This document shows positions 1 through 64,000 of a DNA stretch of 64,000 bases, piece by piece. The position numbers and the translations under genes are program-made. The notes below the pieces were generated by a model. It was given only the letters and a program-made list of their open reading frames with translations, was not told the origin of the DNA and made no database searches. Position 1 is the first letter of the stretch, and the number at the start of each line of letters is the position of its first letter. The stretch lies in assembly GCA_002842035.1 (NCBI GenBank), contig PHBP01000001.1, forward strand, positions 39,674 through 103,673. Reading direction: 5' to 3'. The stretch is from Candidatus Cloacimonetes bacterium HGW-Cloacimonetes-2. GTDB lineage: Bacteria > Cloacimonadota > Cloacimonadia > Cloacimonadales > Cloacimonadaceae.

Positions 1-1
1 C

Positions 2-3000
2 CGCGATAGCATCCTGGATTGCCTCTGGACGATTGGCAAGATCGTTGCAGATTCTGCCGATAAAGCTCTGATGGATGCCTGGTTTCAATCCCTGATCAGT
101 TTTGGTTTCGTCCACCCCTCCCCCATTCGCATCCGAGAAGACTGGCAGCTCGAGATCGACAAAAACCACGTAAAAAACATCCGTATCTGGCTCGACCTGA
201 TCAGCCTCGATCCACGCCATTCGATGCGGCTGATGGCAGCACTGATAGTCAATCTGAGGGTCGGTGGGGTCTTCATCGCTGATACAGACCTCTTTCAGAA
301 GGATGTTTCCGCCTTCTTAAATTCCCGCGCTGTACAACACTGGAAGCAAGTGCAGCAATTGCTACGCCTCTTCCCTGTCTTTTTCAGCGAGATAGGCGCC
401 GAGGGCGAAATCCGCGATGTTACTACAGCTATGGATGAGCTTACTCACCGTCGGGACCGCCTGATCCACTTCCTGCGCAAGCAGGTCCACACCGAGAGTA
501 ACAATACTCACATCACCCTGGTGGAAAAGATCTTGCGCTATTGGAAAGATTCCGATCTTAATTCACTGTTAGCCATCCTGCCTGCGGATGTTTATTCTGA
601 ACTCGCTGATTCTGATCCAGATCAGGAGGGCTCTGCCAAATTCGAATCGATGCGTATGATCAACGCCCTACAGCGCTTTGAAAGAGACAGTGGATATACA
701 ATTGACCAGCTTATTGAAATGTCTTGGGACAAGATCGAGCCGATTTTCCGGGGTATAGATCTATCCGATGATATACCTCTGAAAAAGCTCTCGAGTATAC
801 TGCGCCTGCACGACCTCCTGAGAGAAAAGTACTACTTCCATTCCTCGGATATCTGCCGTCAGCTCGAAAAGTACACTTTCTTTGCACCAAAAGAGGTGCA
901 GCAGTTGCGCCGTTTGCTCAATCACAACGACTTTGAAAATAGCATCCGCTATCTGATGTCGATGATAGAGAAGCTCACGATTCTGGTGCGCAGCCCCAAA
1001 GAAAGCCAGGGCTGGGAAAACATCTATTACAAGCGCCATATCGCAGCCGGAATACCCTCGATGTACGGTCAATACAGGGAAAACAAGTTCGAGGCTTTGG
1101 GTCTGATCTTCCGGCTCGAAGCAGTCGTAAGCAGCCTGATGTCGCGCGATATCGCCAATATCAATCTGGGCTATATCACAGCCCGCAGCCTCAAGAGGAT
1201 CATCCGCACTCTGGAGCTTTTTAATCTGGGTCTCAAGCTGGATGGCATCTCCAATGAAGCCTTTGAGAGCGATCTGCAGATGCTGCGCTATTCAATCAGC
1301 AGCTCCAATTTTTCCATAGATCAGTATATCAACATCTTCAGCTTCCTGGAAGAGAATATCAAGGAGATCATCTCAGAGTATTTCTACCGCAGCTTTGATC
1401 GAGAATTGCACATCATTATCCCCCAGCTCGATCCCAATGCCGGCGAGGGCGCCGCCTACCAAAAGAAAGCCGAGGAATTCTATCGCAATATGCTCTCTTC
1501 CGCTTTCCTGATCCAGGATCTGGACAATTTTATCTCCCGCATCCTGGTCTCGCTGAGAAATATGAAACAGCTTTTCAAGCCGGAACTCTTGATCAAGGTG
1601 ATGAATTACGATCCCGACCAAGTGAGCACCCTTTTACACAAAAAGGACAGCCGTCTGGACAATCAAGTCTTCCTGGGCGCAAAAGCCTATTTCCTGAAGA
1701 AACTCTCCCAGTTACAATTCCCCATTCCCGGAGGATTCGTGCTTACCACAGAGCTTTTCAGGCATAGGACAGCGCTGAATTCGCATCCGGAGATGAGCGA
1801 AGAGATGGATCGGATAATCCGGCAAAGGCTGAGCGCGCTGGAAAATTACACAGGACGCTACTTTGGCGATCCGCGCAAACCGCTCTTGCTCTCTGTTCGA
1901 TCCGGAGGGGCAATATCGATGCCGGGGGCTATGAATACCTTCCTCAATATCGGGCTCAACGACGAGATCACCGAAGCTCTCAGCAGAGAACACAATTTCG
2001 GCTGGACAGCCTGGGATTGTTACCGCAGGCTATTACAGAGCTGGGGTATGAGCCATGGGATCGAGCGTGACGAATTTGACCAGATAATGATCGACTACAA
2101 GGAGCGTCACCGGGTAAACCTCAAAACTTCCTTCTCCGATGAGCAGATGCGCCAAATGACCTTTGACTACAAGGGAGTGCTGGCACGTCACGGGGTAGAG
2201 CTCGTGCAAGATCCTTTCCTCCAGCTCAAAAGCGCAATCGTCTCCGTGCTCGATTCCTGGGATACCCACCGCGCCATCCTTTACCGCAAAACTATGCAGA
2301 TAGCCGATGAATGGGGCACTGCGGTAGTCTGCCAGGAGATGGTCTTTGGCAATATCAGCCTCAGAAGCGGCTCCGGAGTAGTCTTTACCCACGATCCTGC
2401 CACCAAAACTCCCGGGATCAATCTCACCGGCGATTTCACAATTTGCAGCCAGGGAGAGGACGTCGTAGCGGGCTTGGTCTATACTCTCCCGATCTCCGAG
2501 AACCAAAGATTGGCAGCCGCTGAGCCTCTGGATAGCTCACTGGAAAAGGACTTCCCAAACATCTTTGCCCGTTTGCGCCGCTATGCCCGCAGGCTGGTAG
2601 AGGATCTTGGCTATGCACATCAGGAGATCGAATTCACTTTCCAGGGCGATAGCGAGGATGATCTGTATATCCTGCAGATCAGGGATCAGAATATCAATAA
2701 GGAAAGGATGCTCAAGGTCTTCAATTTTGAGCATCAAGCTCCCCGGCAAATCGGGCACGGCATAGGGATCGGCAGCGGCGTCCTAAATGGTAGAATTGTC
2801 TTTGATGAAGAAGATATCAGGGCAATGAAAGCCGATTATCCGGCTCAAAGCCTGATCCTCGTACGCCCCGACACCGTTCCGGACGATATCGATCTGATAG
2901 TCGAATGCTGCGGATTGCTCACTTCCAGGGGCGGAGCTAGCTCACATGCAGCGGTGACAGCCACCCGGCTCAATAAGATCGGGGTGGTCAATTGCCGCAA

Positions 3001-3139
3001 CCTGCTGGTCTTTGATAAGGAAAAGTATTGCCGGATAGGCTCCACCCGGCTAAATCTGGGAGATGAGATTGCCATCGACGGACATAATGGCTCCATCTAC
3101 CTGGGAACTTACGAGATAGAGGAGATATTTGTAAGCTAG
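2..3139 (+). CDS. PPDK-like dikinase-family protein (ATP-grasp nucleotide-binding domain + phosphohistidine swivel domain), 5'-partial, with no PEP/pyruvate TIM-barrel domain
   Basis: The frame stays open from base 2 to the listed ATG at 71, so the true N-terminus is probably upstream of the window. The C-terminal ~480 aa read like pyruvate phosphate dikinase: LGAKAYFLKK...PIPGGFVLTTE, LLLSVRSGGAISMPGAMNTFLNIGLND, QGEDVVAG, EIEFTF..LYILQIRD, and the swivel motif TSRGGASSHAAV (His codon 2945-2947). The ORF stops about 60 aa later. I recognise nothing in the first >560 aa. Confidence 0.8.
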   Translation, partial: RDSILDCLWTIGKIVADSADKALMDAWFQSLISFGFVHPSPIRIREDWQLEIDKNHVKNIRIWLDLISLDPRHSMRLMAALIVNLRVGGVFIADTDLFQKDVSAFLNSRAVQHWKQVQQLLRLFPVFFSEIGAEGEIRDVTTAMDELTHRRDRLIHFLRKQVHTESNNTHITLVEKILRYWKDSDLNSLLAILPADVYSELADSDPDQEGSAKFESMRMINALQRFERDSGYTIDQLIEMSWDKIEPIFRGIDLSDDIPLKKLSSILRLHDLLREKYYFHSSDICRQLEKYTFFAPKEVQQLRRLLNHNDFENSIRYLMSMIEKLTILVRSPKESQGWENIYYKRHIAAGIPSMYGQYRENKFEALGLIFRLEAVVSSLMSRDIANINLGYITARSLKRIIRTLELFNLGLKLDGISNEAFESDLQMLRYSISSSNFSIDQYINIFSFLEENIKEIISEYFYRSFDRELHIIIPQLDPNAGEGAAYQKKAEEFYRNMLSSAFLIQDLDNFISRILVSLRNMKQLFKPELLIKVMNYDPDQVSTLLHKKDSRLDNQVFLGAKAYFLKKLSQLQFPIPGGFVLTTELFRHRTALNSHPEMSEEMDRIIRQRLSALENYTGRYFGDPRKPLLLSVRSGGAISMPGAMNTFLNIGLNDEITEALSREHNFGWTAWDCYRRLLQSWGMSHGIERDEFDQIMIDYKERHRVNLKTSFSDEQMRQMTFDYKGVLARHGVELVQDPFLQLKSAIVSVLDSWDTHRAILYRKTMQIADEWGTAVVCQEMVFGNISLRSGSGVVFTHDPATKTPGINLTGDFTICSQGEDVVAGLVYTLPISENQRLAAAEPLDSSLEKDFPNIFARLRRYARRLVEDLGYAHQEIEFTFQGDSEDDLYILQIRDQNINKERMLKVFNFEHQAPRQIGHGIGIGSGVLNGRIVFDEEDIRAMKADYPAQSLILVRPDTVPDDIDLIVECCGLLTSRGGASSHAAVTATRLNKIGVVNCRNLLVFDKEKYCRIGSTRLNLGDEIAIDGHNGSIYLGTYEIEEIFVS

Positions 3140-3180
3140 GATGTTTGCGCTACGTGCAGTGCCAGGGCTGCTTCCATACA

Positions 3181-3208
3181 GTTAGTAGTTAGGTAGTTAG
3201 AAGTTAGT
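3181..3208 (+). repeat. Short tandem heptamer repeat (GTTAGnn x4)
   Basis: Direct reading: gttagta gttaggta gttagaa gttagtg, inside a 507-bp non-coding gap. Confidence 0.6.
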
Positions 3209-3370
3209 GCTGCGCAAGGTGCTGAGATCGTTTCTACGCGTCCCCCGCCACCAAGCCCGGAGCGTATGCAAAGGGCGGTATGCGTATGCCATAGCACAGG
3301 GCGTGAGCCATTGATACACCAGCCCTATATCTCCTCCCTCCCAAATCCCCATTCCCAGATTCATCCCGGA

Positions 3371-3458
3371 GATCTACAGCATATCACCAGCAAATCAAGA
3401 GCAATTCACCTCGAACGTGGTTCGACTTGATTTGCTCTTGATCTCCACTTGATATGCT
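3371..3458 (+). repeat. Intergenic repeat family A, copy 1 (structured ~90 bp element)
   Basis: gatctacagcatatcaccagcaaatcaagagcaattcacctcgaac-gtg-gttcgacttgatttgctcttgatc... This is near-identical to the copies at 39038, 48611 and 56963. Hairpin 3390-3435: gcaaatcaag/cttgatttgc plus tcgaac/gttcga. Confidence 0.85.
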
Positions 3459-3646
3459 ATTGTCCAAGGAGCAGGCAGGACAATCACACAAACTGTATAC
3501 AAATAGAGCTCCACCAGCCTTTGGCAAATTTGCTGCTTGACTTTTTTTCTGCTTACTTTTAAGTCGGATTATCCGGCCTTTAGCTCCCAATCTATGATTG
3601 CCGGCTGAACTTGATATTAACAAAAAATAGATACAGGAGACCTGAA

Positions 3647-4900
3647 ATGGACACTGTCATGCTGAACAAAAACCTGCTGGGCATTAACGGCCTGGGCAGG
3701 ATAGGGAAGCTCAATCTGTGGTATCAGTTGATGCTAGGACACTTCGAAGCTTACGTAGTGAATTGCGGTCGTGAAGTCGGAAAGACCCTCGACGACCTGA
3801 TTCAGGTGATCGAAACCGATAGCACCTATGGCTCTCTTCACAAGTTCCTCTACGGAATGACCGGCAGAAAAGCCGAGATCAAGGTGATCGATGCCAATGT
3901 CCCGATCATATCGGTGGATGGCGTACCAATTAAGATATTGCGTAAAGCACGTAATCCCAAGGACATCAACTGGGCATCGGAAGGTGTGCGGATAGTGGTC
4001 GATTGCACCGGGACTTTCCTCGATCCGGGCGCGGAAGTGGACAATCCCAAGGGCAGTGTGCGCGGCCATATCGAAGCTGGTGCGCAAAAGGTGATCGTCT
4101 CAGCACCTTTCAAATTCAAAGATCCTGCTCGCAAGAGTGCGGATGACGCTACAACCTTGATCTACGGGATCAATCATACCAAGTTTGACCCCTTGAAAGA
4201 TCAGATCATCTCCGCCGCATCCTGCACCACAACCGGCTTGGCACATATGATGAAGCCACTCTTTGAACATCATGCCACCAGACAAATCGTTACGGCTTCG
4301 ATGTCCACAATCCACGCCACCACCAATACCCAAAGCATTTTGGATAGTGTTCCATCTGCCGGAGCAAGTGATCTGCGCAAGAACCGCAGCGTCCTGAATA
4401 ATATCATCCTCTCCACGACAGGCGCAGCCAAGACTTTGGAGCAGGTGATGCCACAAATCTCACAGATCGGTTTTATGGCAGATTCGGTGCGAGTGCCCAC
4501 CAGCACAGTTTCGCTGATCATCCTCAATATTACTTTCCACTCCCAACTCGATAAAGCCGGAGAACCCACAGTAAGCCGGGCTTTCCTGAATAGCATCTAC
4601 AAAGAAGCTTCCCTGGGAAGCCAGAAAGACCTGCTGATCTATAGCGAGCGTCAAAATGTGTCTGCAGATCTGATCGGATCCTTGGCGGCTATTACAATGG
4701 AAGCTCACGAGACTCATACCAGAACCGGCTTTCTAAGCCTGCCAAAAGAGATATTGCAGAGCTCCGGACTCAATCCCTTGGAAGATATCAGCCTGCCTGT
4801 GACGCATGCGAAGATCTTTGGCTGGTATGATAATGAACTGGGGTCTTATGTGAATTGTCTGGGCAAGCTGACCCAGTATGTGGATCAAAATCTAAGATAA
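3647..4900 (+). CDS. Glyceraldehyde-3-phosphate dehydrogenase family protein (long ~417 aa form)
   Basis: INGLGRIGK Rossmann motif, catalytic-Cys block SAASCTTTGLAH, and STIHATTNTQ. I chose the ATG at 3647 because it follows acaggaga. The listed ORF begins at an upstream TTG (3611). Confidence 0.8.
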   Translation: MDTVMLNKNLLGINGLGRIGKLNLWYQLMLGHFEAYVVNCGREVGKTLDDLIQVIETDSTYGSLHKFLYGMTGRKAEIKVIDANVPIISVDGVPIKILRKARNPKDINWASEGVRIVVDCTGTFLDPGAEVDNPKGSVRGHIEAGAQKVIVSAPFKFKDPARKSADDATTLIYGINHTKFDPLKDQIISAASCTTTGLAHMMKPLFEHHATRQIVTASMSTIHATTNTQSILDSVPSAGASDLRKNRSVLNNIILSTTGAAKTLEQVMPQISQIGFMADSVRVPTSTVSLIILNITFHSQLDKAGEPTVSRAFLNSIYKEASLGSQKDLLIYSERQNVSADLIGSLAAITMEAHETHTRTGFLSLPKEILQSSGLNPLEDISLPVTHAKIFGWYDNELGSYVNCLGKLTQYVDQNLR

Positions 4901-4913
4901 ACTATATATGAGA

Positions 4914-4941
4914 AGCGCCACTTATCAGGTGGCGCTTTTTA
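4914..4941. terminator. Bidirectional rho-independent terminator between convergent genes
   Basis: agcgccac-ttatcag-gtggcgct followed by ttttt, with an A-rich flank on the other side. It sits between the gap-like stop (4900) and the M20 stop (4942). Confidence 0.75.
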
Positions 4942-6045
4942 TTATTGTGTGGCAAGGGCTTCAAATACCTTGATGCCCTGCTCAATACAGGCTGGATCGG
5001 GTAAAAACTTGTCAGAATGCAGGGGATAGTCCGAACCGCTGCCCAGCCAGAAGAGCAAGCCGGGATAAAGCGAGGTAAAGAATCCAAAGTCTTCACCGGT
5101 CATTGCAGGATCAGCCTGCACATAAGCTATTCCGAGCTTCTTGCAGATGCCGGGTAGCTTTTCGGCAAGCTCCGGATTGTTTACCACCGGGTCGTAACTG
5201 CAGAGCAGATCGACCTCTGCTGTGGCTCCGTTTTGAGCTGCAGCAAGAGAAGCGTTATCTCGGATAAATCCATTCATAGCAGCGTGGGCATCCCGTTCCA
5301 GGCTGCGGTGAGTTCCCTCGATCTTGCAAAGATCAGGCACTACATTACGGATCGTTCCGGCTTCCAACTTTCCGATATGAAAGATTACCCTGTGCTCAGC
5401 CTTGAGATCGTCCATATCGCTATTCATCAAAGAGATAAAGGCAAATCCTGCATCCAGGGCATTGATACCTTGCTCCGGATAAGCAGCGTGAGCCGCCTTG
5501 CCGCGGAAGATCACATCAAACTCCTGAGGAATGCCAAAGAAGATCCCTGCGCGGCTGGAGACAGTACCGACCGGCATACCGCTGGCCACGTGGAGAGCAT
5601 AGACGCTGGCTACATCATAGCTCTGGATCAAGCCCTCTGCCAGGATGGACTGTGCCCCACCTTTGCCTTCTTCAGCAGGCTGAAACAGAAATAGCAGGTT
5701 CACCTGTGGCTTTTGCAAGCATATCCGCTCTATCAAACCCAGCAGGATAGTCATATGAATATCGTGTCCACAGGCGTGCATCATCCCGGGATTGCCAGAT
5801 TGATACTCGCAAGCAGTAGTCTCCATAATTGGCAAGGCATCCATATCGGCGCGGAAGAGCTTGTAAGAACCGCTACTATGGCTGTACTCCACCAGGATGC
5901 CGTGGCTGTTTTGAAAGCGTTGGATAGTGATACCCTCTAGCTCTGCGAGTTTAGCCAGGATATAGGCAGAAGTATTTGCTTCTTCAAAGGCAAGCTCCGG
6001 GATACGGTGCAAATCTTGACGAATCTGAGCCAGATTCCAGGGCAT
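4942..6045 (-). CDS. M20D-family amidohydrolase (N-acyl-amino acid / N-acetyl-diaminopimelate deacetylase-like)
   Basis: MHACGHDIHMTILLG and FQPAEEG metal-ligand motifs. Its start overlaps the asd stop by 1 nt (ATGA). Confidence 0.8.
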   Translation of the reverse strand: MPWNLAQIRQDLHRIPELAFEEANTSAYILAKLAELEGITIQRFQNSHGILVEYSHSSGSYKLFRADMDALPIMETTACEYQSGNPGMMHACGHDIHMTILLGLIERICLQKPQVNLLFLFQPAEEGKGGAQSILAEGLIQSYDVASVYALHVASGMPVGTVSSRAGIFFGIPQEFDVIFRGKAAHAAYPEQGINALDAGFAFISLMNSDMDDLKAEHRVIFHIGKLEAGTIRNVVPDLCKIEGTHRSLERDAHAAMNGFIRDNASLAAAQNGATAEVDLLCSYDPVVNNPELAEKLPGICKKLGIAYVQADPAMTGEDFGFFTSLYPGLLFWLGSGSDYPLHSDKFLPDPACIEQGIKVFEALATQ

Positions 6046-7025
6046 CAGAGCCTACCTGCCTGCTTGGCGTGCTGCTTGAGGATTCTTACAGCATTGGTGG
6101 CAGCTCCTAAGCGGACGTTGTTTGCCACATTCCAAAAGCATAGCGAGTGATCATCTGTGCCGGGACGCAAGCGCGAGACAAAGCTGTCGTTTGACGATCC
6201 CAAGCCCAGGGGAGTCATATAGGAGAAAGGATTATAGATGATGGATTCTGCACTGCGTAGCGCTTCCTCCGCCCTTGTAAGATCAACCTTGTCTCTGAAT
6301 TCTGCATAGACGGAGACCGAGTGCCCGTAAATCACGGGTACTCTTACACAGGTGGCAGATACCTCAAGCTCCGGTAAACGCAGTATCTTGCGGGATTCGT
6401 GGTGCATCTTTTCTTCTTCCTGAGAGTAACCATCATCCAGAAAAGCCCCAATCTGAGGGATAACATTGAGATCTATGACCTCGGGATAGATACCTTTATC
6501 GGTCTCTCCCCTACGCTGTTGCATCAAGGCTTGTATCCCGTTGTTACCGCTCCCTGAAACCGATTGGTAAGTTGAGACAATCAGCTTCTTCAGGCCAAAA
6601 AGCTTGTCAAGTACAGCCAGGGGGATGATAATCTGGATGGTGGAGCAATTTGGATTCGCCACTATTCCGGAATAGCCTCCCAACAGGTCTCCATTGACTT
6701 CCGGCACTACCAAAGGCAGGCTCTCTTCCTTGCGGAAAGCTGAGGAATTATCGATTACGACATCACAAGCTTCCGCTGCAATCGGTGCAAAGCTCTTTGC
6801 CACGCCCGCTCCAGCCGAGAAGAGCACGTAGTCCCTATGCGCCAGCAAGGCTGAGTTCTTTAGCTCTTGCACCTTGTAAGGACGGTCGTTGTAAAAGAGT
6901 TCTTTCCCGGCAGATCGCTGGGACGCAAAGAGATCAAGCTCCGTTACCGGAATCTCAAATTCCTCCAGGCATTTTATCATCATCCTGCCCACTTCACCAG
7001 TGGCACCGACAATTGCTATCTTCAT
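6045..7025 (-). CDS. asd: Aspartate-semialdehyde dehydrogenase
   Basis: MKIAIVGATGEVG N-terminus, active-site block NPNCSTIQ, and a length of ~326 aa. Confidence 0.9.
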   Translation of the reverse strand: MKIAIVGATGEVGRMMIKCLEEFEIPVTELDLFASQRSAGKELFYNDRPYKVQELKNSALLAHRDYVLFSAGAGVAKSFAPIAAEACDVVIDNSSAFRKEESLPLVVPEVNGDLLGGYSGIVANPNCSTIQIIIPLAVLDKLFGLKKLIVSTYQSVSGSGNNGIQALMQQRRGETDKGIYPEVIDLNVIPQIGAFLDDGYSQEEEKMHHESRKILRLPELEVSATCVRVPVIYGHSVSVYAEFRDKVDLTRAEEALRSAESIIYNPFSYMTPLGLGSSNDSFVSRLRPGTDDHSLCFWNVANNVRLGAATNAVRILKQHAKQAGRL

Positions 7026-7181
7026 TGTATATATCCTTTAAGCTGTTTTGAGTGAGCATAGCTCACAGAGAGGCATTGTTTAACAGACTGATTAATTGTC
7101 AAGCATCTTGAAACCACTCCCAAGACCTGAGAAAAGCCAAGCTTGACAGAAATAGCGCTTTATCAATCGTGGAAACGGTGT

Positions 7182-7257
7182 GCCCCAGTAGCTCAGGGGA
7201 TAGAGCGCCGGTTTCCTAAACCGTTGGTCGGATGTTCGATTCATCTCTGGGGCACCA
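7182..7257 (+). tRNA. tRNA-Arg (anticodon CCT), CCA encoded
   Basis: Hand-folded cloverleaf. Acceptor gccccag/ctggggc; U8; D arm gctc-aggggat-agagc; anticodon loop ttCCTaa; T arm ggatg-ttcgatt-catct; discriminator A followed by cca. Total 76 nt. Confidence 0.85.
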
Positions 7258-7279
7258 TTATTACATAAAGTAGAGAAGT

Positions 7280-9157
7280 ATGAATTCTATTCAGACCGGC
7301 AGTGTAGTAGCTTTTTACAATCACGGAGAACTGATCTTGGGCATCATCACAGCAATCTCCGAGACTTATGCCGATCTTATAGACAGGGATAAGAATACTT
7401 ATCACTTACCTATCAACCGCTTCCAACTAATCAGCCCAGCCTTATCGTCTGATGATCTGTATCCTGCCTTGCTGGGTTTCATAAAAGAGATATCTGATTA
7501 CCAGCCCGATCCTGATAGTATCCGAGCAGCTCTCGATAGTGATTATTGGACTAGCTTCAGCGAACTAAATGAAAGACTTGCTCCCGGTAATGGTTCGCAA
7601 GCCTTTGCGCTTTACATCTACCTTAGAGAGAATCCCTCGCTATTCCTCTGGAAAAAAGACCAGCTTCGCCTGCGCAGTCCTATGGAACAAGTAGAGTATA
7701 TCAGGATGGAAGCCAAAGAGGACGCAGAGCGCAGCTTTATACAGCGCATCAGCCCCGCTCTGGAGGCTATTCTACTGAACAAAGCCTATGCTACCATCCC
7801 TGAAGCAGATCAGATTACTGCTCAACTGCGCACCTATCTGATCTCCGGCACTATGAACGACTTGATCCGCCACATCAATAATATAGACTCAGGTGATGAC
7901 ACGGAGCACAAAATCCACAAGCTGCGAATCGCCCTTGGTGACATTTCCGGGGATACTGATCCTGTGCTGGAACGCTCCGGACTGCCTGTATTATTCCCCA
8001 CCAGCCTCTCCAGAGACCTGATCAAGCCCCTCCCCACTACTGAAAGCTACACTGCCTTTAGCATAGACGAAGGCGATGGTAATGATTTTGACGATGCGAT
8101 CAGCTTCAATAAGACCGATACCGGCTACAGCCTGGGCATCCACATCTCGGCAGTGGCAGCCAGGATAGCACAGGATTCGGAGCTTTTTGCCCATACCCAG
8201 GAGCGTATCTCCTCGATCTATCTCGCTCCGGGCACCACTCCCCTGCTCCCCGAAGAGCTCTCAGGAGGAGAACTAAGCTTGATCAAGGATAGCAAGCGTT
8301 TATGCCTCTCCCTGATCCTTGATCTGGATAATAAGCTCAGTATCCTGAACAGCCGTTTCGCCTTGACAGAAGTCTTTATTGAAAACAATTACAGCTACAG
8401 GGATGTTGACAGGCTGATCCACCAAGAACCTTACCAGACTCTACAGCGATTGGCTCGCCTTACTGCCAATGCCAGAGGCAAGCAAGATGATGCTTCATAC
8501 AATCCAATCGTTCACTATATCAAGAAAAGCGGAGACCAACTTCGCTTTAGGCGCATTGATTTCAGCAGCCCGGCACGGCAGTTAATTGAAGAGCTGATGG
8601 TGCTCTACAACAGCCATTTTGCCCGCTATGCGATGAATAATGGACTCGCTCTGATTTTTCGCAATGTAAGCCCCATCCCGGAAGGCGATGCTCCACAGAA
8701 TAGCCAGGCATTCCTCTCTACCACCGCGGACTATCATCCAGGCACTGGCTCTCAGGCTTATGTCCACGCTTCATCACCGATCAGGCGCTTTACAGACCTG
8801 GTCAATCAATATCAGATGCTAAGCTCTATTCTGGGCTATCAAGCCCCCTTTAGCGCGAAAGACTTGGATGACTTGATCCCGATGATCGAGACAAGACTTA
8901 TAATGCTGAGATCTGTGATCCAAGCAAGCGACCGCTATTGGCTACTGCAACTACTGAAGCAAAGCTACCTCGAGACTCCTCTTTCCGCTTTTATCATCAA
9001 GCCAGTCAGAGGTGGATTTGTAGTGGAACTGATAGATTGGCAAAAAAGGCTCTTGCTGCATACAGATTCGGATAACCGAGTCGGCAGTGAAATCCAGATC
9101 GTGCTGCACAGCGTGATGCCGGACAAAGGCTACGCTGCCGGCGACATCATCTCCTAA
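7280..9157 (+). CDS. RNB-domain exoribonuclease (RNase II/R family)
   Basis: RNB motifs DFDDAISF and HASSPIRRFTDLVNQ. Confidence 0.8.
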   Translation: MNSIQTGSVVAFYNHGELILGIITAISETYADLIDRDKNTYHLPINRFQLISPALSSDDLYPALLGFIKEISDYQPDPDSIRAALDSDYWTSFSELNERLAPGNGSQAFALYIYLRENPSLFLWKKDQLRLRSPMEQVEYIRMEAKEDAERSFIQRISPALEAILLNKAYATIPEADQITAQLRTYLISGTMNDLIRHINNIDSGDDTEHKIHKLRIALGDISGDTDPVLERSGLPVLFPTSLSRDLIKPLPTTESYTAFSIDEGDGNDFDDAISFNKTDTGYSLGIHISAVAARIAQDSELFAHTQERISSIYLAPGTTPLLPEELSGGELSLIKDSKRLCLSLILDLDNKLSILNSRFALTEVFIENNYSYRDVDRLIHQEPYQTLQRLARLTANARGKQDDASYNPIVHYIKKSGDQLRFRRIDFSSPARQLIEELMVLYNSHFARYAMNNGLALIFRNVSPIPEGDAPQNSQAFLSTTADYHPGTGSQAYVHASSPIRRFTDLVNQYQMLSSILGYQAPFSAKDLDDLIPMIETRLIMLRSVIQASDRYWLLQLLKQSYLETPLSAFIIKPVRGGFVVELIDWQKRLLLHTDSDNRVGSEIQIVLHSVMPDKGYAAGDIIS

Positions 9158-9196
9158 AAATCCGTATTCTATTTGCCAATCTGCCGGTAAATAAAA

Positions 9197-9218
9197 AGCG
9201 CTACCCTCAGGCAGCGCT
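9197..9218. terminator. Hairpin terminator between convergent genes
   Basis: agcgctacc-ctca-ggcagcgct (one mismatch), flanked by aaaa on the 5' side and attgtttt on the 3' side. Confidence 0.55.
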
Positions 9219-9240
9219 ATTGTTTTACCAGATATAGAGC

Positions 9241-9909
9241 TTAGGCTTTGCGATGGGCAAACCACCAGTCATAGCCTTCCATCTCGCCTTTTTCGATCTT
9301 TGCCTTACGATCCATCGCGGCATCGACGTCCTTGGCGGGCGGAATAATCACTCTATCCTGGATAAGCTCGTTCTTTGGCCAATTCGCAGGCATCGCGCAG
9401 GAATTCTTGTCTGAGAACTGCATTCCTTCGACTGCACGCAGGATCTCTTCCATATTGCGTCCCAGTTCCTGAGGATAGTAGAAGATAATCCTGATTATGC
9501 CTTTATCATCCACGATAAAGACAGCACGGACGGTATTGGTGCCTTTCCCGGGATGGATAAGACCAAGGCGGTCTGCGACGGCTCCGGTATCGGCGATGAT
9601 AGGGAATTGTATCTCTACACCGATATTATCCTTGATCCATTCTTCCCACTTGATATGGGCAAAGACCTGATCAACACTCATTCCGATCAGCTCTGTATTG
9701 AGCGCTTTAAACTTGGGATAGAGATTTTGAAATGCTACAAATTCTGTGGTGCAGACTGGTGTAAAATCTGCAGGATGACTGAAGAGCACAAACCACTTAC
9801 CGGCCATATCGCCGGGAAGGTTCTTTTCGCCACGTGTAGTCTGGACTTTCATATCCGGGAAACGATCTCCCAAAAGAGGCATACCGGGTCTTTCCATTGT
9901 GTTTTGCAT
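9241..9909 (-). CDS. Peroxiredoxin (Prx6/1-Cys-like subfamily)
   Basis: Peroxidatic Cys block FTPVCTTE and C-terminal PANWP motif. RBS aaggaga lies 8 nt upstream of the ATG at 9909. Confidence 0.9.
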
Positions 9910-10008
9910 TGTTTATTCTCCTTTTTGTTCTTTGACATTCATATACAAATAGTGTAAAGCAAAACTGAGATAATGCAAATAGCACTAATTCCTGTATCTT
10001 TACCCTAT

Positions 10009-10228
10009 CTCTTAGCTAACACCTGTACAGCCCCTGTGACTCCGCTGTGGGACAGGGGATTCTCAGCTCTAAGCTGGCGCTGGACAGGAGCTTGCATTGA
10101 GTAAGGCTAGTCTCTTCCCCTTGATACGATGCTTGATTCCTGCTTGTATCCTGCTTGTATCCTGTATGAAGAGGCAGCATCCATCTGATTAACAATGTAT
10201 TAGCAGGTTTTCATTCAAAAGGGAGCAA
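10009..10228 (+). repeat. Intergenic repeat family B, copy 1 (long form)
   Basis: ctcttagc..cagcccctgtgactccgctgtggg..gagtaaggct..cttgatacgatgc, then phased cttgattcctg cttgtatcctg cttgtatcctg tatgaa, then a tail ending at 10228. It aligns over ~220 bp with 25949-26185, and its core aligns with four further copies. Confidence 0.8.
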
Positions 10229-10239
10229 TGGAGTATGTA

Positions 10240-10269
10240 CAAAAAAAGCGGGAACCAGTGATTCCCGCT
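10240..10269 (-). terminator. Rho-independent terminator of the C25-1 gene
   Basis: On the minus strand: agcgggaa-tcactgg-ttcccgct followed by ttttttt. Confidence 0.8.
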
Positions 10270-10292
10270 TTATGTTACGCTGTTTTAAGCGT

Positions 10293-13200
10293 TTACTTCA
10301 TAAGTAGCATCTTGTTTGTGCGGCTGTAACCCTTGGTATCGAGTCTGTAGAAATAGACACCTGAGGAAACGCTGCGGTTGGCTTCGTCCCTTCCATCCCA
10401 ATTAAGATGATGTCTGCCAGCAGCTTTGTCACCGCTAAACAGGTTTCTCACCAATTGTCCTCTGATATTATAAATCTTCAAGCTGGTAAAACCGGCTGAA
10501 GCCAGATCAAAGGAGATGGTTGTAGTGGGGTTGAAGGGATTGGGGTAGTTGCCGCGCAGGGCGGTTACCAGCCCGGGAATCTGCTCTTCACCATCCGAAG
10601 GATCATAGGGGAAACGGAAGGAGACTAGATCGCTGGGGCTGCCTTCAATATTGATATATTTGGCTTTGATGTAGTACTGGTAGAGACCGTCGAGGGTGAT
10701 AGTCTCGGTATAGGTCGTGCCTGTAGTCTCAAAGACTTTGGCAAAGATACCATTATCAAAGCGTTTGTACACGTTGTAACCCATCACGGGCAGAACTGGA
10801 TCGTAAGGCTCTGTCCAATTGATCACCAGCTCACCGGTCTCATTGCTGATCGTGAAAGTAGGTGTCATTGGCTTGGGCAGATAGATCAGGGTGAATTCTG
10901 TGTAACGGGCAAGACTTGCAGCATCCAGAGTGAAGGGACCAAAGGTGGAGGATTGATGATTGAACATCGAAGCCTCGGAGAAATAAGTGCCTCTCTTCAG
11001 ATATACCGCAAAGCTGCCATCGGCTGAAGGATGGGCTGCATACTTGTTGCTGCAAACCACAGTTGCCAAAGCAGGGTTGTATTCGGAAGTCGGAATGACT
11101 GTTCCATAAAGCTTTCCGGTCTTTTTGTCCAGGCCACTGAGCTGGAAGTCATCGATAAACCAGCCAAGATTGCTGGTGGCGCCATCAGCACCAAAACGGA
11201 ATCTAAACATCACGTTTTGGCCGTTGTAAGCACCCAGATCAAAGGATGCAGTCTGCCAACCGCTGCTATTTCCGGAGAAACCGGCCTGTCCCTGGAGACC
11301 TGCGATGTTGTTGTGAGGATATCCGCTTTGAGGAGTAAGGATATTCCAGGTATCGCCGCCATTGGTGGAGATGCTAAGGTTTCCGCCGTCAAAGCCTGCC
11401 TCTGTAGCATAGTAATGCTTGAAGGTAAGCTGGCTCTGAGTGGTAAGCAGATAGGCAGGTGTATAGAGCTTGTAATCCACATAATCCGGATAGCTGCCAC
11501 TAAGGTTTGTTGCCCAGACTTTCTCGCCGGAGAAGGCGTTGACCTGGGCAGGATCACCCCAAGTCCAGCCGATTTCGCTTTCGAAATCCGCATTATTGTG
11601 TTCGAAGTCGCTGAATTCATTGGGTATATTGTAGGGAATGTAGAATTCAGTTTCGTATGGTAGAGCGTTGCTGGAAGCAAGGCTGAGGCTCATCGGGATA
11701 TATGTACCACTGCCGGTCTCGCCTGTGAACTGGAGGTTGTAAACATATTGCATCACCCAGCTACCTTTGATGGAGCCGACTGTGATGGTAGGATTGGTAA
11801 TACTAACTCCAGGGAAGGTGCTGGAGAGTGTTCCAGCTACATCCATAGCTTCGACAGCGGTGGGATTCTTTACATTGAGCACGAGCTTTACGGTCTCGCC
11901 TATATCGATCACGCCGTTGTAGCCGGTGCCTTCATCATTGATCAGATAAGATTGGAGGCTAAGCTGGGATGCGTCGATACGGATGCTGAAGGGACGTACC
12001 CATTGGTTTTCACCGGAGACCACAGTCAGGACGAATTCGGCTACGTGTCCATCCGGGCAATCCTCTGCAACTTCAAAGACGAAAGCATCGCGGTTTACGC
12101 CAAGACCTTCGGCTTGAAGCGGATAGTATTCCGAATCACCCTGGGTGATGTTGATGAATTCATCAGTAGTGGTCAGGACAGAACTGATGCCATTTGCGGG
12201 AGCGTTGCCGATATTGCTAAGCTGAATACCGAGCTGGACGGTCTCACCTGGTTCGGCAATATTATTGCCATTGCCATCGGTTATGAAGGTCTGAGCCAGA
12301 ATGAGCTGGGCTTCCACGTGATAGACAGGGACGTTTGTGATGTAGATGGCTCTCTGATTACCCAGGGGTGAGGCTGCAACGGGATAAACGTTGTTGAAGC
12401 TGTACTCCAGACCGCGTGTGCCTGTATGGTCTTCGATACCAATGGAAGCAAAGTTACCATGGTTGGCACCGCTCTGGGAATCGACGTTGTTGAAGGTCTG
12501 ATATTGGATCTTGATAGGTCCATCACCAAGTGAGGTTGAATAAACGGCTTGGTCGTAAAGGATCACTTGGAAGGTCTCCAGCGAAGTGCCGTTCTTACCA
12601 TTCTTCATATTGTACCATTCAACTATGAAAGCATTGTTATTGCGATCGTACCAGGTATAGACTCCGCCACCGGTATGAGTGGCAAGATCATCCCAGAAGG
12701 GAGCGATCATAGGGCTGGGGCCCATTGGACCAGGCAGGCGGTAATTACGAAATTCACCATTTGCGCTGTTGCCCAAGGCTATGAATCCGTTTGAAGAAAC
12801 GGAGATTTGATTGTAAACAATACCATAGAACTGGAAGGGGAAAGGCAGTGTAACAGGAACGATCGAGGTGCAACCAACCTGGTCGCCTTCGTCACCGGAG
12901 GTATAGGCATCAGCGAGAGGAAGCAGAGTTCCCAATCCGCCTTCAGCCGGAGCAATTCCGACCCACTCGAATGTGGGATGGTGTTCGTAGCTCCAGTCTC
13001 CATCGTCATAGATTACATATCCATAGGCATCAGGACCCAGGGGATCTTGCACACCTACGACACCGATTGTAATCGAGAAATCTATGAACTGCTCATAACC
13101 GGCATCAGTGTAGAGCTTGACCCGCATAGGAATAACCATCCCTGGAAGGATTTGCTCGCGGGCAAAGACTGTGAAGTTATCAGTACCAGTCGTAGCAGTG

Positions 13201-15740
13201 GCACCGGAAGCGATATCACCAAAGAAGCCGATGTTATCACTGATGGTTACCAGATCATTCAGGGTATAGAGACGGCCGTATAGACCTGTGATTCCCATCG
13301 GACCAATATTTTGGATACCGACGGTAAGAGGAGCTGTCTCGTTTGGATCGAGAGAGTTGTTTCCACCATCCAGGATAGCAACCGTGCTGAAATTGAACTT
13401 TGCAGATTCAACCGGGATGAATTCGGATACATCATAAGTACCGCCAAGATTATCCGTCAGGATCAGATGCAAACGCAGCATAGTTCCATGAGGAGCAGAA
13501 TTGGAGATATTCATCACGACAGGATTGGTGGATGTGCCCAGGCTACCGCCGGCGATATTGCCATAAACTACAGTAGAATCAGCGATAGTAACATAGGGGC
13601 TGGTGGTGGTAATGTAACCACTGATACCATTGATCGCTGTTGTGCCGGTGTTTTGGAGACCAAAAGAAACTTCGATGGTCTCGCCTGCATTGGCTATAGA
13701 GTTGTTGTTACCCTGAGAAGCACCAAAGTTGTCATCATCCAAGAGGACAGCACCGGGCACGAGGGTAGTCTCTTCTACTACGGTAATGGTAGTCTGATTG
13801 GGCAGATAGTTGTGCTTGCTCACCGTGATCACTGCGTTTCCGGCAGTCATACCGGCTGGAAGCACCAAGATTACATTGCCTTCCTCATCAGTAAAGCCTC
13901 GGGAAATCACTTGCATCCCCTGTGAGAGGGTTACGCTGGCTCCGACTACTACACCGGCAGTATCAGCTACAGAGACATCAAGCAGGCTCAGTCCCAAAGG
14001 AATGGAAGTGTCAACAGTCACTGTGAACTGGCTGGGTATCCCGGTGAAGATTTCCATCGTAGGATCACCCATAAGGTTTGCCCAGTGGTTAAACTTTACA
14101 ACGTTTGAAGGAGATGAAACACCAAAGATTTGGTGCATATTAAATTTACCTGCCAGCAGTGCTTCACCCATTGTGCGCATACCAGCCTGGTAGATACCGT
14201 GAATGATACCGCCATTGATGGCGTTGTTGAAAGTGGTATGAGTACTGGAGGTGGACATACCGATCGATGTAACAGCACCCTTGGGCGCTGCTACCGTACC
14301 CACACGAATGAAGGTCTCGGTCTTTGCCAAACCGCCGTTGTAATTACCTGTTCCGCAGGTGATGATCGAGGTATGGGGAAGCTTGAATCCATTGATCAGG
14401 GATTCAGAAGGGCTCCAGCCTGCCAGATCGATATAGCCACGGAAATTGAAGAATCCCACGCCTTGGTTCAAACCGGAATTGATTCCTGAACTGAGGCCAT
14501 CCGCTCCATAGACCTCAATGTAGGTCATATCAGGATTGATCTGCTGGGAAGCTTCCATAAGGTATTTTGCCATATAGACAGTCGAGATACCCGAAGGAGT
14601 CCAGTCTGCTGCCAGGAGCATCTTGTTGAGCCATGATGCAGTGGCAATGTTCAGGTTCTTCTCAACCAGATAGATCTTGTTTAGCACAACCTGAAGCTGG
14701 GAGATGTTTTCGACCGAGATACGTCCGATAAAGACATCACCAACCCCATCGGCACCGGCCAGATGAGTGTAAGGATAATCTCCGCCGCCGCTGCTTTCTG
14801 TAAAAGCAGGTATGGCATAAGAGCCGGCAGTATCACCCAGTAGGATGATAAAATCAGGCCTGGTGGTGGGATCGTTGTACAAATTCTGCAAGTAAGTCTT
14901 GATGGCTGTGGTAGAAGTACCTGCTGTTGAAGTACTGACAACCCGGACATCTGCACCCTTTTGTCTCTTCCAAAGCACGTAATCATCGAGAGCTTGGACA
15001 AAGGCAGGTTCGGTGTTGTTACCATAGAGCAAAAGATATCTTACAGGGCTGTTCACCGGAATCAGATTTCTGTAATCATTGTAGTTTAGGAGTGCCATAC
15101 TGTACATCTTGTCAAATGCTGCAGAGATTTCAGTAGGCTCACTGATTAGTTCGTTTACACCTTGTTCGGCAGTGAAGTCCACGCGAAAGTCTATGCTTTC
15201 CCTCAGGTTCAATTCACCGGTTACAGAATTGTAAAAGAAAGGACTGATCTGGATATTAACTATACGAAAGTCCCTCATGACTACGGGCTGGCCATACTCG
15301 ATGGTATTAGCCGGGAAGACTCCGCCGCCATTGAAGTAATCTTCATTGACAACAAAGGACTTGGGGCTTTCCAGATCCACTGATTCCTGGACAGGATAGG
15401 GTGTGAATGCTCCAAGGCTTACCGAGCGAACAGACTGCGGTGTTACACTAACCGATCCTCTTGCAGGGACGATGATTGAGGTGCCAATGATCGGCAACTC
15501 AGGCATTCCCTGCTCGATGGTGTAGGCAGCACCGGGCAGCACGATATGCTGGTAGGTCTTGTTGCCAATCGTCTCCTCAGAGAGACTATACTGGGGCATC
15601 TCAAATCTGATATCCATACCGGAGGCAGATTTGGAGCTGATCTGAAACGCTTGGTTAAGCGATTGCGCTGTCTCTGATCCGGCTACTCCATAGAGCAGAC
15701 CGAAGCAAATAACAAGTAGCAATAGGGCATACTTCTTCAT
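10293..15740 (-). CDS. Very large secreted gingipain-like (peptidase C25 family) multidomain protein with T9SS C-terminal sorting domain (C25-1)
   Basis: Signal peptide MKKYALLLLVICFG (ATG 15740 after gaggaa; the listed ORF starts at an upstream TTG). C25-like blocks YLLLYGNN, FIILLGD, GGGDYPYTHL and IITCGTGNY. Repeated Ig/CARDB-like modules, a lectin/MAM-like module ending GWFIDDFQL, and an FN3-like module. C-terminal domain (CTD) NYPNPFNPTTTISF..GVYFYRL..MLLMK. Confidence 0.85.
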   Translation of the reverse strand: MKKYALLLLVICFGLLYGVAGSETAQSLNQAFQISSKSASGMDIRFEMPQYSLSEETIGNKTYQHIVLPGAAYTIEQGMPELPIIGTSIIVPARGSVSVTPQSVRSVSLGAFTPYPVQESVDLESPKSFVVNEDYFNGGGVFPANTIEYGQPVVMRDFRIVNIQISPFFYNSVTGELNLRESIDFRVDFTAEQGVNELISEPTEISAAFDKMYSMALLNYNDYRNLIPVNSPVRYLLLYGNNTEPAFVQALDDYVLWKRQKGADVRVVSTSTAGTSTTAIKTYLQNLYNDPTTRPDFIILLGDTAGSYAIPAFTESSGGGDYPYTHLAGADGVGDVFIGRISVENISQLQVVLNKIYLVEKNLNIATASWLNKMLLAADWTPSGISTVYMAKYLMEASQQINPDMTYIEVYGADGLSSGINSGLNQGVGFFNFRGYIDLAGWSPSESLINGFKLPHTSIITCGTGNYNGGLAKTETFIRVGTVAAPKGAVTSIGMSTSSTHTTFNNAINGGIIHGIYQAGMRTMGEALLAGKFNMHQIFGVSSPSNVVKFNHWANLMGDPTMEIFTGIPSQFTVTVDTSIPLGLSLLDVSVADTAGVVVGASVTLSQGMQVISRGFTDEEGNVILVLPAGMTAGNAVITVSKHNYLPNQTTITVVEETTLVPGAVLLDDDNFGASQGNNNSIANAGETIEVSFGLQNTGTTAINGISGYITTTSPYVTIADSTVVYGNIAGGSLGTSTNPVVMNISNSAPHGTMLRLHLILTDNLGGTYDVSEFIPVESAKFNFSTVAILDGGNNSLDPNETAPLTVGIQNIGPMGITGLYGRLYTLNDLVTISDNIGFFGDIASGATATTGTDNFTVFAREQILPGMVIPMRVKLYTDAGYEQFIDFSITIGVVGVQDPLGPDAYGYVIYDDGDWSYEHHPTFEWVGIAPAEGGLGTLLPLADAYTSGDEGDQVGCTSIVPVTLPFPFQFYGIVYNQISVSSNGFIALGNSANGEFRNYRLPGPMGPSPMIAPFWDDLATHTGGGVYTWYDRNNNAFIVEWYNMKNGKNGTSLETFQVILYDQAVYSTSLGDGPIKIQYQTFNNVDSQSGANHGNFASIGIEDHTGTRGLEYSFNNVYPVAASPLGNQRAIYITNVPVYHVEAQLILAQTFITDGNGNNIAEPGETVQLGIQLSNIGNAPANGISSVLTTTDEFINITQGDSEYYPLQAEGLGVNRDAFVFEVAEDCPDGHVAEFVLTVVSGENQWVRPFSIRIDASQLSLQSYLINDEGTGYNGVIDIGETVKLVLNVKNPTAVEAMDVAGTLSSTFPGVSITNPTITVGSIKGSWVMQYVYNLQFTGETGSGTYIPMSLSLASSNALPYETEFYIPYNIPNEFSDFEHNNADFESEIGWTWGDPAQVNAFSGEKVWATNLSGSYPDYVDYKLYTPAYLLTTQSQLTFKHYYATEAGFDGGNLSISTNGGDTWNILTPQSGYPHNNIAGLQGQAGFSGNSSGWQTASFDLGAYNGQNVMFRFRFGADGATSNLGWFIDDFQLSGLDKKTGKLYGTVIPTSEYNPALATVVCSNKYAAHPSADGSFAVYLKRGTYFSEASMFNHQSSTFGPFTLDAASLARYTEFTLIYLPKPMTPTFTISNETGELVINWTEPYDPVLPVMGYNVYKRFDNGIFAKVFETTGTTYTETITLDGLYQYYIKAKYINIEGSPSDLVSFRFPYDPSDGEEQIPGLVTALRGNYPNPFNPTTTISFDLASAGFTSLKIYNIRGQLVRNLFSGDKAAGRHHLNWDGRDEANRSVSSGVYFYRLDTKGYSRTNKMLLMK

Positions 15741-15859
15741 AAGATTTTCCTCAACCTTTATCAAGACTTAATGTTAGACACTTATGCAAGGATTGTTCCC
15801 AAACAATACCATATCTTTGCAAGCTTTTAGCCCACATAGCGGTGAGTGGCTTCAATCCA

Positions 15860-15885
15860 ATGAAAAGGGGCTGTCAAGCAGCCCC
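15860..15885 (-). terminator. Hairpin terminator downstream of glnA
   Basis: ggggctg-tcaag-cagcccc, with T runs on both strands (ttttcatt on the minus strand, tttttttt on the plus strand). Confidence 0.65.
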
Positions 15886-15896
15886 AGTAATTTTTT

Positions 15897-17318
15897 TTAG
15901 AGATTATAATACAGCGCCATCTCATACGGATGAGGCCGATCGTTTACTGCTTTGTACTCGGCGAGCTTCATCTTGATATGGGATTCGATCAGTTCTTCGT
16001 TAAAGACACCACCTTCCAGCAGGAATGCGTGATCTTCTCTGAGTGCTTGCATCGCTTCCTCAAGATTAGCAGGGATGGACAGCAAGGTCGCCTTCTTTTC
16101 CTCGCTCCAGGCGAAGACGTTATCATCAAAGGGTCCCATATTGTGCTTAGTGGGATCAATCTTGTGTTTGATACCATCAAGGCCAGCCATCAGCAAAGCA
16201 CTCATTGCCAGATAGGGATTACAGGTGGCATCCCCGGTACGGAATTCAAAGCGCTTGGTCGCTTCCGTATTACCATACTTTGGAATACGAATGGCTGCGG
16301 AACGGTTTGCAAGACCAAAGAACAGCTTGACAGGCGCTTCAAAACCGGGCAGCAATCTCTTGAAGGAATTGGTGCTGGGATTGGTAAAAGCTACCAATGC
16401 CCGACCATGCTTCAGGATACCGCCGATGAACCAGAGAGCTTCTTTGGACAGATCTGCATAACCGCCCTTCTTATAGAATACGTTCTTTCCTTTCTTGTGC
16501 AACATCATATGAAAGTGCATACCATTACCGGCATGGTTATAAACCGGCTTTGGCATAAAGGTCGCTGTCACACCATTTTCCAGAGCAGTTCTACGGATGA
16601 TATCCTTCATCACCATTGCATCATCACAGATTTTGGGGAAAGCCAAAAGCTCGGTCTCAATCTCTTGTTGAGACGATATACCCACCTCGTGATGATGATA
16701 GCGGATCTTGATACCCATATCTTCCATCAGATCGACCATTTCCTGGCGAATCTCATAGAATCTATCAAATGGAGTATCAGCGTGATAAGCCTTGATATCC
16801 TGACGCGACATATTATCACCATCGTCCCAATCTTCCGGCAGAGCATCCTTACTCTCACAACTGGTGATATTATAACCGGAGGAGAAGCTATCTGAGCTGG
16901 TCTCCATTCCGTCAAATAGGTGAAATTCCAGCTCAGGAATCCAGGTGGAATTATCGGCTATACCTGTTGAGAGCAAATACTCGTGAGCCCTGTGAGCTAC
17001 ACTGCGAGGATCTTTCTTTACTCCGATCCGGGTTTCCGCATCGCAGATGGAGCAGATCAGCCTGAGCGTTGATGTCTCATAAAAAGGATCGATCGCTGCT
17101 GTAGCCAAATCCGGCATCAGCACCATATCACCGCTTTCCACATCCCTCATACCTGGAATGGAAGAGCCGTCGAAAGGAACACCGTGTTCCAGGACAAAGT
17201 CCAGCCTGCGTGCCGGGAAAGTAATGTGATACCACTTGCCATCCAGTCCGCAATACTTCAGGTCAATCGCCTGCACTTCATTCTCTTCGATAAGAGCTTT
17301 GATTTGTTTCGTGTCCAT
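15897..17318 (-). CDS. glnA: Glutamine synthetase, type I
   Basis: N-terminal beta-grasp block IDLKYCGLDGKWYHITF, NGMHFHM, and a length of 473 aa typical of GSI. Confidence 0.9.
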   Translation of the reverse strand: MDTKQIKALIEENEVQAIDLKYCGLDGKWYHITFPARRLDFVLEHGVPFDGSSIPGMRDVESGDMVLMPDLATAAIDPFYETSTLRLICSICDAETRIGVKKDPRSVAHRAHEYLLSTGIADNSTWIPELEFHLFDGMETSSDSFSSGYNITSCESKDALPEDWDDGDNMSRQDIKAYHADTPFDRFYEIRQEMVDLMEDMGIKIRYHHHEVGISSQQEIETELLAFPKICDDAMVMKDIIRRTALENGVTATFMPKPVYNHAGNGMHFHMMLHKKGKNVFYKKGGYADLSKEALWFIGGILKHGRALVAFTNPSTNSFKRLLPGFEAPVKLFFGLANRSAAIRIPKYGNTEATKRFEFRTGDATCNPYLAMSALLMAGLDGIKHKIDPTKHNMGPFDDNVFAWSEEKKATLLSIPANLEEAMQALREDHAFLLEGGVFNEELIESHIKMKLAEYKAVNDRPHPYEMALYYNL

Positions 17319-17348
17319 TGTATACTCCGTATGTATTTTTTAAAACTT

Positions 17349-18002
17349 TCAGATGGCAATGCCCAACAGGCGCATTACCCAATAAACGATTGGGACTACC
17401 AATCTCCCTACAATATTGATCCTGAGGATCTGCGAGCCGATCAGGACAGCAACCAGGATCATCATCCCCTTACGTTCCTGCATCGTCCACTTGTAATATG
17501 CCTGATCTCCCAGAAACATCCCCAGGACTTTGGAGCCATCCAAAGGTGGAACAGGGATCAGATTGAAGAATGCCAAGAGCAGATTCATCAGAATCACAGT
17601 GAAAGCCAGACTCTTTACAATAATTAGCTCCGGACTTAGATGATAAACAAGGGCAAAAAGCACTGCTATCAGGATGTTTGAGACAGGCCCTGCCAACGCT
17701 ACTAATCCACTATCTCGCTTGAAATCACGAAAATTGTAAGGATTGATCGGAACCGGCTTGGCATAACCAAAGACAAAGCCCGCGGTAAAATACAGCAATA
17801 TCGGCAAAATCACTGTTCCAAAAGGATCTACGTGCTTGAGGGGATTCAGGCTGAGCCGGTTCTGACGCTTGGCAGTATCATCCCCCAGCCAATTTGCCAT
17901 CCAGGCGTGGCTCACTTCGTGGATAATGATCGAGAAAAAGACTATGCCAATCACTACAGCATTGAAGCTATAACGAATCAGCATTTGCTGTGCATCTGTC
18001 AT
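17349..18002 (-). CDS. Site-2 protease family (M50) membrane metalloprotease
   Basis: HEVSHAW (HExxH) inside a hydrophobic multi-pass protein. Its start overlaps the tyrS stop by 1 nt. Confidence 0.8.
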   Translation of the reverse strand: MTDAQQMLIRYSFNAVVIGIVFFSIIIHEVSHAWMANWLGDDTAKRQNRLSLNPLKHVDPFGTVILPILLYFTAGFVFGYAKPVPINPYNFRDFKRDSGLVALAGPVSNILIAVLFALVYHLSPELIIVKSLAFTVILMNLLLAFFNLIPVPPLDGSKVLGMFLGDQAYYKWTMQERKGMMILVAVLIGSQILRINIVGRLVVPIVYWVMRLLGIAI

Positions 18003-19201
18003 CAGAGGGCTATCCTCAAATACTTGCGCTTACCGCATTTGATAACCATCCCGTCCTTGAGCACCAGTTCGCTATCAAAAGCAGTGACCTTTTCTCCATC
18101 GACGGAGACGCCACCCTGCATTATCAATCGCTTTGCCTCACCATTAGTCTCGCAGAGACCACCTTCAGTAAGGATTCGCATCAGCTTCATATTGGCTTCA
18201 TTGGCTTTGAATAATGGGATATCTTCCGGAAGCTCTTTTTGGGAGAACTGCTTTTCAAAGGCTTCACGCGCGGTATCCGCAGCCTCTGCCCCATGGTAGA
18301 GCTTTACAATCTCCCAACCCAGACGTTTTTTCATCAGCATCGGATTGGTGCCCTTTTCAAGCTCTGCCTTGATCGCTGCAATCTCGTCCGGGTGAAGGGT
18401 CGTGGCATAGTTATAGTAATTCACAATCAGCGAATCCGGTATGGACATCACTTTGCCAAATTTCTCGTTGGGCGGATCAAAGACGGCAATATAATTGTTC
18501 ATCGATTTGCTCATCTTGTTGATCCCATCAGTTCCCATCAGGATAGGAGATAGAACTGCAATCTGCTGTTCCTGTCCAAAATATCTCTGCATATCGCGTC
18601 CTGCCAGGATATTGAACTTTTGCTCAGTCGCACCCAGCTCGATATCGCTTTCGATAGCCACAGAATCATATCCTTGCAGAATCGGATACATAATCTCGTG
18701 CATCCCGAGGGGGAGGCCTTGTTCATAACGATTGCGGAATGTGTCGTGAGCCAGAAATTGCGCTAGGGTAAACTTGCCCATCAGTTTGATAACATCGGTC
18801 ATCCCCATCTTGCCAAACCATTCTGTCTGGTAGCGAATCTCTGTCTTGGCAGGATCGAGCACGGTAAAGAGTTGCTCCATATACTTTGAGCTATTTTCCA
18901 AAATCAGTTCTTTGGTAAGCGGCGGACGCGATTCGTCTCTGCCGGTAGGATCGCCGATCTGCGCGGTAAAATCACCGATAATGATGACACCGGTGTGACC
19001 CATATCTTGAAAATCTCGCATTTTGCGGATCGGCACCAAATGCCCGATATGTACGTCAAATCCGGTGGGATCGATACCATATTTGATACGCAGCGGCTTT
19101 CCGGTCTTCTCTGATTTCTCCAGCTTTTTGACCAGTTCGTCCAAAGGGATGATTTCCTCAACCCCTTTCTTTATGATCTTGAGTTCATTTTCAAACTTCA
19201 T
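18002..19201 (-). CDS. tyrS: Tyrosine--tRNA ligase
   Basis: HIGH-type motif (VHIGHL), KMSKS, and a C-terminal S4-like domain. I preferred the ATG at 19201 (MKFENELKII, preceded by aaggaa) over the listed upstream GTG at 19237. Confidence 0.9.
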   Translation of the reverse strand: MKFENELKIIKKGVEEIIPLDELVKKLEKSEKTGKPLRIKYGIDPTGFDVHIGHLVPIRKMRDFQDMGHTGVIIIGDFTAQIGDPTGRDESRPPLTKELILENSSKYMEQLFTVLDPAKTEIRYQTEWFGKMGMTDVIKLMGKFTLAQFLAHDTFRNRYEQGLPLGMHEIMYPILQGYDSVAIESDIELGATEQKFNILAGRDMQRYFGQEQQIAVLSPILMGTDGINKMSKSMNNYIAVFDPPNEKFGKVMSIPDSLIVNYYNYATTLHPDEIAAIKAELEKGTNPMLMKKRLGWEIVKLYHGAEAADTAREAFEKQFSQKELPEDIPLFKANEANMKLMRILTEGGLCETNGEAKRLIMQGGVSVDGEKVTAFDSELVLKDGMVIKCGKRKYLRIAL

Positions 19202-19321
19202 ATTCCTTATCCTATATACACTTACGTGGTCCGTCACTAAAGTCTGACCGGAACTCTTTTGTCAAGCGAAAGATCAGCTTTTTGTGCGCTAGACCCATTC
19301 TAAATGGCTTTAATTGCTTTG

Positions 19322-19440
19322 CCTTATCCGCCCTCTTTCGTTGAAACAATGCTAACACATTGCAGGTCAATTGATTCATCCTTGTTCATACAGGATACAA
19401 GCAGGATTGATGCAGGGTACAAGCATCCATCCAAAAGGGA
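19322..19440 (-). repeat. Intergenic repeat family B, copy 2 (reverse orientation)
   Basis: The reverse complement reads ggatgcttgtaccctgcatcaatcctgcttgtatcctgtatgaacaaggatga..gttagcattgtttcaacgaaagaggg. This aligns with copy 4 (32905-33020). Confidence 0.8.
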
Positions 19441-19492
19441 AGGCGCACGAACCAAGGAGATTCATGCGCCATCTATAGTGTGGAATTGCTTA

Positions 19493-19975
19493 TTATCTTA
19501 GCAGCTCGCTTATGCGGGCTGTCTCGCGTTCCATCTGCAAATCCGGCTTTGATAGCATATAGGTGATGATCGAAGCTTTGAGCGGAATAGCACCTTTAGG
19601 GAGTGCAAATCTCAATAGCTGATTGACTGCACCTGTACCGCCCATCCCCTTGAGAGGAAATCCCATTGTGAAGAAAGGCAGTAGCTTTACGCCTTTCATT
19701 GACTGGGTTTCCTTGATGTACTTGAGTATGAGTGGAGCGGATCTGAAGGCCCAAACAGGGCTACCCGCAATCACCACTTCATAATCTTTGGGATCTGGTG
19801 CATTGCGCAGCTCAAAGTTCATCGAGGTCGGCGAAGCTTTGGGATTGAGCGGTTCTACCGTCTCGAGCTCGTGGCTATCGACATGATGCCCTTCGGCTAT
19901 AAGCCGTTCAGAAATCATCTTGGCAAACTTGCGAGTGTTGCCGGTTTTGGAGTGGAAAACTACGAGTATCTTCAT
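19493..19975 (-). CDS. Flavodoxin-family protein
   Basis: MKILVVFHSKTGNTRKFA FMN-loop motif, 160 aa. Its start overlaps the stop of the upstream 5'-nucleotidase gene by 4 nt. Confidence 0.75.
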   Translation of the reverse strand: MKILVVFHSKTGNTRKFAKMISERLIAEGHHVDSHELETVEPLNPKASPTSMNFELRNAPDPKDYEVVIAGSPVWAFRSAPLILKYIKETQSMKGVKLLPFFTMGFPLKGMGGTGAVNQLLRFALPKGAIPLKASIITYMLSKPDLQMERETARISELLR

Positions 19976-21630
19976 CTAATCATCTCCGGGCTGGGTCTGG
20001 CATTATCATTACGCTCCCAGCGATCGTCAATTCTGGTCCTTACCGGGCTGTTGTTGCGGAAGTATCTTACGATCGAATCACGCAGATTAATCTGATGATA
20101 GGTAATATCTTCCGCAGGAACGGACGTGAGCAGAGTAAGGCCGGCATTGCCTTGCATTAGGAAGTCTGTGGTTGCTACAGTATAAATCCTATTCGGATCC
20201 CAAGGCTGACCACCAATACGGAGAGTTGTAACGCGCTCCATATCTGGCAGTTTCTTGGAGTAAACGACGTTTACACCGGATACTACAAGACCGTGGCGTC
20301 CGCCAGCTACACGGGTTTCTATGATGCGACGCAGGAATTCACCGGTGCAGCGGAAGCTGACTACCATATTATCAAAAGGCATAACGTCGAAGACACTGCG
20401 ATAGGTCACTGGGCCGGCAGCGATATCAGCACGGATACCACCGAGATTGAGGAAGGCAAAGTCTGCATTGACATCTGCTCTCATCGCGTCAACCACTGTA
20501 TTACCCATCAAGCTTTGTGCATCGACATTGGTACGTGAAAGATAGAGCCCGGCACTGCCGACGATCTCATCCATACCTCGCTCCGCGATGGCGACCTGAG
20601 CTTCTATGATCTCGCTTATCTCCTCATCCGGAATGAATTGATCTTCAAAGAGGGTAATCATCGAGCCTTCACGAATTGCCGGGGATTCATAACCGCTGAC
20701 GGTCTTGGTCATTGGATCGATCTTGAGGGTTATCCAGCCAAGGTTTGAGCCATAGGCATAGCCTTGAATTACCATAGTATGAGTCACGGGGTCAATCCAT
20801 GGCTTTGGTACGCCACGGTGCATATGGCCACCGAGAAAGATATCGATTCCGGGAACTTCACGAGCTATCTCCTGGGCATCATAACCCCAGACCGCGGTGC
20901 GTTCTGCGAAGAGAGGATTGCCTTGATTGTCATAGCGTGTAAGATAAGTCTCCTCGACATCATAAGGCAGGCCGGCATGACCAAGAACGATCACGATATC
21001 TACTCTTTCCACTCTGCGGACGTGATTGACCCACTTCGTGAGCTCCTCTTTTTCGCTGAGAAAGTCTATCCCACGGATATTCTCCGGGAAACTCATCTTT
21101 TCTGTATCAGTAGTGGTCATACCAACGATACCGATCTTTACACCGAGTCTCTCGATTATAGTGTAAGGACGCAGGTAATCAGGAAACTCGCCTGTGTCTG
21201 TATAAACCACATTGCTGGAAACAATTGGGAATTGCGCCATACGCAGGGTTTCGATCAGATCAGCCGGACTGATGTCAAACTCGTGATTACCAATGGTCAT
21301 TGCGTCATAACCAATGGCATTCATATAATCCATCACAGCACGACCATTGGTCACTGTTCCTACGGGACGTCCTTGAAAGAAATCACCAATATCAAAGAGC
21401 AAGGTGTCTCGATTGGGACCTTTCAGGCTGCGCACGTGCTTTATCAGGGTCGCCGCGGAAGCACCTCCACCCAGTTGGGGAGGAAATTCCGGGTTCATAA
21501 AGGTTGCTTTTGCCCGGTCGATACCGCCGTGGACATCGTTTGACCATAGGATGTCCAAGCGGAAATCTTCTGCTGCCAACAGGCTTATCAGCACCAGGCT
21601 AAGCAGCGTTAATACTATGTTTTTTTTCAT
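19972..21630 (-). CDS. Secreted bifunctional metallophosphatase/5'-nucleotidase (UshA-like)
   Basis: Signal peptide MKKNIVLTLLSLVL, calcineurin-like motifs NDVHGG, GDFFQG and GNHEFD, and a C-terminal 5'-nucleotidase-type domain. Confidence 0.85.
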   Translation of the reverse strand: MKKNIVLTLLSLVLISLLAAEDFRLDILWSNDVHGGIDRAKATFMNPEFPPQLGGGASAATLIKHVRSLKGPNRDTLLFDIGDFFQGRPVGTVTNGRAVMDYMNAIGYDAMTIGNHEFDISPADLIETLRMAQFPIVSSNVVYTDTGEFPDYLRPYTIIERLGVKIGIVGMTTTDTEKMSFPENIRGIDFLSEKEELTKWVNHVRRVERVDIVIVLGHAGLPYDVEETYLTRYDNQGNPLFAERTAVWGYDAQEIAREVPGIDIFLGGHMHRGVPKPWIDPVTHTMVIQGYAYGSNLGWITLKIDPMTKTVSGYESPAIREGSMITLFEDQFIPDEEISEIIEAQVAIAERGMDEIVGSAGLYLSRTNVDAQSLMGNTVVDAMRADVNADFAFLNLGGIRADIAAGPVTYRSVFDVMPFDNMVVSFRCTGEFLRRIIETRVAGGRHGLVVSGVNVVYSKKLPDMERVTTLRIGGQPWDPNRIYTVATTDFLMQGNAGLTLLTSVPAEDITYHQINLRDSIVRYFRNNSPVRTRIDDRWERNDNARPSPEMIR

Positions 21631-21634
21631 TGGA

Positions 21635-23071
21635 TTACCATACAAACTTAAGACCGGTCATCAGGGTAATAAAGTTCTCAGAAACCTTGTCTGGATTGTC
21701 CCAGCCACGATCGGTCAGGTTAATATAGGAATTCGGCCACAGCGCATAAGTGCTGCTACCGGTGTAGATTTTGTCGTTGTAATAGCTGTCGCGAAAGAGA
21801 TCAAGACTCTCATACTCGCGCCAGGCATATCCCAGACCGATATCAAGGCTAAGACCTTCTGCCAGAGCAATGCTACTACCGGCTGTGATCATCGGAGTGA
21901 GGGTTTTCTTTGCCAAAGTCAGGGGAACAACTACGCCTGCAACTGTCTGGGATTCGTTTTCGAGTCTCCAGTTGGTGACGGCTTGGAAACCGATTCTGAA
22001 GGGGATGCGGTTGCGGATATGGTGTTCCACACCGGCATAAAGATTGTAAACATCATCGTACATATCTGAGATATCAGTCCACTGCACGCGCTCGATATCG
22101 AGATTGAACCAGGTACGAACCACGTTTCTGGGCTGGTAATTGATACCTACTCTGATCTCAGAAGGCATAATGTAATCAACTTCGTAGTCATTGGCGACAT
22201 CAACGGCAGCGTGTCCCAGCCAGGCATCCTGTTGGATAGTGCTGGTTCCGCTGCAATCAAGAGTGCTCTTCATTGTATAGGCAGCAGCAAGACCAAAGCG
22301 AGGGCCAAGTTTCATACTGAGACCAGCCTTAATCTGGTTGCCTTCCAGGCTGAATTCGTTGGTATAAGTAGAATCAGGCAATACATCCGCTCCAACCTGA
22401 TCTTCGGACCACTTTGTCCAACGGATAGTCTTCATCTGGGTCACATCGCCATTCACAAGACCAAAGTCAAAACCAAGATTCAGGTCATAACCATCAGCAA
22501 TAGCAAAACCAACAGAGGCAAGCCCGGCAGCCTTGTTTAGCAGACCTTCGTTTTCAATGCTGTTGATTGCTATCTTCTCGGGATACCCATCGTTATCGGT
22601 GCCACGGTTGTTGCGGATCTCTTCCAGGTATTTACCATCGAAGTTGCTGATCGGCATATAATACAGACCTGCACCCAAACGGAACTTTCCAATGCCCATC
22701 GAGGCATAGCCGGAGCCAGCGTAATCGTAAAAAGCATTGATATTTGAGTTGATTACTGCATCGTCTATATAGGCATCAAAGCTATTATATAGCGGGATGG
22801 CACGGTTGTCTTCGTTGCGGTTGATACCCACTGTGCCTTGGAGACCAAAGGTCTTGCGCATCAGGGTCAGATTAGCAGGATTGGTGGCAATGGCAAAGGG
22901 CTGTATGTCGTTATAGACAGTTGCACCGCCCATAGCGAAAGCCCGGGGATCCATTGTGCCGATCTTATTGCCAAAGTAGGTATCAGTGATCGACCAGGCA
23001 TTGAGGCTGATTCCCGCGCCAAGGATCAGGAGAGTCAGGAAAAGCGCTTTGAAAGATTTATAAGAAGTCAT
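21635..23071 (-). CDS. Outer-membrane beta-barrel protein, FadL/OMPP1-like
   Basis: Signal peptide; N-terminal block DPRAFAMGGATVYNDIQPFAIATNPANL, which resembles the FadL/TodX hatch motif; alternating beta-strand pattern; aromatic C-terminus LKFVW. Confidence 0.55.
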   Translation of the reverse strand: MTSYKSFKALFLTLLILGAGISLNAWSITDTYFGNKIGTMDPRAFAMGGATVYNDIQPFAIATNPANLTLMRKTFGLQGTVGINRNEDNRAIPLYNSFDAYIDDAVINSNINAFYDYAGSGYASMGIGKFRLGAGLYYMPISNFDGKYLEEIRNNRGTDNDGYPEKIAINSIENEGLLNKAAGLASVGFAIADGYDLNLGFDFGLVNGDVTQMKTIRWTKWSEDQVGADVLPDSTYTNEFSLEGNQIKAGLSMKLGPRFGLAAAYTMKSTLDCSGTSTIQQDAWLGHAAVDVANDYEVDYIMPSEIRVGINYQPRNVVRTWFNLDIERVQWTDISDMYDDVYNLYAGVEHHIRNRIPFRIGFQAVTNWRLENESQTVAGVVVPLTLAKKTLTPMITAGSSIALAEGLSLDIGLGYAWREYESLDLFRDSYYNDKIYTGSSTYALWPNSYINLTDRGWDNPDKVSENFITLMTGLKFVW

Positions 23072-23081
23072 TTATCCTCCA

Positions 23082-25733
23082 TTAGAAACGATAATCAAGT
23101 GATAAGCGGATGGTGTTTTCAACGTGCTGAACTCGTTCCCAGTAACTATTGGCAGGCAGGTCAACATTGTATTCGCGAATCCTGAGTTCCTTGTCCTGAT
23201 AAGTCTTGTTTCTGAATTTCAGCGTCATATAAAGGTTCTGAGAGATTCGGCTGTGGATGGCTACCCATGCCTTGGCGCCTTTCTCTCCCATAAAATCTAT
23301 TTCCATATCTTCCCAATCCCAGTGAGAAATGCCGTGTCCATACCAATAGAGGAAGGCACCCTGCAGCTTGAGAGAAGGACTAAAGTTGTGAGTATAATTG
23401 ACTCCAATGTAATCACCCTGCATCAAGGTACTGGCAGCAGCCATACTGTTGTTACCGCCTGCAGCAGGATTGGTGAGCGAGGTATAGGGAGGTCCCCAGA
23501 CTGTATTGTAGCGATACTCAAACTCCAGGAAATCCCTCGCAGAGAGGAAAGTCCTAAAGCTAAGAGTATATTCGTTTGTCTTTGAGACTCCACGCTCGGC
23601 AGTATCGTCGTAACGATTTACCTGGTTCTTATAGCGCAATCTCATAGCAACCTGATACAGGGGACGAAACTCCAATTCACTCTGGAATCTTGCGCTTCTG
23701 CGACCATCGGAAAGTCTTTCCCAGATATCAAGATAGCTACGACCAACCGTAAAGTAGTTGTTGAACTTGTATCTCGTTTCAAAGTAGATACCGTGTTCCG
23801 GCTGGGCTTGCGAGGCATTCTGATAAATATCCGAGAGTGTAGGATTGGTAAGCGCATATATGTACTTTTCCAGGACGGTATCATCGAATCTCTCATGCTC
23901 TGAGAAGGCATTGCTATAAGGATTGTCAAAATTGACATCGTAATGCCTGAGTAGAGCCAGAAAATACAAATTTTCATACTGAGTATAAGCACTCACCAAG
24001 TAAGCCTTGGGATCATCTCCCAGCTTGAAATCTTCACCCCTCACGGAGAGCTCTGCATACTCGCCCTGCACCGATACATTACCCACTACGGTATGTCCGT
24101 CAAAACCGATCACTCTGCGATAATCGCGCACATAATCGGCAGTGCTGGTGCTATAAAGCCCTGCTATCTCGGAATCATTTATCTTGAAAACCTTATGATA
24201 GTATGAGTTTCTGATGAAATCCAGCTTCAGGGTATTCCAATCCGGCACCACAAAGTGAGCATTATCATACAAAGCCGTATAGGTAGTAAATCCCAGCTTG
24301 GTACCGATCAGAGGGCTTACCTGGAGGTGTGTACCCCAGATCGTCTCATCTACAAAGTTCTTGCGATAGGCAAGGTTGATATAAGGCACAGCATAAGCTC
24401 CGCCTGCCACAAGCTCTTGATTGAAGTGAGCTTCAGCTTCGCGGAGTTCATCCTCGTCCCAACGGATGGTCGGATTCACATAAGAAAGCACCTGATACTT
24501 GCCATCAGCACCCACAACAGGCGTGATATAATTCGTAGGATTGCCTGAATCATCAGTCTCCCTCTCCATATAAACGATCGCATCTTTCTTGTCTTGTGAG
24601 ACAAAGGCAGAGAATCCGATCAAGGGATTATTGAGCTCGATCGCGGCACCTCTCAGAGCATAAAGCTGCGTTCTGGAAAGATCAGGAGTGATACCCAAGA
24701 TACGTTTACTAAAGCCATATCCGGTCTTTCTGGCGCTGTAGAAATCTGTATTTTCCATCACCAGACCTTCACCATAAGTAGCTCTATAATGACCCAGGTA
24801 AAGCTTGAGTGATGTCCTCGGAAGGAATGCCAGATCAGTGTTTTCGTATCCGGCATAATACTTTGAATTAGCGATCAGATCTTCACCCGTGCTCTTCCAA
24901 ATATCATCCTCGCCCTTTGCGGTATTGTGCATCCAGCCAATCTTCAAGTGATTGCCATAACGCGCCCTAAGCTTGACTATATAGTCAGGATCGATCTGAT
25001 CCAGATTAAAATAACCCCAATACGAGAGGCGTTTATCTTGCGGCACAACAGTCGTTACGCCGTAATCCTCTCTCAGGAAGGGCTCGTGATACATATCGTA
25101 TGCGCCTTCCTCGTAATAACGGGTATAATACTGCATCTGAGCGTCAAAGTAAAGCCTGTTGCGAACCGGCGGATTCCTGTAATAAACGTAGGACCGCAGA
25201 TTTGTATAGCCATAGTGCGAGAGACCGACTGTATTTCGCAGGTCTCGCATATCAGCTATGGTATCTCCACGGGCAACACGCTTCAGGATTCCAACCGCAT
25301 CGACCGGCGAGACGTTTGGCAAGCTGATAAAATCGTCAAAATGCATCTTGTTAACATTCTGCGGTGTCATCAGATAGTCTTCCCAGACGTCGCTCATTCC
25401 TTCTGAGCCGCCTTCGTTGCTATCCAACCTTTCCAAGAGATCCATAATCTCCTCGCGGCGAGCCGTCACTTCATCTTCTTCGCGATAAAGCGACACCACG
25501 ACTTGATCCCTGATCCTCAGCATCGTGATCTGATCTATCGAAGCGATGTTCCTCAGATCGTAAATGCTCTCGAAAAAGCTGATATAAGTGCGGTAATTAT
25601 AGATATCATTTGCCTGAATCTCAGAGATTGGCAGACGCATGATCTCTTCCAGAGAAGCCGTGTTCAAATCGACCTTCTGGGCGTAAAGCCCTATCGCAAA
25701 CAGGGCTATAAACATGATCAAAAACTTCTTCAT
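23082..25733 (-). CDS. Large outer-membrane protein with N-terminal helix-hairpin-helix (ComEA-like) motifs
   Basis: Signal peptide MKKFLIMFIALFAIGLYA (ATG 25733). HhH-like VDLNTASLEEIMRLP and FISLPNVSPVDAVGILK. About 700 aa of Tyr/Gly-rich beta-strand sequence ending in the OMP-type terminus LSLDYRF. Confidence 0.6.
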   Translation of the reverse strand: MKKFLIMFIALFAIGLYAQKVDLNTASLEEIMRLPISEIQANDIYNYRTYISFFESIYDLRNIASIDQITMLRIRDQVVVSLYREEDEVTARREEIMDLLERLDSNEGGSEGMSDVWEDYLMTPQNVNKMHFDDFISLPNVSPVDAVGILKRVARGDTIADMRDLRNTVGLSHYGYTNLRSYVYYRNPPVRNRLYFDAQMQYYTRYYEEGAYDMYHEPFLREDYGVTTVVPQDKRLSYWGYFNLDQIDPDYIVKLRARYGNHLKIGWMHNTAKGEDDIWKSTGEDLIANSKYYAGYENTDLAFLPRTSLKLYLGHYRATYGEGLVMENTDFYSARKTGYGFSKRILGITPDLSRTQLYALRGAAIELNNPLIGFSAFVSQDKKDAIVYMERETDDSGNPTNYITPVVGADGKYQVLSYVNPTIRWDEDELREAEAHFNQELVAGGAYAVPYINLAYRKNFVDETIWGTHLQVSPLIGTKLGFTTYTALYDNAHFVVPDWNTLKLDFIRNSYYHKVFKINDSEIAGLYSTSTADYVRDYRRVIGFDGHTVVGNVSVQGEYAELSVRGEDFKLGDDPKAYLVSAYTQYENLYFLALLRHYDVNFDNPYSNAFSEHERFDDTVLEKYIYALTNPTLSDIYQNASQAQPEHGIYFETRYKFNNYFTVGRSYLDIWERLSDGRRSARFQSELEFRPLYQVAMRLRYKNQVNRYDDTAERGVSKTNEYTLSFRTFLSARDFLEFEYRYNTVWGPPYTSLTNPAAGGNNSMAAASTLMQGDYIGVNYTHNFSPSLKLQGAFLYWYGHGISHWDWEDMEIDFMGEKGAKAWVAIHSRISQNLYMTLKFRNKTYQDKELRIREYNVDLPANSYWERVQHVENTIRLSLDYRF

Positions 25734-25948
25734 AGCTGTTCCTTGTGCGCTATACAAAGGTTTTGCACCTTCTTTCGCTATTTTCACAAACTAATTCGAA
25801 TTGCTAATTCTGTAAAGTCTTTTTTTGGGAAGCCTGCTCAGATTGTCCCCAGCCGCAAAATGCACTGCAAAATCTGTTGTTTTCGAGCCTGACTAGTCTG
25901 CACGGCTTTGGCTCTTTCGACTGTGAAAGACCTATTTCTTTAAGCTCA

Positions 25949-26185
25949 CTCTTAGCAAGGTGGTGTGCAGCCCCTGTGATTCTGCTGTGAATCCCCTGTG
26001 GGACAGCAGATAGACAGCTTCCGCGCAGGCGCTTTACAGGTGAGTGCTTAGAGTAAGGCTTTGCATTGCTTGCTGCTTGATAGGATGCATCTACCCTGCT
26101 TGTATCCTGCTTGAATCCTGCTTGAACATCCAATATAGAGCTATCCTGCAATGCTTTAGGAATGTTCAATTGAATAGGAAGTATA
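25949..26185 (+). repeat. Intergenic repeat family B, copy 3 (long form)
   Basis: ctcttagc..cagcccctgtgattctgctgtg..gagtaaggct..cttgataggatgc, then ctaccctg cttgtatcctg cttgaatcctg cttgaac, then cctgcaatgctttaggaatgttcaattgaatagga. Confidence 0.8.
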
Positions 26186-26335
26186 GAGGTGGACAAATAC
26201 TGTGTGTATCTTTTGGGTAAGTCGTTGCCGGAGATAGCGCTATCGATAGCGAGGGAATTCGCAGGATACTATCTATAGTTTATCTTTGTGTGCTCAGTCA
26301 GTGTGCAGCACCAGTCAAAAGACCCAAGTAAGTAT

Positions 26336-27301
26336 TTACTGCTTTTTGAACCAGTCCCACCACTGCTTGATACCTTTGCTAAAAGGCACTTGCGGGTTGT
26401 AGCCCAGGACTTGTCTGGCTTTGCTGATATCGGCATTGGTGTGGGCTAAGTCCCCAACCACGGGCGGGAGGGTAGTGCGTTTGATCTCCTTGCCTGATAA
26501 AGCCTGGAGGTATGCAAGCATTGCGGAAAGGCTGATGGTTTCTGATTCTCCCAGATTGATGATCTCGTAATGGCAAGCGCTGCGGCTGAGTTTGATCGCA
26601 GAGATGATGCCATCGACGATGTCATCGATATAAGTATAGTCCCGGCTGGTAGCGCCATCGCCAAAGATCGGGATGGCTTGGTCTTCCATAACCAAACGGC
26701 TGAATTTATGGATGGCTAGATCAGGTCGTTGTCGGGGGCCATAGACAGTAAAAAACCTCAGGCAAACAACGGATAAGTGATAGAGATGATGCCAGTTATA
26801 GCAGAGCAGCTCGCCTGCCCGCTTGGTTGCGGCATAAGGAGAGATCGGAGTGTCCACGGGATCGGATTCACTAAAGGGAAGCTTCTTGTTATTGCCATAA
26901 ATCGAGGATGAAGAGGCAAAGACAAAGGGCTTGATCTCTTTGAGAGCAGCGAGCTCGAGCAGGTTTAGCGTGCCCTGGATATTAACCTCGGCATAGAGTC
27001 CGGGATTGAGGATGGAGGGGCGCACACCGGCCATTGCTGCGAGGTGAGCAATCTGATCAAAATCGTGCAGTTCAAAGATAGCTTTGAGCCTGTCTTTATC
27101 CCTGATATCAGCTTCAATCAGGGTAAAATGAGGATGATGCAGGCAGTTTGAGAGATTGCGGCGCTTGATGCTGGGATCGTAAAAACTATCGAAATTATCC
27201 AGCGCATAGACCCGGTGACCCTCTTTGAGCAGTCTTTCCGAGAGGTGAGAGCCGATGAATCCAGCGGCGCCGGTAACCAGGATCTTCAGTTGATCAGCCA
27301 T
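26336..27301 (-). CDS. NAD-dependent sugar-nucleotide epimerase/dehydratase (SDR family)
   Basis: GAAGFIGSHL and the YAATK catalytic motif. I chose the start [11 protein letters not shown] at 27301. The longer listed ORF runs into murA. Confidence 0.85.
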   Translation of the reverse strand: MADQLKILVTGAAGFIGSHLSERLLKEGHRVYALDNFDSFYDPSIKRRNLSNCLHHPHFTLIEADIRDKDRLKAIFELHDFDQIAHLAAMAGVRPSILNPGLYAEVNIQGTLNLLELAALKEIKPFVFASSSSIYGNNKKLPFSESDPVDTPISPYAATKRAGELLCYNWHHLYHLSVVCLRFFTVYGPRQRPDLAIHKFSRLVMEDQAIPIFGDGATSRDYTYIDDIVDGIISAIKLSRSACHYEIINLGESETISLSAMLAYLQALSGKEIKRTTLPPVVGDLAHTNADISKARQVLGYNPQVPFSKGIKQWWDWFKKQ

Positions 27302-28547
27302 TTTCGCGGGTGATCTTAGCGCCGATGGAATTGAGCTTTTCCTCGATGCGGTCGTAACCACGATCGATGTGATAGATGCGGGAGACTGTCGTAATTCCAT
27401 CTGCTACCATACCGGCAAGTACCAAGGCAGCGCTGGCGCGTAGATCGGTCGCCATCACTTCTGCACCACTGAAGGCTTTGACGCCCTTGACGGTCGCGAG
27501 GTTGCGCTCCAGACGGATGTCAGCTTGCAGGCGATTAAGCTCTGCTACGTGCATAAAACGATCGGGGAAAATGGTGTCTTCTATGAAGCTTACACCATCC
27601 GCAAAGGCTGCCAGCACCATAAACTGGGCTTGGAGATCCGTCGGGAAGCCCGGGTAAGGAAGTGTGCGGAGGTTGAAAGGCTTGATAATCTTTGGACCTG
27701 CTACAGTGATAAAGTCCTCCCCAGTCTCAAGCTCGCAACCGGCTTCGCGGAGCTTGTCCAGAGCGGATGTGAGGTGTTCTGGAAGGCAGTTCTTTACCGT
27801 GACAGGGTCAGTGCTGAGGGCTCCGGCAATCAGGAAGGTGCCTGCTTCAATACGATCGGGAATCATAGTCATCTCGACCGGGAAAAGATCGTCCACGCCT
27901 TCGATGGTCAAAGTCGTGGTGGCTTGTCCGCTGATCTTTGCTCCCATCTTGTTGAGCAAATCAATGGTGGAATCAACCTCAGGCTCCATTGCTGCATTGA
28001 GGAGACGAGTGGTGCCTTTGGCAAAAACTGCTGCCATCAGAGTGTTGATTGTAGCGCCGACAGATGACTTTTCAAAGTAGATATCTGCCCCTTTGAGCTG
28101 CTGGGCTTTAGCGTGAATATATCCGTGCTCGATGGTGATTTCTGCACCCAGGGCTTCCAGTGCTTTGAGGTGAAGATCTACCGGGCGTGTGCCGATGGCG
28201 CAACCACCGGGAAAGGAAACTCTGGCTTCCTTGAGCCTGGCTAGTAGCGGCCCGAGGACGTAGATCGAAGCACGCATCTTGCTTACCAGTTCGTAAGGCG
28301 CTTCGATAAAGCAGACATCCTTGGCGTCTATACTCATTGTGCTGCCGTTGTGCTCGATTCGGGCGCCCAGTACTCGCAAGAGGTGAGACATTGTCTTCAG
28401 GTCTATCAAGTTTGGCACGTTTCTCAGGATGGACTTGCCGGGTGCCAGCAGGCAGGCTGCCATCACGGGCAATATTGCGTTCTTTGCGCCAGAAACGTAG
28501 ATTGTTCCGCTCAGTTTGCGAGTTCCTTCGATCTTAAAACTATCCAT
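27294..28547 (-). CDS. murA: UDP-N-acetylglucosamine 1-carboxyvinyltransferase
   Basis: [13 protein letters not shown] and the active-site loop [15 protein letters not shown], 417 aa. Confidence 0.95.
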
Positions 28548-28556
28548 TTTATCCTC

Positions 28557-29399
28557 TTAATCTCTGTCTATGATGATGTATCTGTCCAGACCTGCCAAGT
28601 CCTGCCTGATTTCAACAAAAGCATAGTCCAGTTTTTTGGCAATAGATTTTATAGCATCTGCCTGGTTAGAGCCAATTTCAAACAGGATTTGACCGCCGGG
28701 GTTCAGATATTGCCGGGCTGCTTCCAGTATCCTTCGGTAATAGTATAGGCCTTCTTCCGCTGCATAGAGAGCATTCTTCGGCTCATTCAGGCGGATATGT
28801 ACAGGGAGCTTGTCGTAGTCTGATGGACTGATGTAGGGTGGATTGCTGATGATCAGGTCGTAGTTGCTTGAGGTATTTGGAAAAAGATCAGCTTTGTGAA
28901 AACTAAGCTTTGCTCCCAGTGATTGGGCATTGGCAGAGGCTGATATGAGTGCAGCCTCGCTGATATCGCTGGCTGTTACAATTGATTCAGGAGCCTCCAG
29001 GCAAATCGTAATGGCGATAGCTCCACTGCCTGTGCCGATATCCAGCACGGTACTGCCGGGCTTGATCCGCTGCAAAGCCAGTTCTGCCAAGCCTTCAGTC
29101 TCGGGACGCGGAATCAGGCAGGAAGGATTGACACTATAGCAGCGTCCGTAGAAGTAAGCATAACCAAGGATGTATTGAGCAGGGATGCCGTTGCCACGCT
29201 TTGCCCAGTAATCCAATACGATGTCTTTTTGCTGAGAGCTAAGCTCCCTGGAGCTATACAGATTCATTTCAGCAGGATTGATCTCCAAAGTCTCCTGAAG
29301 GATGTAAAGGTAGTCTTCAAGAGCTTGTCCTGATTGGGTTGCCAGCTCTCTGGCCAGTTGCTTGGCTTCAGCTAGGGTCATTGCTCGTAAAAGAGCCAA
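28557..29399 (-). CDS. prmC: Peptide chain release factor N5-glutamine methyltransferase
   Basis: SAM motif LDIGTGSGAI and the catalytic IISNPPYI. The start is uncertain (29399 or 29381). Either one overlaps the upstream gene. Confidence 0.85.
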   Translation of the reverse strand: MALLRAMTLAEAKQLARELATQSGQALEDYLYILQETLEINPAEMNLYSSRELSSQQKDIVLDYWAKRGNGIPAQYILGYAYFYGRCYSVNPSCLIPRPETEGLAELALQRIKPGSTVLDIGTGSGAIAITICLEAPESIVTASDISEAALISASANAQSLGAKLSFHKADLFPNTSSNYDLIISNPPYISPSDYDKLPVHIRLNEPKNALYAAEEGLYYYRRILEAARQYLNPGGQILFEIGSNQADAIKSIAKKLDYAFVEIRQDLAGLDRYIIIDRD

Positions 29400-30306
29400 G
29401 CCTTAGATCTTTGTGGAGCTCTATTCTCCTGCCACCTTTGGAAAAGCTAAGATGATCCGAGAAGTGATAAAGCAGCGATATACCCCTGCCTGTCTCATCC
29501 ACATTGAGTTTTGGCTCGTCCTGCACTTTTTGCACCCAGCTTTCATAGTCAAATCCATTCCCGTCGTCTTCCATAGAGAGCTTCACTTTGTGCTCAGTAC
29601 CAAGTATTTCCAGCTCAAAGCGGATACGTTTGGCTGCCATTAGGGGATCAGTCAGCTTCTCATCTATGATCTCTTTTAGCTTGTCCTGGCAGAGATGCCT
29701 CTGTTCTCGTGAGAGCTGCAAAGTACCATGGATAAACGCATTATAAGCCATTTCATCTACACAGACCAGGATCTCACTAAGCAATTTTTGAGGAATATCA
29801 AACTTCCTATTGATAAAGGATGACACAACGTGGGATAGACTCAGATTGGGGAATTCCAGCGGGGTTATCACCAGATTGAGGCGAGTGGACTCTATATGTT
29901 TGTAGAAATCAGAGAGACCTGTTTTGGCTCGCCTCATTTCTATGAGTCTTCTGATGGAATGAAGCATCATATTGGAATCTACAGGTTTGCTGATAAAATC
30001 TGCAGCACCCAGCCTGATTGCCTTGATAAAGTAATCCTGATCCAGATAACCGGTCATCAGAATAACATCAATATCTTTGCTCTCATCCTTTTGCAGGCGT
30101 TCCAGAAAGTCCAATCCGGAAAGACCTGGCATCTCAATATCACAGATCACCAAGTCGTAGCTATTCTGGTGCAGCTTGCCCAGGGCATCCGTACCATTGT
30201 GTGCTGAATCTGTTACAAACCCGTGGAACTGCAGTATCTTACATAGGCTGTCCACTATAGAGACGCTATCGTCAACAACGAGTATCTTTGCCGGGCTATC
30301 GTGCAT
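29368..30306 (-). CDS. Response-regulator receiver domain fused to an RsbW/SpoIIAB-like HATPase (serine kinase) domain
   Basis: Receiver: ILVVDDS..DLVICDIEMPGLSG..KPV. HATPase boxes: EMAYNAFIHG (N box), EDDGNGFD (G1) and GRGISLL (G2). Confidence 0.75.
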   Translation of the reverse strand: MHDSPAKILVVDDSVSIVDSLCKILQFHGFVTDSAHNGTDALGKLHQNSYDLVICDIEMPGLSGLDFLERLQKDESKDIDVILMTGYLDQDYFIKAIRLGAADFISKPVDSNMMLHSIRRLIEMRRAKTGLSDFYKHIESTRLNLVITPLEFPNLSLSHVVSSFINRKFDIPQKLLSEILVCVDEMAYNAFIHGTLQLSREQRHLCQDKLKEIIDEKLTDPLMAAKRIRFELEILGTEHKVKLSMEDDGNGFDYESWVQKVQDEPKLNVDETGRGISLLYHFSDHLSFSKGGRRIELHKDLRLGSFTSNDPS

Positions 30307-30307
30307 T

Positions 30308-30616
30308 CTAACCCAAATTGACTGTGAAGAGTTGATTCAGCTTGAGCATGGAGAACAGCTCATAGACGCTGTTTGAGCTGCGAACCACCTCAATCTCGCC
30401 ACCTTTTCCGATGAAATCTTTGTAAAACAAAAGTATTTTGCCGATACCGGTCGAACTGATGTTGCGGCACTCAAAGAGATCCAGCTCCAAGAGCGTGGCA
30501 TCAGAGTTGTAAACCTCGGTCAGTTTTTCCTGAAGTTGATGCGCATTCTCGCTATTCAAGATACCTTCGATCTTCATTGTCGCGACGTTGTTCTTAATCT
30601 GCAGATCAATAGTCAT
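30308..30616 (-). CDS. STAS-domain anti-sigma-factor antagonist (SpoIIAA/RsbV-like)
   Basis: 102 aa with the typical phospho-Ser context DLFECRNISSTGIGKIL. Its stop lies 1 nt before the downstream kinase start. Confidence 0.8.
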   Translation of the reverse strand: MTIDLQIKNNVATMKIEGILNSENAHQLQEKLTEVYNSDATLLELDLFECRNISSTGIGKILLFYKDFIGKGGEIEVVRSSNSVYELFSMLKLNQLFTVNLG

Positions 30617-30651
30617 AACTTTACTCCTTTTCCGAAATGGCCTTTTATCCT

Positions 30652-30680
30652 AAGTTAAACGCCAGAGCTTACTTTGTCAA
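30652..30680 (-). promoter_or_regulatory. Sigma70-like promoter for the STAS-kinase operon
   Basis: Minus strand: TTGACA (30675-30680), 17 nt spacer, TAACTT (30652-30657), about 35 nt upstream of the STAS start. Confidence 0.4.
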
Positions 30681-30685
30681 GCAGA

Positions 30686-32797
30686 TTAATCTGCATAACC
30701 CCGGATCTTTTTCAGGACGGCTGTTTGCACGTTCGCTGGACTGATCTCGTATTTCTTAAATTCCAATGTATAGATCGCCCTGCCCTGGCTGAGAGAGCGT
30801 ATTCTGGTAGCATAACCAAAGAGTTCCGAGAGCGGCACATCCGCGATGATTTCCTGCTGAATTTCACTATGGCGACGCATAACCTCGATCTTACCGCGTT
30901 TGGCATTGATGTCAGAGATGATATCCCCCACAAAATCATCCGGAGAAAGCACTGTCAGCAGCATAATCGGCTCCATAATTACCGGATCTGCCATTCGCAG
31001 AGCCTTGCCGATCGCCATCGATGTCGAGATCCTAAAGGCCAGCTCATTGGAATCCACCGGATTGAAAGCACCATCGATCAGCTCAATTTTTACGCGCTCA
31101 ATAGCCCCGCTGATCAGAGGCCCGTCATTGAGCGTATTCATCGCGGCTTCCTCGATTGCCTTCCAATATTCCTGTGGTATCTTTTCCGGTGAAATGCTAT
31201 TCACAAAGAGGTTTTTCTCCTCATCCGGTAAATCCTGCGGACTGATCGGACTAATCCGGAACTTCACCTGGGCAAAATTGCCTTTGCCGTTCATATCGCG
31301 CACAAATGTCTCTTCCGCAATCAGTTCTTTGGTAATCGTCTCCTTGTAAGAAACTTGGGGGTTACCGACATTTGCCGATACATTAAACTCTCGTTTGAGC
31401 CTGTCCACAATGATATCCAGATGGAGCTCGCCCATCCCGGAGATCAGGGTCTGGCCTGAATCTTTATCAATATGAACCTTGAAAGTGGGATCTTCTTCTT
31501 CCAGCCTGGTGAGTGCTTCCTTGAGGCTCTCCTGATCAGCTTTGGTCTTGGGCTCGATGGCAATCGAGATCACAGAATCCGGGAAATGCATCTTGCTGAG
31601 ATGAACTTCCAGCTTGCCATCCGTGATGGTATCTCCTGTAATCAGGAATCTGGAACCCACGAATGCGCCGATATCTCCGGCATGCAGATTATCCAGATCG
31701 ACCTTGCGATTGGACATCATCGAAAGCATCCGCGATACCCTTTCGCGCTTGCCATTCGTCTGGTTTACAAAGCTTTCGCCTTTCTTCAAAGTACCGGAAT
31801 AGACACGTACATAAACCAATTTACCCACATACTTATCGACCTGCACTTTAAAAGCCATCGCCACAAAGGGAGCATTGGGATCGGAACGCACAATGACCGG
31901 AGTCTTGGATTCTGGGTCGGAACCTTCGACCGGAGGAATATCCAGCGGTGAGGGCATATAGTCGCATATCGCATCCAGAAGCAATTGCACGCCTCTGTTG
32001 CGCAGCGAACTTCCGCAAAGCACCGGCACAAATTCATTCTGCACCGTTCCCCTGCGAATTGCACGTCTGATCAGATCCTGCGGGATGTTTTCACCTTCCA
32101 GAAAGAGCATCATCAGTTCATCATCAAATTCTGAGATCGATTCCAGGAGATGTTCCCTCGCCTCCTTAGCCTCTTCCAGCATATTGTGGGGAATCTCCGA
32201 AGCCTTGGTCTCCTGTCCGTAGGTTAGCGGATCAAAGTGCCAGGCAGTCATCGTGATCAGGTCGATCACACCTTCAAAATGATCTTCGCGTCCGATCGGG
32301 ATATTTATCGGGACTGCTTTGGCCGTAAGCCTTTCGTGAATCATCTGGATCACACGGTCATAATCCGCACCGGTGCGGTCCATCTTGTTGATATATGCCA
32401 TTCTGGGGATCTGGTAACGATCCGCCTGATGCCAGACCGTTTCGGATTGGGGCTCTACCCCACCGACCGCGCAAAAAACGCCAATCGCTCCATCCAAAAC
32501 TCTGAGGCTGCGTTCCACCTCTGCGGTGAAATCGACGTGTCCGGGTGTATCTATGATATTGATTTTGTGTTCTTTCCAAAAGCACGAAACCGTTGCAGCG
32601 GTGATCGTAATCCCGCGCTCACGCTCCTGCTCCATCCAGTCTGTAAAGGCATTTCCATCGTGGACTTCGCCCATCTTGTGTAAAAATCCGGTATAAAAGA
32701 GGATACGTTCGGTCGTTGTCGTCTTACCGGCATCAATGTGAGCCATGATCCCGATATTTCGGATCAGGCTCAGAGTAGTCTCAGCTTCGCTTTTCAT
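30686..32797 (-). CDS. Elongation factor G family GTPase (stand-alone paralog)
   Basis: [27 protein letters not shown] and NKMDR G-motifs. All five EF-G domains fit the 703 aa length. It is not in an rpsL-rpsG-fusA-tuf context. Confidence 0.9.
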
Positions 32798-32904
32798 CGT
32801 GATTATTTCCTTTTGATCAGCTTTGTTTACCCAAACAGCCGATCCCGATCCAGTTTTGGAACCTTGACTTCTTTGTCCACAAAAAAATGCTCTGAGCCCC
32901 TTTC

Positions 32905-33020
32905 GCTCTGCTTGATATCCTGCATCTATCCTGCTTGTATCCTGCTTGAATCCTGTATGAACAAGTATGATCTATCTGTCATATAAGCGGTTAGCATTGT
33001 TTCACTGAATAGGAGCGCAG
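32905..33020 (+). repeat. Intergenic repeat family B, copy 4
   Basis: cttgatatcctg catctatcctg cttgtatcctg cttgaatcctg tatgaacaagtatgatc..gttagcattgtttcactgaataggagcg. Confidence 0.8.
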
Positions 33021-33079
33021 TGGGATTGTGGCTATTGTGTTGAGAAGGACAGCTTTGGCGATATTGGCGTTTAGATATA

Positions 33080-33112
33080 GAAAAACGGACAGATCGGTTG
33101 ATCCGTCCGTTT
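33080..33112 (-). terminator. Rho-independent terminator of the carbamoyltransferase gene
   Basis: Minus strand: aaacggac-ggatcaaccgatct-gtccgttt, with the T run continuing as ttttt. Confidence 0.7.
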
Positions 33113-33132
33113 GAATAGTAATGTCTTGAGGC

Positions 33133-34134
33133 TCAGCTACCTAAGGTGGCAACCATCACAGCCTTGATTGTGTGCATACGGTTTTCGGCTTCGTCAAAGA
33201 CTACGGAAGCTGGACTTTCGAAGACTTCGTCGGTGACTTCCATAGCTGTGAGACCGAATTTCTCGTTGATTTCGCGGCCTACCTTGGTCTTGAGATCGTG
33301 GAAGGCGGGCAGGCAGTGCATAAAGATAGTGCTGGTTTTGCCGGTCTTCTTCATCATTGCGCTGTTTACCTGATAGGGCTTGAGCAATTTGATACGGCTT
33401 TCCCATACGCTGTCCGGCTCGCCCATCGAGACCCAAACGTCTGTATAGATCACGTCTGCGCCTTTGACACCCTTTGCAACATCATCAGTAAAGCTGATCT
33501 TTGCGCCGGTTTCTTTGGCTGCTTTTTCGCATTTGGCGACCAATTTCTTATCTGGGAAAAGGGTCTTGGGGGCTACAATTCTGAAATCCATACCGGTCTT
33601 GGCGGCACCGATCATCAGAGCGTTTGCGACGTTATTGCGTCCGTCTCCGGCATACACGAAAACCATCTCATTGAGAGGCTTGTTGAGGTGTTCCATAGCA
33701 GTGAGGAAATCAGCCAAAACCTGGGTGGGATGGTCTTGATCGGTAAGGCCGTTCCAAACGGGCACTCCGGCATACTGGGCAAGCTCTTCCACAATTTCCT
33801 GCCCATAGCCACGATATTCTATACCATCGTACATACGACCCAAAACACGGGCTGTATCGGCAATGGATTCCTTCTTTCCCATCTGGCTTCCGGTAGGGCC
33901 AAGATAAGTAACATGGGCACCTTGATCCAAAGCTGCGACTTCAAAAGCGCAACGTGTACGGGTGCTGTCTTTTTCAAAGATCAGAGCTATGTTTTTGCCT
34001 TTTAGGCGTTGCTGCTCTGTTCCGGCATACTTGGCTTTCTTGAGATCAAGCGAAAGATCCAGCAAGAATTTTACTTCTTGAGGGGTGAAATCCATCAAGG
34101 TCAGGAAGTGTCTGTTTCTGAGATTTACTGGCAT
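33133..34134 (-). CDS. argF: Ornithine carbamoyltransferase
   Basis: [17 protein letters not shown] and HCLPAFH motifs. The start [11 protein letters not shown] at 34134 is preceded by aaggag. Confidence 0.9.
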
Positions 34135-34345
34135 TGTGAACTCCTTATGGGTTTTTATTTTCTTTATAGGTGCCATAATTTTATCTTCTGTTTAAAGGGC
34201 AAGGTTTTTTAGCTTGTGTTTTTTTCAAAGCTTAAAAAAAGTGATCAGAATCTCTGTTTTTATGCAGGAAGAGATTGTATTAGAAGTATAGAAGATTATA
34301 TAGAAGGGGCGTGTCCCGTTTTGGAACCGCTTTGAAAGAGGGGAA

Positions 34346-35593
34346 ATGAAAAGATTTATTTTTGTCTTGTTGCTGCTGCCAATGGCTTTGGCAGGGCAAA
34401 CTTACAAGCTTGAGGACTTGGTCAATTATGGCTTGGAGCATAGCTGGGATATGCAGAAAAGCGAGCTCGGGCTCGAGAGCAGCCGTTCCGCATATCGCAG
34501 CAGCAAATGGAACTTATTGCCTGATGTCTCGGTATTTGCCGGGATTGATCAGGATCTTACTGATAATTCGGCACCTCGCAGCAGCCTCTCAAGCTCTGCC
34601 GGATTTAGCGTTTCCAAGACAATCAGCTTAAACGATGCCGCTTATTTTCAGTATCGTTATGCCAGTCTCGACCGGGAAACTGCAGAGATGGAGTATAGTT
34701 CAGCCAGACGCAAGTATGCTTACGACGTCGTGAATGCCTATTTCAATGTGCTGAGTTCCCAGAAGAGGCTTGCCTCGCTTACGGAGAATCTCAATATTCA
34801 AACCCGTGTGCTGGAACATAGCCGGGTGCTTTTTGAACTGGGCAGGAATACAAACTTTGACGTAAAGCAATCCGAGATCGCTGTGATGAGCTCTCAGGTA
34901 GCCATTATCCAGCTTCAGAATACGATTGAGACTGCTAGAAGGAGTCTCTTTGATCTGATCCAAAAAGCAGATGAGGGTTATCCTTTGGAAGATATCGGGC
35001 TCTCGGATGAATACACAGTTCCTGCTGTTGATCCGGAGCAAATCGAGAGTATCAGGATGCTCAAACAGAGCATCAAACGAAACGATATCGGGCTGCTGCA
35101 AAGCAAGCTGGATTATTTCCCCAATCTTAGTTTGGCATACAACTTCCGTCGTAGCGTGGGAGGAGATGACTTTGATTTTGATACATATAGCACTGTGCAC
35201 GGTCTCTCGCTCAATCTGTCTTATTCGCTATGGTCACCTTTCCGCAACAAGGAAAGCTATAGCCGCAACAGGATAAACAACCAGATGGCAGAGCTTAATC
35301 TCAATAGTAGCATCACAGGAATCAACAGCCAGTATCAGAGGATAAACAGCCAGCTGGGATACCTGCAGCGACTGGATGAGCTTTATCTGGAACAGCTCGA
35401 GCAATCCCGCCAACAGATCAGTATCGCCGAAGAGCGTTATCGCCTGGGCTTGATAGAGCTTTTGGAATTGGACAAGACACGTACAGCTTATATTGACGCT
35501 GATATCAACTACTCGGCAAACAGGTATCAAATCCTGCAGGTAAGAGAAGAATTGAACTATCTGCTTTCGCAGCGCATTTTGGGAATCTGGTAA
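34346..35593 (+). CDS. TolC-family outer-membrane efflux protein
   Basis: Signal peptide, two-fold repeated coiled-coil/beta architecture, and position ahead of the MacAB-type genes. Confidence 0.8.
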   Translation: MKRFIFVLLLLPMALAGQTYKLEDLVNYGLEHSWDMQKSELGLESSRSAYRSSKWNLLPDVSVFAGIDQDLTDNSAPRSSLSSSAGFSVSKTISLNDAAYFQYRYASLDRETAEMEYSSARRKYAYDVVNAYFNVLSSQKRLASLTENLNIQTRVLEHSRVLFELGRNTNFDVKQSEIAVMSSQVAIIQLQNTIETARRSLFDLIQKADEGYPLEDIGLSDEYTVPAVDPEQIESIRMLKQSIKRNDIGLLQSKLDYFPNLSLAYNFRRSVGGDDFDFDTYSTVHGLSLNLSYSLWSPFRNKESYSRNRINNQMAELNLNSSITGINSQYQRINSQLGYLQRLDELYLEQLEQSRQQISIAEERYRLGLIELLELDKTRTAYIDADINYSANRYQILQVREELNYLLSQRILGIW

Positions 35594-35613
35594 GGCAATT
35601 TAAGGACAAAAAA

Positions 35614-37008
35614 TTGACTAAGAAAAGAATAATCCGCATAGGCGTAATAATACTATTGATAGTGGCAGCTCTGATTGTGTTCAACCGCTGCACCAAAAAC
35701 AAGAACAAACCTGAATGGCGCACGGATTCTACGTCAGAAGGCTCAATCCGCGAGGTAGTGACTGCAACAGGTTCTCTCAATCCCTATGTCCTGGTGGAAG
35801 TGGGAACGGAAGTAAGCGGTAAGATAGAGCGAGTTTACAAAGACTTTAACGATCGGGTAAGGCAGGGTGAACTCCTCGCCAAGCTCGATACAGAGATACT
35901 TCAGACCAATTTACAAAGTGCAAACAACGATCTGCAGCGTGCTCAGACTGCACTTGACGAAGCAGAGCTGAATTATAACCATGCTCAGGAACTCTTTAAT
36001 AGAGGGATGACATCTCAGTATGAGAAGCTCTCTGCCAAGTTCAAGTATGATCAGGCTGTGATAGCCAAGAACACTGCACAGCTTTCCAAGCAAAGGGCAG
36101 AAAAGAACCTGCAGAATGCCTACATCAAGTCCCCTATCAATGGGATCATTGTTTCCCGCGATATTGAGGAAGGGCAGACCGTAGCTGCCAGTATGAATGC
36201 ACCCACGCTCTTCAAGATTGCCAACAACTTGTCTCAAATGCAGATTACTGCAGCAATAGACGAAGCCGATATTGGCAAGATCAAGATAGGTATGCCGGTG
36301 GAATTCACTGTGGATGCGTATCCCAACGAGAACTTTGAAGGTAGCGTCCAGCAGATCAGGCTCAATCCTGATACTGAGCAGAACGTAGTGAGTTACTCTG
36401 TGATTATAGACGCAGCTAATCCACGCCAGATGCTGCTTCCGGGGATGACGACCAATGTCACCATTGTAATCCAATCCAAAGAGAACGTCCTGCGTATTCC
36501 TGAATCAGCCACACGCTTCCGTCCCAGTAAAGAGATTTGGGAGCAGATGGGACTCAAGTGGTCGGATGATCTCTTGTCTTCTGCCCGCAGAGGCGGACGT
36601 TCAGGTGCCGGAGCTGCTCCCTCGATGGCTCAAGGCAGCCCCACTCCCCAAACCGGCAGACCCGGTGGAGTGCGTCCTGATAGCTCCAGAGCCCATGGTC
36701 CTCGCGGAAGAGGACCTCGTGGTGCAGCAGCGGATTCCACCCGTCTTGGTGGAGCACCGGGAGCAAACCCCGGTATGCCTACCCGTAGAATGGGTTTTGC
36801 TTTGGTCTGGGTACTCAAGGATGGAGAGCCCAAACCGGTTCCAGTGCGCACAGGTATCTCGGACGGTGCTTATATTGAGGTGATTGAAGGGATAGAGCCG
36901 GGGACAACATTGGTTACCGGTGTGAACTATAAAGACGCCAAACAGGCAGCAGCAGCCGGTAGTGTCACCAATCCCACCGGTGGTCCCGGTATGGGCAGAA
37001 GGTTCTAA
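35614..37008 (+). CDS. Efflux periplasmic adaptor (HlyD/MacA family) with a Gly/Pro/Arg-rich insertion
   Basis: N-terminal TM helix, lipoyl-like GELLAKLD..IKSPINGIIV, and a long coiled coil. The TTG start at 35614 follows taaggac. Confidence 0.8.
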   Translation: MTKKRIIRIGVIILLIVAALIVFNRCTKNKNKPEWRTDSTSEGSIREVVTATGSLNPYVLVEVGTEVSGKIERVYKDFNDRVRQGELLAKLDTEILQTNLQSANNDLQRAQTALDEAELNYNHAQELFNRGMTSQYEKLSAKFKYDQAVIAKNTAQLSKQRAEKNLQNAYIKSPINGIIVSRDIEEGQTVAASMNAPTLFKIANNLSQMQITAAIDEADIGKIKIGMPVEFTVDAYPNENFEGSVQQIRLNPDTEQNVVSYSVIIDAANPRQMLLPGMTTNVTIVIQSKENVLRIPESATRFRPSKEIWEQMGLKWSDDLLSSARRGGRSGAGAAPSMAQGSPTPQTGRPGGVRPDSSRAHGPRGRGPRGAAADSTRLGGAPGANPGMPTRRMGFALVWVLKDGEPKPVPVRTGISDGAYIEVIEGIEPGTTLVTGVNYKDAKQAAAAGSVTNPTGGPGMGRRF

Positions 37009-37013
37009 TCGCA

Positions 37014-37763
37014 ATGCCTGAATTACTTATCAAGACTCAACACCTTACCAAGACCTATCAGATGGGCGAAGTCAAGGTGCATGCTCTACGTGGCGTTGAC
37101 CTAGAGATTCACAAGGGTGAATTCATTGCCATTATGGGCGCCAGCGGCTCCGGCAAGACTACTTTTATGAATCTGCTGGGTTGCCTGGATCACCCATCGG
37201 GTGGGACATATTGGCTGGACGGTACTGATGTCCACGCTATCAGCGATACAGAGCTCACCCGCATCCGCAACCAAAAGATTGGCTATGTCTTCCAGTCCTT
37301 TTACCTGTTACCCCGTACTACTGCGATGGAGAATGTCGAGCTCCCCTTGCTCTACCGCAATAAACTCAATCATCACCAGCGTCACGAGCTAGCTATATCC
37401 GCAATGCGCAAGGTCAGCATTGAAGACCGGATGCACCACTTTCCCAATCAGCTTTCAGGAGGTCAGCAGCAGCGTGTTGCCATTGCCCGTGCCATCGTAA
37501 ACGAACCTGTCTTCCTCCTGGCAGACGAGCCCACCGGTAATCTTGACACACGCACCAGCCTGGAAGTAATGGCTGTCTTTCAGCAGCTTCACAAAGAGGG
37601 CAAGACCATCGTTTTGGTGACTCACGAGCAGGACATCGCCTCCTATGCACAGCGCAACATTACCTTCAGAGATGGCAAAATCGTAGCAGATACAACGAAC
37701 CCCAATCCCAAAGACGCCCTCTCCGACTTGGCGAGACTGCCCAAACTGGATGAGGAGGAATAA
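37014..37763 (+). CDS. ABC transporter ATP-binding protein (MacB/LolD type)
   Basis: Walker [10 protein letters not shown], signature [14 protein letters not shown], Walker [12 protein letters not shown]. Confidence 0.92.
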
Positions 37764-38981
37764 ATGAATATATTCGGAATTCTCAGAATAGCCATCAAGT
37801 CCCTGGGACGCAACAAGACCCGCACCTTCCTCACTATGCTTGGAATAATGATCGGCGTGGCAGCCGTGATCGCTATGCTCGCCATTGGTCAGGGTGCAAA
37901 GAAGATTGTGGACGACCAGATCAACAGTATGGGCACAAACGTCATCATAATCAGTTCAAACTTCTCTTCCCAGCGCTCCACTGTGCAATCCGCAGCCGGC
38001 AGCGGTAACCTCCTGGAGGTGGAAGACACCGAAGCTATCCGTGACAGAATCGATGGCGTTCTCTATGCCTCAACCGTCTTCACCACCTTTGGACAGCTCA
38101 AGTTTGAAGGCAACAACTGGCGTACCGGCGTGATGGGAGTCGATGCTGATTATTTTAACATCCGCGATATGCAGGCAGAGCAGGGGCATCTTTTCTACCC
38201 CTCAGATGTAGAAAACAGCACCAAAGTCTGCGTAATCGGCAAGACTGTAGCGGACAATCTCTTTGGCGAAGCTGACCCTCTGGAAAAGATCATCCGTATT
38301 CGGAATGTGCCTTTCAAGGTGGTCGGAGTCCTCAAGGCCAAGGGACAAAACTCTATGGGCCAGGATCAGGATGATACTGTGATTGCGCCCTATTCTACAG
38401 TTTACGCAAGGCTCTTAGGCCAGCGCTGGCGCAATATGATGATTATGGTCTCAGCAGAATCCAAAGAGCGCATTCATATAGTTCAGCAAGACATCCTCGA
38501 TCTCTTACAAAGCCGTCATCGCGGCACCACAAGCGAGGAATTCTACGTGCGGACACAGACTGATCTCGCAGAAGCAGCCAGTTCTGTCTCGGACACGATG
38601 ACCATCCTGCTCGCCAGCATTGCAGGGATATCCCTCTTGGTAGGCGGTATCGGTATTATGAACATAATGCTGGTCTCCGTGACCGAACGCATCAAAGAAA
38701 TCGGCATCAGAATGGCTGTGGGAGCAAACAAGAAAGACGTCCTGCTGCAATTCATCATCGAAGCCGTCACCATCAGCATCTTTGGTGGATTGATTGGCAT
38801 TGGCCTGGGCTTTCTTGCCTCAGGCATAGTCGGCAAGTATATGAATTGGGCAGTAGAGGTTACCCCTTGGTCAGTGATGCTTTCCGTAGGTTTTTCCTGC
38901 GCAATAGGCATCTTCTTTGGCTGGTATCCCGCCAGTAAAGCTGCCAATCTCAACCTGATCGACGCCCTGCGTTACGAATAA
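37764..38981 (+). CDS. ABC transporter permease (MacB periplasmic domain + FtsX-like)
   Basis: N-terminal TM helix, ~250 aa periplasmic domain, and three C-terminal TM helices with ERIKEIGIRMAVGA. Confidence 0.9.
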   Translation: MNIFGILRIAIKSLGRNKTRTFLTMLGIMIGVAAVIAMLAIGQGAKKIVDDQINSMGTNVIIISSNFSSQRSTVQSAAGSGNLLEVEDTEAIRDRIDGVLYASTVFTTFGQLKFEGNNWRTGVMGVDADYFNIRDMQAEQGHLFYPSDVENSTKVCVIGKTVADNLFGEADPLEKIIRIRNVPFKVVGVLKAKGQNSMGQDQDDTVIAPYSTVYARLLGQRWRNMMIMVSAESKERIHIVQQDILDLLQSRHRGTTSEEFYVRTQTDLAEAASSVSDTMTILLASIAGISLLVGGIGIMNIMLVSVTERIKEIGIRMAVGANKKDVLLQFIIEAVTISIFGGLIGIGLGFLASGIVGKYMNWAVEVTPWSVMLSVGFSCAIGIFFGWYPASKAANLNLIDALRYE

Positions 38982-39000
38982 ACCACTATCTGATTCTTGG

Positions 39001-39030
39001 GCAAGAACATCGGTTGTTCTTGCCTTTTTC
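39001..39030 (+). terminator. Rho-independent terminator of the efflux operon
   Basis: gcaagaaca-tcggt-tgttcttgc followed by ctttttctttg. Confidence 0.8.
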
Positions 39031-39037
39031 TTTGCCT

Positions 39038-39134
39038 TGATCTACAGCAGATCACCAGCAATTCAAGAGCAATTCACCTCGAACCGCGTTCGACTTGATT
39101 TGCTCTTGATCTGCTCTTGATATCGGCTTGATTA
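39038..39134 (+). repeat. Intergenic repeat family A, copy 2
   Basis: tgatctacagcagatcaccagcaattcaagagcaattcacctcgaac-cgc-gttcgacttgatttgctcttgatctgctcttgat... Confidence 0.85.
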
Positions 39135-39155
39135 TTGGACAGCAATCAGCGGGCA

Positions 39156-39183
39156 ATAAAAAAAGGGGATACCACGATCCCCT
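39156..39183 (-). terminator. Rho-independent terminator of the PDZ-OMP gene
   Basis: Minus strand: aggggat-cgtggt-atcccct followed by ttttttt. Confidence 0.8.
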
Positions 39184-39204
39184 TTATCAAGACAATTTGT
39201 TCTA

Positions 39205-40311
39205 TTAGAAACCGAACCAGGGTCCGATCGAGAAGTGCAATCCCTGCAGGGGAGTATTGGGCGAAGCAGCGATATCAAAGTCATTTCCGCTACCATCGAT
39301 CAATTTCCATCCATCTTCCGGAGCATAACCATAGCTGTAGCCAACCTCGGCTCTTACTGCGAGCCAGGGCAGGACACGATAAAGCAGTTCAGCTTTGGGC
39401 TGCACAGCCAGAAATGAACGGCTCAATCTAACGCTGGAATTGGCTGTCTGTACGACTGTGCCATTGATATCACCCCAGTTATAGTTTCCATTGGAGTGTG
39501 TAATGCTGATGGAGTGGTCTGCCGCACCCAGCATCAAGCCAAGTGAACCGACGAAATTCTTGGCAAGCGGAATTCTCTTGTCTATAGTAACTCCACCAAA
39601 GCTGAGGGAATACCTCATCGTGGTGTTGTAGCCTGCAAAAGCAGGATCAGGATCGGCTTTGGTGCGCTTGTAATTATATCCCATCCCGATTCCACCGATG
39701 AAGATGCCTTTGCCGACATTACCTTTACCGGCTCCGCCTTGCAGGAGGATACCGTTCTCGGGAAGAGGATCAAAACCCATCTGGCCGATCAGAGCGTTGA
39801 TGTCATCAAAATCCTGCATATAATAAGCCGGAATCCAGCCACCGCCGCCAAAGCCTACGTAGGCTCTTTTGGGAGCTTGATTCTCTGCGTCATCCATATC
39901 AGAAGAGATCTGCATCGGAGCACCAAGCATCATCGAAATAGTCTGAATCCCGCCATCTCTGAAGACCTCGATATCCACTTCATCACCGGCAAGGTAGTTC
40001 GTCGTCATTTGCATAAAAGCAGCTTTGTCGGCTATTCTCTGACCCTCCAGGCTCATCATTATGTCTTCTGCTTCGAGACCATATACTTCAGCAGGAGAAT
40101 CTGCGACAACTCCTCGGATCACAATACCATAATTATTGGGATATTCCAGTTCGTCTATGTCATCCTCTGTGATATCATCGAGATAAATACCGAAATATCC
40201 GGGTTGACTTTGGGTTGTGCTGACCAGCATCGGGTTTTCCCCCCGGGCAAAAGCGGGAGTCACCAATCCCAAAACTAAGAGAGTAATAATCATAATAAAT
40301 ACGTTCTTCAT
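39205..40311 (-). CDS. Secreted PDZ-domain protein with C-terminal beta-barrel-like region
   Basis: Signal peptide MKNVFIMIITLLVLGLV (ATG 40311 after ggagg). PDZ-like GIVIRGVVADSPAEVYGLEAEDIMMSLEGQRI. Gly/Tyr-rich strands ending GPWFGF. Confidence 0.6.
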   Translation of the reverse strand: MKNVFIMIITLLVLGLVTPAFARGENPMLVSTTQSQPGYFGIYLDDITEDDIDELEYPNNYGIVIRGVVADSPAEVYGLEAEDIMMSLEGQRIADKAAFMQMTTNYLAGDEVDIEVFRDGGIQTISMMLGAPMQISSDMDDAENQAPKRAYVGFGGGGWIPAYYMQDFDDINALIGQMGFDPLPENGILLQGGAGKGNVGKGIFIGGIGMGYNYKRTKADPDPAFAGYNTTMRYSLSFGGVTIDKRIPLAKNFVGSLGLMLGAADHSISITHSNGNYNWGDINGTVVQTANSSVRLSRSFLAVQPKAELLYRVLPWLAVRAEVGYSYGYAPEDGWKLIDGSGNDFDIAASPNTPLQGLHFSIGPWFGF

Positions 40312-40343
40312 TCTAACCTCCATGGTTCTTGTCATTTATAGTC

Positions 40344-40372
40344 AATATAGCTTTATCTGAGTACTCTGTCAA
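40344..40372 (-). promoter_or_regulatory. Sigma70-like promoter of the PDZ-OMP gene
   Basis: Minus strand: TTGACA (40367-40372), exactly 17 nt spacer, TATATT (40344-40349), about 33 nt upstream of the ATG. Confidence 0.55.
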
Positions 40373-40558
40373 TGTAAATTTTGACTTTTGCTATTGGGGG
40401 GATCGGTTTGGCCATTCTGAAAGCTATTTTACGATCCATATATGGGACAAGACACATTTCTCCTGAGAGATCGTGCCGATATCCATGATAATCCAGTTTA
40501 GGAATGCATATTGCATCTGAAAGAGACAGAAGAATACTCAAGTTTCTAAGGAAATAGA

Positions 40559-43441
40559 ATGATGAAAAGACTATACTTGATCCTTATCCTGCTAGCTTTG
40601 GGCTATAGCTTGATGGCTCTGGAAATCACAGCCTTCCGGACCGAGGAACTTAGCCGCTTTTTGGGCGGTTCCAGCCCCTACGAAACAGCCAGCCAACTCT
40701 CCTCCCGCGGAGTTGAGATATACTATTACAACGAATTGTCGATGATCTGCGGGCTAAATCCCCAGCTCAATCAGGACTATTCCGAGCTAAATTCAACCAG
40801 AATTCCCAGCCCCTCACGCAGTGAAAGGCTGTATCTCGTCACGAAACTTCCCGATCGGGAGCTTCCTACAGGGCTGGATATAGTGCTCGATCTGGGTTCA
40901 TCAGTCCTGATCAGAAGCACTCTCAATGAAGAAGCACTCACTCGACAGATTGTGCATCCCTTTGTAGTATTCGATCTTGCTCCGATGAAGTTCAACCGCT
41001 CGGAAGCAGTTCCATCCGCCACCTTACAAGAGACCAGGACCTCTATCCTGCAAATGACTCAGGCAGTAAGTGCAGACTCTGTGCTTGCCTTTATCCAGGC
41101 ATTGCAAAACTTCCAGACCCGCTATGCTTTGGCGGACAACCGCCTGGCAGTCGCCACCTGGATCAAAAACCAATTCCTGCGCTTTGGGATCAGCAATGCT
41201 GAGTTGTTTCCATTTACCTGGAACAACACCGATCAATACAATGTTGTCGCTACCATCCCCGGCACGGTTAACCCCGATGAATACATCATCGTAGGCGGAC
41301 ATCACGATTCTATCACAGGTACTACTCCCTACCAGTTTGCTCCGGGAGCAGACGATAATGCCAGTGGTTCCGTAGCTGCTCTGGAGATGGCTCGGGTAAT
41401 GATGGCAACAGGATTCCAGCCCAAGTGCAGCATCCGCTTTATGACCTTTGCCGCAGAGGAATTTGGGCTCTGGGGAGCCAAGGCTTATGCCAATCACGCC
41501 GAGGCAAACGACCTGCAGATCCGCCTGATGGTCAATCACGATATGATAGCTAACAGCAATGAAAACCCCGCAACCTGGCGCGTGAGACTGATGCCCTATG
41601 AGGGATCGATGCCTCAGAGTGACTATGCGGTGCAACAAACCGAAGAGTTTACCACACTCAATGCCGTCTTTGGCTCTGCCAACAGCGCTTCCAGCGACAG
41701 CTATCCTTTCTGGCAGAAAGGCTATCCGGTGATTTATTTCTTTGAATATGAATTCTGCCCATATTACCACAGTGATCTGGATATCACCGCCAATCTCAAT
41801 CCCACCTACTGTGCCGAGGTCATCCGAGCCTCAATCGCCAGCACAGCAGGTTACTCGATGATGCCTGCTACACCGCAAAACGTGGAACTCGTAGATGCAG
41901 GGAACGGCAACCAACTGATCATAAGCTGGAATCCATCCACGGATACGGACATCAGCTATTACAACGTCTATTACTTCACCCAGGGTAACCCCGCCATCGG
42001 TCCCTTTCCTGTGACAGACAATTCCTACACAGTCAGCGGCCTCACTGAGGGCGTGGAGTACACTCTTCAGGTAGCATCAGTTGATGCTGTAGGCACGGAA
42101 AGCTACCGCATTAGCCGCACCGGGACACCCCAAGTCATCCCTGCTATGCCTACTGAATTCAACGAGACTCCCATCCTTGGCGGTATCGGCTTAGACTGGG
42201 CACCCAATACGGAAGCAGATTTTGCCGGCTACATTCTTTACCGCAGCCTGGTTCCCGGACAGATTGGCTCTCCTGCCCATACTGGAATGCTAACTGAGCC
42301 TACTTACACAGACACAAATGTCAACAGCCAGGATGGCTATTACTATTACACCGTGATCGCACTGGATCTTTCCGGGAATCCCTCGCCTTATTCAGCAACC
42401 GTCTCCAGCCGTCCCATCACCTTGGACAGAGGAGTCCTGATCATAGACGAAACAAAGAACTTTACGACCGAAAATCTCTTTCAGATACCGGATCAGGCAG
42501 CTGATGATTTCTATCTCGCCTGCTTGGGTGATCTACCCAGCCAACAGCTTGACCTCGAGAGCTTTGAGCCCCTGCTTCGCCTGGCAGATATTGGTGTATA
42601 TTCCTCGATCTTGTGGCATGGCAATGACGCCAGCGAGATGGACTATGTGAATATCGTCAAAGACCAGCTAAAAGCCTATGTAGCGGCTGGTGGAGATATA
42701 CTATTCAGCGTTATCGCCCCTTCCCTGGTCACTCCCAATGCCGGAAACGACCCCTTCTCAAGCGCTTGTATGGGCTTTACCGGAGTGGATTACAGCACTG
42801 CAGCTCGCTTTAAGTATGCCAATAGCGCTGCCCCGGGAATCCCCTCGCTCAGCGTTGATCCTCTCAAAGCTCCAGCCAGTATGAATGGACATATCTTTAG
42901 AGTCGAAGGGATGATCCCTGCTGCCGGCGCAAATACCTTACTCACCTTTGGCTCAGATTATGGCGACCAGCAGACTCAGGGACAGCTAAATGGCCTACCC
43001 GTGGGACTGCATAAGCAGTATGGTGAGGGCGAGGTAGTTACCCTCAGCTTCCCACTTTATTATATGATGCAAGATCAGGCGACTGCCCTTGTCCAGCACG
43101 TTTTTACAAACATCTTTGGCGAAAGCACGGATAACAACGATCCCGGGCTCTCCCCCACGCCGATGCTGTCGCTTAGCACCGCCTATCCCAATCCCTTTGG
43201 ACAAACTACCAGCTTTTCCATTAGCTCCAAAGATAGCTCCAGCCCTGTCAATATCGGTATTTACAACCTGCGTGGACAGCTTGTAAAGACCATCCTGAAT
43301 GACCTCTTGACCACCAAGACGAGCCTCTTGAGCTGGGATGGTCGTGATGATTTGGGCAGAGCTTGCGCCACCGGAATCTATTTTATCAGGGCAAAACAAG
43401 GCACTGATCAGAGCAGCAGAAAGCTCGTTCTGATGAAGTAA
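40559..43441 (+). CDS. Secreted M28-family aminopeptidase with FN3-like domains and T9SS C-terminal sorting domain
   Basis: M28 zinc-ligand blocks VGGHHDS, GADDNASGS and FAAEEFGLWG. FN3-like PATPQNVEL..ISWNPS..YNVYY. CTD AYPNPFGQTTSFSI..GIYFIRA..LVLMK. Confidence 0.85.
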   Translation: MMKRLYLILILLALGYSLMALEITAFRTEELSRFLGGSSPYETASQLSSRGVEIYYYNELSMICGLNPQLNQDYSELNSTRIPSPSRSERLYLVTKLPDRELPTGLDIVLDLGSSVLIRSTLNEEALTRQIVHPFVVFDLAPMKFNRSEAVPSATLQETRTSILQMTQAVSADSVLAFIQALQNFQTRYALADNRLAVATWIKNQFLRFGISNAELFPFTWNNTDQYNVVATIPGTVNPDEYIIVGGHHDSITGTTPYQFAPGADDNASGSVAALEMARVMMATGFQPKCSIRFMTFAAEEFGLWGAKAYANHAEANDLQIRLMVNHDMIANSNENPATWRVRLMPYEGSMPQSDYAVQQTEEFTTLNAVFGSANSASSDSYPFWQKGYPVIYFFEYEFCPYYHSDLDITANLNPTYCAEVIRASIASTAGYSMMPATPQNVELVDAGNGNQLIISWNPSTDTDISYYNVYYFTQGNPAIGPFPVTDNSYTVSGLTEGVEYTLQVASVDAVGTESYRISRTGTPQVIPAMPTEFNETPILGGIGLDWAPNTEADFAGYILYRSLVPGQIGSPAHTGMLTEPTYTDTNVNSQDGYYYYTVIALDLSGNPSPYSATVSSRPITLDRGVLIIDETKNFTTENLFQIPDQAADDFYLACLGDLPSQQLDLESFEPLLRLADIGVYSSILWHGNDASEMDYVNIVKDQLKAYVAAGGDILFSVIAPSLVTPNAGNDPFSSACMGFTGVDYSTAARFKYANSAAPGIPSLSVDPLKAPASMNGHIFRVEGMIPAAGANTLLTFGSDYGDQQTQGQLNGLPVGLHKQYGEGEVVTLSFPLYYMMQDQATALVQHVFTNIFGESTDNNDPGLSPTPMLSLSTAYPNPFGQTTSFSISSKDSSSPVNIGIYNLRGQLVKTILNDLLTTKTSLLSWDGRDDLGRACATGIYFIRAKQGTDQSSRKLVLMK

Positions 43442-43458
43442 ATCTATAATGCAACAGT

Positions 43459-43490
43459 GAAGCCCGGACTTTTCTCCGGGCTTTTTTTTA
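43459..43490 (+). terminator. Rho-independent terminator of the M28 gene
   Basis: agcccgga-cttttc-tccgggct followed by tttttttt. Confidence 0.85.
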
Positions 43491-43516
43491 TAATCGGATT
43501 GCTTATGCTCGCCGCT

Positions 43517-43630
43517 TCAATGGATGCTCCTATCCTGCTTCTACCCTGCTTCTATCCTGCTTGAATCCTGCATGAACAAGAATGATACGACTGTCCTACA
43601 ATGCTTTATGATATTTCCATCGATAAGGGG
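43517..43630 (+). repeat. Intergenic repeat family B, copy 5
   Basis: ggatgctcctatcctg cttctaccctg cttctatcctg cttgaatcctg catgaacaagaatgata..cctacaatgctttatga. Confidence 0.8.
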
Positions 43631-43644
43631 CTGTATAGCAAAGA

Positions 43645-44415
43645 CTAAACGTTGACTTCCACAAAGACCGGGCAATGGTCGCTGCCCATAATGTCCTGAC
43701 GGATTCCTGCAGTTATCACCCGGGGCAGATCTTCTTGATTAACAAAGAAATAGTCTATTCTCCAGCCAACGTTTCTGGAGCGCGCTGCTGTACGGTAGCT
43801 CCACCACGAATACTCCTCGGGATTTTGGTTGAAGTGCCTGAAAGTATCGACCCATCCGAGCGCTACCAGCTTATCAATCCAGGCTCTTTCGATGGGCAGG
43901 AATCCTGAGATCTTCTCATTTTCCTTGGGATTTGAGAGATCAATCTCCTTGTGTGCGGTGTTGACGTCACCGCTGATCAAGACCATCTTGCCGGTCTTGC
44001 GCTTTTCCTCCATCACCTCCAGGAAGCGATCGTAAAAGCGTAGTTTATAGTCTAAGCGTTCATCGCTCTGCGCTCCATTTGGGAAATAGATTGAGAAGAG
44101 GATAAACTTGTCGTACTCAGTGATAATGATGCGGCCTTCATTGTCAAATTCAGCGATCCCGATGCCGTATTCCACCTTGATCGGAGCAATCCTGGTGAGT
44201 AGAGCTGTGCCGGAATAGCCTTTGCGCTCTGCGTGGCTGTAATACTGCTGATACTTATCCAACTCTGCCATCTGGGGTGGAATCTGGTGTTCCTGCAGCT
44301 TGGTCTCCTGCAATCCAATGATATCAGGGCTTTCCTTTTGGATGGTGTCGATGAAGTCTTTATTCATCACAGCCCTCAGTCCGTTTACGTTCCAAGACCA
44401 TATTTTGAGTCGCAT
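43645..44415 (-). CDS. xth: Exodeoxyribonuclease III
   Basis: MRLKIWSWNVNGLRA, QETK, and C-terminal SDHCPV; 256 aa. Confidence 0.92.
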   Translation of the reverse strand: MRLKIWSWNVNGLRAVMNKDFIDTIQKESPDIIGLQETKLQEHQIPPQMAELDKYQQYYSHAERKGYSGTALLTRIAPIKVEYGIGIAEFDNEGRIIITEYDKFILFSIYFPNGAQSDERLDYKLRFYDRFLEVMEEKRKTGKMVLISGDVNTAHKEIDLSNPKENEKISGFLPIERAWIDKLVALGWVDTFRHFNQNPEEYSWWSYRTAARSRNVGWRIDYFFVNQEDLPRVITAGIRQDIMGSDHCPVFVEVNV

Positions 44416-44613
44416 CTATACCTCTTGTCAGTTTTCTATCTTGAGTGAGTATTACTGCTACAGCGTGATAAACTGATCTGTCAAGCTTCTTTTTGGGGAT
44501 GGAGCTTTGCTCGTCTTAGGATGTTCATCCCGAACGAGCCGGGTCCTGCAGTTTGCTTCGGCAGCATCTTTGATTATCATTATAGGAAATAGTTAAAAAC
44601 AGAGGAGACGTTT

Positions 44614-45507
44614 ATGAAGACTAAAATCACTGTATTGGCAGCGCTTATCATCCTGTCAGTTAGTATCCTTGGTGCTCAGAATTGGACACTGAAAGGTGAT
44701 GTGAATTTCACAGCGACACAGAATGCCTACAGCAACAACTGGGCAGGCACGGAGAATGGATCGATCACTTGGGTTGCCGGCTCAAATATGAGTGCTGAAA
44801 AGCAGCTATCTCCACTCTTTTTCAATATCAATACTCTGAAGCTTGCTTTTGGGCAGACACATCAGCAAAAAGAACGTACTGATATCCTCGGCAATACCGA
44901 GAGCTATTGGGCTCATCCGGAGAAATCTACAGATAAGATCGATGCCGAAGCCTTGATGAAGATGACTATGCAGACCTTTGTGAATCCTTTTATGGGGCTG
45001 AGGGCAGAGAGTCAGTTTCTGGATATGTCTGATCCCTCCCTTACCAGGATCATCAATCCGATCAAGTTTACCGAATCTGCCGGTATCACACGTAACTTCA
45101 TCCAAAGAGGTAACGAGCTCTGGACTGCCAGGTTTGGCGCAGCTTTCAGGCAAAACCTCAATCGTGATGTATTGGTGAGCGTTCTCCCGGAAGAACGCGA
45201 ACTGCAAACCACTGTGGATGGAGGTCTGGAATTCGTCTCTGAATACAAGAACGTCTTTGCTCCCTCAAATGTAAGCTATAGCAACAAGCTACAGATTTAT
45301 CAAGCTCTATTCAACAGCCGCAGTGACGAGTATCAGCACGAGGAATGGAAATCTCCCGATCTGAATTGGGAACACACCCTTGGACTCAAGCTGATCGGCG
45401 CTTTATCACTCAATCTCTACCTGCAATTGCTCTACGAAAAGGAACAAGTAGCAGAGCTGCAGTTCAAAGAGACAATGGGCTTGGGATTCTCCTATAACCT
45501 GTTCTAA
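44614..45507 (+). CDS. Secreted/outer-membrane protein of unknown function (DUF3078-like)
   Basis: Signal peptide, an N-terminal block ..NFTATQNAYSNNWAGTENGSI.. that I remember as typical of DUF3078, a beta-strand pattern, and an aromatic C-terminus YNLF. Confidence 0.5.
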   Translation: MKTKITVLAALIILSVSILGAQNWTLKGDVNFTATQNAYSNNWAGTENGSITWVAGSNMSAEKQLSPLFFNINTLKLAFGQTHQQKERTDILGNTESYWAHPEKSTDKIDAEALMKMTMQTFVNPFMGLRAESQFLDMSDPSLTRIINPIKFTESAGITRNFIQRGNELWTARFGAAFRQNLNRDVLVSVLPEERELQTTVDGGLEFVSEYKNVFAPSNVSYSNKLQIYQALFNSRSDEYQHEEWKSPDLNWEHTLGLKLIGALSLNLYLQLLYEKEQVAELQFKETMGLGFSYNLF

Positions 45508-45525
45508 AATACTCTTAACAAAGCA

Positions 45526-45560
45526 AAAGCCGGAACTATATGCTCCGGCTTTCGTTTTAT
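45526..45560. terminator. Hairpin terminator between convergent genes
   Basis: aaagccgga-actatatgc-tccggcttt followed by cgtttt; A-rich on the other flank. Confidence 0.7.
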
Positions 45561-45571
45561 CTATAACTGCT

Positions 45572-46501
45572 CTAGCTGGTAAGAGACTTGATCCAGAGTG
45601 GGATCATAATCTCGTGATGCCCGATGAAGTAGTAACCCTTGCCGCCTGTTTCTACGGGACGCCGTGTCACATTCTCCAAGGCACGGTACTGCATATTCAT
45701 ATCAAAGACTGCAGTAGTGAAGTTCTTTAGTTTACCGCTAATGTTACGAGCCACAGTGAGTGCTTTGAGAAAGACTTCCGGGATGATCACTGCGCTACCA
45801 AGATCGACAAAGACACCGCCTTCGTCCAGCTCCAATAGCTGATTGCAGAGGATACGAAAGTCCCGGTGCGAGCAATCACCTATCGCCTTACCATCCGCAC
45901 AGGGTGTCTGATGCACGATATCTGTCCCCATCCCGACGTGCACAGTAACCGGAATCTCGTGCTTATATGCCTGTGCCAGCAGGGAGTTCTCCGGATTTGG
46001 TGCCTTCTCAAGCAATTCCTTGCCCAAGACTTCACCAAAGCCAAGCTCATCCTTACTGCCTTGAGTAATCACTGAATTGATACCGTAGGTTGTCTCAAAA
46101 ACCATCCCGAAACTACCATCAGCGAGAGCTTTGGAGACATCCTCCGAAGTCTTGCCAAACATAGCAAGCTCATAATCGTGGATTGCGACCGAACCATTGA
46201 TCACAAAGCAAGATACCAGCTTCTGCTCCATCATCTCGATCAACAAAGGTGCCAAGCCACACTTGATAACGTGACCCCCCATCCCGATGATAATTGGCTT
46301 CTTCATCTCGATAGCTTGTTTGCAGCGAGCGATGAACTCCTTGAAATCAGATGCTTTCAGGATGTCCGGAAGACAGTCCAGAAAAGCTCCTGTCTCCACC
46401 TTGCCTTTCCTGGCATAGGCAGAGGGCTCGACCTTGCTGGGGCGGTCTTTTACCGAGTAAACGTTTATATCAAAAAGATTTATCTCTTTGTAACGGCTCA
46501 T
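45572..46501 (-). CDS. Deoxyhypusine synthase-like (DHS-fold) protein
   Basis: Blocks IIIGMGGHVIKCGLAPLLIEMMEQKLVSCFVINGSVAIHD and AYKHEIPVTVHVGMGTDIVH resemble DHS-family NAD-binding segments. The assignment is from memory only. Confidence 0.4.
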   Translation of the reverse strand: MSRYKEINLFDINVYSVKDRPSKVEPSAYARKGKVETGAFLDCLPDILKASDFKEFIARCKQAIEMKKPIIIGMGGHVIKCGLAPLLIEMMEQKLVSCFVINGSVAIHDYELAMFGKTSEDVSKALADGSFGMVFETTYGINSVITQGSKDELGFGEVLGKELLEKAPNPENSLLAQAYKHEIPVTVHVGMGTDIVHQTPCADGKAIGDCSHRDFRILCNQLLELDEGGVFVDLGSAVIIPEVFLKALTVARNISGKLKNFTTAVFDMNMQYRALENVTRRPVETGGKGYYFIGHHEIMIPLWIKSLTS

Positions 46502-47055
46502 ACTGACTCCTTGATTGGTTTCCCGAGATAACGGTCACGTTCGCTGAATATGCAGCCACAATACTGCTGACGATACATCCCGGCTGCTTTGGAAAGCTCT
46601 ATCCCCTTGTTCCACAAAGGACGGAAATCCTCGTAATAAAAGTCAACTTCATAGCGCATTGCCATTTCAGAGGCTATAGCTTTGATCATCTCATGCTTCT
46701 GATAGCGACTGTAAAGCAAGGTAGTACTAAAGGCATCGAAGCCTCGTTCCTTGGCTGTCCTGGCAACAGCTTCCAGACGGTGACGATAGCAGAATTCACA
46801 CCTATCCTCAATCGAGCCGTCAATCCCGGTCACAAACTCGTCGATCCCGTATTGATCGATCTCAATCAACGGTATAGCTTCCTTTTGAGAGAATTCCCTG
46901 AGGGCATCCAAACGCTTGCGATACTCCGTGTAAGGATGTATATTGAGATTGTACCAAAAGGCAGTAATCTCATATCCATCCTCACGAAGCTTGTAATAAG
47001 GCGATATCAGGCAAGGCGCACAACACGTGTGCAATAGGATCTTAGCTGCGGACAT
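46498..47055 (-). CDS. queH: Epoxyqueuosine reductase QueH (DUF208)
   Basis: LLHTCCAPC near the N-terminus and QQYCGCIFS near the C-terminus. I took the start at MSAAKILL (47055), not the listed upstream start. Confidence 0.8.
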   Translation of the reverse strand: MSAAKILLHTCCAPCLISPYYKLREDGYEITAFWYNLNIHPYTEYRKRLDALREFSQKEAIPLIEIDQYGIDEFVTGIDGSIEDRCEFCYRHRLEAVARTAKERGFDAFSTTLLYSRYQKHEMIKAIASEMAMRYEVDFYYEDFRPLWNKGIELSKAAGMYRQQYCGCIFSERDRYLGKPIKESV

Positions 47056-47380
47056 GATGCGGCAATTCCCCGGGATAAACGATGGACATCTCCACCAATC
47101 CGGCGATCTCGCCATCCTTGAGCCAGGCTTGCTGATAGATCAGCTTGCGAAGCCCGTTTTTCTCTATAGTATAAGCATTTGCCTTGCCCGTAATGAGCAG
47201 TTCCCTGATCTTGGCATTGCAGTGCTCCGGATGGTAATCATAAAGATTCTTGCCGATCAGTTCCGCACCGCCATCAGCAGCAAAGGTGGCAATTGCCTTG
47301 TCGTTCATTTCCGTGATGATCCCGTCCTTATCACAGACAGTAATCGCCACGTCAAATTCTTTGATCCACTCGTGCATCAA
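47042..47380 (-). CDS. Stand-alone PAS-domain protein
   Basis: 112 aa. The pattern ITVCDKDGIITEMNDKAIATF..GKNLYDYHPE..., followed by a beta-sheet segment, fits a PAS fold. It overlaps both neighbouring genes, so it is probably translationally coupled. Confidence 0.6.
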   Translation of the reverse strand: MMHEWIKEFDVAITVCDKDGIITEMNDKAIATFAADGGAELIGKNLYDYHPEHCNAKIRELLITGKANAYTIEKNGLRKLIYQQAWLKDGEIAGLVEMSIVYPGELPHHVRS

Positions 47381-48522
47381 TATTCCTTCAAAAGATTGGC
47401 TGCCACGATACCGCGCTGGATCTGATTGGTTCCTTCATAAATCTGGAGGATTTTGGCATCACGCATCATCTTCTCGACAGGATATTCCTTCATATAGCCA
47501 TATCCACCCAGGATTTGAACCGCATCAGTGGTGACTTTCATAGCAACGTCGGATGCATAATACTTGCACATTGCACTTTCTTTGGAATAGTTCTTTGATC
47601 CGCTATCGACCATTCTGGCGGTCTGCATCACGAGAGCTCTGGCAGCTTCGATCTGAGTCGCCATATCAGCCAGCATAAACTGCACAGCCTGGAAGCTGGA
47701 GATCGGCTTGCCAAACTGCTGACGCTCTTTGGAATACTTCACCGCGGCTTCAAAAGCGCCTCTGGCAATACCCACTGCCTGGGCTCCCACCATCGGACGG
47801 CTCTTGTCAAAGACCTTCATAGCAGTGATAAAACCGGTGCCTTCGCGACCGAGCAGGTTTTCTGCAGGAACTTTACAATCTTCAAAGATCAGTTCTCTGG
47901 TCGCAGATGCACGGATACCCATCTTGTTTTCTTTTTTGCCAAAGCTAAAGCCGGGAGTGCCCTTTTCCACTATAAAGCAGGAGCAGCCACGCGGACCTTT
48001 GGTCTTGTCAGTCATAGCAAAAACCGTGTATATACCGGCTTCTCCGCCGTTTGTGATCCACTGCTTGGTGCCATTGAGGATATAATAATCGCCTTCTTTG
48101 CGAGCTGTAGTCTCGATTGCGCTGGCATCGCTGCCGGCATTGGCTTCGGTAAGCGCGAAAGCAGCAAGCTGTTCACCCGCCGCAATCTGGCTGAGATACT
48201 TCTGTTTTTGCTCTTCGGAGCCAGAAATCAGGATAGGATACATTCCCAGCCCGGTAGCTCCAAAAGCCAAAGCAATGCCTGCATCAACTGCGCAAAGCTC
48301 TTCCGTCACGACTGCCAGATCGACGACCTTGCCGCTGATGCCATCGTATTCTTCAGGGATCAGGATGGCAAAGAGATCGCTTTGCTTCATCACTTCAACG
48401 ATATCCCAGGGGAAGATACCCTCTTCGTCATATTTTTCTGATAGAGGTTTCATTTTTTCGAGTGCAATCCGGCGAGCCAAATCCCGCATTTCAATCTGAT
48501 CTTCAGTTAAAAAGTAATCCAT
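47377..48522 (-). CDS. Acyl-CoA dehydrogenase (short/butyryl-chain type)
   Basis: FALTEANAGSDA, QWITNGG and QILGGYGYMKEYPVEKMMRDAKI..IYEGTNQIQ. Confidence 0.92.
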   Translation of the reverse strand: MDYFLTEDQIEMRDLARRIALEKMKPLSEKYDEEGIFPWDIVEVMKQSDLFAILIPEEYDGISGKVVDLAVVTEELCAVDAGIALAFGATGLGMYPILISGSEEQKQKYLSQIAAGEQLAAFALTEANAGSDASAIETTARKEGDYYILNGTKQWITNGGEAGIYTVFAMTDKTKGPRGCSCFIVEKGTPGFSFGKKENKMGIRASATRELIFEDCKVPAENLLGREGTGFITAMKVFDKSRPMVGAQAVGIARGAFEAAVKYSKERQQFGKPISSFQAVQFMLADMATQIEAARALVMQTARMVDSGSKNYSKESAMCKYYASDVAMKVTTDAVQILGGYGYMKEYPVEKMMRDAKILQIYEGTNQIQRGIVAANLLKEY

Positions 48523-48610
48523 TATAATCTCCTGATAATATTAGTATTTAGAGCATTGGTAAATTCCAGCACAATGCCTTATCGTGTCAAGTCATCTTTT
48601 AGCTGTCCTT

Positions 48611-48700
48611 TGATCATCAGCATATCACCAGCAAATCAAGCCGAAATCACCTCGAACCACGTTCGACTTGATTTGCTCTTGATATGCTCTTGATCTGCTT
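48611..48700 (+). repeat. Intergenic repeat family A, copy 3
   Basis: tgatcatcagcatatcaccagcaaatcaagccgaaatcacctcgaac-cac-gttcgacttgatttgctcttgatatgctcttgatctgct. Confidence 0.85.
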
Positions 48701-48787
48701 TTGACTAAAAGGATGCAGGGAATGATATAGCTCTATGTCTTAATAGTGGAATTGCTTGTGAAAAACCAGACAATTCCATTGACATAA

Positions 48788-48816
48788 TTGGCAAAGCTCA
48801 GAGACTTGTCTAAAAT
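48788..48816 (+). promoter_or_regulatory. Sigma70-like promoter of gcvPA-gcvPB
   Basis: TTGGCA (48788-48793), 17 nt spacer, TAAAAT (48811-48816), about 32 nt upstream of the ATG at 48848. Confidence 0.5.
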
Positions 48817-48847
48817 AGTAATTTTCGCAGTAATAAAGGAGTTAGAA

Positions 48848-50194
48848 ATGCCTTACATCTCTAATACCGATGCCGAACGGCTTGAAATGCTGAAACTTAT
48901 CGGCGTCAAAGACTTTGATGAGCTAATCCAGGCAGTGCCTCCCCAGCTCAGGATCAAGGGCGATCTCAAGCTTGACGATCCGAAAAGTGAACTGGAAATC
49001 ACTCGCAAGATTCAAGAAAAGACCTGCAGAAACGTATGCAGCCAATCCGCCAATTCCTTCCTGGGAGCAGGCGTCTATGACCATTTTATTCCCGCCGCAG
49101 TGGATACTATCGTCTCCCGCCCGGAGTTTTTTACAGCTTACACGCCCTATCAGGCAGAGGTTAGTCAGGGCACGCTGCAGTACATATATGAATTTCAGAC
49201 AATGATTTGCGAGCTCACCGGAATGGAAATCGCTAATGCCAGTATGTACGACGGAGCCAGTGCGGTTGCCGAAGCCATCCTGATGGCAGTGCGCAAGAAC
49301 CGCCTCAAAAAGGCAATCCTACCGGCAACTATGCACCCCGACTTTGTAAAAGTAATTCGCACCTATACTGAAGGCACAGGTATCGAGCTGGTTTTTGCTC
49401 CGGAGAAAGATGGCTTGATCGACTTGGGTGCATTGGAAGCTATGATGGATGAGACCATCGGAAGTGTCGTGATGCAGAGCCCCAATTTCTACGGAAATCT
49501 CGAAGATGGCTTTGAGATGGACAGGATTGTGCACGCTGGGGGAAAAGCTCTCCTGATCGCTTGTGTAGATCCGATCGGCCTGGCTATCCTCAATGCTCCG
49601 GCTGAATACAATGCCGATATCGTGGTCGGCGAAGGCCAAGCTCTGGGAAACAACATCAATATGGGCGGTCCGCTCTTTGGGTTCTTCGCTTCCAAGCTTG
49701 ATATGGCTCGCCAAATGCCGGGCAGAATCGTAGGCGGAACTCTCGATAAAGAAGGCAAACGTGCCTACGCTCTCACTCTGCAAGCTCGTGAACAGCATAT
49801 TCGCAGAGACAAATCCACCTCCAATATATGCTCAAACCAAGCGCTTTGCACGCTTGCCGCTACAGTCTATATGAGCCTGATGGGCAGACAGGGGATGGTC
49901 GAAGTCGCCTCCCAATCCGCCAAGAAAGCTCACTGGCTGGCGTCCGAGATCTGCAAGCTGGATGGCTTCACAATGGCACATCCCAATGCGCCTTATTTCC
50001 GGGAATTTGTAGTGAATACTCCTATCCCGGCGGCTACCATCATCGAGCGCTGCCAGGTACGCGGAATCTATCCCGGTACCGATATGGCAAGATTTGGCAA
50101 GCCCAATCAACTGATGATCGCAGTTACAGAAAAGAAAGATAGAGAACTGCTCTCAGACTTGATCACAGCCCTGAAGGAGGTGAGCCATGCCTAA
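48848..50194 (+). CDS. gcvPA: Glycine dehydrogenase (decarboxylating) subunit 1
   Basis: MPYISNTDAERLEML..; TAYTPYQAEVSQGTLQ. ATG 48848 follows aaggag. The listed ORF starts earlier at a non-ATG codon. Confidence 0.92.
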   Translation: MPYISNTDAERLEMLKLIGVKDFDELIQAVPPQLRIKGDLKLDDPKSELEITRKIQEKTCRNVCSQSANSFLGAGVYDHFIPAAVDTIVSRPEFFTAYTPYQAEVSQGTLQYIYEFQTMICELTGMEIANASMYDGASAVAEAILMAVRKNRLKKAILPATMHPDFVKVIRTYTEGTGIELVFAPEKDGLIDLGALEAMMDETIGSVVMQSPNFYGNLEDGFEMDRIVHAGGKALLIACVDPIGLAILNAPAEYNADIVVGEGQALGNNINMGGPLFGFFASKLDMARQMPGRIVGGTLDKEGKRAYALTLQAREQHIRRDKSTSNICSNQALCTLAATVYMSLMGRQGMVEVASQSAKKAHWLASEICKLDGFTMAHPNAPYFREFVVNTPIPAATIIERCQVRGIYPGTDMARFGKPNQLMIAVTEKKDRELLSDLITALKEVSHA

Positions 50195-51641
50195 GAACAT
50201 ATTTGAGCTCAGCAGCCCCGGCCGCAAAGGCTTTACCCTCCCCACCTGCGAGATCGATACTCCTCTGGAGCAGTTTATCCCCGCCAAGTATCACCGCAAG
50301 TCCATCGCCAAGCTTCCTGAGCTTAGCGAACTGGACGTTATGAGACATTTTATTGCTCTCAGTCATCTGAATCACTTCATCGAGAAGGGACTCTATCCGC
50401 TGGGAAGCTGCACAATGAAGTATAATCCCAAGCTGCATGAGGCTTTGGTGCGTCATAGCTGCTTTGGCAATATCCATCCCTACCAACCGGAATCGACTCT
50501 TCAGGGTGCTTTGGAACTGCTTTATGAGCTGCAATCTGATCTGGCTGAAATCTCCGGTATGGCAAATGTCACCTTACAACCCGTAGCCGGTGCTCAAGGC
50601 GAATTTACCGGACTCAAGATTATCGAGGCTTATCACAAAGCCAAAGGTAATACTCACAAAAAGAAGATCATTATGCCCGATAGCGCTCATGGCACCAATC
50701 CAGCCAGTTGTACATTGGCAGGCTTTGATGTGGTAGAGCTAAAGTCAAATAGCGAAGGCAGAGTCGATCTGGAAGCTTTGAGAGCAGTGATCGATGATAA
50801 TGTTGCCGGCTTTATGCTCACCAATCCCAATACTTTGGGACTTTTTGAGACTCAGATAGTCGAGATCAGCGAGCTGATCCACAGCGTGGACGGCCTGATC
50901 TATATGGATGGAGCAAATCTGAACGCACTATTGGGCATTGTCCAGCCTGGAAAGATTGGGTTTGACATCCTGCATTTTAACCTGCACAAGACCTTTACCA
51001 CCCCTCACGGAGGTGGAGGTCCAGGATGTGGTCCGGTCGGTGTCGTGGACAAGCTTCTGCCCTATCTGCCGGTGCCAATGATTGCCAAAAACGACGGAGG
51101 ATACTTCTTTGACTATCGCAATGAAGCCACTTCCATCGGCAAAGTACACAGTTTCTACGGCAACTTTGCCATAATGGTAAGAGCCTACATCTACATCAAG
51201 ATGCTCGGTGCCAAGGGACTGCGCAGAGTCTCCGAGAATGCCATTATCAATGCAAACTACCTGATGAAGAAATTGGAGCCCTATTACAATATCCAGCACA
51301 AAGAGTATTGTATGCACGAATTTGTGGCTGATGGTACCAAGCAGAAGAAGCTCAATGGAGTCAGTACCCTGGATATTGCCAAGCGACTCCTGGACAAAGG
51401 CTATCATGCACCCACCGTCTATTTCCCGCTGATTATTCCGGAAGCGATGATGATAGAGCCGACTGAGACCGAAAGCAAGCAGTCTCTGGATGCCTTCGCA
51501 GAGGCTATGATAGCTATAGCTGATGAATGTGAGAAAGATCCTGAAATGCTGCACGAAGCACCACTCACCACACCGGTTCGCAGAGTCGATGACGTGCGTG
51601 CCGTGAAGGTGCTGGATCCTCGTTTTGAGATAAAAGATTGA
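50187..51641 (+). CDS. gcvPB: Glycine dehydrogenase (decarboxylating) subunit 2
   Basis: PLGSCTMKYNP and the PLP-lysine block NLHKTFTTPHGGGGPG. It overlaps gcvPA by 8 nt, and gaaggagg lies upstream of its ATG. Confidence 0.92.
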   Translation: MPKNIFELSSPGRKGFTLPTCEIDTPLEQFIPAKYHRKSIAKLPELSELDVMRHFIALSHLNHFIEKGLYPLGSCTMKYNPKLHEALVRHSCFGNIHPYQPESTLQGALELLYELQSDLAEISGMANVTLQPVAGAQGEFTGLKIIEAYHKAKGNTHKKKIIMPDSAHGTNPASCTLAGFDVVELKSNSEGRVDLEALRAVIDDNVAGFMLTNPNTLGLFETQIVEISELIHSVDGLIYMDGANLNALLGIVQPGKIGFDILHFNLHKTFTTPHGGGGPGCGPVGVVDKLLPYLPVPMIAKNDGGYFFDYRNEATSIGKVHSFYGNFAIMVRAYIYIKMLGAKGLRRVSENAIINANYLMKKLEPYYNIQHKEYCMHEFVADGTKQKKLNGVSTLDIAKRLLDKGYHAPTVYFPLIIPEAMMIEPTETESKQSLDAFAEAMIAIADECEKDPEMLHEAPLTTPVRRVDDVRAVKVLDPRFEIKD

Positions 51642-51674
51642 CGAAATACCCGCTAAGTTAAATTTGATTCTGTT

Positions 51675-51703
51675 CCGCTCCCCAAAGGAGCGGAGCGGGT
51701 TTA
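51675..51703 (+). terminator. Possible weak terminator or processing hairpin after gcvPB
   Basis: ccgctcc-ccaaa-ggagcgg nested inside acccgct..agcgggt. Only a short T tract (ttta) follows. Confidence 0.35.
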
Positions 51704-51716
51704 TACAGGAGATAGA

Positions 51717-52331
51717 ATGAAAAAAATAAGTCTGATACTGATAATAATGCTGGGACTGGTCTCGTTTGGATATGCTCAGGCTGTGAAGCTGGGTTATGTC
51801 GATACGGATAGAGTACTTGCGCAAAGCAATGAAGCCGCAGAGATCTCCAGGCTCTTTAATCTGGACATTCAGAACTGGCGTACTCAGCTACGTCAGATGG
51901 ACGAAGAAGTCCGCCAGATGGAGCGTAATTTTGAGATAGAATCATTGACTCGTAATGAAGCAGCCAAGCGTGAAGCTCAGGCCAGAATTGACGAGAAGAA
52001 AGCTGCAGTCGGACGCTTTATTGAAGAGTATTTTGGTGAAGGTGGACGTCAGGAACAGCGTTATCGCGAGCTCTTAGAGCCTCTCACACTCAAGGTGCAG
52101 AATATCATCAATAGGATTGCTCAGGACGAGAATTACTCGATGATCTTTGATACCAGCTATGGCGTAATCCTCTATGCAATGCCCAGTATAGACCTGACAG
52201 AACAGGTGCTGCTGGAGCTCAATCGGGATACTGTAGCCCCTGTAACAGACGAGATTCCCGCAGAAACACGCGATCCCAATACATCAGCTCCGCTTGGAGG
52301 CGCAAGTCTTGAAGAAGGCTTGAAACAGTAA
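51717..52331 (+). CDS. OmpH/Skp-family periplasmic chaperone
   Basis: Signal peptide, a charged coiled-coil-rich ~200 aa protein, and position directly upstream of lpxD. Confidence 0.75.
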
Positions 52332-52333
52332 GT

Positions 52334-53371
52334 ATGAGGACTTTCGCAAAGCCTCTGGGTATTGCCGAGATTATTCAGCTTATAGGGGGAGATTACAAGG
52401 GCGAATCATCCCTTGTGATTAAGAGTGTTGCCCAGGCAGCCGAAGCGGATGCGCAGTCTGTGATCTTTGTGGATCAGGAGAAGTATCTTCAGGTATCTGC
52501 CGCCTCAAATGCAGGTCTCATTATCTGCACCGAAGCTTATGCGGAAGAGCTTGGTAATCACAATCTCCTGCTGGTTGAGAAGCCTTACTTTGCCCTGATG
52601 AAGCTGGTAAGCATCTGGCTGCATCTGGAAACACATTCCCGGATAGCAGAGATTCATCCAACAGCTATTATCTCTCCTCTGGCAGTAATAGCTGAAGGCG
52701 TCACTATAGGTGCTTACACAGTGATAGAAGCAGGCACAAAGATAGGCAAAGGCTCTATAGTAGCCTCCGGCTGCCAGATCGGCAAAAATGTCTCAATCGG
52801 CTCAAATTGCCATCTATATCCTGCAGTAACAATCTATGAAGACTGTGTCCTGCAGGATAGAGTAGTACTGCATAGCGGTGTTGTGATCGGAGCAGATGGC
52901 TTTGGCTTCCTCCTGGATGGAGCTAAGCAAGTTAAGATACCCCAGATCGGCAATGTGATCATCAATAACGATGTGGAGATAGGAGCTAATACCTGCATAG
53001 ACAGAGGCACCATTGGCTCTACAATCATCGGTGAAGGCACCAAGATTGATAACTTGGTGCAGATAGGTCACAACTGCTTGATCGGTAAGCACAGCATCCT
53101 TTGTGCCCAAGTAGGCCTTGCCGGTAGCACTATCGTAGGAGACTATGTTTATCTGGCTGGCCAGGTAGGAGCAGCAGGGCATATCAAGATAGGCGATAGA
53201 GCTATGATCGGTGCACAATCAGGCATCAGCAACGACATCCCCGAGGATGCCAGATGTCTTGGCTATCCAGCCAGAGACGCAGGCCTGATGAAGCGTATTA
53301 TGGCAGCAGAGATGAGCCTGCCTGATATGTACAAAGCTTATCGGCGTTCGCTCAAGAAAGAAGGTGATTGA
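52334..53371 (+). CDS. lpxD: UDP-3-O-acylglucosamine N-acyltransferase
   Basis: Long run of hexapeptide repeats, 345 aa, in the skp-lpxD-lpxC/fabZ-lpxA context. Confidence 0.9.
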
Positions 53372-53382
53372 AGGGAGTAAAT

Positions 53383-54780
53383 ATGACTGAATATAAACAC
53401 AGTATAGCTTCGGAGATTTCCTATACAGGGATAGGGCTGCACACTGGTGAGATCACCACGATCCGCTTCAAACCAGCCGGCAAAGACGAAGGCATCGTCT
53501 TTATCCGTGTGGACCTACCTGATAAGCCGGAGATTCCCGCTGATATCGACCACGTAGTTGACATCTCCCGCGGCACTACCATTGGCATCAAGAACGCCAC
53601 TGTCGGTACTATCGAGCACGTGCTTTCTGCGATCAAGGGTCTTAATATAGATAATATCCGTATTGAGATAGACGGCCCCGAAGCTCCCGTAGCTGATGGC
53701 TCGCCCATTGTCTTCCTGAATCTGATAAAGCAAGCTGGCATTGTCCAGCAAGATTCCGAACGCATCTTCTTTGAGCTGGATTCTCCCATCAGTTTTTCGG
53801 CAGAAGAGGACAATGTTGATATCGTGATCGTGCCCTCCAATGAGCTCAAAGTCACCTTTATGATAGACTACAAGCACCCCTATCTGGGCACTCAATACAC
53901 GTGGCTGCCCAGTATGGACTACTACGAAAAGGAATTTGCCGGTGCCCGCACCTTCTGCTTCATTAATGAAGTTCTCTACCTAAAGAAAGTTGGGCTGATC
54001 AAAGGCGGTTCTCTGGAGAATGCACTTGTGATTGGTGAGCCCGATATGAGCGAAGAAGAGCTCAAGCACCTGCAGGATATCTTTGGCTATCACAAACCGG
54101 TCACAGTCTCCAAGGAAGGAATCCTAAACAGCCATCCCCTGAGGTATCACAACGAGTTTGTACGCCATAAAGTCTGCGACTTGCTGGGAGATATCGCTCT
54201 GCTCGGGATGCCGATCAAGGGCCATATCCTGGCTGCACGTAGCGGACACAAGACCAATGTCGAGCTTGTAAAGAAGCTGCGCCAGATACAGAAAAAGAAC
54301 GAACTGCAGCAGATCTACCAGAAGCAAAAGAAGAAGAACCTAGTTTTTGATATAAATGCGATCATGTCCATTATCCCCCATCGTTACCCATTCCTGCTGG
54401 TCGATAAGATTACCGAATTTACTCCCGGTGAACGCCTGGTCGGTATGAAAAACGTCACCATCAACGAGCCTTTCTTTCAGGGACACTTCCCCGGGCATCC
54501 CATTATGCCGGGCGTTTTGATCATTGAAGGTATGGCTCAGGCCGGCGGTATTATGCTGCTCAACCAGCTGGAAAATCCACAGAACTACGTAGCTTACTTT
54601 GCCTCGATTGATAACGTCAAATTCCGCAAACCGGTACTACCCGGTGATACTTTGCGTTATGAACTTACCGTTATCTCGCTCAAACGCAGCCTGGCAAAGA
54701 TGCACGGAGAAACATTTGTGGATGGAGAAAAGGTAGCCGAAGGCGATTTCCTGGCCATGATTCAGGAGCGAAACACATGA
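53383..54780 (+). CDS. lpxC/fabZ: Bifunctional UDP-3-O-acyl-GlcNAc deacetylase / 3-hydroxyacyl-ACP dehydratase
   Basis: LpxC N-terminus GIGLHTGE and HKVCDLLGD..SGH. FabZ half IPHRYPFLLVDKI..GHFPGHPIMPGVL. ATG 53383 follows aagggag. Confidence 0.92.
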   Translation: MTEYKHSIASEISYTGIGLHTGEITTIRFKPAGKDEGIVFIRVDLPDKPEIPADIDHVVDISRGTTIGIKNATVGTIEHVLSAIKGLNIDNIRIEIDGPEAPVADGSPIVFLNLIKQAGIVQQDSERIFFELDSPISFSAEEDNVDIVIVPSNELKVTFMIDYKHPYLGTQYTWLPSMDYYEKEFAGARTFCFINEVLYLKKVGLIKGGSLENALVIGEPDMSEEELKHLQDIFGYHKPVTVSKEGILNSHPLRYHNEFVRHKVCDLLGDIALLGMPIKGHILAARSGHKTNVELVKKLRQIQKKNELQQIYQKQKKKNLVFDINAIMSIIPHRYPFLLVDKITEFTPGERLVGMKNVTINEPFFQGHFPGHPIMPGVLIIEGMAQAGGIMLLNQLENPQNYVAYFASIDNVKFRKPVLPGDTLRYELTVISLKRSLAKMHGETFVDGEKVAEGDFLAMIQERNT

Positions 54781-55550
54781 TAGACATTCATCCCACTGCC
54801 ATTGTCGCAGAAACTGCTGTTATTGGCGACGGCACCAAGATTGGTCCTTATTGCATTGTTGGCGCTAGTGTTGTGCTCGGTGAAGGCAACTTGCTTACCT
54901 CACACGTCATTATCGACGGTCATACCACAATTGGCAAGAACAACAAGATATTCTCCTATGCAGTGATTGGAACTGATCCTCAGGATCTCAAGTTCAGTGG
55001 AGAGCCTACCCGCCTCAGGATTGGAGACAACAACACAATCCGCGAATTTGTCACAATCAACCGCTCAAACCAGATGGAAGAAGATACTGTCGTGGGCAGC
55101 AACAACCTCCTGATGGAATATATGCACGTGGCTCACAATTGCCAGATCGGCAACAACTGCGTGATCGCCAATGCAGTCCAGATGGCAGGTCATATCCACG
55201 TCGGAGACAATGCTACCATCGGCGGTCAGACTGCTTTGCATCAATTTGTCCACGTTGGAACTCACGCCTTTGTGGGCGGTGCTTCCGCTATCAAAAAGGA
55301 CATCGCACCCTACACCAGAGGTCAGGGCAATCCTTACCAGACGGTTGGCCTAAACAGCGTCGGACTGATGCGCAGAGGCTTTTCAAACGAGACCATCGCC
55401 AAAATCAAGGATATTTACAACCTCTTCTACCGCAAGGGACTGAATACCAGCCAAGCCCTCAAGGTCTGTGAAGAGCTAACCGATCTCTGCCCCGAGCAGA
55501 TAGTATTCATAGATTTTGTCAAGAATGCCGATAGAGGTCTTTCAAACTAA
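54777..55550 (+). CDS. lpxA: Acyl-ACP--UDP-N-acetylglucosamine O-acyltransferase
   Basis: IHPTAIV N-terminus, hexapeptide repeats, 257 aa. 4-nt overlap with the upstream gene. Confidence 0.92.
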   Translation: MIDIHPTAIVAETAVIGDGTKIGPYCIVGASVVLGEGNLLTSHVIIDGHTTIGKNNKIFSYAVIGTDPQDLKFSGEPTRLRIGDNNTIREFVTINRSNQMEEDTVVGSNNLLMEYMHVAHNCQIGNNCVIANAVQMAGHIHVGDNATIGGQTALHQFVHVGTHAFVGGASAIKKDIAPYTRGQGNPYQTVGLNSVGLMRRGFSNETIAKIKDIYNLFYRKGLNTSQALKVCEELTDLCPEQIVFIDFVKNADRGLSN

Positions 55551-55553
55551 GCA

Positions 55554-56003
55554 ATGAAACGCTATCTGCTGATCCTGCTGATACTACTTGCGATGAGCTC
55601 TCTGCCAGCCTGGGAGTTATCCCGGCCTGCCAAGGCGGGAGCTCTCTCCGCGGTATTACCGGGCGGTGGCCAGATCTATAACAAGCAATTTGTCAAAGCG
55701 GGTCTGGTGATCGGGATACAGGGCTTTCTGATCGGCTCTGCCATACATCACGATAACAAGCGTGATGATTATCGCAGCCTGGCGAGCAGCACCTCCGATC
55801 CCTTTGACCAGCAGTACTATGATATCCTTGCCAAAGATTACTCGGACAAGCTGCGCAGTGATTTCTGGTGGATGGGCATCACGGCAGCGCTATCGGTTAT
55901 CGATGCCTGGGTTGATGCGCACTTGGTCGATTTTGACCGTGAACGAGACCGCATCCATATGAAATTCGATGGCGAGCAAATCATCCTCTCGCTAGAGTTC
56001 TGA
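55554..56003 (+). CDS. Small membrane/periplasmic protein (DUF5683-like)
   Basis: Signal/TM segment followed by LPGGGQIYNKQFVKAGL, a motif I associate with DUF5683 proteins of FCB bacteria. Confidence 0.5.
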   Translation: MKRYLLILLILLAMSSLPAWELSRPAKAGALSAVLPGGGQIYNKQFVKAGLVIGIQGFLIGSAIHHDNKRDDYRSLASSTSDPFDQQYYDILAKDYSDKLRSDFWWMGITAALSVIDAWVDAHLVDFDRERDRIHMKFDGEQIILSLEF

Positions 56004-56011
56004 GGTATCCG

Positions 56012-56788
56012 GTGAAACGCTTTCTGCTTTTCGCCTTCAGCCTTATAAGCCTTTGTGCACTATATTCCAATAATATAGCCAGTCAGCTTGAACGCGAGAT
56101 ACTTGTTCTCACAAATCAGCAACGTGCCCGCCATAATCTCCCTGCCTTGATACAAGAGCCCGGATTGGCTGATCTGGCGCGTAATCATAGCCGTAATATG
56201 ATGCGCAACAATTTCTTCGATCACACCGATCCCCAGGGTCTGGATGTGAGCCGCAGAAAAGACCGATATTATCCCCAGCTTATGGTCTCCAGCATAGGAG
56301 AAAATCTCTACAGCATCACAGATAGCCGCAGAACTTTTACTGCTGCCCAGATGGTGCAGGGCTGGATGGAATCCCCCGGGCACAGGGCAAATATCCTCGC
56401 TAGTGATTACACTCATCTCGGCGTAGGCGTAGTAATTCAAGGGGATCGTTGCTATGCCACGCAAAACTTTGCCTCACCGATTGTAAAGCTGATCTCCCCC
56501 AGCATCCTGGATACCCGCAAGCGCAGACTCACTCTCAGCTTTGAATATCTCTCCCCCCGCGCAGCACAGGGATTCAAAGCCACTATCATCTATCCCGATC
56601 CCTCGGTGAAGCACTTTGTTTCAGAGAATGAGTTCTTGCAAGGTGCGGAATTCCAAGCTCCACGCTGGCAAAGGAACCGCCGCTTCACTCTTACTCTGGA
56701 TTTCCCTGCCGGGAAAGGCGACTACAAAATCCACTTTGGCTGGGGCAATTCCCGTTATCAGGATTACTTCACTATCCGCAAGAGATAG
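56012..56788 (+). CDS. Secreted CAP/SCP (PR-1-like) domain protein
   Basis: Signal peptide (GTG start). NFFDHTDPQG, GENL and GWMESPGHRANIL are typical of bacterial CAP/YkwD-like domains. Confidence 0.8.
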   Translation: MKRFLLFAFSLISLCALYSNNIASQLEREILVLTNQQRARHNLPALIQEPGLADLARNHSRNMMRNNFFDHTDPQGLDVSRRKDRYYPQLMVSSIGENLYSITDSRRTFTAAQMVQGWMESPGHRANILASDYTHLGVGVVIQGDRCYATQNFASPIVKLISPSILDTRKRRLTLSFEYLSPRAAQGFKATIIYPDPSVKHFVSENEFLQGAEFQAPRWQRNRRFTLTLDFPAGKGDYKIHFGWGNSRYQDYFTIRKR

Positions 56789-56917
56789 TTAGTGACACCA
56801 TTCTGAGCGACAGGATCTCGCTCCCACAAGCATCCATATCCGCCACTCTCCCACCTCTCCTTCAGTAGTAATCCATTAAAAGCTTACAGAATATCCGCTT
56901 ACTGGTCCTCCATCCAT

Positions 56918-56955
56918 TATGCAAGCAGGATACAAGCAAGATTGATGCAGCATTC
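56918..56955 (-). repeat. Intergenic repeat family B, copy 6 (short, reverse orientation)
   Basis: The reverse complement reads ctgcatcaatcttgcttgtatcctgcttgcataatgg. It directly abuts family A copy 4. Confidence 0.7.
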
Positions 56956-56962
56956 CAATAGG

Positions 56963-57051
56963 TGATCTACAGCATATCACCTCGAAATCAAGAGCAATTC
57001 ACCTCGAACCGGGTTCGACTTGATTTGCTCTTGATCTGCTCTTGATCTGCT
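56963..57051 (+). repeat. Intergenic repeat family A, copy 4
   Basis: tgatctacagcatatcacctcgaaatcaagagcaattcacctcgaac-cgg-gttcgacttgatttgctcttgatctgctcttgatctgct. Confidence 0.85.
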
Positions 57052-57085
57052 TTAGACATTGCAGCGAGGATGATGCAATCTATCA

Positions 57086-57123
57086 TAAAAAAAGAGCGGG
57101 ACAGCACAAGGCCATCCCGCTCT
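57086..57123 (-). terminator. Rho-independent terminator of C25-2
   Basis: Minus strand: agagcggga-tggccttgtgctg-tcccgctct followed by ttttttt. Confidence 0.8.
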
Positions 57124-57140
57124 GTATGTTACACTGATGG

Positions 57141-60100
57141 TTATTTCATCATTATCATTTTCTTGGTGCTGGTATAGCGTCCGGCGGACATCTTGTAGAA
57201 ATAGACTCCACTGGCAACACCGCGACCGTTGTCATCGCGTCCGTTCCAGCTTACGTTGTGTTGTCCCGCTGCAAGCTGAGAATTCACCAAGGTCGTCACT
57301 TTCTGACCCAGGATATTGTAGATCTCAATCTTGACTGGAGAAGCATCGCTAAGGCTGAAAGCGATGGTGGTGGTAGGATTGAAGGGATTGGGATAGTTGC
57401 CTTTGAGGGCTGTCACCATCGGATTCAGATTGTCATCATTATCGACGGTCGAAGCAAGACCCATCAGCGCGATCTCGGTGTGCAGTGCATTGGGATCATC
57501 GCTGGTAAGGTTTAGCAGGCTGGAGAATAATCCACCTTCAGAAGGTCTGAAGATCACCGGCAGATTATAGCTTTCACCGGCAGGGATCGACATATTGAAT
57601 GTCAGATTCTCACCCTGGCTAAGATAGAAGGGAGCTTGCACTGCTGCAGAAACCAGCAGGGAAGCTGTACCGCTATTGGTGATGATCAGGTTTTGGATAT
57701 TTTCTTCACCGGTCTCGATGCTACCAAAATCAATAGTAGTAACGTTGACGGCAATGGCTGGAGTTCCGGCTGTTCCGCCCATACTGGGGAAGATGATATC
57801 ATCGATCCAGGCACAATCGCTTCCGCTGGAGACCATTGAATCCTTTACATATTCCCATTTGAAAGTGGTAAGTCCGGGCTGTACGGCATAAGTAGCCTGG
57901 CTCCAATCATCGGAAGTGCCGGACCATTGATTCTTCATCACACCATTGATATAGAACTTCAGATAGTCATAGTTTTGCTCTGATGATACTTTCTTCCAGA
58001 AAGAGATGTTTCCACCCTGGGGCACATCCATCTGAACGGTCATCGCTGTGCTGCCGTTGTGTGTGATAGTAGCAGATTTGGCTGAGTTTGATCCGTTGTA
58101 TGATCCGGGAGCTGTTGTCCAGTTTCCACCGGTGAAAGTCCAGGGATACCCGGTGAAGTTACCGCTCTCAAAGTCTTCTATCATCATACCGATGGTAACG
58201 TTGTAAGTATTGACCGCAGTATAGGCTCCACTGTAGAGCATTGCAGTAAGTGACGCTACGGAACCAACGGGAATCTGTGAGCTGAAACTGATCTGATAGA
58301 TATACTGAGCGTTGCCATTGGCAGGCAGTTCGGTGATATTTGTCACGATCGGATCGATCAGAGCGAGCACATTACCCACCATCAGTGTGGTTTCAAGGTT
58401 GCTGGCACCGGCATGGCCGTTGTTGGTGACGGGAATAGTGACTGTGATCACTTCACCGGCATCGACTCTTCCATTGCCATTGCCTTCTACTTCAGAGACC
58501 TGCAAGCCACCCCAGGAGAAATTGGGGGCATTTACCGTGATGCTGCGTTGATACTCGTATGTAGTACCATCCTGCAGACTGATCAGGATCATAAAGCCGG
58601 CTTCGTGCTGATCGGGAGCATTAGCGCCGATCTGCAAGCTGAATCCGGTAGTGGAATTACCAATCTGATTGGCAGCGATATCACCGAAGGACTCTTCCGC
58701 AGTGAGAACAGTAAGATAAGGATCGCTGGAAACGATTGTGGCATTGACGCCAACCGCAGGATCAGCACCAACATTGTTGAGCGAGAGGCTGAGGTTGATG
58801 GTCTCGCCAAAATCGGCTTGGTTGTTGTTACCATCGGTGATGGTGAAGTCTTCAACAATTACGTAAGGTCCTTGGGCAGGAAGCACTTGGATGGGATAAA
58901 TCCCTGTCTGGTAGTTGAAGGCAGTGATGGTAAGGCTAAGATCCATCGGTTCCAGAGGAGGATTGGCCATAGTGAGAGTTGCGTTGCCGGCTTGATCGGC
59001 TACGGTAGTACCATAGACGATGCCATTACCGCTAAGAGTGATTCTGGCCCGAGGAGGAGCTTGGACGCTCATAGTGCTCATCCCGATCATCAGGACGGGC
59101 ATATAGGAAGGGCTCATCAGCATCGGGTCCTTTGTACGCACTTGAAGAGAAGCGTCGCCAAAGATCGTCCAGTTCTTATATTCGCTGATTCCACTGGTGC
59201 CATAGACTTCGATCATCTTGGAGGAGCCATTGAAATAGAGCCCGCCAATGGTTCTGCGGGTATCCGCAATCAGTAGATCGGTGACTTCATCTTGTCCGCG
59301 CATCGGGGGATTCCAGCCTTGGTTAACGGTCGAAGCATACATTGCTACTGCACCTGCAGGAGCTCCTGTGCTCTCATTGACCGATCTCAGCCAGGCTTCG
59401 GCAAAGCAGGTCTGGTTTGTGAAGTTCCCGTTCACGCAAGCGACTGACACGATGAAGGGCAGCATATTGTCATTGACCAGGGCATTCACGTTGTTGTTGT
59501 TGAAGCCTGTGGTCACCCATGAGGTGTCCGAACCGTGACCAACGTAGTTGATAAATCCGCGTCCTTGATTAAGGTTCGAGGCTACACCGGCAGCTGTCGC
59601 GCCCATTGCTTGGTACATCTGATCGACAGAGGTGTATCCATAGCCAAGAAGGTCATCACGTATCAGATTCATATGAGTGGCATCACTCTCACCCATATCG
59701 CCTTGAGAACCGCCACCTTCGTTGGAAGCGATGCCCATAGCTCTTTGCAGCCAGGTTGCTCCGTTTTGGATGTCACGTTCGTATTGAACGGTTCTGAGGA
59801 TCTGGGTCTCAAGCTCTGCAACCGTCTGAGCAGAGAAGCGGCCGATATAGATATCGGGATAGCTATCGCCACCGGCAGTAAGAGCAAAAGAAGGATCAGA
59901 TCCACCACCACCTGAACTTAGGGTCGGGATCTGCTGGGCATCACCTACAAGCTGAACAAACATCAGTCCATTGTTTAAATCGTATTGACCTTGAATATAG
60001 GTCTTGATCTGATTGGCGGTAGGACCTGCGGTAGAAACATCTACTACATCTACTGTGTAGCCGTTTTGACGCTTCCAATCCACATAAGGCTGGATTGTGG

Positions 60101-60833
60101 TATCAAACATCGAATGCTTGATCACCAGGATGCGTCCCTGCTCGTCAAGCAGAGGATATTTGGCGTCACCAAAGTTCAGGAACAGATTGCTGTATATCTC
60201 TTCAAAGAATCTGCTGTAGGTGTTCCTGGGGCTGGAAATGGAATTGGTAAGATCAGTGCCTGTATTGTTCAGAGCGACTCTTACCTTGGTGAAGACACGC
60301 AGGGTCTGAGTTTCAGGCATATAGACAAAAGGCTGGAAGCGTACAGTGATGCCTCTGTAATCACGGATAATGAAAGGTTCCGTAATATAGGCGATCTGCT
60401 CGGGATAGCTTCCGCTGGTATTGTAAAATTCACCAAAGGTGTAAGGAACACTTGCGGGATCAATATCGCGGGTAAGATTGCCCTTGGAAGGAGCAATAGG
60501 CATTGCGAGATCGACATACTCGGTATTGAGCACCGAGAGCTCCATACGGGCTGTTCCCGGGATAATGAAGCTTCCTGCCATCACAGGTACTTGGGGCAAC
60601 CCCGGTTCCAGCGTAAGGCCTGCTTTCTTTAAGGACAGTTCGTACCAGGTGCTGCCATTGATCTGGACGGCTTCCCGGCTAAACTGGCCCAGGCTAAGCT
60701 CTGCAATAATGTTGTTTGCAGAACTGCTGATGAGTCTTACTTCGTTGGAGTAAGTACTCACGGTCATATCCTCGGCAAAGAGCACCGCGCTAAGCAGTAA
60801 CAGGAGCCCAAGGATCAGCGTTAAACGTTTCAT
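57141..60833 (-). CDS. Secreted gingipain-like cysteine peptidase (C25 family) with T9SS C-terminal sorting domain (C25-2)
   Basis: ATG 60833 directly follows ggagga; signal peptide MKRLTLILGLLLLL. Catalytic-dyad blocks INYVGHGSDTSW and FIVSVACVNGNF, spaced as in gingipains. Ig/CARDB-like modules, a lectin-like module ending CAWIDDIIFP, and CTD NYPNPFNPTTTIAF..GVYFYKM..MIMMK. Confidence 0.88.
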   Translation of the reverse strand: MKRLTLILGLLLLLSAVLFAEDMTVSTYSNEVRLISSSANNIIAELSLGQFSREAVQINGSTWYELSLKKAGLTLEPGLPQVPVMAGSFIIPGTARMELSVLNTEYVDLAMPIAPSKGNLTRDIDPASVPYTFGEFYNTSGSYPEQIAYITEPFIIRDYRGITVRFQPFVYMPETQTLRVFTKVRVALNNTGTDLTNSISSPRNTYSRFFEEIYSNLFLNFGDAKYPLLDEQGRILVIKHSMFDTTIQPYVDWKRQNGYTVDVVDVSTAGPTANQIKTYIQGQYDLNNGLMFVQLVGDAQQIPTLSSGGGGSDPSFALTAGGDSYPDIYIGRFSAQTVAELETQILRTVQYERDIQNGATWLQRAMGIASNEGGGSQGDMGESDATHMNLIRDDLLGYGYTSVDQMYQAMGATAAGVASNLNQGRGFINYVGHGSDTSWVTTGFNNNNVNALVNDNMLPFIVSVACVNGNFTNQTCFAEAWLRSVNESTGAPAGAVAMYASTVNQGWNPPMRGQDEVTDLLIADTRRTIGGLYFNGSSKMIEVYGTSGISEYKNWTIFGDASLQVRTKDPMLMSPSYMPVLMIGMSTMSVQAPPRARITLSGNGIVYGTTVADQAGNATLTMANPPLEPMDLSLTITAFNYQTGIYPIQVLPAQGPYVIVEDFTITDGNNNQADFGETINLSLSLNNVGADPAVGVNATIVSSDPYLTVLTAEESFGDIAANQIGNSTTGFSLQIGANAPDQHEAGFMILISLQDGTTYEYQRSITVNAPNFSWGGLQVSEVEGNGNGRVDAGEVITVTIPVTNNGHAGASNLETTLMVGNVLALIDPIVTNITELPANGNAQYIYQISFSSQIPVGSVASLTAMLYSGAYTAVNTYNVTIGMMIEDFESGNFTGYPWTFTGGNWTTAPGSYNGSNSAKSATITHNGSTAMTVQMDVPQGGNISFWKKVSSEQNYDYLKFYINGVMKNQWSGTSDDWSQATYAVQPGLTTFKWEYVKDSMVSSGSDCAWIDDIIFPSMGGTAGTPAIAVNVTTIDFGSIETGEENIQNLIITNSGTASLLVSAAVQAPFYLSQGENLTFNMSIPAGESYNLPVIFRPSEGGLFSSLLNLTSDDPNALHTEIALMGLASTVDNDDNLNPMVTALKGNYPNPFNPTTTIAFSLSDASPVKIEIYNILGQKVTTLVNSQLAAGQHNVSWNGRDDNGRGVASGVYFYKMSAGRYTSTKKMIMMK

Positions 60834-60931
60834 GGTATCCTCCATCAGTGGATATTGTCTTTATTTGGTATATCTTGGATGAACCCGGCTTTGGCATTGG
60901 TAGTCTTTGCGAGATTCATTCAGCATACTCC

Positions 60932-60969
60932 AAAAAAGGGGCTTGGGCCTGCGCAAATGGCAGGCCCAA
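60932..60969 (-). terminator. Rho-independent terminator of C25-3
   Basis: Minus strand: ttgggcctgc-catttgc-gcaggcccaa followed by gcccctttttt. Confidence 0.75.
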
Positions 60970-60980
60970 ACCTGATTCCT

Positions 60981-63900
60981 TTATTTCATCAGGATCATCC
61001 TGAGAGTCTTTGAGTAATTAGCGCTGTCCATACGGTAGAGATATACTCCGCTGGAGACGCTGTTGCCATTGTTATCCAGTCCGTTCCAGACAATCGAGTG
61101 CTTTCCGGCAGGCAGATTACTGCTTACCAGGTTACGCACCAGCTGTCCCCTCAGGTTATAGACCTTGAGGCTTACGATACCGGCTTCTTTGGTGGAGAAG
61201 CGGATAGTCGTCTCTGGATTGAAGGGATTGGGATAGTTTGCTTCGAGCTTGGTAATCATCGGGCTCACTGAAGGATCGTCGTTATCAACCACCTGAAGGC
61301 TGATATTGATGATGCTTACCGCATTGGCAGGATCGTTTGAAGTGATCGTAATCGTTTCGTTGATTACGGCAGGAGCGCTAGCAGAGTATCCCAGCGAGAA
61401 GAGCATTGTGCCACCGGCAGGGATGCTGTAGTTGTAGCTATCAGGCAGGACGCTGCCATTGTTGCTGAGCTCGAAAGCCGCAGGAACTGTAACGCTACCG
61501 GTAAGAGAAACATTGCCGAGATTACGGATAACAAAGTCTTCGCTGACCTCTTCACCGCTATTGACTTCGCCATAGGCCAAGCTTGTCACGGGGAGATAGA
61601 TCATCGGGACATTGGCATTTCCACTCATCGGGAAGACGATATCATCGATCCAGGCGCAATCACTGCCACTGGCATAGGACACGTCCTTGGAATAGGTCCA
61701 CTTGAAGGTTCTGGTGCCGGCTGTTACAGGATAAGTAACTTGTGCCCAATCCTGTGTTCCAGACCAGCTACCCATCTCAGTATTATCGATGGAGAACTTC
61801 AGCCAGTCGTAGTTGTTTTCGCTGGAGACTTTTCTCCAGAAGCTGATATTGCCATCAGAACCCACATTGAGGGTCACCTGCAGGGTAGTGCTGGCATTGT
61901 TTCCGATTGTGCCGGACTTGGTAGCATAAGTACCGCTATGCACATTTGTACCACCCGAGACGATAGTCCAGGGATTAGCGCTGGTATTTACCCAGGGGAA
62001 GGTGGTAAAGTTGTTGGCTTCAAAGCCTTCAGCAATCACACCCACGGGCAGCATTATGGCATGATTGACCATCTGCATACCGGCAGTATAAGCAAAGCCG
62101 ATCGGGATGATCGTACCATCAGGGATACCTGCACCCAGAGTAACTGTGAAGTTCAAGGGAACAGAATTGCCGATGCCGATTGAGGGCAGCATAAAGCTGT
62201 TGTTCTCGAGAGTCGCATACTGGCTATTCAGTTGAAGGGCAACGCTACCGCTCTCCGCAACCATATGTCCTGTATTCTGAAGGGTTACCGTCACTACTAC
62301 TGTCTCACCGCTCTCATTGAATCCATTGTTGTTGCTATCGGCAAAGGTGGTGGAAGCAAGCTCTACGTTGGGTGCAGAGACCATCATATAGCGAGTGCTG
62401 TTCCAGTTGTTTGTGCCATCGGAGATCACGAAATCAAGCTGTACATTGGTCTGATCCGGAATCATCGGGCTGATCTGAGCAGTGAAGACGCCGGTAACGT
62501 TCAAGTTAGCGCCGGAGTTCACATTGGGCAGATTGGCACTGGTGGCATTGAATGTAATATAAGGACTACCTGTGCTGATTGTAGCGGTAAGGTTGCTAGC
62601 ATCCTGAATACCTACGTTATTGAGGTTCAGATCGAGGCTAACGTTTTCACCGGCTTCGGCGATGTTATTGTTGCCATCGTTTACAGTAATGGCGCTCACC
62701 ATCACATAAGGACCCGCATTGGGCACTACATCTATATTGATAAAGGTAGGTCTTCTGCGTGAACGGGTAAGCACCAATTGTGCTGTTCCGGGAGCATCAA
62801 AGGGACTGTAGCTAAGAGTAAGCTGACCGCTGGCATCTGCCAATCCCACACCCTTGAGCACGCCATTCATTGAAAGAGCTGCATAGGTGAAAGGATCGAC
62901 CGTCATTTCGAGTGAGCTGAGTCCAATGAAAGTAGTCTGCGGCACATTTGCATTGTTTACAGGCGGGATGCCCATATAAATTCCCAGGGAGGGATCGCCC
63001 ATCACGGAGTAAATCTCCCAGTAATAGTTGATTCTGGTGCTGTTGGAAGCCACCACAGCCATATTACCCATAAAGGTCATAGCTCCGGTTGTGGCTGCCC
63101 AATCGGCAAACGGCTCGTCATGATCGTGGAAGACTGCATCATAAGCACCGGTGCGATTGGCTACAAAGGGTGAACCCGTACCAACCACCGGGGGCTTGTG
63201 ACCCACTCCCCACCAATAGTCTTCGTCCCAATAGGTGCTGTTTGTACCACCAATGTAGGCGACTCCACCTTTGTTGACAGCTCTCAACCAGGCTTCGGCA
63301 AAGCTCACACCCGTATCAAAAGCACTGGTAAGACAGCAGTTGCCTACCACTACAGGATACTCATTAGCATTCTGCAGGCTGTTTACATTGCTGACCGTGA
63401 AGGTAGGATCAGCCCAACTGGTCTCAGAACCGTGGGCAGTATAGTTTACATAGCCGACACCATTGCTCACATCCTGGATAATAGCATTATCGGAGGAGCC
63501 GGAGGCGGGATACATATAAGTATGAGAGGTGATGCCGTGGGCTGCGTTGAAGTAGTTATTGACACCATAATTGATTTGACCATTGGCATGGGTAGGACTC
63601 CAGCTACTATCGACACCGGCGATCATCACAACTTCACTGAGGTAAGCATCGCTGGGCATAGTGTATTGTTCGTGCATCAAAGTCTTGTTGACCTGATTGG
63701 TCACTTCTGCGGCTGTAGTGGCGGAGAATCTGCCAAAATACATCTCAGGGACATAATCTGTGCCCTGCAGACGTACATAAGTGAGATCCGTGATATGGCC
63801 GCCGGAGGTCTGGCCGTTGTTCGAAGGAACCTGTGCGACGTCACCCACGATCAGCAGATAGCTGGGAGCGGGGTTATCTGCGGTGGCATTATTCCAAAGT

Positions 63901-63998
63901 CCTTGCAGATAGGTCTTGATCTGATTAGCACTGTTGCCGATCGTCTCTGTGGTGGCAAGGATTACATTAAAGCCTTCCACTTTCTTCCAATCGATAAA
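60981..63998 (-). CDS. Secreted gingipain-like cysteine peptidase (C25 family) with T9SS C-terminal sorting domain (C25-3), 5'-partial
   Basis: The frame stays open to the window edge: FIDWKKVEGFNVILATTETIGNSANQIKTYLQ aligns with the interior of C25-1 and C25-2. Dyad blocks VNYTAHGSETSW and VVVGNCCLTSAF. Lectin-like module ending CAWIDDIVFP. CTD NYPNPFNPETTIRF..GVYLYRM..MILMK. Confidence 0.88.
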   Translation of the reverse strand, partial: FIDWKKVEGFNVILATTETIGNSANQIKTYLQGLWNNATADNPAPSYLLIVGDVAQVPSNNGQTSGGHITDLTYVRLQGTDYVPEMYFGRFSATTAAEVTNQVNKTLMHEQYTMPSDAYLSEVVMIAGVDSSWSPTHANGQINYGVNNYFNAAHGITSHTYMYPASGSSDNAIIQDVSNGVGYVNYTAHGSETSWADPTFTVSNVNSLQNANEYPVVVGNCCLTSAFDTGVSFAEAWLRAVNKGGVAYIGGTNSTYWDEDYWWGVGHKPPVVGTGSPFVANRTGAYDAVFHDHDEPFADWAATTGAMTFMGNMAVVASNSTRINYYWEIYSVMGDPSLGIYMGIPPVNNANVPQTTFIGLSSLEMTVDPFTYAALSMNGVLKGVGLADASGQLTLSYSPFDAPGTAQLVLTRSRRRPTFINIDVVPNAGPYVMVSAITVNDGNNNIAEAGENVSLDLNLNNVGIQDASNLTATISTGSPYITFNATSANLPNVNSGANLNVTGVFTAQISPMIPDQTNVQLDFVISDGTNNWNSTRYMMVSAPNVELASTTFADSNNNGFNESGETVVVTVTLQNTGHMVAESGSVALQLNSQYATLENNSFMLPSIGIGNSVPLNFTVTLGAGIPDGTIIPIGFAYTAGMQMVNHAIMLPVGVIAEGFEANNFTTFPWVNTSANPWTIVSGGTNVHSGTYATKSGTIGNNASTTLQVTLNVGSDGNISFWRKVSSENNYDWLKFSIDNTEMGSWSGTQDWAQVTYPVTAGTRTFKWTYSKDVSYASGSDCAWIDDIVFPMSGNANVPMIYLPVTSLAYGEVNSGEEVSEDFVIRNLGNVSLTGSVTVPAAFELSNNGSVLPDSYNYSIPAGGTMLFSLGYSASAPAVINETITITSNDPANAVSIINISLQVVDNDDPSVSPMITKLEANYPNPFNPETTIRFSTKEAGIVSLKVYNLRGQLVRNLVSSNLPAGKHSIVWNGLDNNGNSVSSGVYLYRMDSANYSKTLRMILMK

Positions 63999-64000
63999 GG

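Follow-up and report, generated by a model that had tools for sequence, protein, structure and literature searches.

Family A, a lineage-restricted family of intergenic palindromes built of mirrored 11-bp units in Cloacimonadota

The 64-kb stretch of the Candidatus Cloacimonetes bacterium HGW-Cloacimonetes-2 genome analyzed here (the window) contains four copies of an intergenic repeat, family A, named c1 to c4 in order of position. The first copy, c1 (3370-3466, +; loop GTG), lies between the tandem genes for a PPDK-like protein (71-3139, +) and a GAPDH-like protein (~3647-4900, +), and consists of a left arm (~3372-3410), the centre TCGAAC-GTG-GTTCGA (3411-3425) and a right arm (3426-3466). 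Copy c2 (39038-39134, +; loop CGC) is located between a convergent MacB/FtsX gene (37764-38981, +) and a PDZ gene (39205-40335, -), and c3 (48611-48707, +; loop CAC), which carries the variant unit CCGAAATCACC, separates the divergent genes for an acyl-CoA dehydrogenase (47377-48522, -) and gcvP (~48848-50194, +). The last copy, c4 (56963-57059, +; loop CGG), carries the variant unit TCGAAATCAAG and lies between a convergent CAP-domain gene (56012-56788, +) and a C25 peptidase gene (57141-60845, -), and adjoins, to its left (56906-56950), an array of a second repeat family, family B. The original prediction was borne out in the positions of all four copies, their loop triplets and their gene arrangements (tandem, convergent, divergent and convergent), although conservation at the 3' end reaches slightly further than had been claimed, for a true length of about 97 nt.

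Family A was the top (largest) direct-repeat family of the window in the repeat search. Its 29-base core, TCGAACNNNGTTCGACTTGATTTGCTCTTGAT, had four exact + strand matches in the window and none in 100 dinucleotide-preserving shuffles, and the four copies align without gaps across ~97 nt. With an nhmmer profile of 19 copies from the window and a related genome, the four window copies scored 102-105 bits on the + strand and 76-84 bits on the - strand, and because of this difference an orientation can be assigned to the element. The same profile detected no further degenerate copies in the window, in the 6.8 kb past its right edge or in distant relatives. In 70.8 kb of the window genome there are four copies.

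The element is one long imperfect palindrome of ~95-97 bp. The 11-bp tandem claimed for its 3' end was confirmed by TRF, and because the 5' arm, as had been overlooked, is the mirror image of this array, the palindrome takes in the whole element. Each arm contains ~4 units of 11 bp, with the form ATC-nnn-(AGC/CCG/TCG)A-n on the left and its mirror image on the right, and the arms join at TCGAAC-N3-GTTCGA. The outermost units are inverted, (G/A)(A/G)TC...GA(C/T)(C/T), and pairing out to ~45 nt from the centre makes them terminal inverted repeats. Three end types were found, one with GTAG/CTAC (GATCTACAGCA / TGCTGTAGATC) and two without it (AGTCTAAAGCA and AGTCATCCCGA). The tetranucleotide GATC is present in many units and is not conserved, the variable position being A, T or G, and the idea of a Dam/SeqA GATC cluster was dropped for this reason. 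Also dropped were a CsrA sponge, as family A has no GGA motifs, and a parS-like site.

The predicted folding energy of the copies is -37 to -46 kcal/mol (z-score -5 to -8), and the two strands fold equally well. Minimum-energy folding gives one in-register hairpin for c1, c2 and c4 and, for c3, a shifted register with an 11-nt bulge. The original prediction had interpreted the alternative pairings of the 5' arm as two mutually exclusive helices, resembling a switch. These proved to be two registers of repeat-on-repeat pairing, one 11-bp unit apart, and because a tandem repeat that pairs with a tandem repeat automatically provides an alternative register, they are no evidence of a switch.

The distribution of the exact core was determined in one genome per species, for 185,579 species, and separately in a metagenome collection. 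The species scan returned 15 matches at 14 sites, all in a single MAG, Cloacimonadota CAYSSP01, the 15th match being the opposite strand of a symmetric copy at MAG locus L005. The metagenome scan returned nothing but two unrelated AT-rich chance matches. By exact-core scans, family A thus totals 19 (four in the window and 15 matches in the MAG) in two related Cloacimonadota genomes only, and since the core was found in the window genome and one related MAG, the family is restricted to a narrow lineage. Across syntenic stretches the window and the MAG share 87-91% identity (87% to 99% by region), and the window itself is 100% identical to metagenome contigs of 624 and 674 kb. In L005, a 2.5-kb indel (L005 1447-3921 versus L039 6721-6778) starts ~300 nt away from the symmetric copy; this segment, which the otherwise 98-99% identical contig L039 lacks, contains two - strand ORFs of 243 and 534 aa, the former without a Pfam match.

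All four window copies are on the + strand, as had been claimed, but such an agreement has a chance probability of 0.125, and one MAG contig (contig 6) has family A in both orientations. When window and MAG contigs were taken together, five of the six pairs of neighbouring copies shared their orientation (P = 0.11), so that the same-strand trend is not significant. Transposition of single-stranded DNA would predict an orientation bias linked to the replichore.

These data bear on the possibility that family A is an independent + strand small RNA gene, or a riboswitch-like element with two alternative helices. The common strand of the window copies and the existence of alternative pairing registers would agree with it; the equal folding of both strands, the MAG contig with both orientations and the triviality of a helix shifted by one unit would not. 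Searched against Rfam at gathering thresholds, the whole window gave one tRNA only, and at relaxed thresholds the c4 region gave only generic miRNA-hairpin matches of 13-19 bits, against cut-offs of 64-100 bits. The element thus matches no Rfam family, in line with the original prediction, in which no known RNA family had been recognized, and an Rfam search empty at any threshold is a further point against a small RNA. So is the lack of a promoter-like site adjoining c1, c2 or c4. Together with a covariation below the shuffled expectation and the replacement of the sequence by other families in close relatives (both below), these observations make a small RNA or switch very improbable.

Selection on structure had been proposed because the stems are kept while the loop varies. 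Covariation was evaluated in 17 non-redundant copies, with 45 mirrored pairs (765 pair cells) and 500 shuffles. Twenty of the 45 pairs never vary, and since invariant stem pairs give no covariation signal, they are uninformative either way. Paired cells amounted to 77.0%, compared with 79.3 ± 0.7% in the shuffles, and to 26-41% when the partners were slid by 1-3 columns out of register. Double-sided changes were observed in 11 cells versus 22 ± 3 in the shuffles, and the covariation score was 0.031 versus 0.055 ± 0.008, the observed value being reached by at least 499 of the 500 shuffles. The search for compensatory changes in these 17 copies therefore went against the proposal, as such changes are fewer than expected from shuffling. 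Pairing is also interrupted at fixed places: a mismatch of CC opposite TT beside the core (columns 40-41/57-58) is kept in 16 of the 17 copies, and 12-13 of the 17 have a mismatch at the equivalent position of the outer unit.

The variation that does exist has the form of a mosaic. Among 75 core columns, 47 are invariant, 17 have variants shared between copies and 11 have singletons only. The invariant positions are the ATCA/TGAT cores, and the positions between them vary. For 25 of the 36 pairs of variable modules, all four combinations of the two commonest states were found, and these states include multi-nucleotide alternatives (CC/AG, AGC/CCG and TCT/TGG) for which recurrent point mutation is an unlikely source. 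The end types GATCTACAGCA, AGTCTAAAGCA and AGTCATCCCGA mix freely with either core orientation. This reshuffling of multi-nucleotide variants, together with the freely combining ends, indicates that the copies exchange unit variants, as in a variant-repeat minisatellite, and 'palindromic minisatellite' is the description that suits family A best. Among the loop triplets (CAC/GTG, CCG/CGG and CGC) there are two reverse-complement pairs, which suggests that the loop may have flipped between the stems, an event that would explain reverse-complement loops in fewer steps than three substitutions.

Family A is intergenic in 19 of 19 copies, with ~6 in divergent, ~6 in tandem and ~4 in convergent contexts; in the tandem contexts its orientation is that of the genes in four cases and the opposite in two. 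By Pfam, the 34 genes that flank the copies are housekeeping genes of unrelated kinds, for example those for LysRS, TIM, an ABC transporter, OAD-beta, a histidine kinase and peptidases. One of the MAG copies has a gene for an N6/N4 DNA methyltransferase (L001 218-1120, -) beside it.

Several canonical intrinsic terminators were predicted near the window copies, all of them outside the element. Just 5' of c2 is that of the upstream + strand gene (38999-39033, +), and just 3' of it is that of the PDZ gene (39154-39185, -), which is conserved in two assemblies of the MAG lineage (L022 and L038), unlike the block that holds the element. Copy c2 is therefore enclosed by two canonical terminators, one for each of the convergent genes, and neither of the flanking transcription units includes it. 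On the 3' side of c4 the C25 peptidase gene has its terminator (57085-57123, -), and c3 exactly occupies the sole non-conserved block (48602-48710) amid two promoter-proximal blocks that are near-identical in the MAG. This placement of c2, c3 and c4, beside or between terminators or promoter blocks, suggests that the elements sit where insertion is harmless.

The same contexts are relevant to a role in RNA, in which the hairpin would act in cis in an untranslated region, as a terminator, as an mRNA-stabilizing barrier to RNases or as an RNase III site, like some REP/BIME elements. The predicted hairpin is very stable, the central stem followed by the T-rich CTTGATTT is terminator-like on the + strand in all four window copies, and c1 and c4 immediately follow + strand genes for which no other terminator was predicted. 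Against this, the central stem has 6 bp with three G-C pairs and would be a weak terminator, c2 and c4 adjoin separate canonical terminators, and c3 and ~5 other copies are in divergent promoter regions. With orientation relative to the upstream gene being mixed as well, and no covariation in the stems, we consider a cis-acting RNA element quite unlikely.

Family B, the repeat next to c4, is also intergenic and is found at 10117-10223, 26073-26179, 32908-33014 and 43523-43629 on the + strand and at 19382-19425 and 56906-56950 on the - strand. Its direct, non-palindromic arrays contain 3-5 copies of an 11-bp unit (CCTGCTTGnAT), with the reverse complement AGCAGGAT every 11 nt, and its position abutting family A at c4 has a mirror arrangement at the MAG copy of L004. 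Two family B copies have ~130 nt more in common upstream (9991-10116 and 25931-26072), including CAGCCCCTGTGA...CTGTGGGACAG and GAGTAAGGCT, which could belong to a composite element of greater length or form a conserved leader. Short-read contigs from Logan (L019-L021, equivalent to window 43551-48647) begin within a family B copy and break off within c3, a behaviour expected of multi-copy repeats in assembly. Short DNA repeats are also shared by three large paralogous C25-peptidase / T9SS-tail proteins (10293-15764, 57141-60845 and 60981-63980, all -); these are a gene family and not a non-coding repeat.

The sites occupied by family A in the window were compared with those of relatives. In L022 and L038, at ~87% identity, the c2 and c3 sites hold a different GC-rich palindrome, family G, made of 11-bp GCGGCATGATC units. 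It is located at 4460-4530 and 14080-14125 in L038 and at 14653-14711 and 5088-5133 in L022. At both sites the entire spacer block is replaced and the adjacent terminator and promoter blocks are conserved; at the c3 site, family G is inside a replacement block of 309 nt. Neither the window nor the remaining MAG loci contained family G, and the MAG itself also has the 14 family A sites. The two comparable sites, c2 and c3, are therefore both occupied in both lineages by different families. By a rough estimate, the choice of the same two of ~5 sizeable spacers has p ~0.1, and the shared occupancy could reflect a function tied to these sites, as opposed to chance or a hot spot.

At the c1 site, the PPDK-GAPDH spacer of a species at 75-78% identity (L034 4308-4770) contains unrelated 8-mer tandem repeats (AAAACGAT five times, CTCTGTGT four times and TTTAAGAT-like copies) and small hairpins, and in a species at 70-75% identity (L036) the spacer is just 32 nt long. 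Copy c4 is 99% identical to its MAG ortholog (L009). Selection on the element was rejected as the cause of this conservation because the entire ~2.2-kb tract that includes c4 and the CAP-domain gene (55432-57632) is ~99% identical to L009, compared with 85-90% in the flanks, so that the identity reveals no constraint specific to the element; the tract is one of recent homologous recombination between the two lineages. An argument for long-term site stability, from a 748-kb JGI contig that keeps two of the MAG copies, was likewise dropped, since that region is 98-99% identical to the MAG.

More distant Cloacimonadota have intergenic palindromes of 11-bp units of their own, at L025 1616-1697 and 7050-7117 (ATCATGTCCTG) and at L027 7803-7861 and 14412-14457 (ACCGTACACTG); in the 15-17 kb of two other Cloacimonadota species, no such palindromes were found. 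The terminus AGTCATCCCG is common to the palindromes of L025 and to one family A end type. One L025 copy is just downstream of a CAP-domain gene, like c4.

This recurrence is one argument for a phased protein-binding array, among the three options originally offered, in which a lineage-specific protein (nucleoid-associated, a regulator or a domesticated transposase) would bind the ATC-N8 units along the same helical face, and element families would co-evolve with the protein, leaving different families at the same sites. A strict 11-bp period, near one helical turn and usable by a cooperative DNA-binding protein, is present in both arms of family A, in family B and in the families of unrelated sequence in other species. 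The invariance of the ATCA/TGAT cores between variable positions, the fact that both lineages have a repeat at c2 and c3, though from different families, and the ~6 of 17 contexts that are divergent promoter regions also point in this direction. The neighbouring genes, however, have no functional theme, the c1 spacer is empty or contains unrelated repeats in other species, regulation is unlikely for c2 between its terminators and no candidate protein emerged. A build of tandem units is in addition known from plain MITEs such as BrickBuilt (PMC4596501), and we regard a binding array as possible but unlikely.

The other two options of the original prediction were a small RNA, the arguments for which do not stand up, and a REP/MITE-like element. 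The latter fits, because family A is multi-copy, strictly intergenic, lineage-restricted and palindromic, with no tie to neighbouring genes. Family A therefore probably represents lineage-specific, non-coding and non-autonomous DNA repeats of the REP/REPIN/MITE kind, selfish or neutral. Some observations are at odds with this interpretation. The suggested search for a RAYT/IS200-like transposase was negative: with phmmer, the E. coli RayT and an approximate IS608 TnpA sequence had no match better than E = 0.38 among the six-frame ORFs of 345 kb, and no transposase, RAYT or integrase was present among the window genes, the 34 flanking genes (Pfam) or the 345 kb of sequence searched. Nor did the 345 kb contain a parent IS with family A ends and a transposase. 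No direct repeat of at least 3 bp was consistent outside the element in the 17 copies, with all boundary offsets tried, as would be needed for a target-site duplication. There was no clean pair of filled and empty sites at high identity either, what was observed being block replacement and not simple insertion. The modest copy number, the occupation of the c2 and c3 sites in both lineages and the phasing of 11 bp, about one helical turn, also count against a REP/REPIN/MITE element.

Among known repeats, the REPINs and REP/BIME elements of Pseudomonas and E. coli are mobilized by RAYTs (PMC3116915, PMC3337134). Like REPINs, family A is extragenic and symmetrical, could form a long hairpin in single-stranded DNA or RNA, falls within the size range of ~70-110 nt and belongs to the multi-copy, lineage-specific families without target-site duplication. 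It also has conserved mismatches that could confer strand specificity, and one end type with CTAC/GTAG. REPs have a conserved GTAG/CTAC tetranucleotide at their 5' end, which in family A is on only some of the ends, and the arms are arrays of variant 11-bp units instead of one REP of 20-40 bp per side. Compensatory changes, described as common in Pseudomonas REPINs (PMC3116915), are under-represented in family A. No RAYT, the single-copy Y1 HUH transposase that such repeats flank, was found in the 345 kb, and the known copies so far are in the tens, with 14 MAG sites, and not in the hundreds.

Besides the REPINs, the closest analogue is the BrickBuilt MITE of Porphyromonas gingivalis, which has direct 23-nt units in variable number and leader and tail subunits (PMC4596501). 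Both are from the wider FCB group, species-restricted and always intergenic, with ~19 copies per genome for BrickBuilt, and both are made of spacer-free tandem short units with small inverted ends and no transposase inside the element (PMC4596501). In family A, by contrast, the 11-bp units are fixed in number and mirrored as a palindrome; the direct 11-bp arrays of family B are closer in form to BrickBuilt than family A is.

The pneumococcal BOX, the Correia elements of Neisseria and the enterobacterial ERIC are intergenic elements of ~100-150 bp with terminal inverted repeats, stable hairpins and a mosaic or modular build, and occasionally affect transcription or mRNA stability. Correia elements have TA duplications and an IHF site, and the modules of BOX are 45-59 nt long. 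To our knowledge, none of the three is built of mirrored 11-bp units, and we know of no sequence similarity between them and family A. Integron attC sites are imperfect palindromes of ~60-140 bp that are recognized as a folded single strand; they contain unpaired bases that are conserved, and their central loop varies. They are on one strand within a cassette array, with intI nearby, and have R''(RYYYAAC) and R'(GTTRRRY) at their outer ends. Family A resembles them in its imperfect palindrome, conserved unpaired bases, variable central loop and AAC...GTT motifs, and differs in that its copies are 8-35 kb apart among housekeeping genes and in both orientations on one contig. An attC identity was rejected, as the AAC/GTT motifs are central and not terminal, and the window has neither a cassette array nor an integrase.

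If family A is a REP/MITE-like repeat, as we favour, its elements would enter spacers and be exchanged or replaced there by a process at the DNA level, the likeliest route being a single-stranded hairpin intermediate and a trans-acting enzyme encoded elsewhere in the genome. Gene conversion, slippage of units and hairpin-templated strand switching would then reshuffle the copies, which would account for the flipped loops and for the mosaic pattern of the units. Mirrored unit arrays, and not selection for an RNA fold, would have given rise to the hairpin as a by-product, and the conserved pyrimidine-pyrimidine mismatches may make the palindrome tolerable by keeping it from being perfect, or may distinguish one strand so that it can be recognized. 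Effects on neighbouring genes, if any, would be secondary.

A broader proposal is that the Cloacimonadaceae harbour a superfamily of 'unit-coded' palindromes, mirrored 11-bp ATC-N8 arrays with lineage-specific units, which would be long-term residents of spacers co-evolving with a putative lineage-specific protein. We put this forward as speculative and rather doubtful. If true, it would explain the two families in the same two spacers at ~87% identity, the invariant ATCA cores and the avoidance of perfect pairing, and the putative protein could be the partner in a new REPIN-RAYT-like association or in a phased nucleoid or regulatory binding system.

Cloacimonadota are uncultured, abundant syntrophs of anaerobic digesters, and no paper on the repeat content of Cloacimonas or Cloacimonadota was found in the literature. 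With no Rfam family either, family A is previously undescribed, and the kind of feature is already known; its unusual details are the mirrored architecture of 11-bp units, their fixed number, the conserved mismatches and the deficit of compensatory pairs. At present, it amounts to a common type of genomic feature from a lineage that has received little study. A catalogue of these repeats explains contig breaks in Cloacimonadota assemblies, offers markers for strain typing and flags spacers of fast turnover. If a cognate protein exists, family A would be a tractable case of short palindromic repeats persisting and diversifying outside the Proteobacteria.

Follow-up and report, generated by a model that had tools for sequence, protein, structure and literature searches.

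In the BOX elements of Streptococcus pneumoniae, tandem B modules of 45 nt, variable in number, lie between the end modules A and C; the ends can pair, and about one hundred copies occur per genome of roughly 2 Mb. REPs are imperfect palindromes of 20-40 nt which carry a conserved GTAG signature, are paired as inverted doublets and have a RAYT, a Y1 transposase, as partner. A further type of repeat is found in the ParR-parC centromeres, where parC of R1 contains ten 11-bp direct repeats and a small DNA-binding protein polymerises along one face of the DNA. BrickBuilt of Porphyromonas gingivalis combines a leader, spacer-less 23-nt tandem repeats, a tail and small inverted ends, is strictly intergenic, and is present in 19 copies with demonstrated bidirectional promoter activity (PMC4596501). 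Helically phased direct repeats are also known from transposon ends: the left end of IS1535, a member of the IS607 family, carries four 9-bp direct repeats 20-60 bp from the end, which nucleate a filament of transposase dimers bound cooperatively on one face (PMC6188088). The REPINs of proteobacteria serve as an additional comparison system (PMC3116915).

The repeat that is compared with these systems here, family B, was found in a 64-kb stretch of DNA from Candidatus Cloacimonetes bacterium HGW-Cloacimonetes-2 (64,000 nucleotides in total, hereafter the window). Full-text literature searches returned no description of such repeats in Cloacimonadota. An earlier note on this DNA had counted six copies built on an array of 11-nt units and followed, in copies 1-5, by a conserved tail, and these points hold: nhmmer with a profile from 55 aligned copies returns exactly six matches in the window (E-values of 1.6e-29 to 4e-16), a repeat search of the window also recovers the family (D2, D5, D7 and I2-I8 except I4), and the conserved tail is confirmed. 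TRF reports period 11 with 1.9-4.8 repeats at every copy in the window. With up to one mismatch allowed, the motif CTTGNATCCTG is found at 18 places, compared with 6.6 +/- 2.6 in shuffled sequence, and none of 100 shuffles reaches 18. Only the description of copy 6 as a short copy lacking the tail has to be corrected, as this copy spans profile positions 4-113 and is a diverged full-length element instead of a 38-bp fragment. The copies and the terminators next to them are as follows.

10110..10232, plus strand: copy 1 of family B (nhmmer 10115-10223, E=3.6e-27; TRF period 11 at 10130-10164), made up of a left inverted end, 3-4 units at 10121-10164, an inverted unit, a tail and the right end AAAGGGAGC; an orthologous copy is present in L007
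19331..19442, minus strand: copy 2 of family B (nhmmer E=1.4e-26), with the terminator of the flavodoxin gene on one side and the TyrRS promoter on the other
26068..26179, plus strand: copy 3 of family B (nhmmer E=1.6e-29; TRF period 11 at 26095-26126)
32904..33015, plus strand: copy 4 of family B, with 4-5 units (nhmmer E=5.4e-27; TRF 32908-32961), flanked by the OTCase terminator and the EF-G promoter
33083-33112, minus strand: terminator near copy 4
43459-43484, plus strand: terminator before copy 5
43507..43630, plus strand: copy 5 of family B, with 5 units (nhmmer E=1.7e-26), immediately past the terminator of the M28 peptidase gene
56856..56965, minus strand: copy 6 of family B (nhmmer E=4e-16), adjoining a copy of family A

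Family B is a block of about 125 nt, at the edges of which the information content rises and falls sharply. From the 5' side, a pyrimidine-rich end (GCnCTCyCyTTGA) is followed by an aberrant first unit (yAGGATG) and by an array of contiguous head-to-tail 11-nt units (CCTGCWTGnAT), which starts about 10-20 bp from the 5' end and contains two, three, four or five units in 2, 11, 37 and 5 copies, respectively, the mode thus being four. The core array sequence reads CCTGCTTGTATCCTGCTTGAATCCTGCATGAACA. Behind the array follow an invariant TGAACA, one inverted unit (either GCAGGAA or CATCCATCAAG, according to subfamily), a variable tail with loose conservation (CTGTCCTGCAATGCTTTAGCA), and finally a purine-rich 3' end (TTGAAAGGGAGnGC(TAAG)). 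Mean column identity across the copies is 56%. The earlier note had proposed a check for terminal inverted repeats, and imperfect ones of 12-14 nt were indeed found (5' GCnCTCCCTTTGA / 3' TCAAAGGGAGnGC): pairing from end to end amounts to -12.1 kcal/mol, compared with -8.7 kcal/mol for shuffled sequence and -6.0 kcal/mol against interior sequence (p=6e-11), so that the ends are complementary well above chance. No ORF lies within the approximately 125 bp of the element. A small ORF or leader peptide was rejected because the 11-nt period together with the variable number of units breaks any reading frame; a 43-aa gene call over the head module H1 (see below) is likely spurious. A plain VNTR resulting from local slippage was likewise discarded, since the non-repeat ends and the tail are conserved, dispersed and travel with the array in 64 copies; slippage does occur, but inside the element.

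The pattern CCTGCTTGNATCCTGNNTGAA was scanned against one genome per species, which gave at least 67 matching stretches. Among the matches listed, nearly all come from a single MAG, 'uncultured Candidatus Cloacimonadota bacterium' CAYSSP01, and the other taxa are represented by singletons at about chance level. Window and CAYSSP01 share about 85-91% identity, with some tracts at 99-100%, and the latter is hence taken as a sister species or strain of the window's source. The earlier note had named the lack of further copies elsewhere as an outcome that would speak against it; the loci retrieved from CAYSSP01 contain at least 59 distinct copies. In all 59, the 18 specified bases of the scan pattern are exact. 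The nhmmer profile also detects copies without these exact 18 bases, such as copy 6 of the window, yet no degenerate copy was seen among the 59 of CAYSSP01. Viral contigs, phage records and plasmid records gave no match to family B. As far as these matches go, family B is confined to a single species group within Candidatus Cloacimonadota (Cloacimonadaceae), where it reaches a density of roughly one copy per 10 kb. Cloacimonadota are abundant, uncultured members of anaerobic digesters. In the window, the neighbours of the elements are housekeeping genes and type-IX-secreted peptidases (AhpC, TyrRS, EF-G, OTCase, and C25 and M28 peptidases with Por_Secre_tail domains).

The copies had been described as strictly intergenic and as occurring in both orientations, which is true in the window; of 61 copies, 4 overlap any ORF of at least 100 aa. 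With respect to the adjacent genes, 21 copies are antisense-tandem, 13 sense-tandem, 10 convergent and 7 divergent, and orientation relative to the local GC skew is 31:33. On the basis of the latter ratio, a replication-polarity signal, as for a ssDNA-targeting transposase or a KOPS-like sequence, was rejected. Tests at the RNA level gave a uniform picture. RNAalifold returned no consensus structure (4 pairs, -0.9 kcal/mol, 0 compensatory changes), the arms of five candidate helices pair within their own copy no better than across copies (p = 0.12-0.70), and a column-wise helix scan gave a trivial 4-pair match only. Folding z-scores, determined for ten copies per strand, are ordinary (-1.4 to +0.8, one at -2.9), and searches of Rfam at gathering and E-value thresholds returned only tRNA and chance-level matches. 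Neither a promoter nor a terminator that flanks the B copies is conserved. Because all RNA tests were negative and orientation is unbiased, family B is regarded as a DNA-level element and not as a sense RNA leader, in agreement with the earlier note. An RNA-level element, either a small RNA or, in 3' UTRs, a platform or sponge whose single-stranded 11-nt repeats bind an RNA-binding protein, would nevertheless draw on three observations: the units on the reverse strand read CAGGAU, resembling a CsrA site, with GCAGGAU repeated there; several copies follow a stop codon without an intervening terminator and would therefore be co-transcribed; and the array is mostly unpaired in predicted folds. 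Given the lack of orientation bias, of conserved flanking signals, of structure and covariation and of an Rfam match, this reading is very improbable. Moreover, the units of the sister families do not contain GGA, and on this ground a CsrA-like GGA sponge was also rejected.

Promoter activity, known for BrickBuilt (PMC4596501), would be a further option. Family B could then be a mobile promoter cassette of the BrickBuilt type, with an outward-reading promoter made up of the invariant TGAACA and, 18 nt downstream of it, a TnCAAT; behind this promoter would come the ribosome-binding-like sequence AAAGGGAGG. Copy 5 does contain one sigma-70-like match (TGAACA-18-TACAAT), and the 3' end of B resembles the local Shine-Dalgarno sequence (cf. 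AAGGAG ahead of the AhpC start). However, the putative -10 box is poorly conserved, being mostly TGCAAT, TGTATG or TACAAG, the 3' end faces a gene start in only about 21 of 55 copies, and the number of promoter-like sequences in the scanned region does not exceed that in shuffles (26 versus 21.4 +/- 4.9), which leaves this option hardly credible. Resemblances to other motifs noticed by eye were also considered, and none of them fits: the DnaA box (TATCC only), sigma-54 (TG in place of the required GG) and ECF- or LexA-like sequences around TGAACA.

Family B does not always stand alone. About 14 of 64 copies are preceded by a head module, H1 or H2. The head of about 110 bp which the earlier note had seen in copies 1 and 3 proved real and is the separate module H1, which carries a period-11 array of its own with units of the CCCCTGTG type. 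In L026, the CAYSSP01 ortholog of copy 3, the head is H2 where the window has H1. H2, about 130 nt in length, forms a long hairpin and is present in 18 copies. Its stems contain 10 G:U and 10 A:C mismatches; with equal numbers of both, neither strand is favoured. Another companion, family A, is a perfect palindrome of about 100 bp in which inverted 11-nt units (CTTGATnTGCT) are arranged around TCGAAC..GTTCGA, and two B copies abut it. At the site corresponding to segment 48598-48707, CAYSSP01 has a different insert of 309 bp between identical flanks, which contains a palindromic period-11 element with CCCTTTGG/CCAAAGGG ends. In the window, the following modules accompany family B (no strand assigned).

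3368..3464: family A copy, from the repeat search (D1)
9999..10111: H1, attached directly 5' of copy 1; the module is palindromic in part, its units of period 11 lie around CCCCTGTG, and its array differs from that of L007 by an internal 11-nt indel
25941..26058: H1 fused to copy 3, with the period-11 array CCCCTGTGAAT at 25971-26000
39037..39132: family A copy between two convergent terminators
48610..48706 (segment 48598-48707): family A copy, with a different insert in CAYSSP01 at exactly this site
56961..57057: family A copy adjoining copy 6

These companions are part of a larger phenomenon. Of the 40 tandem arrays in 170 kb chosen without regard to B (the window and L074-L078), 21 have period 11, and any other period is represented by 4 arrays at most. 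Around the TyrRS homologues (73-87% identity) of other Cloacimonadota, B, A and H2 are absent. The gaps at these loci nevertheless contain elements constructed alike, which run from a pyrimidine-rich end through direct units of 11 nt and one or more inverted units to a purine-rich end, but their unit sequences are unrelated. Besides A and B, the unit families include CGGTATCAT, CCTGCACGCC and ACATGGGTGTC, and elements of the same design with other units also occur in L053 and L060. Individual units are listed below.

L074: 11-nt unit CGGTATCATAT
L075: 11-nt units CCTGCACGCCT and CTAACCGCTTT
L076: 11-nt unit CCGACTGGATA
L077: 11-nt unit CTGCAGAGAGT
L079: 11-nt unit ACATGGGTGTC
L080: 11-nt unit CGGTATCATTn
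CAYSSP01, further families: 11-nt units GCGCTCCTGCC, CCCGGGAATCT and GTGATTCCCTA

Even the positions recur: in the flavodoxin-TyrRS gap, where the window has copy 2, L075 and L080 have period-11 elements that are oriented as this copy is, and in L080 another one is located in the gap equivalent to that of copy 3. Since period and design are shared while the units are unrelated, what is invariant is the overall design together with its 11-nt period rather than the sequence of the unit. Family B represents a single branch within this wider set, whose members have period 11 and unrelated units. The real oddity, which the earlier note had missed, is wider than B itself, namely a fixed 11-nt period common to many families. 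Such a strict period across families and species points to a constraint from protein spacing or DNA geometry.

As the best explanation, held with somewhat better than even confidence, family B is regarded as a MITE-like, non-autonomous DNA element the phased array of which is a putative platform for cooperative protein binding. The MITE-like character had already been suggested in the earlier note, and it stands as far as structure is concerned, since the element is short, non-coding, dispersed, present in high copy number and bounded by inverted ends; as to mobility, neither an empty site or presence/absence polymorphism nor a partner transposase was found. More precisely, all five window copies with an exact core are syntenic in CAYSSP01, and copy 1 is present in six strain-level contigs with unchanged gap length; no empty site or presence/absence polymorphism was detected among CAYSSP01 and these six contigs, and hence there is no sign of recent movement. 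Next to the ends of B or A, the exact termini of which are uncertain, no consistent direct duplication is visible. Pfam screening of 20 window ORFs revealed no transposase domain and no TnpA, and a scan of 611 kb for a partner IS by paired end motifs, a crude search with too strict a regular expression, returned one irrelevant pair and no full-length partner element. The occupation of the same gap by other families in other species gives the only hint of movement, an indirect one.

The copies have not diverged evenly. Across three orthologous pairs between window and CAYSSP01 (copies 1, 3 and 5), the 34-nt core, comprising the last two to three units and TGAACA, shows 6 substitutions in 102 positions compared with 61 in 218 elsewhere in the element (Fisher p=1.6e-6). 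Between orthologs, substitutions have thus accumulated in the core at about one fifth of the rate found elsewhere in the element, and this deficit indicates that it is held in place, either by selection or by gene conversion. Such in-place constraint is unexpected for abandoned transposase sites and points to host use or gene conversion instead. In the same comparisons, the array of copy 5 has one unit more in the window than in L053, and the H1 array of copy 1 differs by one unit from that of L007. Both 11-nt indels are clean and imply that arrays grow and shrink by whole units. These 11-nt steps offer a ready marker for strain typing, and the repeats probably break short-read assemblies of Cloacimonadota genomes.

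The same data may also be read with family B as a selfish and by now dead MITE without present function, the core of which is kept by gene conversion among copies sharing about 34 identical bases, and the placement of which reflects only where insertions are tolerated. An identical core of 34 nt is close to the minimum length for RecA-type exchange. The old, diverged copies, the lack of recent movement and the turnover of families between species would all be in line with this, and the placement fits purifying selection against insertions in genes and promoters. However, invariant and free positions are interleaved base by base (N in CCTGCTTGnATCCTGnnTGAA), which argues for base-specific selection rather than conversion of tracts, and all 59 cores in CAYSSP01 are intact, with no degenerate copies found by a profile capable of detecting them. 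This reading is considered unlikely and is given a fairly small chance.

Copies of family B are located past a terminator and ahead of the promoter that follows, and either orientation occurs. Their distance to gene 3' ends is about 30-60 nt, often touching the T-run of the terminator, compared with 90-300 nt to gene starts, and terminators flank copies 4 and 5 as well as the family A copy at 39037..39132. In the window, all 8 gaps of at least 200 nt which contain a gene 3' end hold A or B, as opposed to 1 of 5 divergent gaps, an occupancy that is partly circular because an element-bearing gap is longer through the element itself. Intergenic DNA amounts to 4.75 kb in the window, and by arithmetic from the lengths about 29% of it belongs to the elements. 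The elements could be host-domesticated boundary elements, whose position between transcription units would insulate these units or release supercoiling past terminators, with the array as a putative binding or wrapping site for a chromosomal protein and with the helical period, not the unit sequence, being what matters. Candidates would be a nucleoid-associated protein, a transcription roadblock or DNA gyrase, which wraps about 130 bp. The E. coli REP/BIME elements, located at gene 3' ends and binding gyrase and IHF, provide a precedent. Apart from the near-saturation of terminator-containing gaps, orientation independence and the in-place constraint on the core speak for such a role, as do the fixed 11-bp period over families with unrelated units and the fact that the family which fills a given gap differs from one species to another. 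In contrast, the 18 invariant bases of B imply sequence-specific recognition instead of mere bendability, a single genome contains several families with different units (A, B, H1, H2 and others), so that several proteins would be required, and the circularity of the occupancy figure weakens the argument from saturation. A boundary function is unlikely, though it retains a modest chance of being right.

Under the preferred reading of a MITE-like element with a protein-binding platform, family B would have spread as DNA, mobilised in trans by a transposase recognising its ends. Direct repeats one helical turn apart would form the platform, where a sequence-specific DNA-binding protein would sit in several adjacent copies on a single face of the helix. 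The nearest documented mechanism is that of the IS1535 left end, but the parallel is weakened by the lack of inverted ends in IS607 elements. From geometry, 11 bp per unit against about 10.5 bp per turn results in a drift of about 17 degrees per unit, so that four units face nearly the same side. A putative binding site on one helical face is a plausible description of the array, and the in-place constraint on the core is in its favour. A conserved spacing of the protein combined with a diverging DNA specificity would produce a fixed period with changing units, while palindromic members such as family A may represent two such ends fused. The present B copies would be old and no longer visibly moving, their core being kept either by a protein that still binds or by gene conversion.

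A bolder generalisation is that Cloacimonadaceae carry elements of about 100-130 bp at most transcription-unit boundaries, whose only invariant is an 11-bp helical period and which are putative docking or wrapping sites for a chromosomal protein (an insulator, a roadblock, a topoisomerase or a nucleoid protein), replaced in place as the specificity of the protein drifts. This is doubtful, with a small chance of holding; if true, it would mean a genome-wide system of boundary elements derived from domesticated mobile DNA rather than mere junk. Should the array be a transposase platform, the helically phased filament model would extend beyond IS607, whereas use by the host would make it a compact bacterial boundary element. 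Elements that fill nearly every gap behind terminators matter for the annotation and modelling of Cloacimonadota regulation. Family B itself is ordinary, selfish-looking DNA, and what is unexpected are the period-11 rule, the near-saturated terminator gaps and the constrained core.

Compared with the systems described at the outset, family B has the structural characteristics of a MITE but not those of mobility, and it fails the tests for a structured RNA, a REP/REPIN and a plain VNTR. As regards REP and REPIN, the core of B is a direct-repeat array without such a palindrome, and its consensus contains no GTAG. The likeness to REP/BIME elements lies elsewhere: both are high-copy, mosaic intergenic repeats at gene 3' ends, with combinable modules, species-specific sequence and long vertical persistence, and for REP/BIME the binding of chromosomal proteins has been reported. 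BOX resembles B as a modular, dispersed intergenic repeat with a variable tandem array, but its module is 45 nt long and its host belongs to a different phylum; to our knowledge, no helical-period logic has been described for BOX. The ends of IS607-family elements share with B the phased short direct repeats one turn apart, which start some 20 bp inside the element and cover about 40 bp. However, IS607 has no terminal inverted repeats and encodes TnpA, a serine transposase, and TnpB, while B has inverted ends and no gene, and the IS1535 motifs are 9 bp long at a spacing of 10-11 bp, whereas the units of B are contiguous 11-mers. Contiguous 11-bp direct repeats are common to B and ParR-parC, although the centromere occurs once per replicon beside the par genes, in contrast to the dispersed B with its dozens to hundreds of copies, inverted ends and tail. 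With BrickBuilt, compared by architecture, B shares the leader/array/tail design, the inverted ends, the intergenic location tens to hundreds of nucleotides from coding sequence, the multiple copies and the restriction to a species, and the hosts of both belong to the same FCB superphylum. The two differ in unit length (23 nt versus 11 nt), in abundance (19 copies versus roughly one B copy per 10 kb) and in promoter activity, for which B offers no supported promoter; furthermore, B is surrounded by a wider set with fixed period and varying units, none being described for BrickBuilt. Overall, the closest system by architecture is BrickBuilt, with BOX also resembling B, the closest by placement and mosaicism is REP/BIME, and the closest by the logic of the array are the IS607 ends and the 11-bp iteron centromeres.

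The 5' side of family B, the intergenic period-11 repeat of ~125 bp, can be joined by either of two distinct head modules, termed H1 and H2. H1 contains a period-11 array of CCCCTGTG, and H2 is a long hairpin of ~130 nt (n = 18 copies). The corresponding positions are as follows:

9999-10111 of the window, H1 head module
25941-26058 of the window, H1 head module
Outside the window, loci with H1 or H2: L009, L012, L026, L046, L049, L056, L062, L063 and L071

Public annotation places a 43-aa gene entirely within H1, at window 9973-10104 (9806-9937 of locus L001); this is probably a spurious ORF on the repeat. For copy 3 of family B (26068-26179, forward strand), the head differs between orthologues, being H1 in the window and H2 in the related Cloacimonadota MAG CAYSSP01 (CAYSSP). 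Identity between the window and the CAYSSP genome is patchy, with high-identity tracts adjoining tracts of 85-91%. Window 19380-25829 matches CAYSSP locus L026 with 98.9% identity across 6.4 kb, and the gap harboring copy 4 (window 32798-33132) is ~100% identical to locus L070. This mosaic identity suggests that the two lineages have recently exchanged DNA by homologous recombination and that a breakpoint lies in the intergenic region of copy 3.

Besides family B, the window carries a second repeat family, family A, a near-perfect palindrome of ~100 bp built from inverted 11-nt units (CTTGATnTGCT) which flank TCGAAC..GTTCGA. Matches were found on both strands, and the copies in the window are:

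3368-3464, family A copy
39037-39132, family A copy flanked by convergent terminators
48610-48706, family A copy
56961-57057, family A copy

At one of these sites, the same flanks enclose different content, a family A copy in the window (48598-48707) and an unrelated 309-bp insert in CAYSSP (L053 5171-5480). This insert includes another palindromic period-11 element, composed of GCCGCGATCAT units with CCCTTTGG/CCAAAGGG ends. The site appears to be either a hot spot for insertions or a case of in-place replacement.

DNA repeats D3 and D4 represent the conserved 3' ends of three paralogous C25-family (gingipain-like) peptidase genes, each encoding type-IX secretion C-terminal domains:

10293-15764, C25-family peptidase gene
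57141-60845, C25-family peptidase gene
60981-63980, C25-family peptidase gene

Further repeats occur around TyrRS homologues in other Cloacimonadota. Locus L079 comprises a hairpin-rich stretch of 1.27 kb (18902-20170) with a 43-nt tandem repeat and a terminal array of four ACATGGGTGTC units, in which neither a plausible ORF nor an Rfam match was found. At L075 19407-19517, an 8-nt unit (CACCACTT / TCACCCCT) is repeated in ~13 tandem copies immediately upstream of a tRNA gene. An intergenic gap at L077 2170-2282 holds a 56-nt adjacent inverted repeat, with arms 1 nt apart and 73% complementary, which may constitute another palindromic element family.

What the first reader, a model, noticed from the sequence alone, without database searches (positions are those of the whole stretch)
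19493..25733. Four-gene operon: HhH-bearing giant OMP, FadL-like barrel, secreted 5'-nucleotidase, flavodoxin
The genes are packed tightly on the minus strand, with gaps of 10 nt, 4 nt and a 4-nt overlap. The first product has a signal peptide and two ComEA-like helix-hairpin-helix motifs (non-specific dsDNA binding) ahead of a ~700-aa beta-rich region that ends in an OMP-type C-terminal Phe. A DNA-binding module fused to an outer-membrane barrel is not an architecture I recognise. With a second barrel and a periplasmic or secreted UshA-like nucleotidase, the simplest hypothesis is a surface system that captures extracellular nucleic acid or nucleotides and dephosphorylates them for uptake. 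No nuclease is visible in the operon, and the role of the flavodoxin is unexplained.
Basis: inference. Interest (0 to 1): 0.6.

Follow-up and report, generated by a model that had tools for sequence, protein, structure and literature searches.

The report
Outer-membrane nucleic-acid uptake cassette candidate
This Cloacimonadota operon holds the three-gene core of an uncharacterised outer-membrane gene set shared by several related phyla (a large pore with two ComEA-like domains, a FadL-type partner barrel and a secreted 5'-nucleotidase), which most likely takes in extracellular nucleic acid and strips its phosphate, though no experiment shows this.

Summary
Four tightly packed minus-strand genes sit at the stated coordinates and are followed by a strong terminator hairpin.

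- **g1 (883 aa):** signal peptide, two HHH_3 (ComEA-type) modules, then a roughly 690-aa beta-barrel of about 24-26 strands that matches no known family.
- **g2:** a 14-strand FadL-fold barrel with the NPA hatch motif. It is closest to BamG and FadL, not to PorV.
- **g3:** an intact secreted 5'-nucleotidase.
- **g4:** a flavodoxin.

The conserved unit is not these four genes. g1-g2-g3 is syntenic in all 33 informative Cloacimonadota loci. It recurs in Zixibacteria, Eisenbacteria, Calditrichota and KSB1: g2 follows g1 in 64 of 73 informative loci and g3 in 45 of 65. g1 and g2 share the same presence or absence in 121 of 121 genomes. The flavodoxin is an add-on found only in Cloacimonadaceae.

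Outside Cloacimonadales, two more genes precede g1. One is a type IX secretion (T9SS) cargo protein with lamin-tail and OB-fold nucleic-acid-binding domains (DUF5689/DdbD-like, ExeM/NucH N-terminus-like). The other is a PorQ-like barrel. This genome keeps both, unlinked.

That context supports a nucleic-acid capture, import and dephosphorylation system. Against it, the HhH hairpins are non-canonical, the N-terminal region is acidic, and no nuclease is linked. Function remains inferred.

The parts
23082..25733 (-). g1: 883-aa outer-membrane protein (signal peptide, two HHH_3 modules, large beta-barrel, C-terminal ...DYRF)
   Evidence: ORF; Pfam HHH_3; AF2 model; Foldseek finds only large OM barrels. 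Present as a single copy in 111 of 121 genomes of the phylum.
25500..25682 (-). g1 HhH module 1 (aa 18-78), ComEA-type HHH_3 with degenerate hairpins (LP-ISE, SID)
   Evidence: Pfam E 1.3e-9. PDB profile hits to EEPD1 HhH and ComEA. Net charge -3.
25368..25487 (-). g1 acidic linker helix (aa 83-122), net charge -10
   Evidence: Helices 88-102 and 111-122 in the AF2 model; charge count.
25176..25367 (-). g1 HhH module 2 (aa 123-186), diverged HHH_3 (NVSPVDA, GLS), mildly basic
   Evidence: The window's own segment gives no Pfam hit. Aligned segments of P0126, P0137 and P0143 hit HHH_3 at 6e-13 to 2e-4. pI 9.2.
23085..25154 (-). g1 beta-barrel (aa 194-883), about 24-26 strands, no Pfam family. 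Most conserved stretches: GEGLVMENTDFY..., DNPYSNAFSE, HWDWEDMEIDF
   Evidence: DSSP string of the model; Foldseek; invariant columns.
21635..23071 (-). g2: 478-aa FadL-fold 14-strand barrel with NPA hatch motif (aa 64-66). Obligate partner of g1.
   Evidence: Same presence/absence as g1 in 121 of 121 genomes.
19972..21630 (-). g3: 552-aa secreted 5'-nucleotidase (Metallophos + 5_nucleotid_C), catalytic motifs intact
   Evidence: 3ivd nucleotidase 1.5e-61, UshA 7.5e-38.
19493..19975 (-). g4: 160-aa flavodoxin-family protein, no signal peptide. Cloacimonadaceae-specific add-on to the operon.
   Evidence: distribution.
19442..19470 (-). Terminator-like hairpin closing the operon
   Evidence: 12-bp stem, 7 GC pairs, T-rich tail.
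25734..26335 (-). 602-nt non-coding region upstream of g1 (presumed promoter region). Holds 11-bp phased repeat units at 26086-26124. No Rfam match.

Best explanation
g1, g2 and g3 are the core of an outer-membrane system for taking up and dephosphorylating extracellular nucleic acid. The system is conserved across FCB-group candidate phyla.

**Proposed mechanism. Every step is inferred; none is shown.**
1. A T9SS-exported OB-fold protein binds DNA or RNA fragments at the cell surface. A PorQ-like barrel holds that protein there. In this genome the pair is unlinked, at C11:240546-242845.
2. The polymer or oligonucleotides cross the outer membrane through the g1 barrel (about 24-26 strands). 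g1 works as a complex with the FadL-fold barrel g2.
3. The two HHH_3 modules at the periplasmic N-terminus of g1 hold the incoming strand, as ComEA does. This makes entry one-directional without TonB.
4. The periplasmic 5'-nucleotidase g3 converts the resulting nucleotides to nucleosides and phosphate for uptake across the inner membrane.

The flavodoxin is co-transcribed in Cloacimonadaceae but is not part of the conserved machine.
For: **Synteny.**
- g1-g2-g3 is intact in 20 of 20 distant Cloacimonadota loci.
- It is intact in 13 of 13 informative closer loci.
- In 80 loci from Zixibacteria, Eisenbacteria, Calditrichota (including Caldithrix abyssi) and KSB1, g2 follows g1 in 64 of 73 informative loci and g3 in 45 of 65.

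**Co-occurrence.**
- g1 and g2 have identical presence or absence in 121 of 121 genomes. Both are single copy.

**Upstream genes in other phyla.**
- A roughly 1000-aa T9SS-CTD protein lies upstream of g1 in 57 of 60 informative loci. Across 35 members it carries LTD in 29, OB-fold PF01336 in 28 and DUF5689 in 5.
- NCBIfam matches it only to the N-terminal, non-catalytic part of ExeM/NucH extracellular nucleases.
- DUF5689 is the family of DdbD. DdbD is proposed (AlphaFold3 interface, p202-like fold) as the DNA-binding partner of the outer-membrane transporter DdbC. The ddb locus is shown by deletion to be required for DNA depletion in Bacteroides. DdbC and DdbD are homologous to genes needed for Riemerella natural transformation (10.1101/2025.03.18.642099).
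- A PorQ-like barrel sits between that protein and g1 in 54 of 72 informative loci.

**This genome.**
- It keeps orthologues of both upstream genes as an adjacent pair (hhalign probability 99.6%; 44% identity).
- g1 carries a Pfam-significant ComEA-type HHH_3 domain.
- g3 is an intact secreted 5'-nucleotidase.

**Topology.**
- On the DSSP string, the short-turn/long-loop rule fits only a 26-strand reading. That reading puts the N-terminus in the periplasm (inference).

**Precedent for partner barrels.**
- FadL-fold barrels serve as partners of large barrels in this superphylum: BamG with BamA (PMC12578637) and PorV with SprA.
Against: - No experiment exists for any family member.
- The canonical GhG hairpins and lysines of ComEA are replaced (LP-ISE, SID, NVS, GLS).
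- The N-terminal region is acidic: net charge -11, pI 4.6. Only module 2 is mildly basic.
- HHH_3-like folds also occur in proteins that are not known to bind DNA. PsbU and T2SS GspK models gave weak hits.
- No nuclease lies in or near the cassette in about 100 loci.
- This genome has no full-length ExeM/NucH nuclease.
- This genome also has ComEC and two secretins, so a conventional DNA-uptake route may exist.
- FadL channels are known for hydrophobic substrates, so the role of g2 is unexplained.
- Periplasmic placement of the HhH modules rests on a secondary-structure string and general OMP rules, not on coordinates.
- The only well-supported loss of the cassette (six closed 1.5-1.6 Mb genomes) is a single event. 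It coincides with loss of SprA and with general genome reduction.
Confidence: 0.5

Rival explanations
1. Natural-transformation entry gate. g1-g2 is the outer-membrane DNA channel that feeds ComEC, so DNA is taken up as genetic material. The 5'-nucleotidase only recycles the degraded strand.
For: ComEA-type modules on g1. ComEC is present in this genome. The DdbCD-like pair of Riemerella is required for transformation (10.1101/2025.03.18.642099). The upstream partner in other phyla is DUF5689/OB-fold.
Against: The conserved linkage is to a catabolic 5'-nucleotidase, not to comEC, dprA or comF. Two secretins are present. The cassette is near-universal and single copy across a phylum with no known competence.
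Confidence: 0.12
2. Monomer scavenging only. g1 is a large general or nucleotide-selective porin and g2 a separate channel. Nucleotides, NAD or UDP-sugars diffuse in and g3 dephosphorylates them. The HhH modules are structural (a periplasmic anchor or plug) and do not bind nucleic acid.
For: Degenerate hairpins and an acidic N-terminal region. No nuclease is linked. UshA, NadN and CpdB relatives act on monomers.
Against: This does not explain the conserved upstream OB-fold/LTD surface protein. It does not explain the strict g1-g2 co-occurrence. It does not explain why a 24-26-strand barrel would be needed for monomers.
Confidence: 0.15
3. Outer-membrane biogenesis or T9SS-accessory machine. 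g1-g2 (with the PorQ-like barrel) is a platform that inserts, anchors or displays T9SS cargo or other envelope components. The nucleotidase is a passenger gene.
For: - g2's best structural matches are the FadL-like subunits of Bacteroidota BAM complexes, with TM-score (normalised to target length) 0.66-0.71.
- The ancestral neighbours are a T9SS-CTD cargo protein and a PorV/PorQ-family barrel.
- This genome has 127 CTD proteins.
- The six closed genomes that lack g1 and g2 also lack SprA.
- It behaves as a core, single-copy gene across the phylum.
Against: A canonical SprA and at least 8 PorV/PorQ proteins already exist in this genome. g1 has no POTRA, Omp85, LptD or usher signature. The nucleotidase linkage persists across phyla at 33-47% identity, which is unlikely for a passenger. 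The cargo next door is specifically a nucleic-acid-binding type.
Confidence: 0.15

Closest known systems
ddbABCDEF DNA-utilisation locus of Bacteroides thetaiotaomicron, and the homologous Riemerella anatipestifer transformation genes (10.1101/2025.03.18.642099)
   Same: Both have the same logic: a surface DNA-binding OB-fold protein, an outer-membrane transporter and a periplasmic enzyme with an SPI signal peptide. There is a direct homology link: 5 of 35 upstream partner proteins hit DUF5689, the DdbD family, and 28 of 35 hit an OB-fold model.
   Different: - The ddb transporter (DdbC) is TonB-dependent. g1 has no Plug or TBDT domain and carries ComEA-like modules instead.
- ddb encodes three nucleases. 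This cassette encodes none and has a 5'-nucleotidase instead.
- The partner here is T9SS-exported with a CTD, not a lipoprotein.
- The ddb locus has no FadL-like second barrel.
ComEA, the periplasmic DNA receptor and ratchet of natural competence (PMC3879209, PMC9747964)
   Same: The HHH_3 domain of g1 scores above the Pfam threshold and aligns to ComEA structures 8dss, 8dfk and 2duy. Its location is probably periplasmic.
   Different: - In g1 the domain is fused to an outer-membrane barrel.
- The ComEA model TIGR01259 scores 25.7 bits against a cutoff of 152.
- The GhG hairpins and the basic residues are lost, and the region is acidic overall.
FadL/TodX/TbuX channels and the FadL-like partner subunits BamG (Bacteroidota BAM, PMC12578637) and PorV (T9SS)
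   Same: g2 has the 14-strand barrel, the N-terminal hatch and the NPA motif. Foldseek TM-score (normalised to target length) is 0.66-0.71 to BamG-type subunits and about 0.6 to FadL and TodX. Like BamG and PorV, it is encoded and inherited together with a much larger barrel.
   Different: No Pfam Toluene_X hit for the single sequence. PorV_fam scores 20 bits against a cutoff of 90, and the Foldseek score to PorV is only 0.41. The partner barrel is neither BamA nor SprA.
UshA-type periplasmic or surface 5'-nucleotidases. From my own knowledge, also the OB-fold + nuclease + 5'-nucleotidase protein YhcR of Bacillus subtilis.
   Same: g3 has both domains and all metal-binding motifs. Its closest solved relatives are the 3ivd nucleotidase and UshA. 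YhcR shows that OB-folds and a 5'-nucleotidase co-operate in extracellular nucleic-acid breakdown.
   Different: g3 is below every NCBIfam equivalog cutoff (UshA 189 bits against 600). It has no nuclease domain, no CTD and no lipobox.

Membership tests
ComEA (TIGR01259; HHH_3 PF12836) | HHH_3 domain above Pfam gathering score | tested here: met
   38.5 bits against a cutoff of 27, aa 18-78. 58 of 59 family members hit HHH_3.
ComEA (TIGR01259; HHH_3 PF12836) | Full-length ComEA model above its cutoff | tested here: not met
   TIGR01259 scores 25.7 bits against 152.35. TIGR00426 scores 20.8 against 53.1.
ComEA (TIGR01259; HHH_3 PF12836) | Canonical Gly-hydrophobic-Gly hairpins and a basic DNA-binding surface | tested here: not met
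   The hairpins read LP-ISE, SID, NVS and GLS. Net charge is -3 for module 1, -10 for the linker and +2 for module 2.
ComEA (TIGR01259; HHH_3 PF12836) | Binds DNA in the periplasm | not testable with these tools
   Needs EMSA or a localisation experiment. Periplasmic placement is inferred only from the strand and loop pattern.
FadL/Toluene_X outer-membrane channels (g2) | 14-strand barrel with an N-terminal hatch | tested here: met
   AF2 model with pLDDT 83.8 and 14 strands. Top Foldseek hits are BamG-type subunits, FadL, TodX and TbuX at E 1e-15 to 1e-12.
FadL/Toluene_X outer-membrane channels (g2) | NPA motif in the hatch | tested here: met
   NPA at aa 64-66. N64 is invariant in 16 orthologues.
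FadL/Toluene_X outer-membrane channels (g2) | Sequence-profile match to the family | tested here: inconclusive
   No Pfam hit at E <= 0.1 for the single sequence. The orthologue profile hits TbuX at 2e-9, CymD at 1e-6 and TodX at 4e-5 in the PDB.
PorV/PorQ of the T9SS (g2) | NF033709/NF033710 above cutoff; PorV-like fold | tested here: not met
   20.4 bits against 90, over aa 40-78 only. Foldseek to PorV 8gl6_F gives 0.41. This genome has at least 8 better PorV/PorQ genes.
UshA-type 5'-nucleotidase (g3) | Metallophos + 5_nucleotid_C domains with intact metal-binding motifs | tested here: met
   49.9 and 113.7 bits, both above cutoffs. The motifs NDVHG, GDFFQG, GNHEF, GHAG and GGHMH are read in the sequence.
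UshA-type 5'-nucleotidase (g3) | UshA equivalog score | tested here: not met
   NF007109 scores 189.5 bits against a cutoff of 600. g3 is a family member, not a UshA orthologue.
TonB-dependent DNA transporter locus (ddb type) | TBDT barrel with Plug domain | tested here: not met
   No Plug or TonB_dep_Rec hit in g1 or in 59 relatives.
TonB-dependent DNA transporter locus (ddb type) | DUF5689/OB-fold surface DNA-binding partner encoded alongside | tested here: inconclusive
   Met in other phyla: DUF5689 in 5 of 35 and OB-fold in 28 of 35. In this genome the orthologue is unlinked and reaches only profile-level similarity.
TonB-dependent DNA transporter locus (ddb type) | Secreted nucleases in the locus | tested here: not met
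   No recurrent neighbour family is a nuclease. This genome has no full ExeM/NucH.
Flavodoxin (g4) | Flavodoxin-family domain above the gathering score | tested here: met
   Flavodoxin_4 scores 30.9 bits against 24. Flavodoxin_5 scores 31.2 against 27.

The most novel reading that the evidence does not exclude
g1-g2 is a previously unrecognised class of outer-membrane DNA translocon that works without TonB or a pilus. A pore of about 26 strands is gated by a FadL-fold partner. Its own pair of periplasmic ComEA-like modules ratchets in nucleic acid that a T9SS-displayed OB-fold receptor hands over at the surface. It would serve feeding, and possibly transformation, in Cloacimonadota, Calditrichota, Zixibacteria, Eisenbacteria and related phyla.
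Probability: 0.3. Interest if true: 0.85.

Novelty: new variant of a known kind. Interest (0 to 1): 0.64.

Why it matters
**Known routes.** How DNA and oligonucleotides cross the Gram-negative outer membrane is known for only two routes:
- the type IV pilus secretin with ComEA;
- more recently, a TonB-dependent DdbCD-type transporter in Bacteroidota.

**What a third solution would mean.** This cassette would be a third solution. It is present in nearly every Cloacimonadota genome sampled and in hundreds of species of other FCB candidate phyla (408 pattern hits among GTDB species representatives). Those phyla dominate anaerobic digesters, sediments and landfills, where extracellular DNA is a large pool of phosphorus and nucleosides. 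If the reading is right:
- the cassette gives a genetic marker for eDNA consumption in those communities;
- it gives a new barrel family with no Pfam model;
- it adds another case of a FadL-fold barrel acting as a partner subunit rather than a lipid channel.

**A route to experiments.** Caldithrix abyssi is cultured and carries the full five-gene version, so the question is experimentally approachable.

Tried and rejected
- **g1-g2 as a replacement T9SS translocon.** The genome has 127 CTD proteins. I rejected this because a canonical 2043-aa SprA and at least 8 PorV/PorQ genes exist.
- **g2 as PorV.** Rejected on score and fold.
- **g1 as a TonB-dependent transporter, usher, LptD or BamA.** No Pfam signature. 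Foldseek gives only generic barrel matches with TM-score at most 0.46 and about 9% identity.
- **Flavodoxin as a system component.** Rejected on distribution.
- **Riboswitch or other RNA element upstream.** Nothing credible in Rfam.
- **Nuclease among recurrent neighbours.** None. The other recurrent clusters are housekeeping or regulatory genes, or spurious antisense ORFs.
- **First alignments for the search for related loci.** A 14-sequence alignment worked.
- **Model coordinates.** These are not exposed. The strand count and the side of the membrane the N-terminus faces therefore rest on the DSSP string.
Full report
**1. Observation**

- g1: 23082-25733, 883 aa from the ATG that gives MKKFLIMFIALFAIGLYA/QKVD. 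All orthologues start this way.
- g2: 21635-23071, 478 aa.
- g3: 19972-21630, 552 aa.
- g4: 19493-19975, 160 aa.

The spacings are 10 nt, 4 nt and a 4-nt overlap. A terminator-like hairpin with a 12-bp stem follows g4 at 19470-19442. A 602-nt non-coding stretch precedes g1. One transcription unit is therefore plausible.

**2. The four products**

*g1.* Pfam finds only HHH_3, at aa 18-78 (E 1.3e-9, above the gathering score). The ComEA models score far below their cutoffs. The closest solved sequences are the HhH repeats of EEPD1 and ComEA.

The second module (aa 123-186) gives no hit by itself. The aligned segments of three relatives hit HHH_3 at 6e-13, 1.6e-9 and 1.7e-4, so two modules are real at the family level.

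An AlphaFold2 model built from 25 orthologues (pLDDT 76.5, pTM 0.73) shows two helical modules joined by a long helix, followed by strands from aa 194 to 883. Foldseek against the PDB returns only large outer-membrane barrels (FimD usher, SlpA, MtrB, TonB-dependent receptors) at TM-score 0.46 or less and about 9% identity. The protein is a barrel, but of no described family. Pfam on 59 relatives again finds only HHH_3.

*Strand count and topology of g1.* I worked from the DSSP string. The C-terminal Phe must lie at the periplasmic face. Only a 26-strand reading gives uniformly short periplasmic turns (2-9 aa) and long extracellular loops (19-46 aa). That reading places the N-terminal modules in the periplasm.

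*g2.* The profile of 16 orthologues hits TbuX (2e-9), CymD, TodX, the BamG subunits of Bacteroidota BAM complexes, and PorV weakly. Its model (pLDDT 83.8) has 14 strands, an N-terminal hatch with the NPA motif (aa 64-66) and a break in strand 3. Foldseek ranks the FadL-like BAM subunits first (TM-score normalised to target length 0.66-0.71), then FadL, TodX and TbuX (about 0.6). PorV scores only 0.41.

*g3.* It has Metallophos and 5_nucleotid_C, all metal-binding motifs and an SPI-type signal peptide. Its nearest structures are the 3ivd nucleotidase (1.5e-61) and UshA.

*g4.* It is a cytoplasmic flavodoxin-family protein.

**3. What is conserved**

- **Organism.** Source names show the organism is a Cloacimonadota bacterium.
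- **Distribution of g1.** It is single copy in 111 of 121 genomes sampled across the phylum.
- **Distribution of g2.** It is present in exactly the same 111 genomes and absent from the same 10.
- **Synteny in the phylum.** g1-g2-g3 is intact in 20 of 20 distant loci, with g1 identity 41-65%, and in all 13 informative closer loci.
- **Flavodoxin.** It follows g3 in 8 of 13 Cloacimonadaceae loci and in 1 of 20 wider loci (that one also from Cloacimonadaceae). It never follows g3 outside the phylum.
- **Wider family.** A search of 1.84 billion representative proteins finds 87 clusters below 1e-30, with full-length relatives at 28-37% identity. Sources name them only as helix-hairpin-helix or ComEA-like proteins of Eisenbacteria, Edwardsbacteria and others.
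- **Other phyla.** The motif [FY]DNPYxR[ASG]FS finds 408 loci among GTDB species representatives. The best 80 come from Zixibacteria, Eisenbacteria, Calditrichota (including Caldithrix abyssi) and KSB1. In those loci g2 follows g1 in 64 of 73 informative cases and g3 follows in 45 of 65.

**4. Two further ancestral members**

I clustered all ORFs of 100 loci. Two more families are linked to g1 outside Cloacimonadales and in the deep Cloacimonadota family f13:
- **c3**, a roughly 294-aa protein immediately upstream of g1. It is present in 54 of 72 informative loci.
- **c1**, a roughly 1000-aa protein upstream of c3. It is present in 57 of 60 informative loci.

*c1.* Across 35 members it carries a lamin-tail domain in 29, an OB-fold nucleic-acid-binding domain in 28, a T9SS C-terminal sorting domain in 22, and DUF5689 in 5. 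NCBIfam aligns it only to the N-terminal, non-catalytic part of ExeM/NucH extracellular nucleases.

DUF5689 is the family of DdbD. DdbD is the proposed DNA-binding partner of the outer-membrane transporter in the Bacteroides ddb DNA-utilisation locus and in the Riemerella transformation genes (10.1101/2025.03.18.642099).

*c3.* It belongs to the PorV/PorQ family, though below the cutoff.

*This genome.* It keeps both genes as an adjacent pair, elsewhere in the genome at C11:240546-242845:
- P0306 is a 480-aa protein with the OB module and the sorting domain. hhalign probability to the c1 family is 99.6%.
- The c3 orthologue is 44% identical to the f13 copy.

*Phylogenetic profile of c3.* It is single copy in 108 of the 111 genomes that have g1 and g2. 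Of the 10 genomes that lack them, it is missing from 8; one of the other two has a clear c3 orthologue and one only a weak match.

*The one clean loss.* The six closed 1.5-1.6 Mb genomes that lack g1, g2 and c3 also lack SprA. This is a single event, so it is weak evidence.

**5. Mechanism**

The most economical reading is a nucleic-acid capture, import and dephosphorylation system:
1. The OB-fold protein acts as the surface receptor. It is exported by the T9SS and held by the PorQ-like barrel.
2. g1 and g2 form the outer-membrane conduit.
3. The periplasmic HHH_3 modules act as a ComEA-like retention device.
4. g3 carries out the periplasmic dephosphorylation.

What is shown:
- gene order, co-occurrence, domain content and predicted folds.

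What is inferred:
- every functional step;
- the g1-g2 complex, by analogy with BamG-BamA (PMC12578637) and PorV-SprA;
- the periplasmic side of the HhH modules.

**6. Caveats**

- The HhH hairpins have lost the Gly-x-Gly signature and the lysines seen in ComEA.
- Module 1 has net charge -3, the linker -10 and the whole N-terminal region -11. Only module 2 is basic, with pI 9.2.
- No nuclease is linked in any locus, and this genome has no full-length ExeM/NucH.
- The genome has ComEC and two secretins.
- FadL channels are known for hydrophobic substrates.
- No riboswitch precedes g1.

**7. Rivals**

- A transformation gate.
- Monomer scavenging with structural HhH modules.
- An envelope-biogenesis or T9SS-accessory platform.

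A replacement T9SS translocon is excluded, because SprA and many PorV/PorQ genes are present.

**8. Comparison and novelty**

The cassette works most like the ddb DNA-utilisation locus and shares the DdbD-type partner with it. It is not a member of that family: there is no TonB-dependent transporter and no nucleases.

g1 contains a ComEA-type domain but is not ComEA. g2 has the FadL fold but is not PorV.

Full-text searches found no description of this architecture. An earlier agent of this scan reached a similar reading on a homologous operon in another Cloacimonadota genome. Its note gave me the ddb lead, which I then tested. It is not independent evidence.

I rate the cassette a new variant of a known kind (a nucleic-acid utilisation locus). 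There is a substantial chance that the transporter itself is a new class.

Noticed in passing
window 26086-26124: The intergenic region upstream of g1 holds three 11-bp phased units, TGCTTG(T/A)ATCCTG. This is the same period-11 intergenic repeat family noted elsewhere in this window.
   Followed up: no
L130 (own genome C11:234000-246000), 6547-8846: An adjacent pair, overlapping by 4 nt. The first gene is a 480-aa T9SS-CTD protein with the OB module of the cassette's ancestral upstream partner. The second is a PorQ-like barrel. Upstream lie lspA, a DksA/TraR-like gene, a VWA-CTD protein and a PNP_UDP_1 nucleoside phosphorylase. A type I-E cse1 gene follows.
   Followed up: partly
own genome, all contigs: 127 matches to the T9SS C-terminal sorting domain TIGR04183 in a 2.5-Mb genome, four of them inside this window. 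This is an unusually large T9SS cargo set for the genome size.
   Followed up: no
G002, G005, G008, G017, G023, G064 (family f12, closed 1.5-1.6 Mb genomes): This reduced Cloacimonadota lineage lacks g1, g2, the PorQ-like partner and SprA altogether. It looks like a T9SS-free branch of the phylum.
   Followed up: partly
g1 after about aa 392 (window about 24555); genomes of genera g2 and g5: Several genera carry an insertion of about 40 aa, rich in D, G, N and Y, in a predicted extracellular loop of g1. It shows as split matches and in P0088.
   Followed up: no
own genome C2:281322-282449 (outside the window): A second, distant 5'-nucleotidase paralogue, 27% identical to g3.
   Followed up: no
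L094-L129 (Calditrichota loci), 3-7 kb downstream of g1, opposite strand: A recurrent block downstream of the cassette: a receiver-domain protein, a sigma-54 activator, a histidine kinase and MazG. It could be its regulator in that phylum.
   Followed up: no
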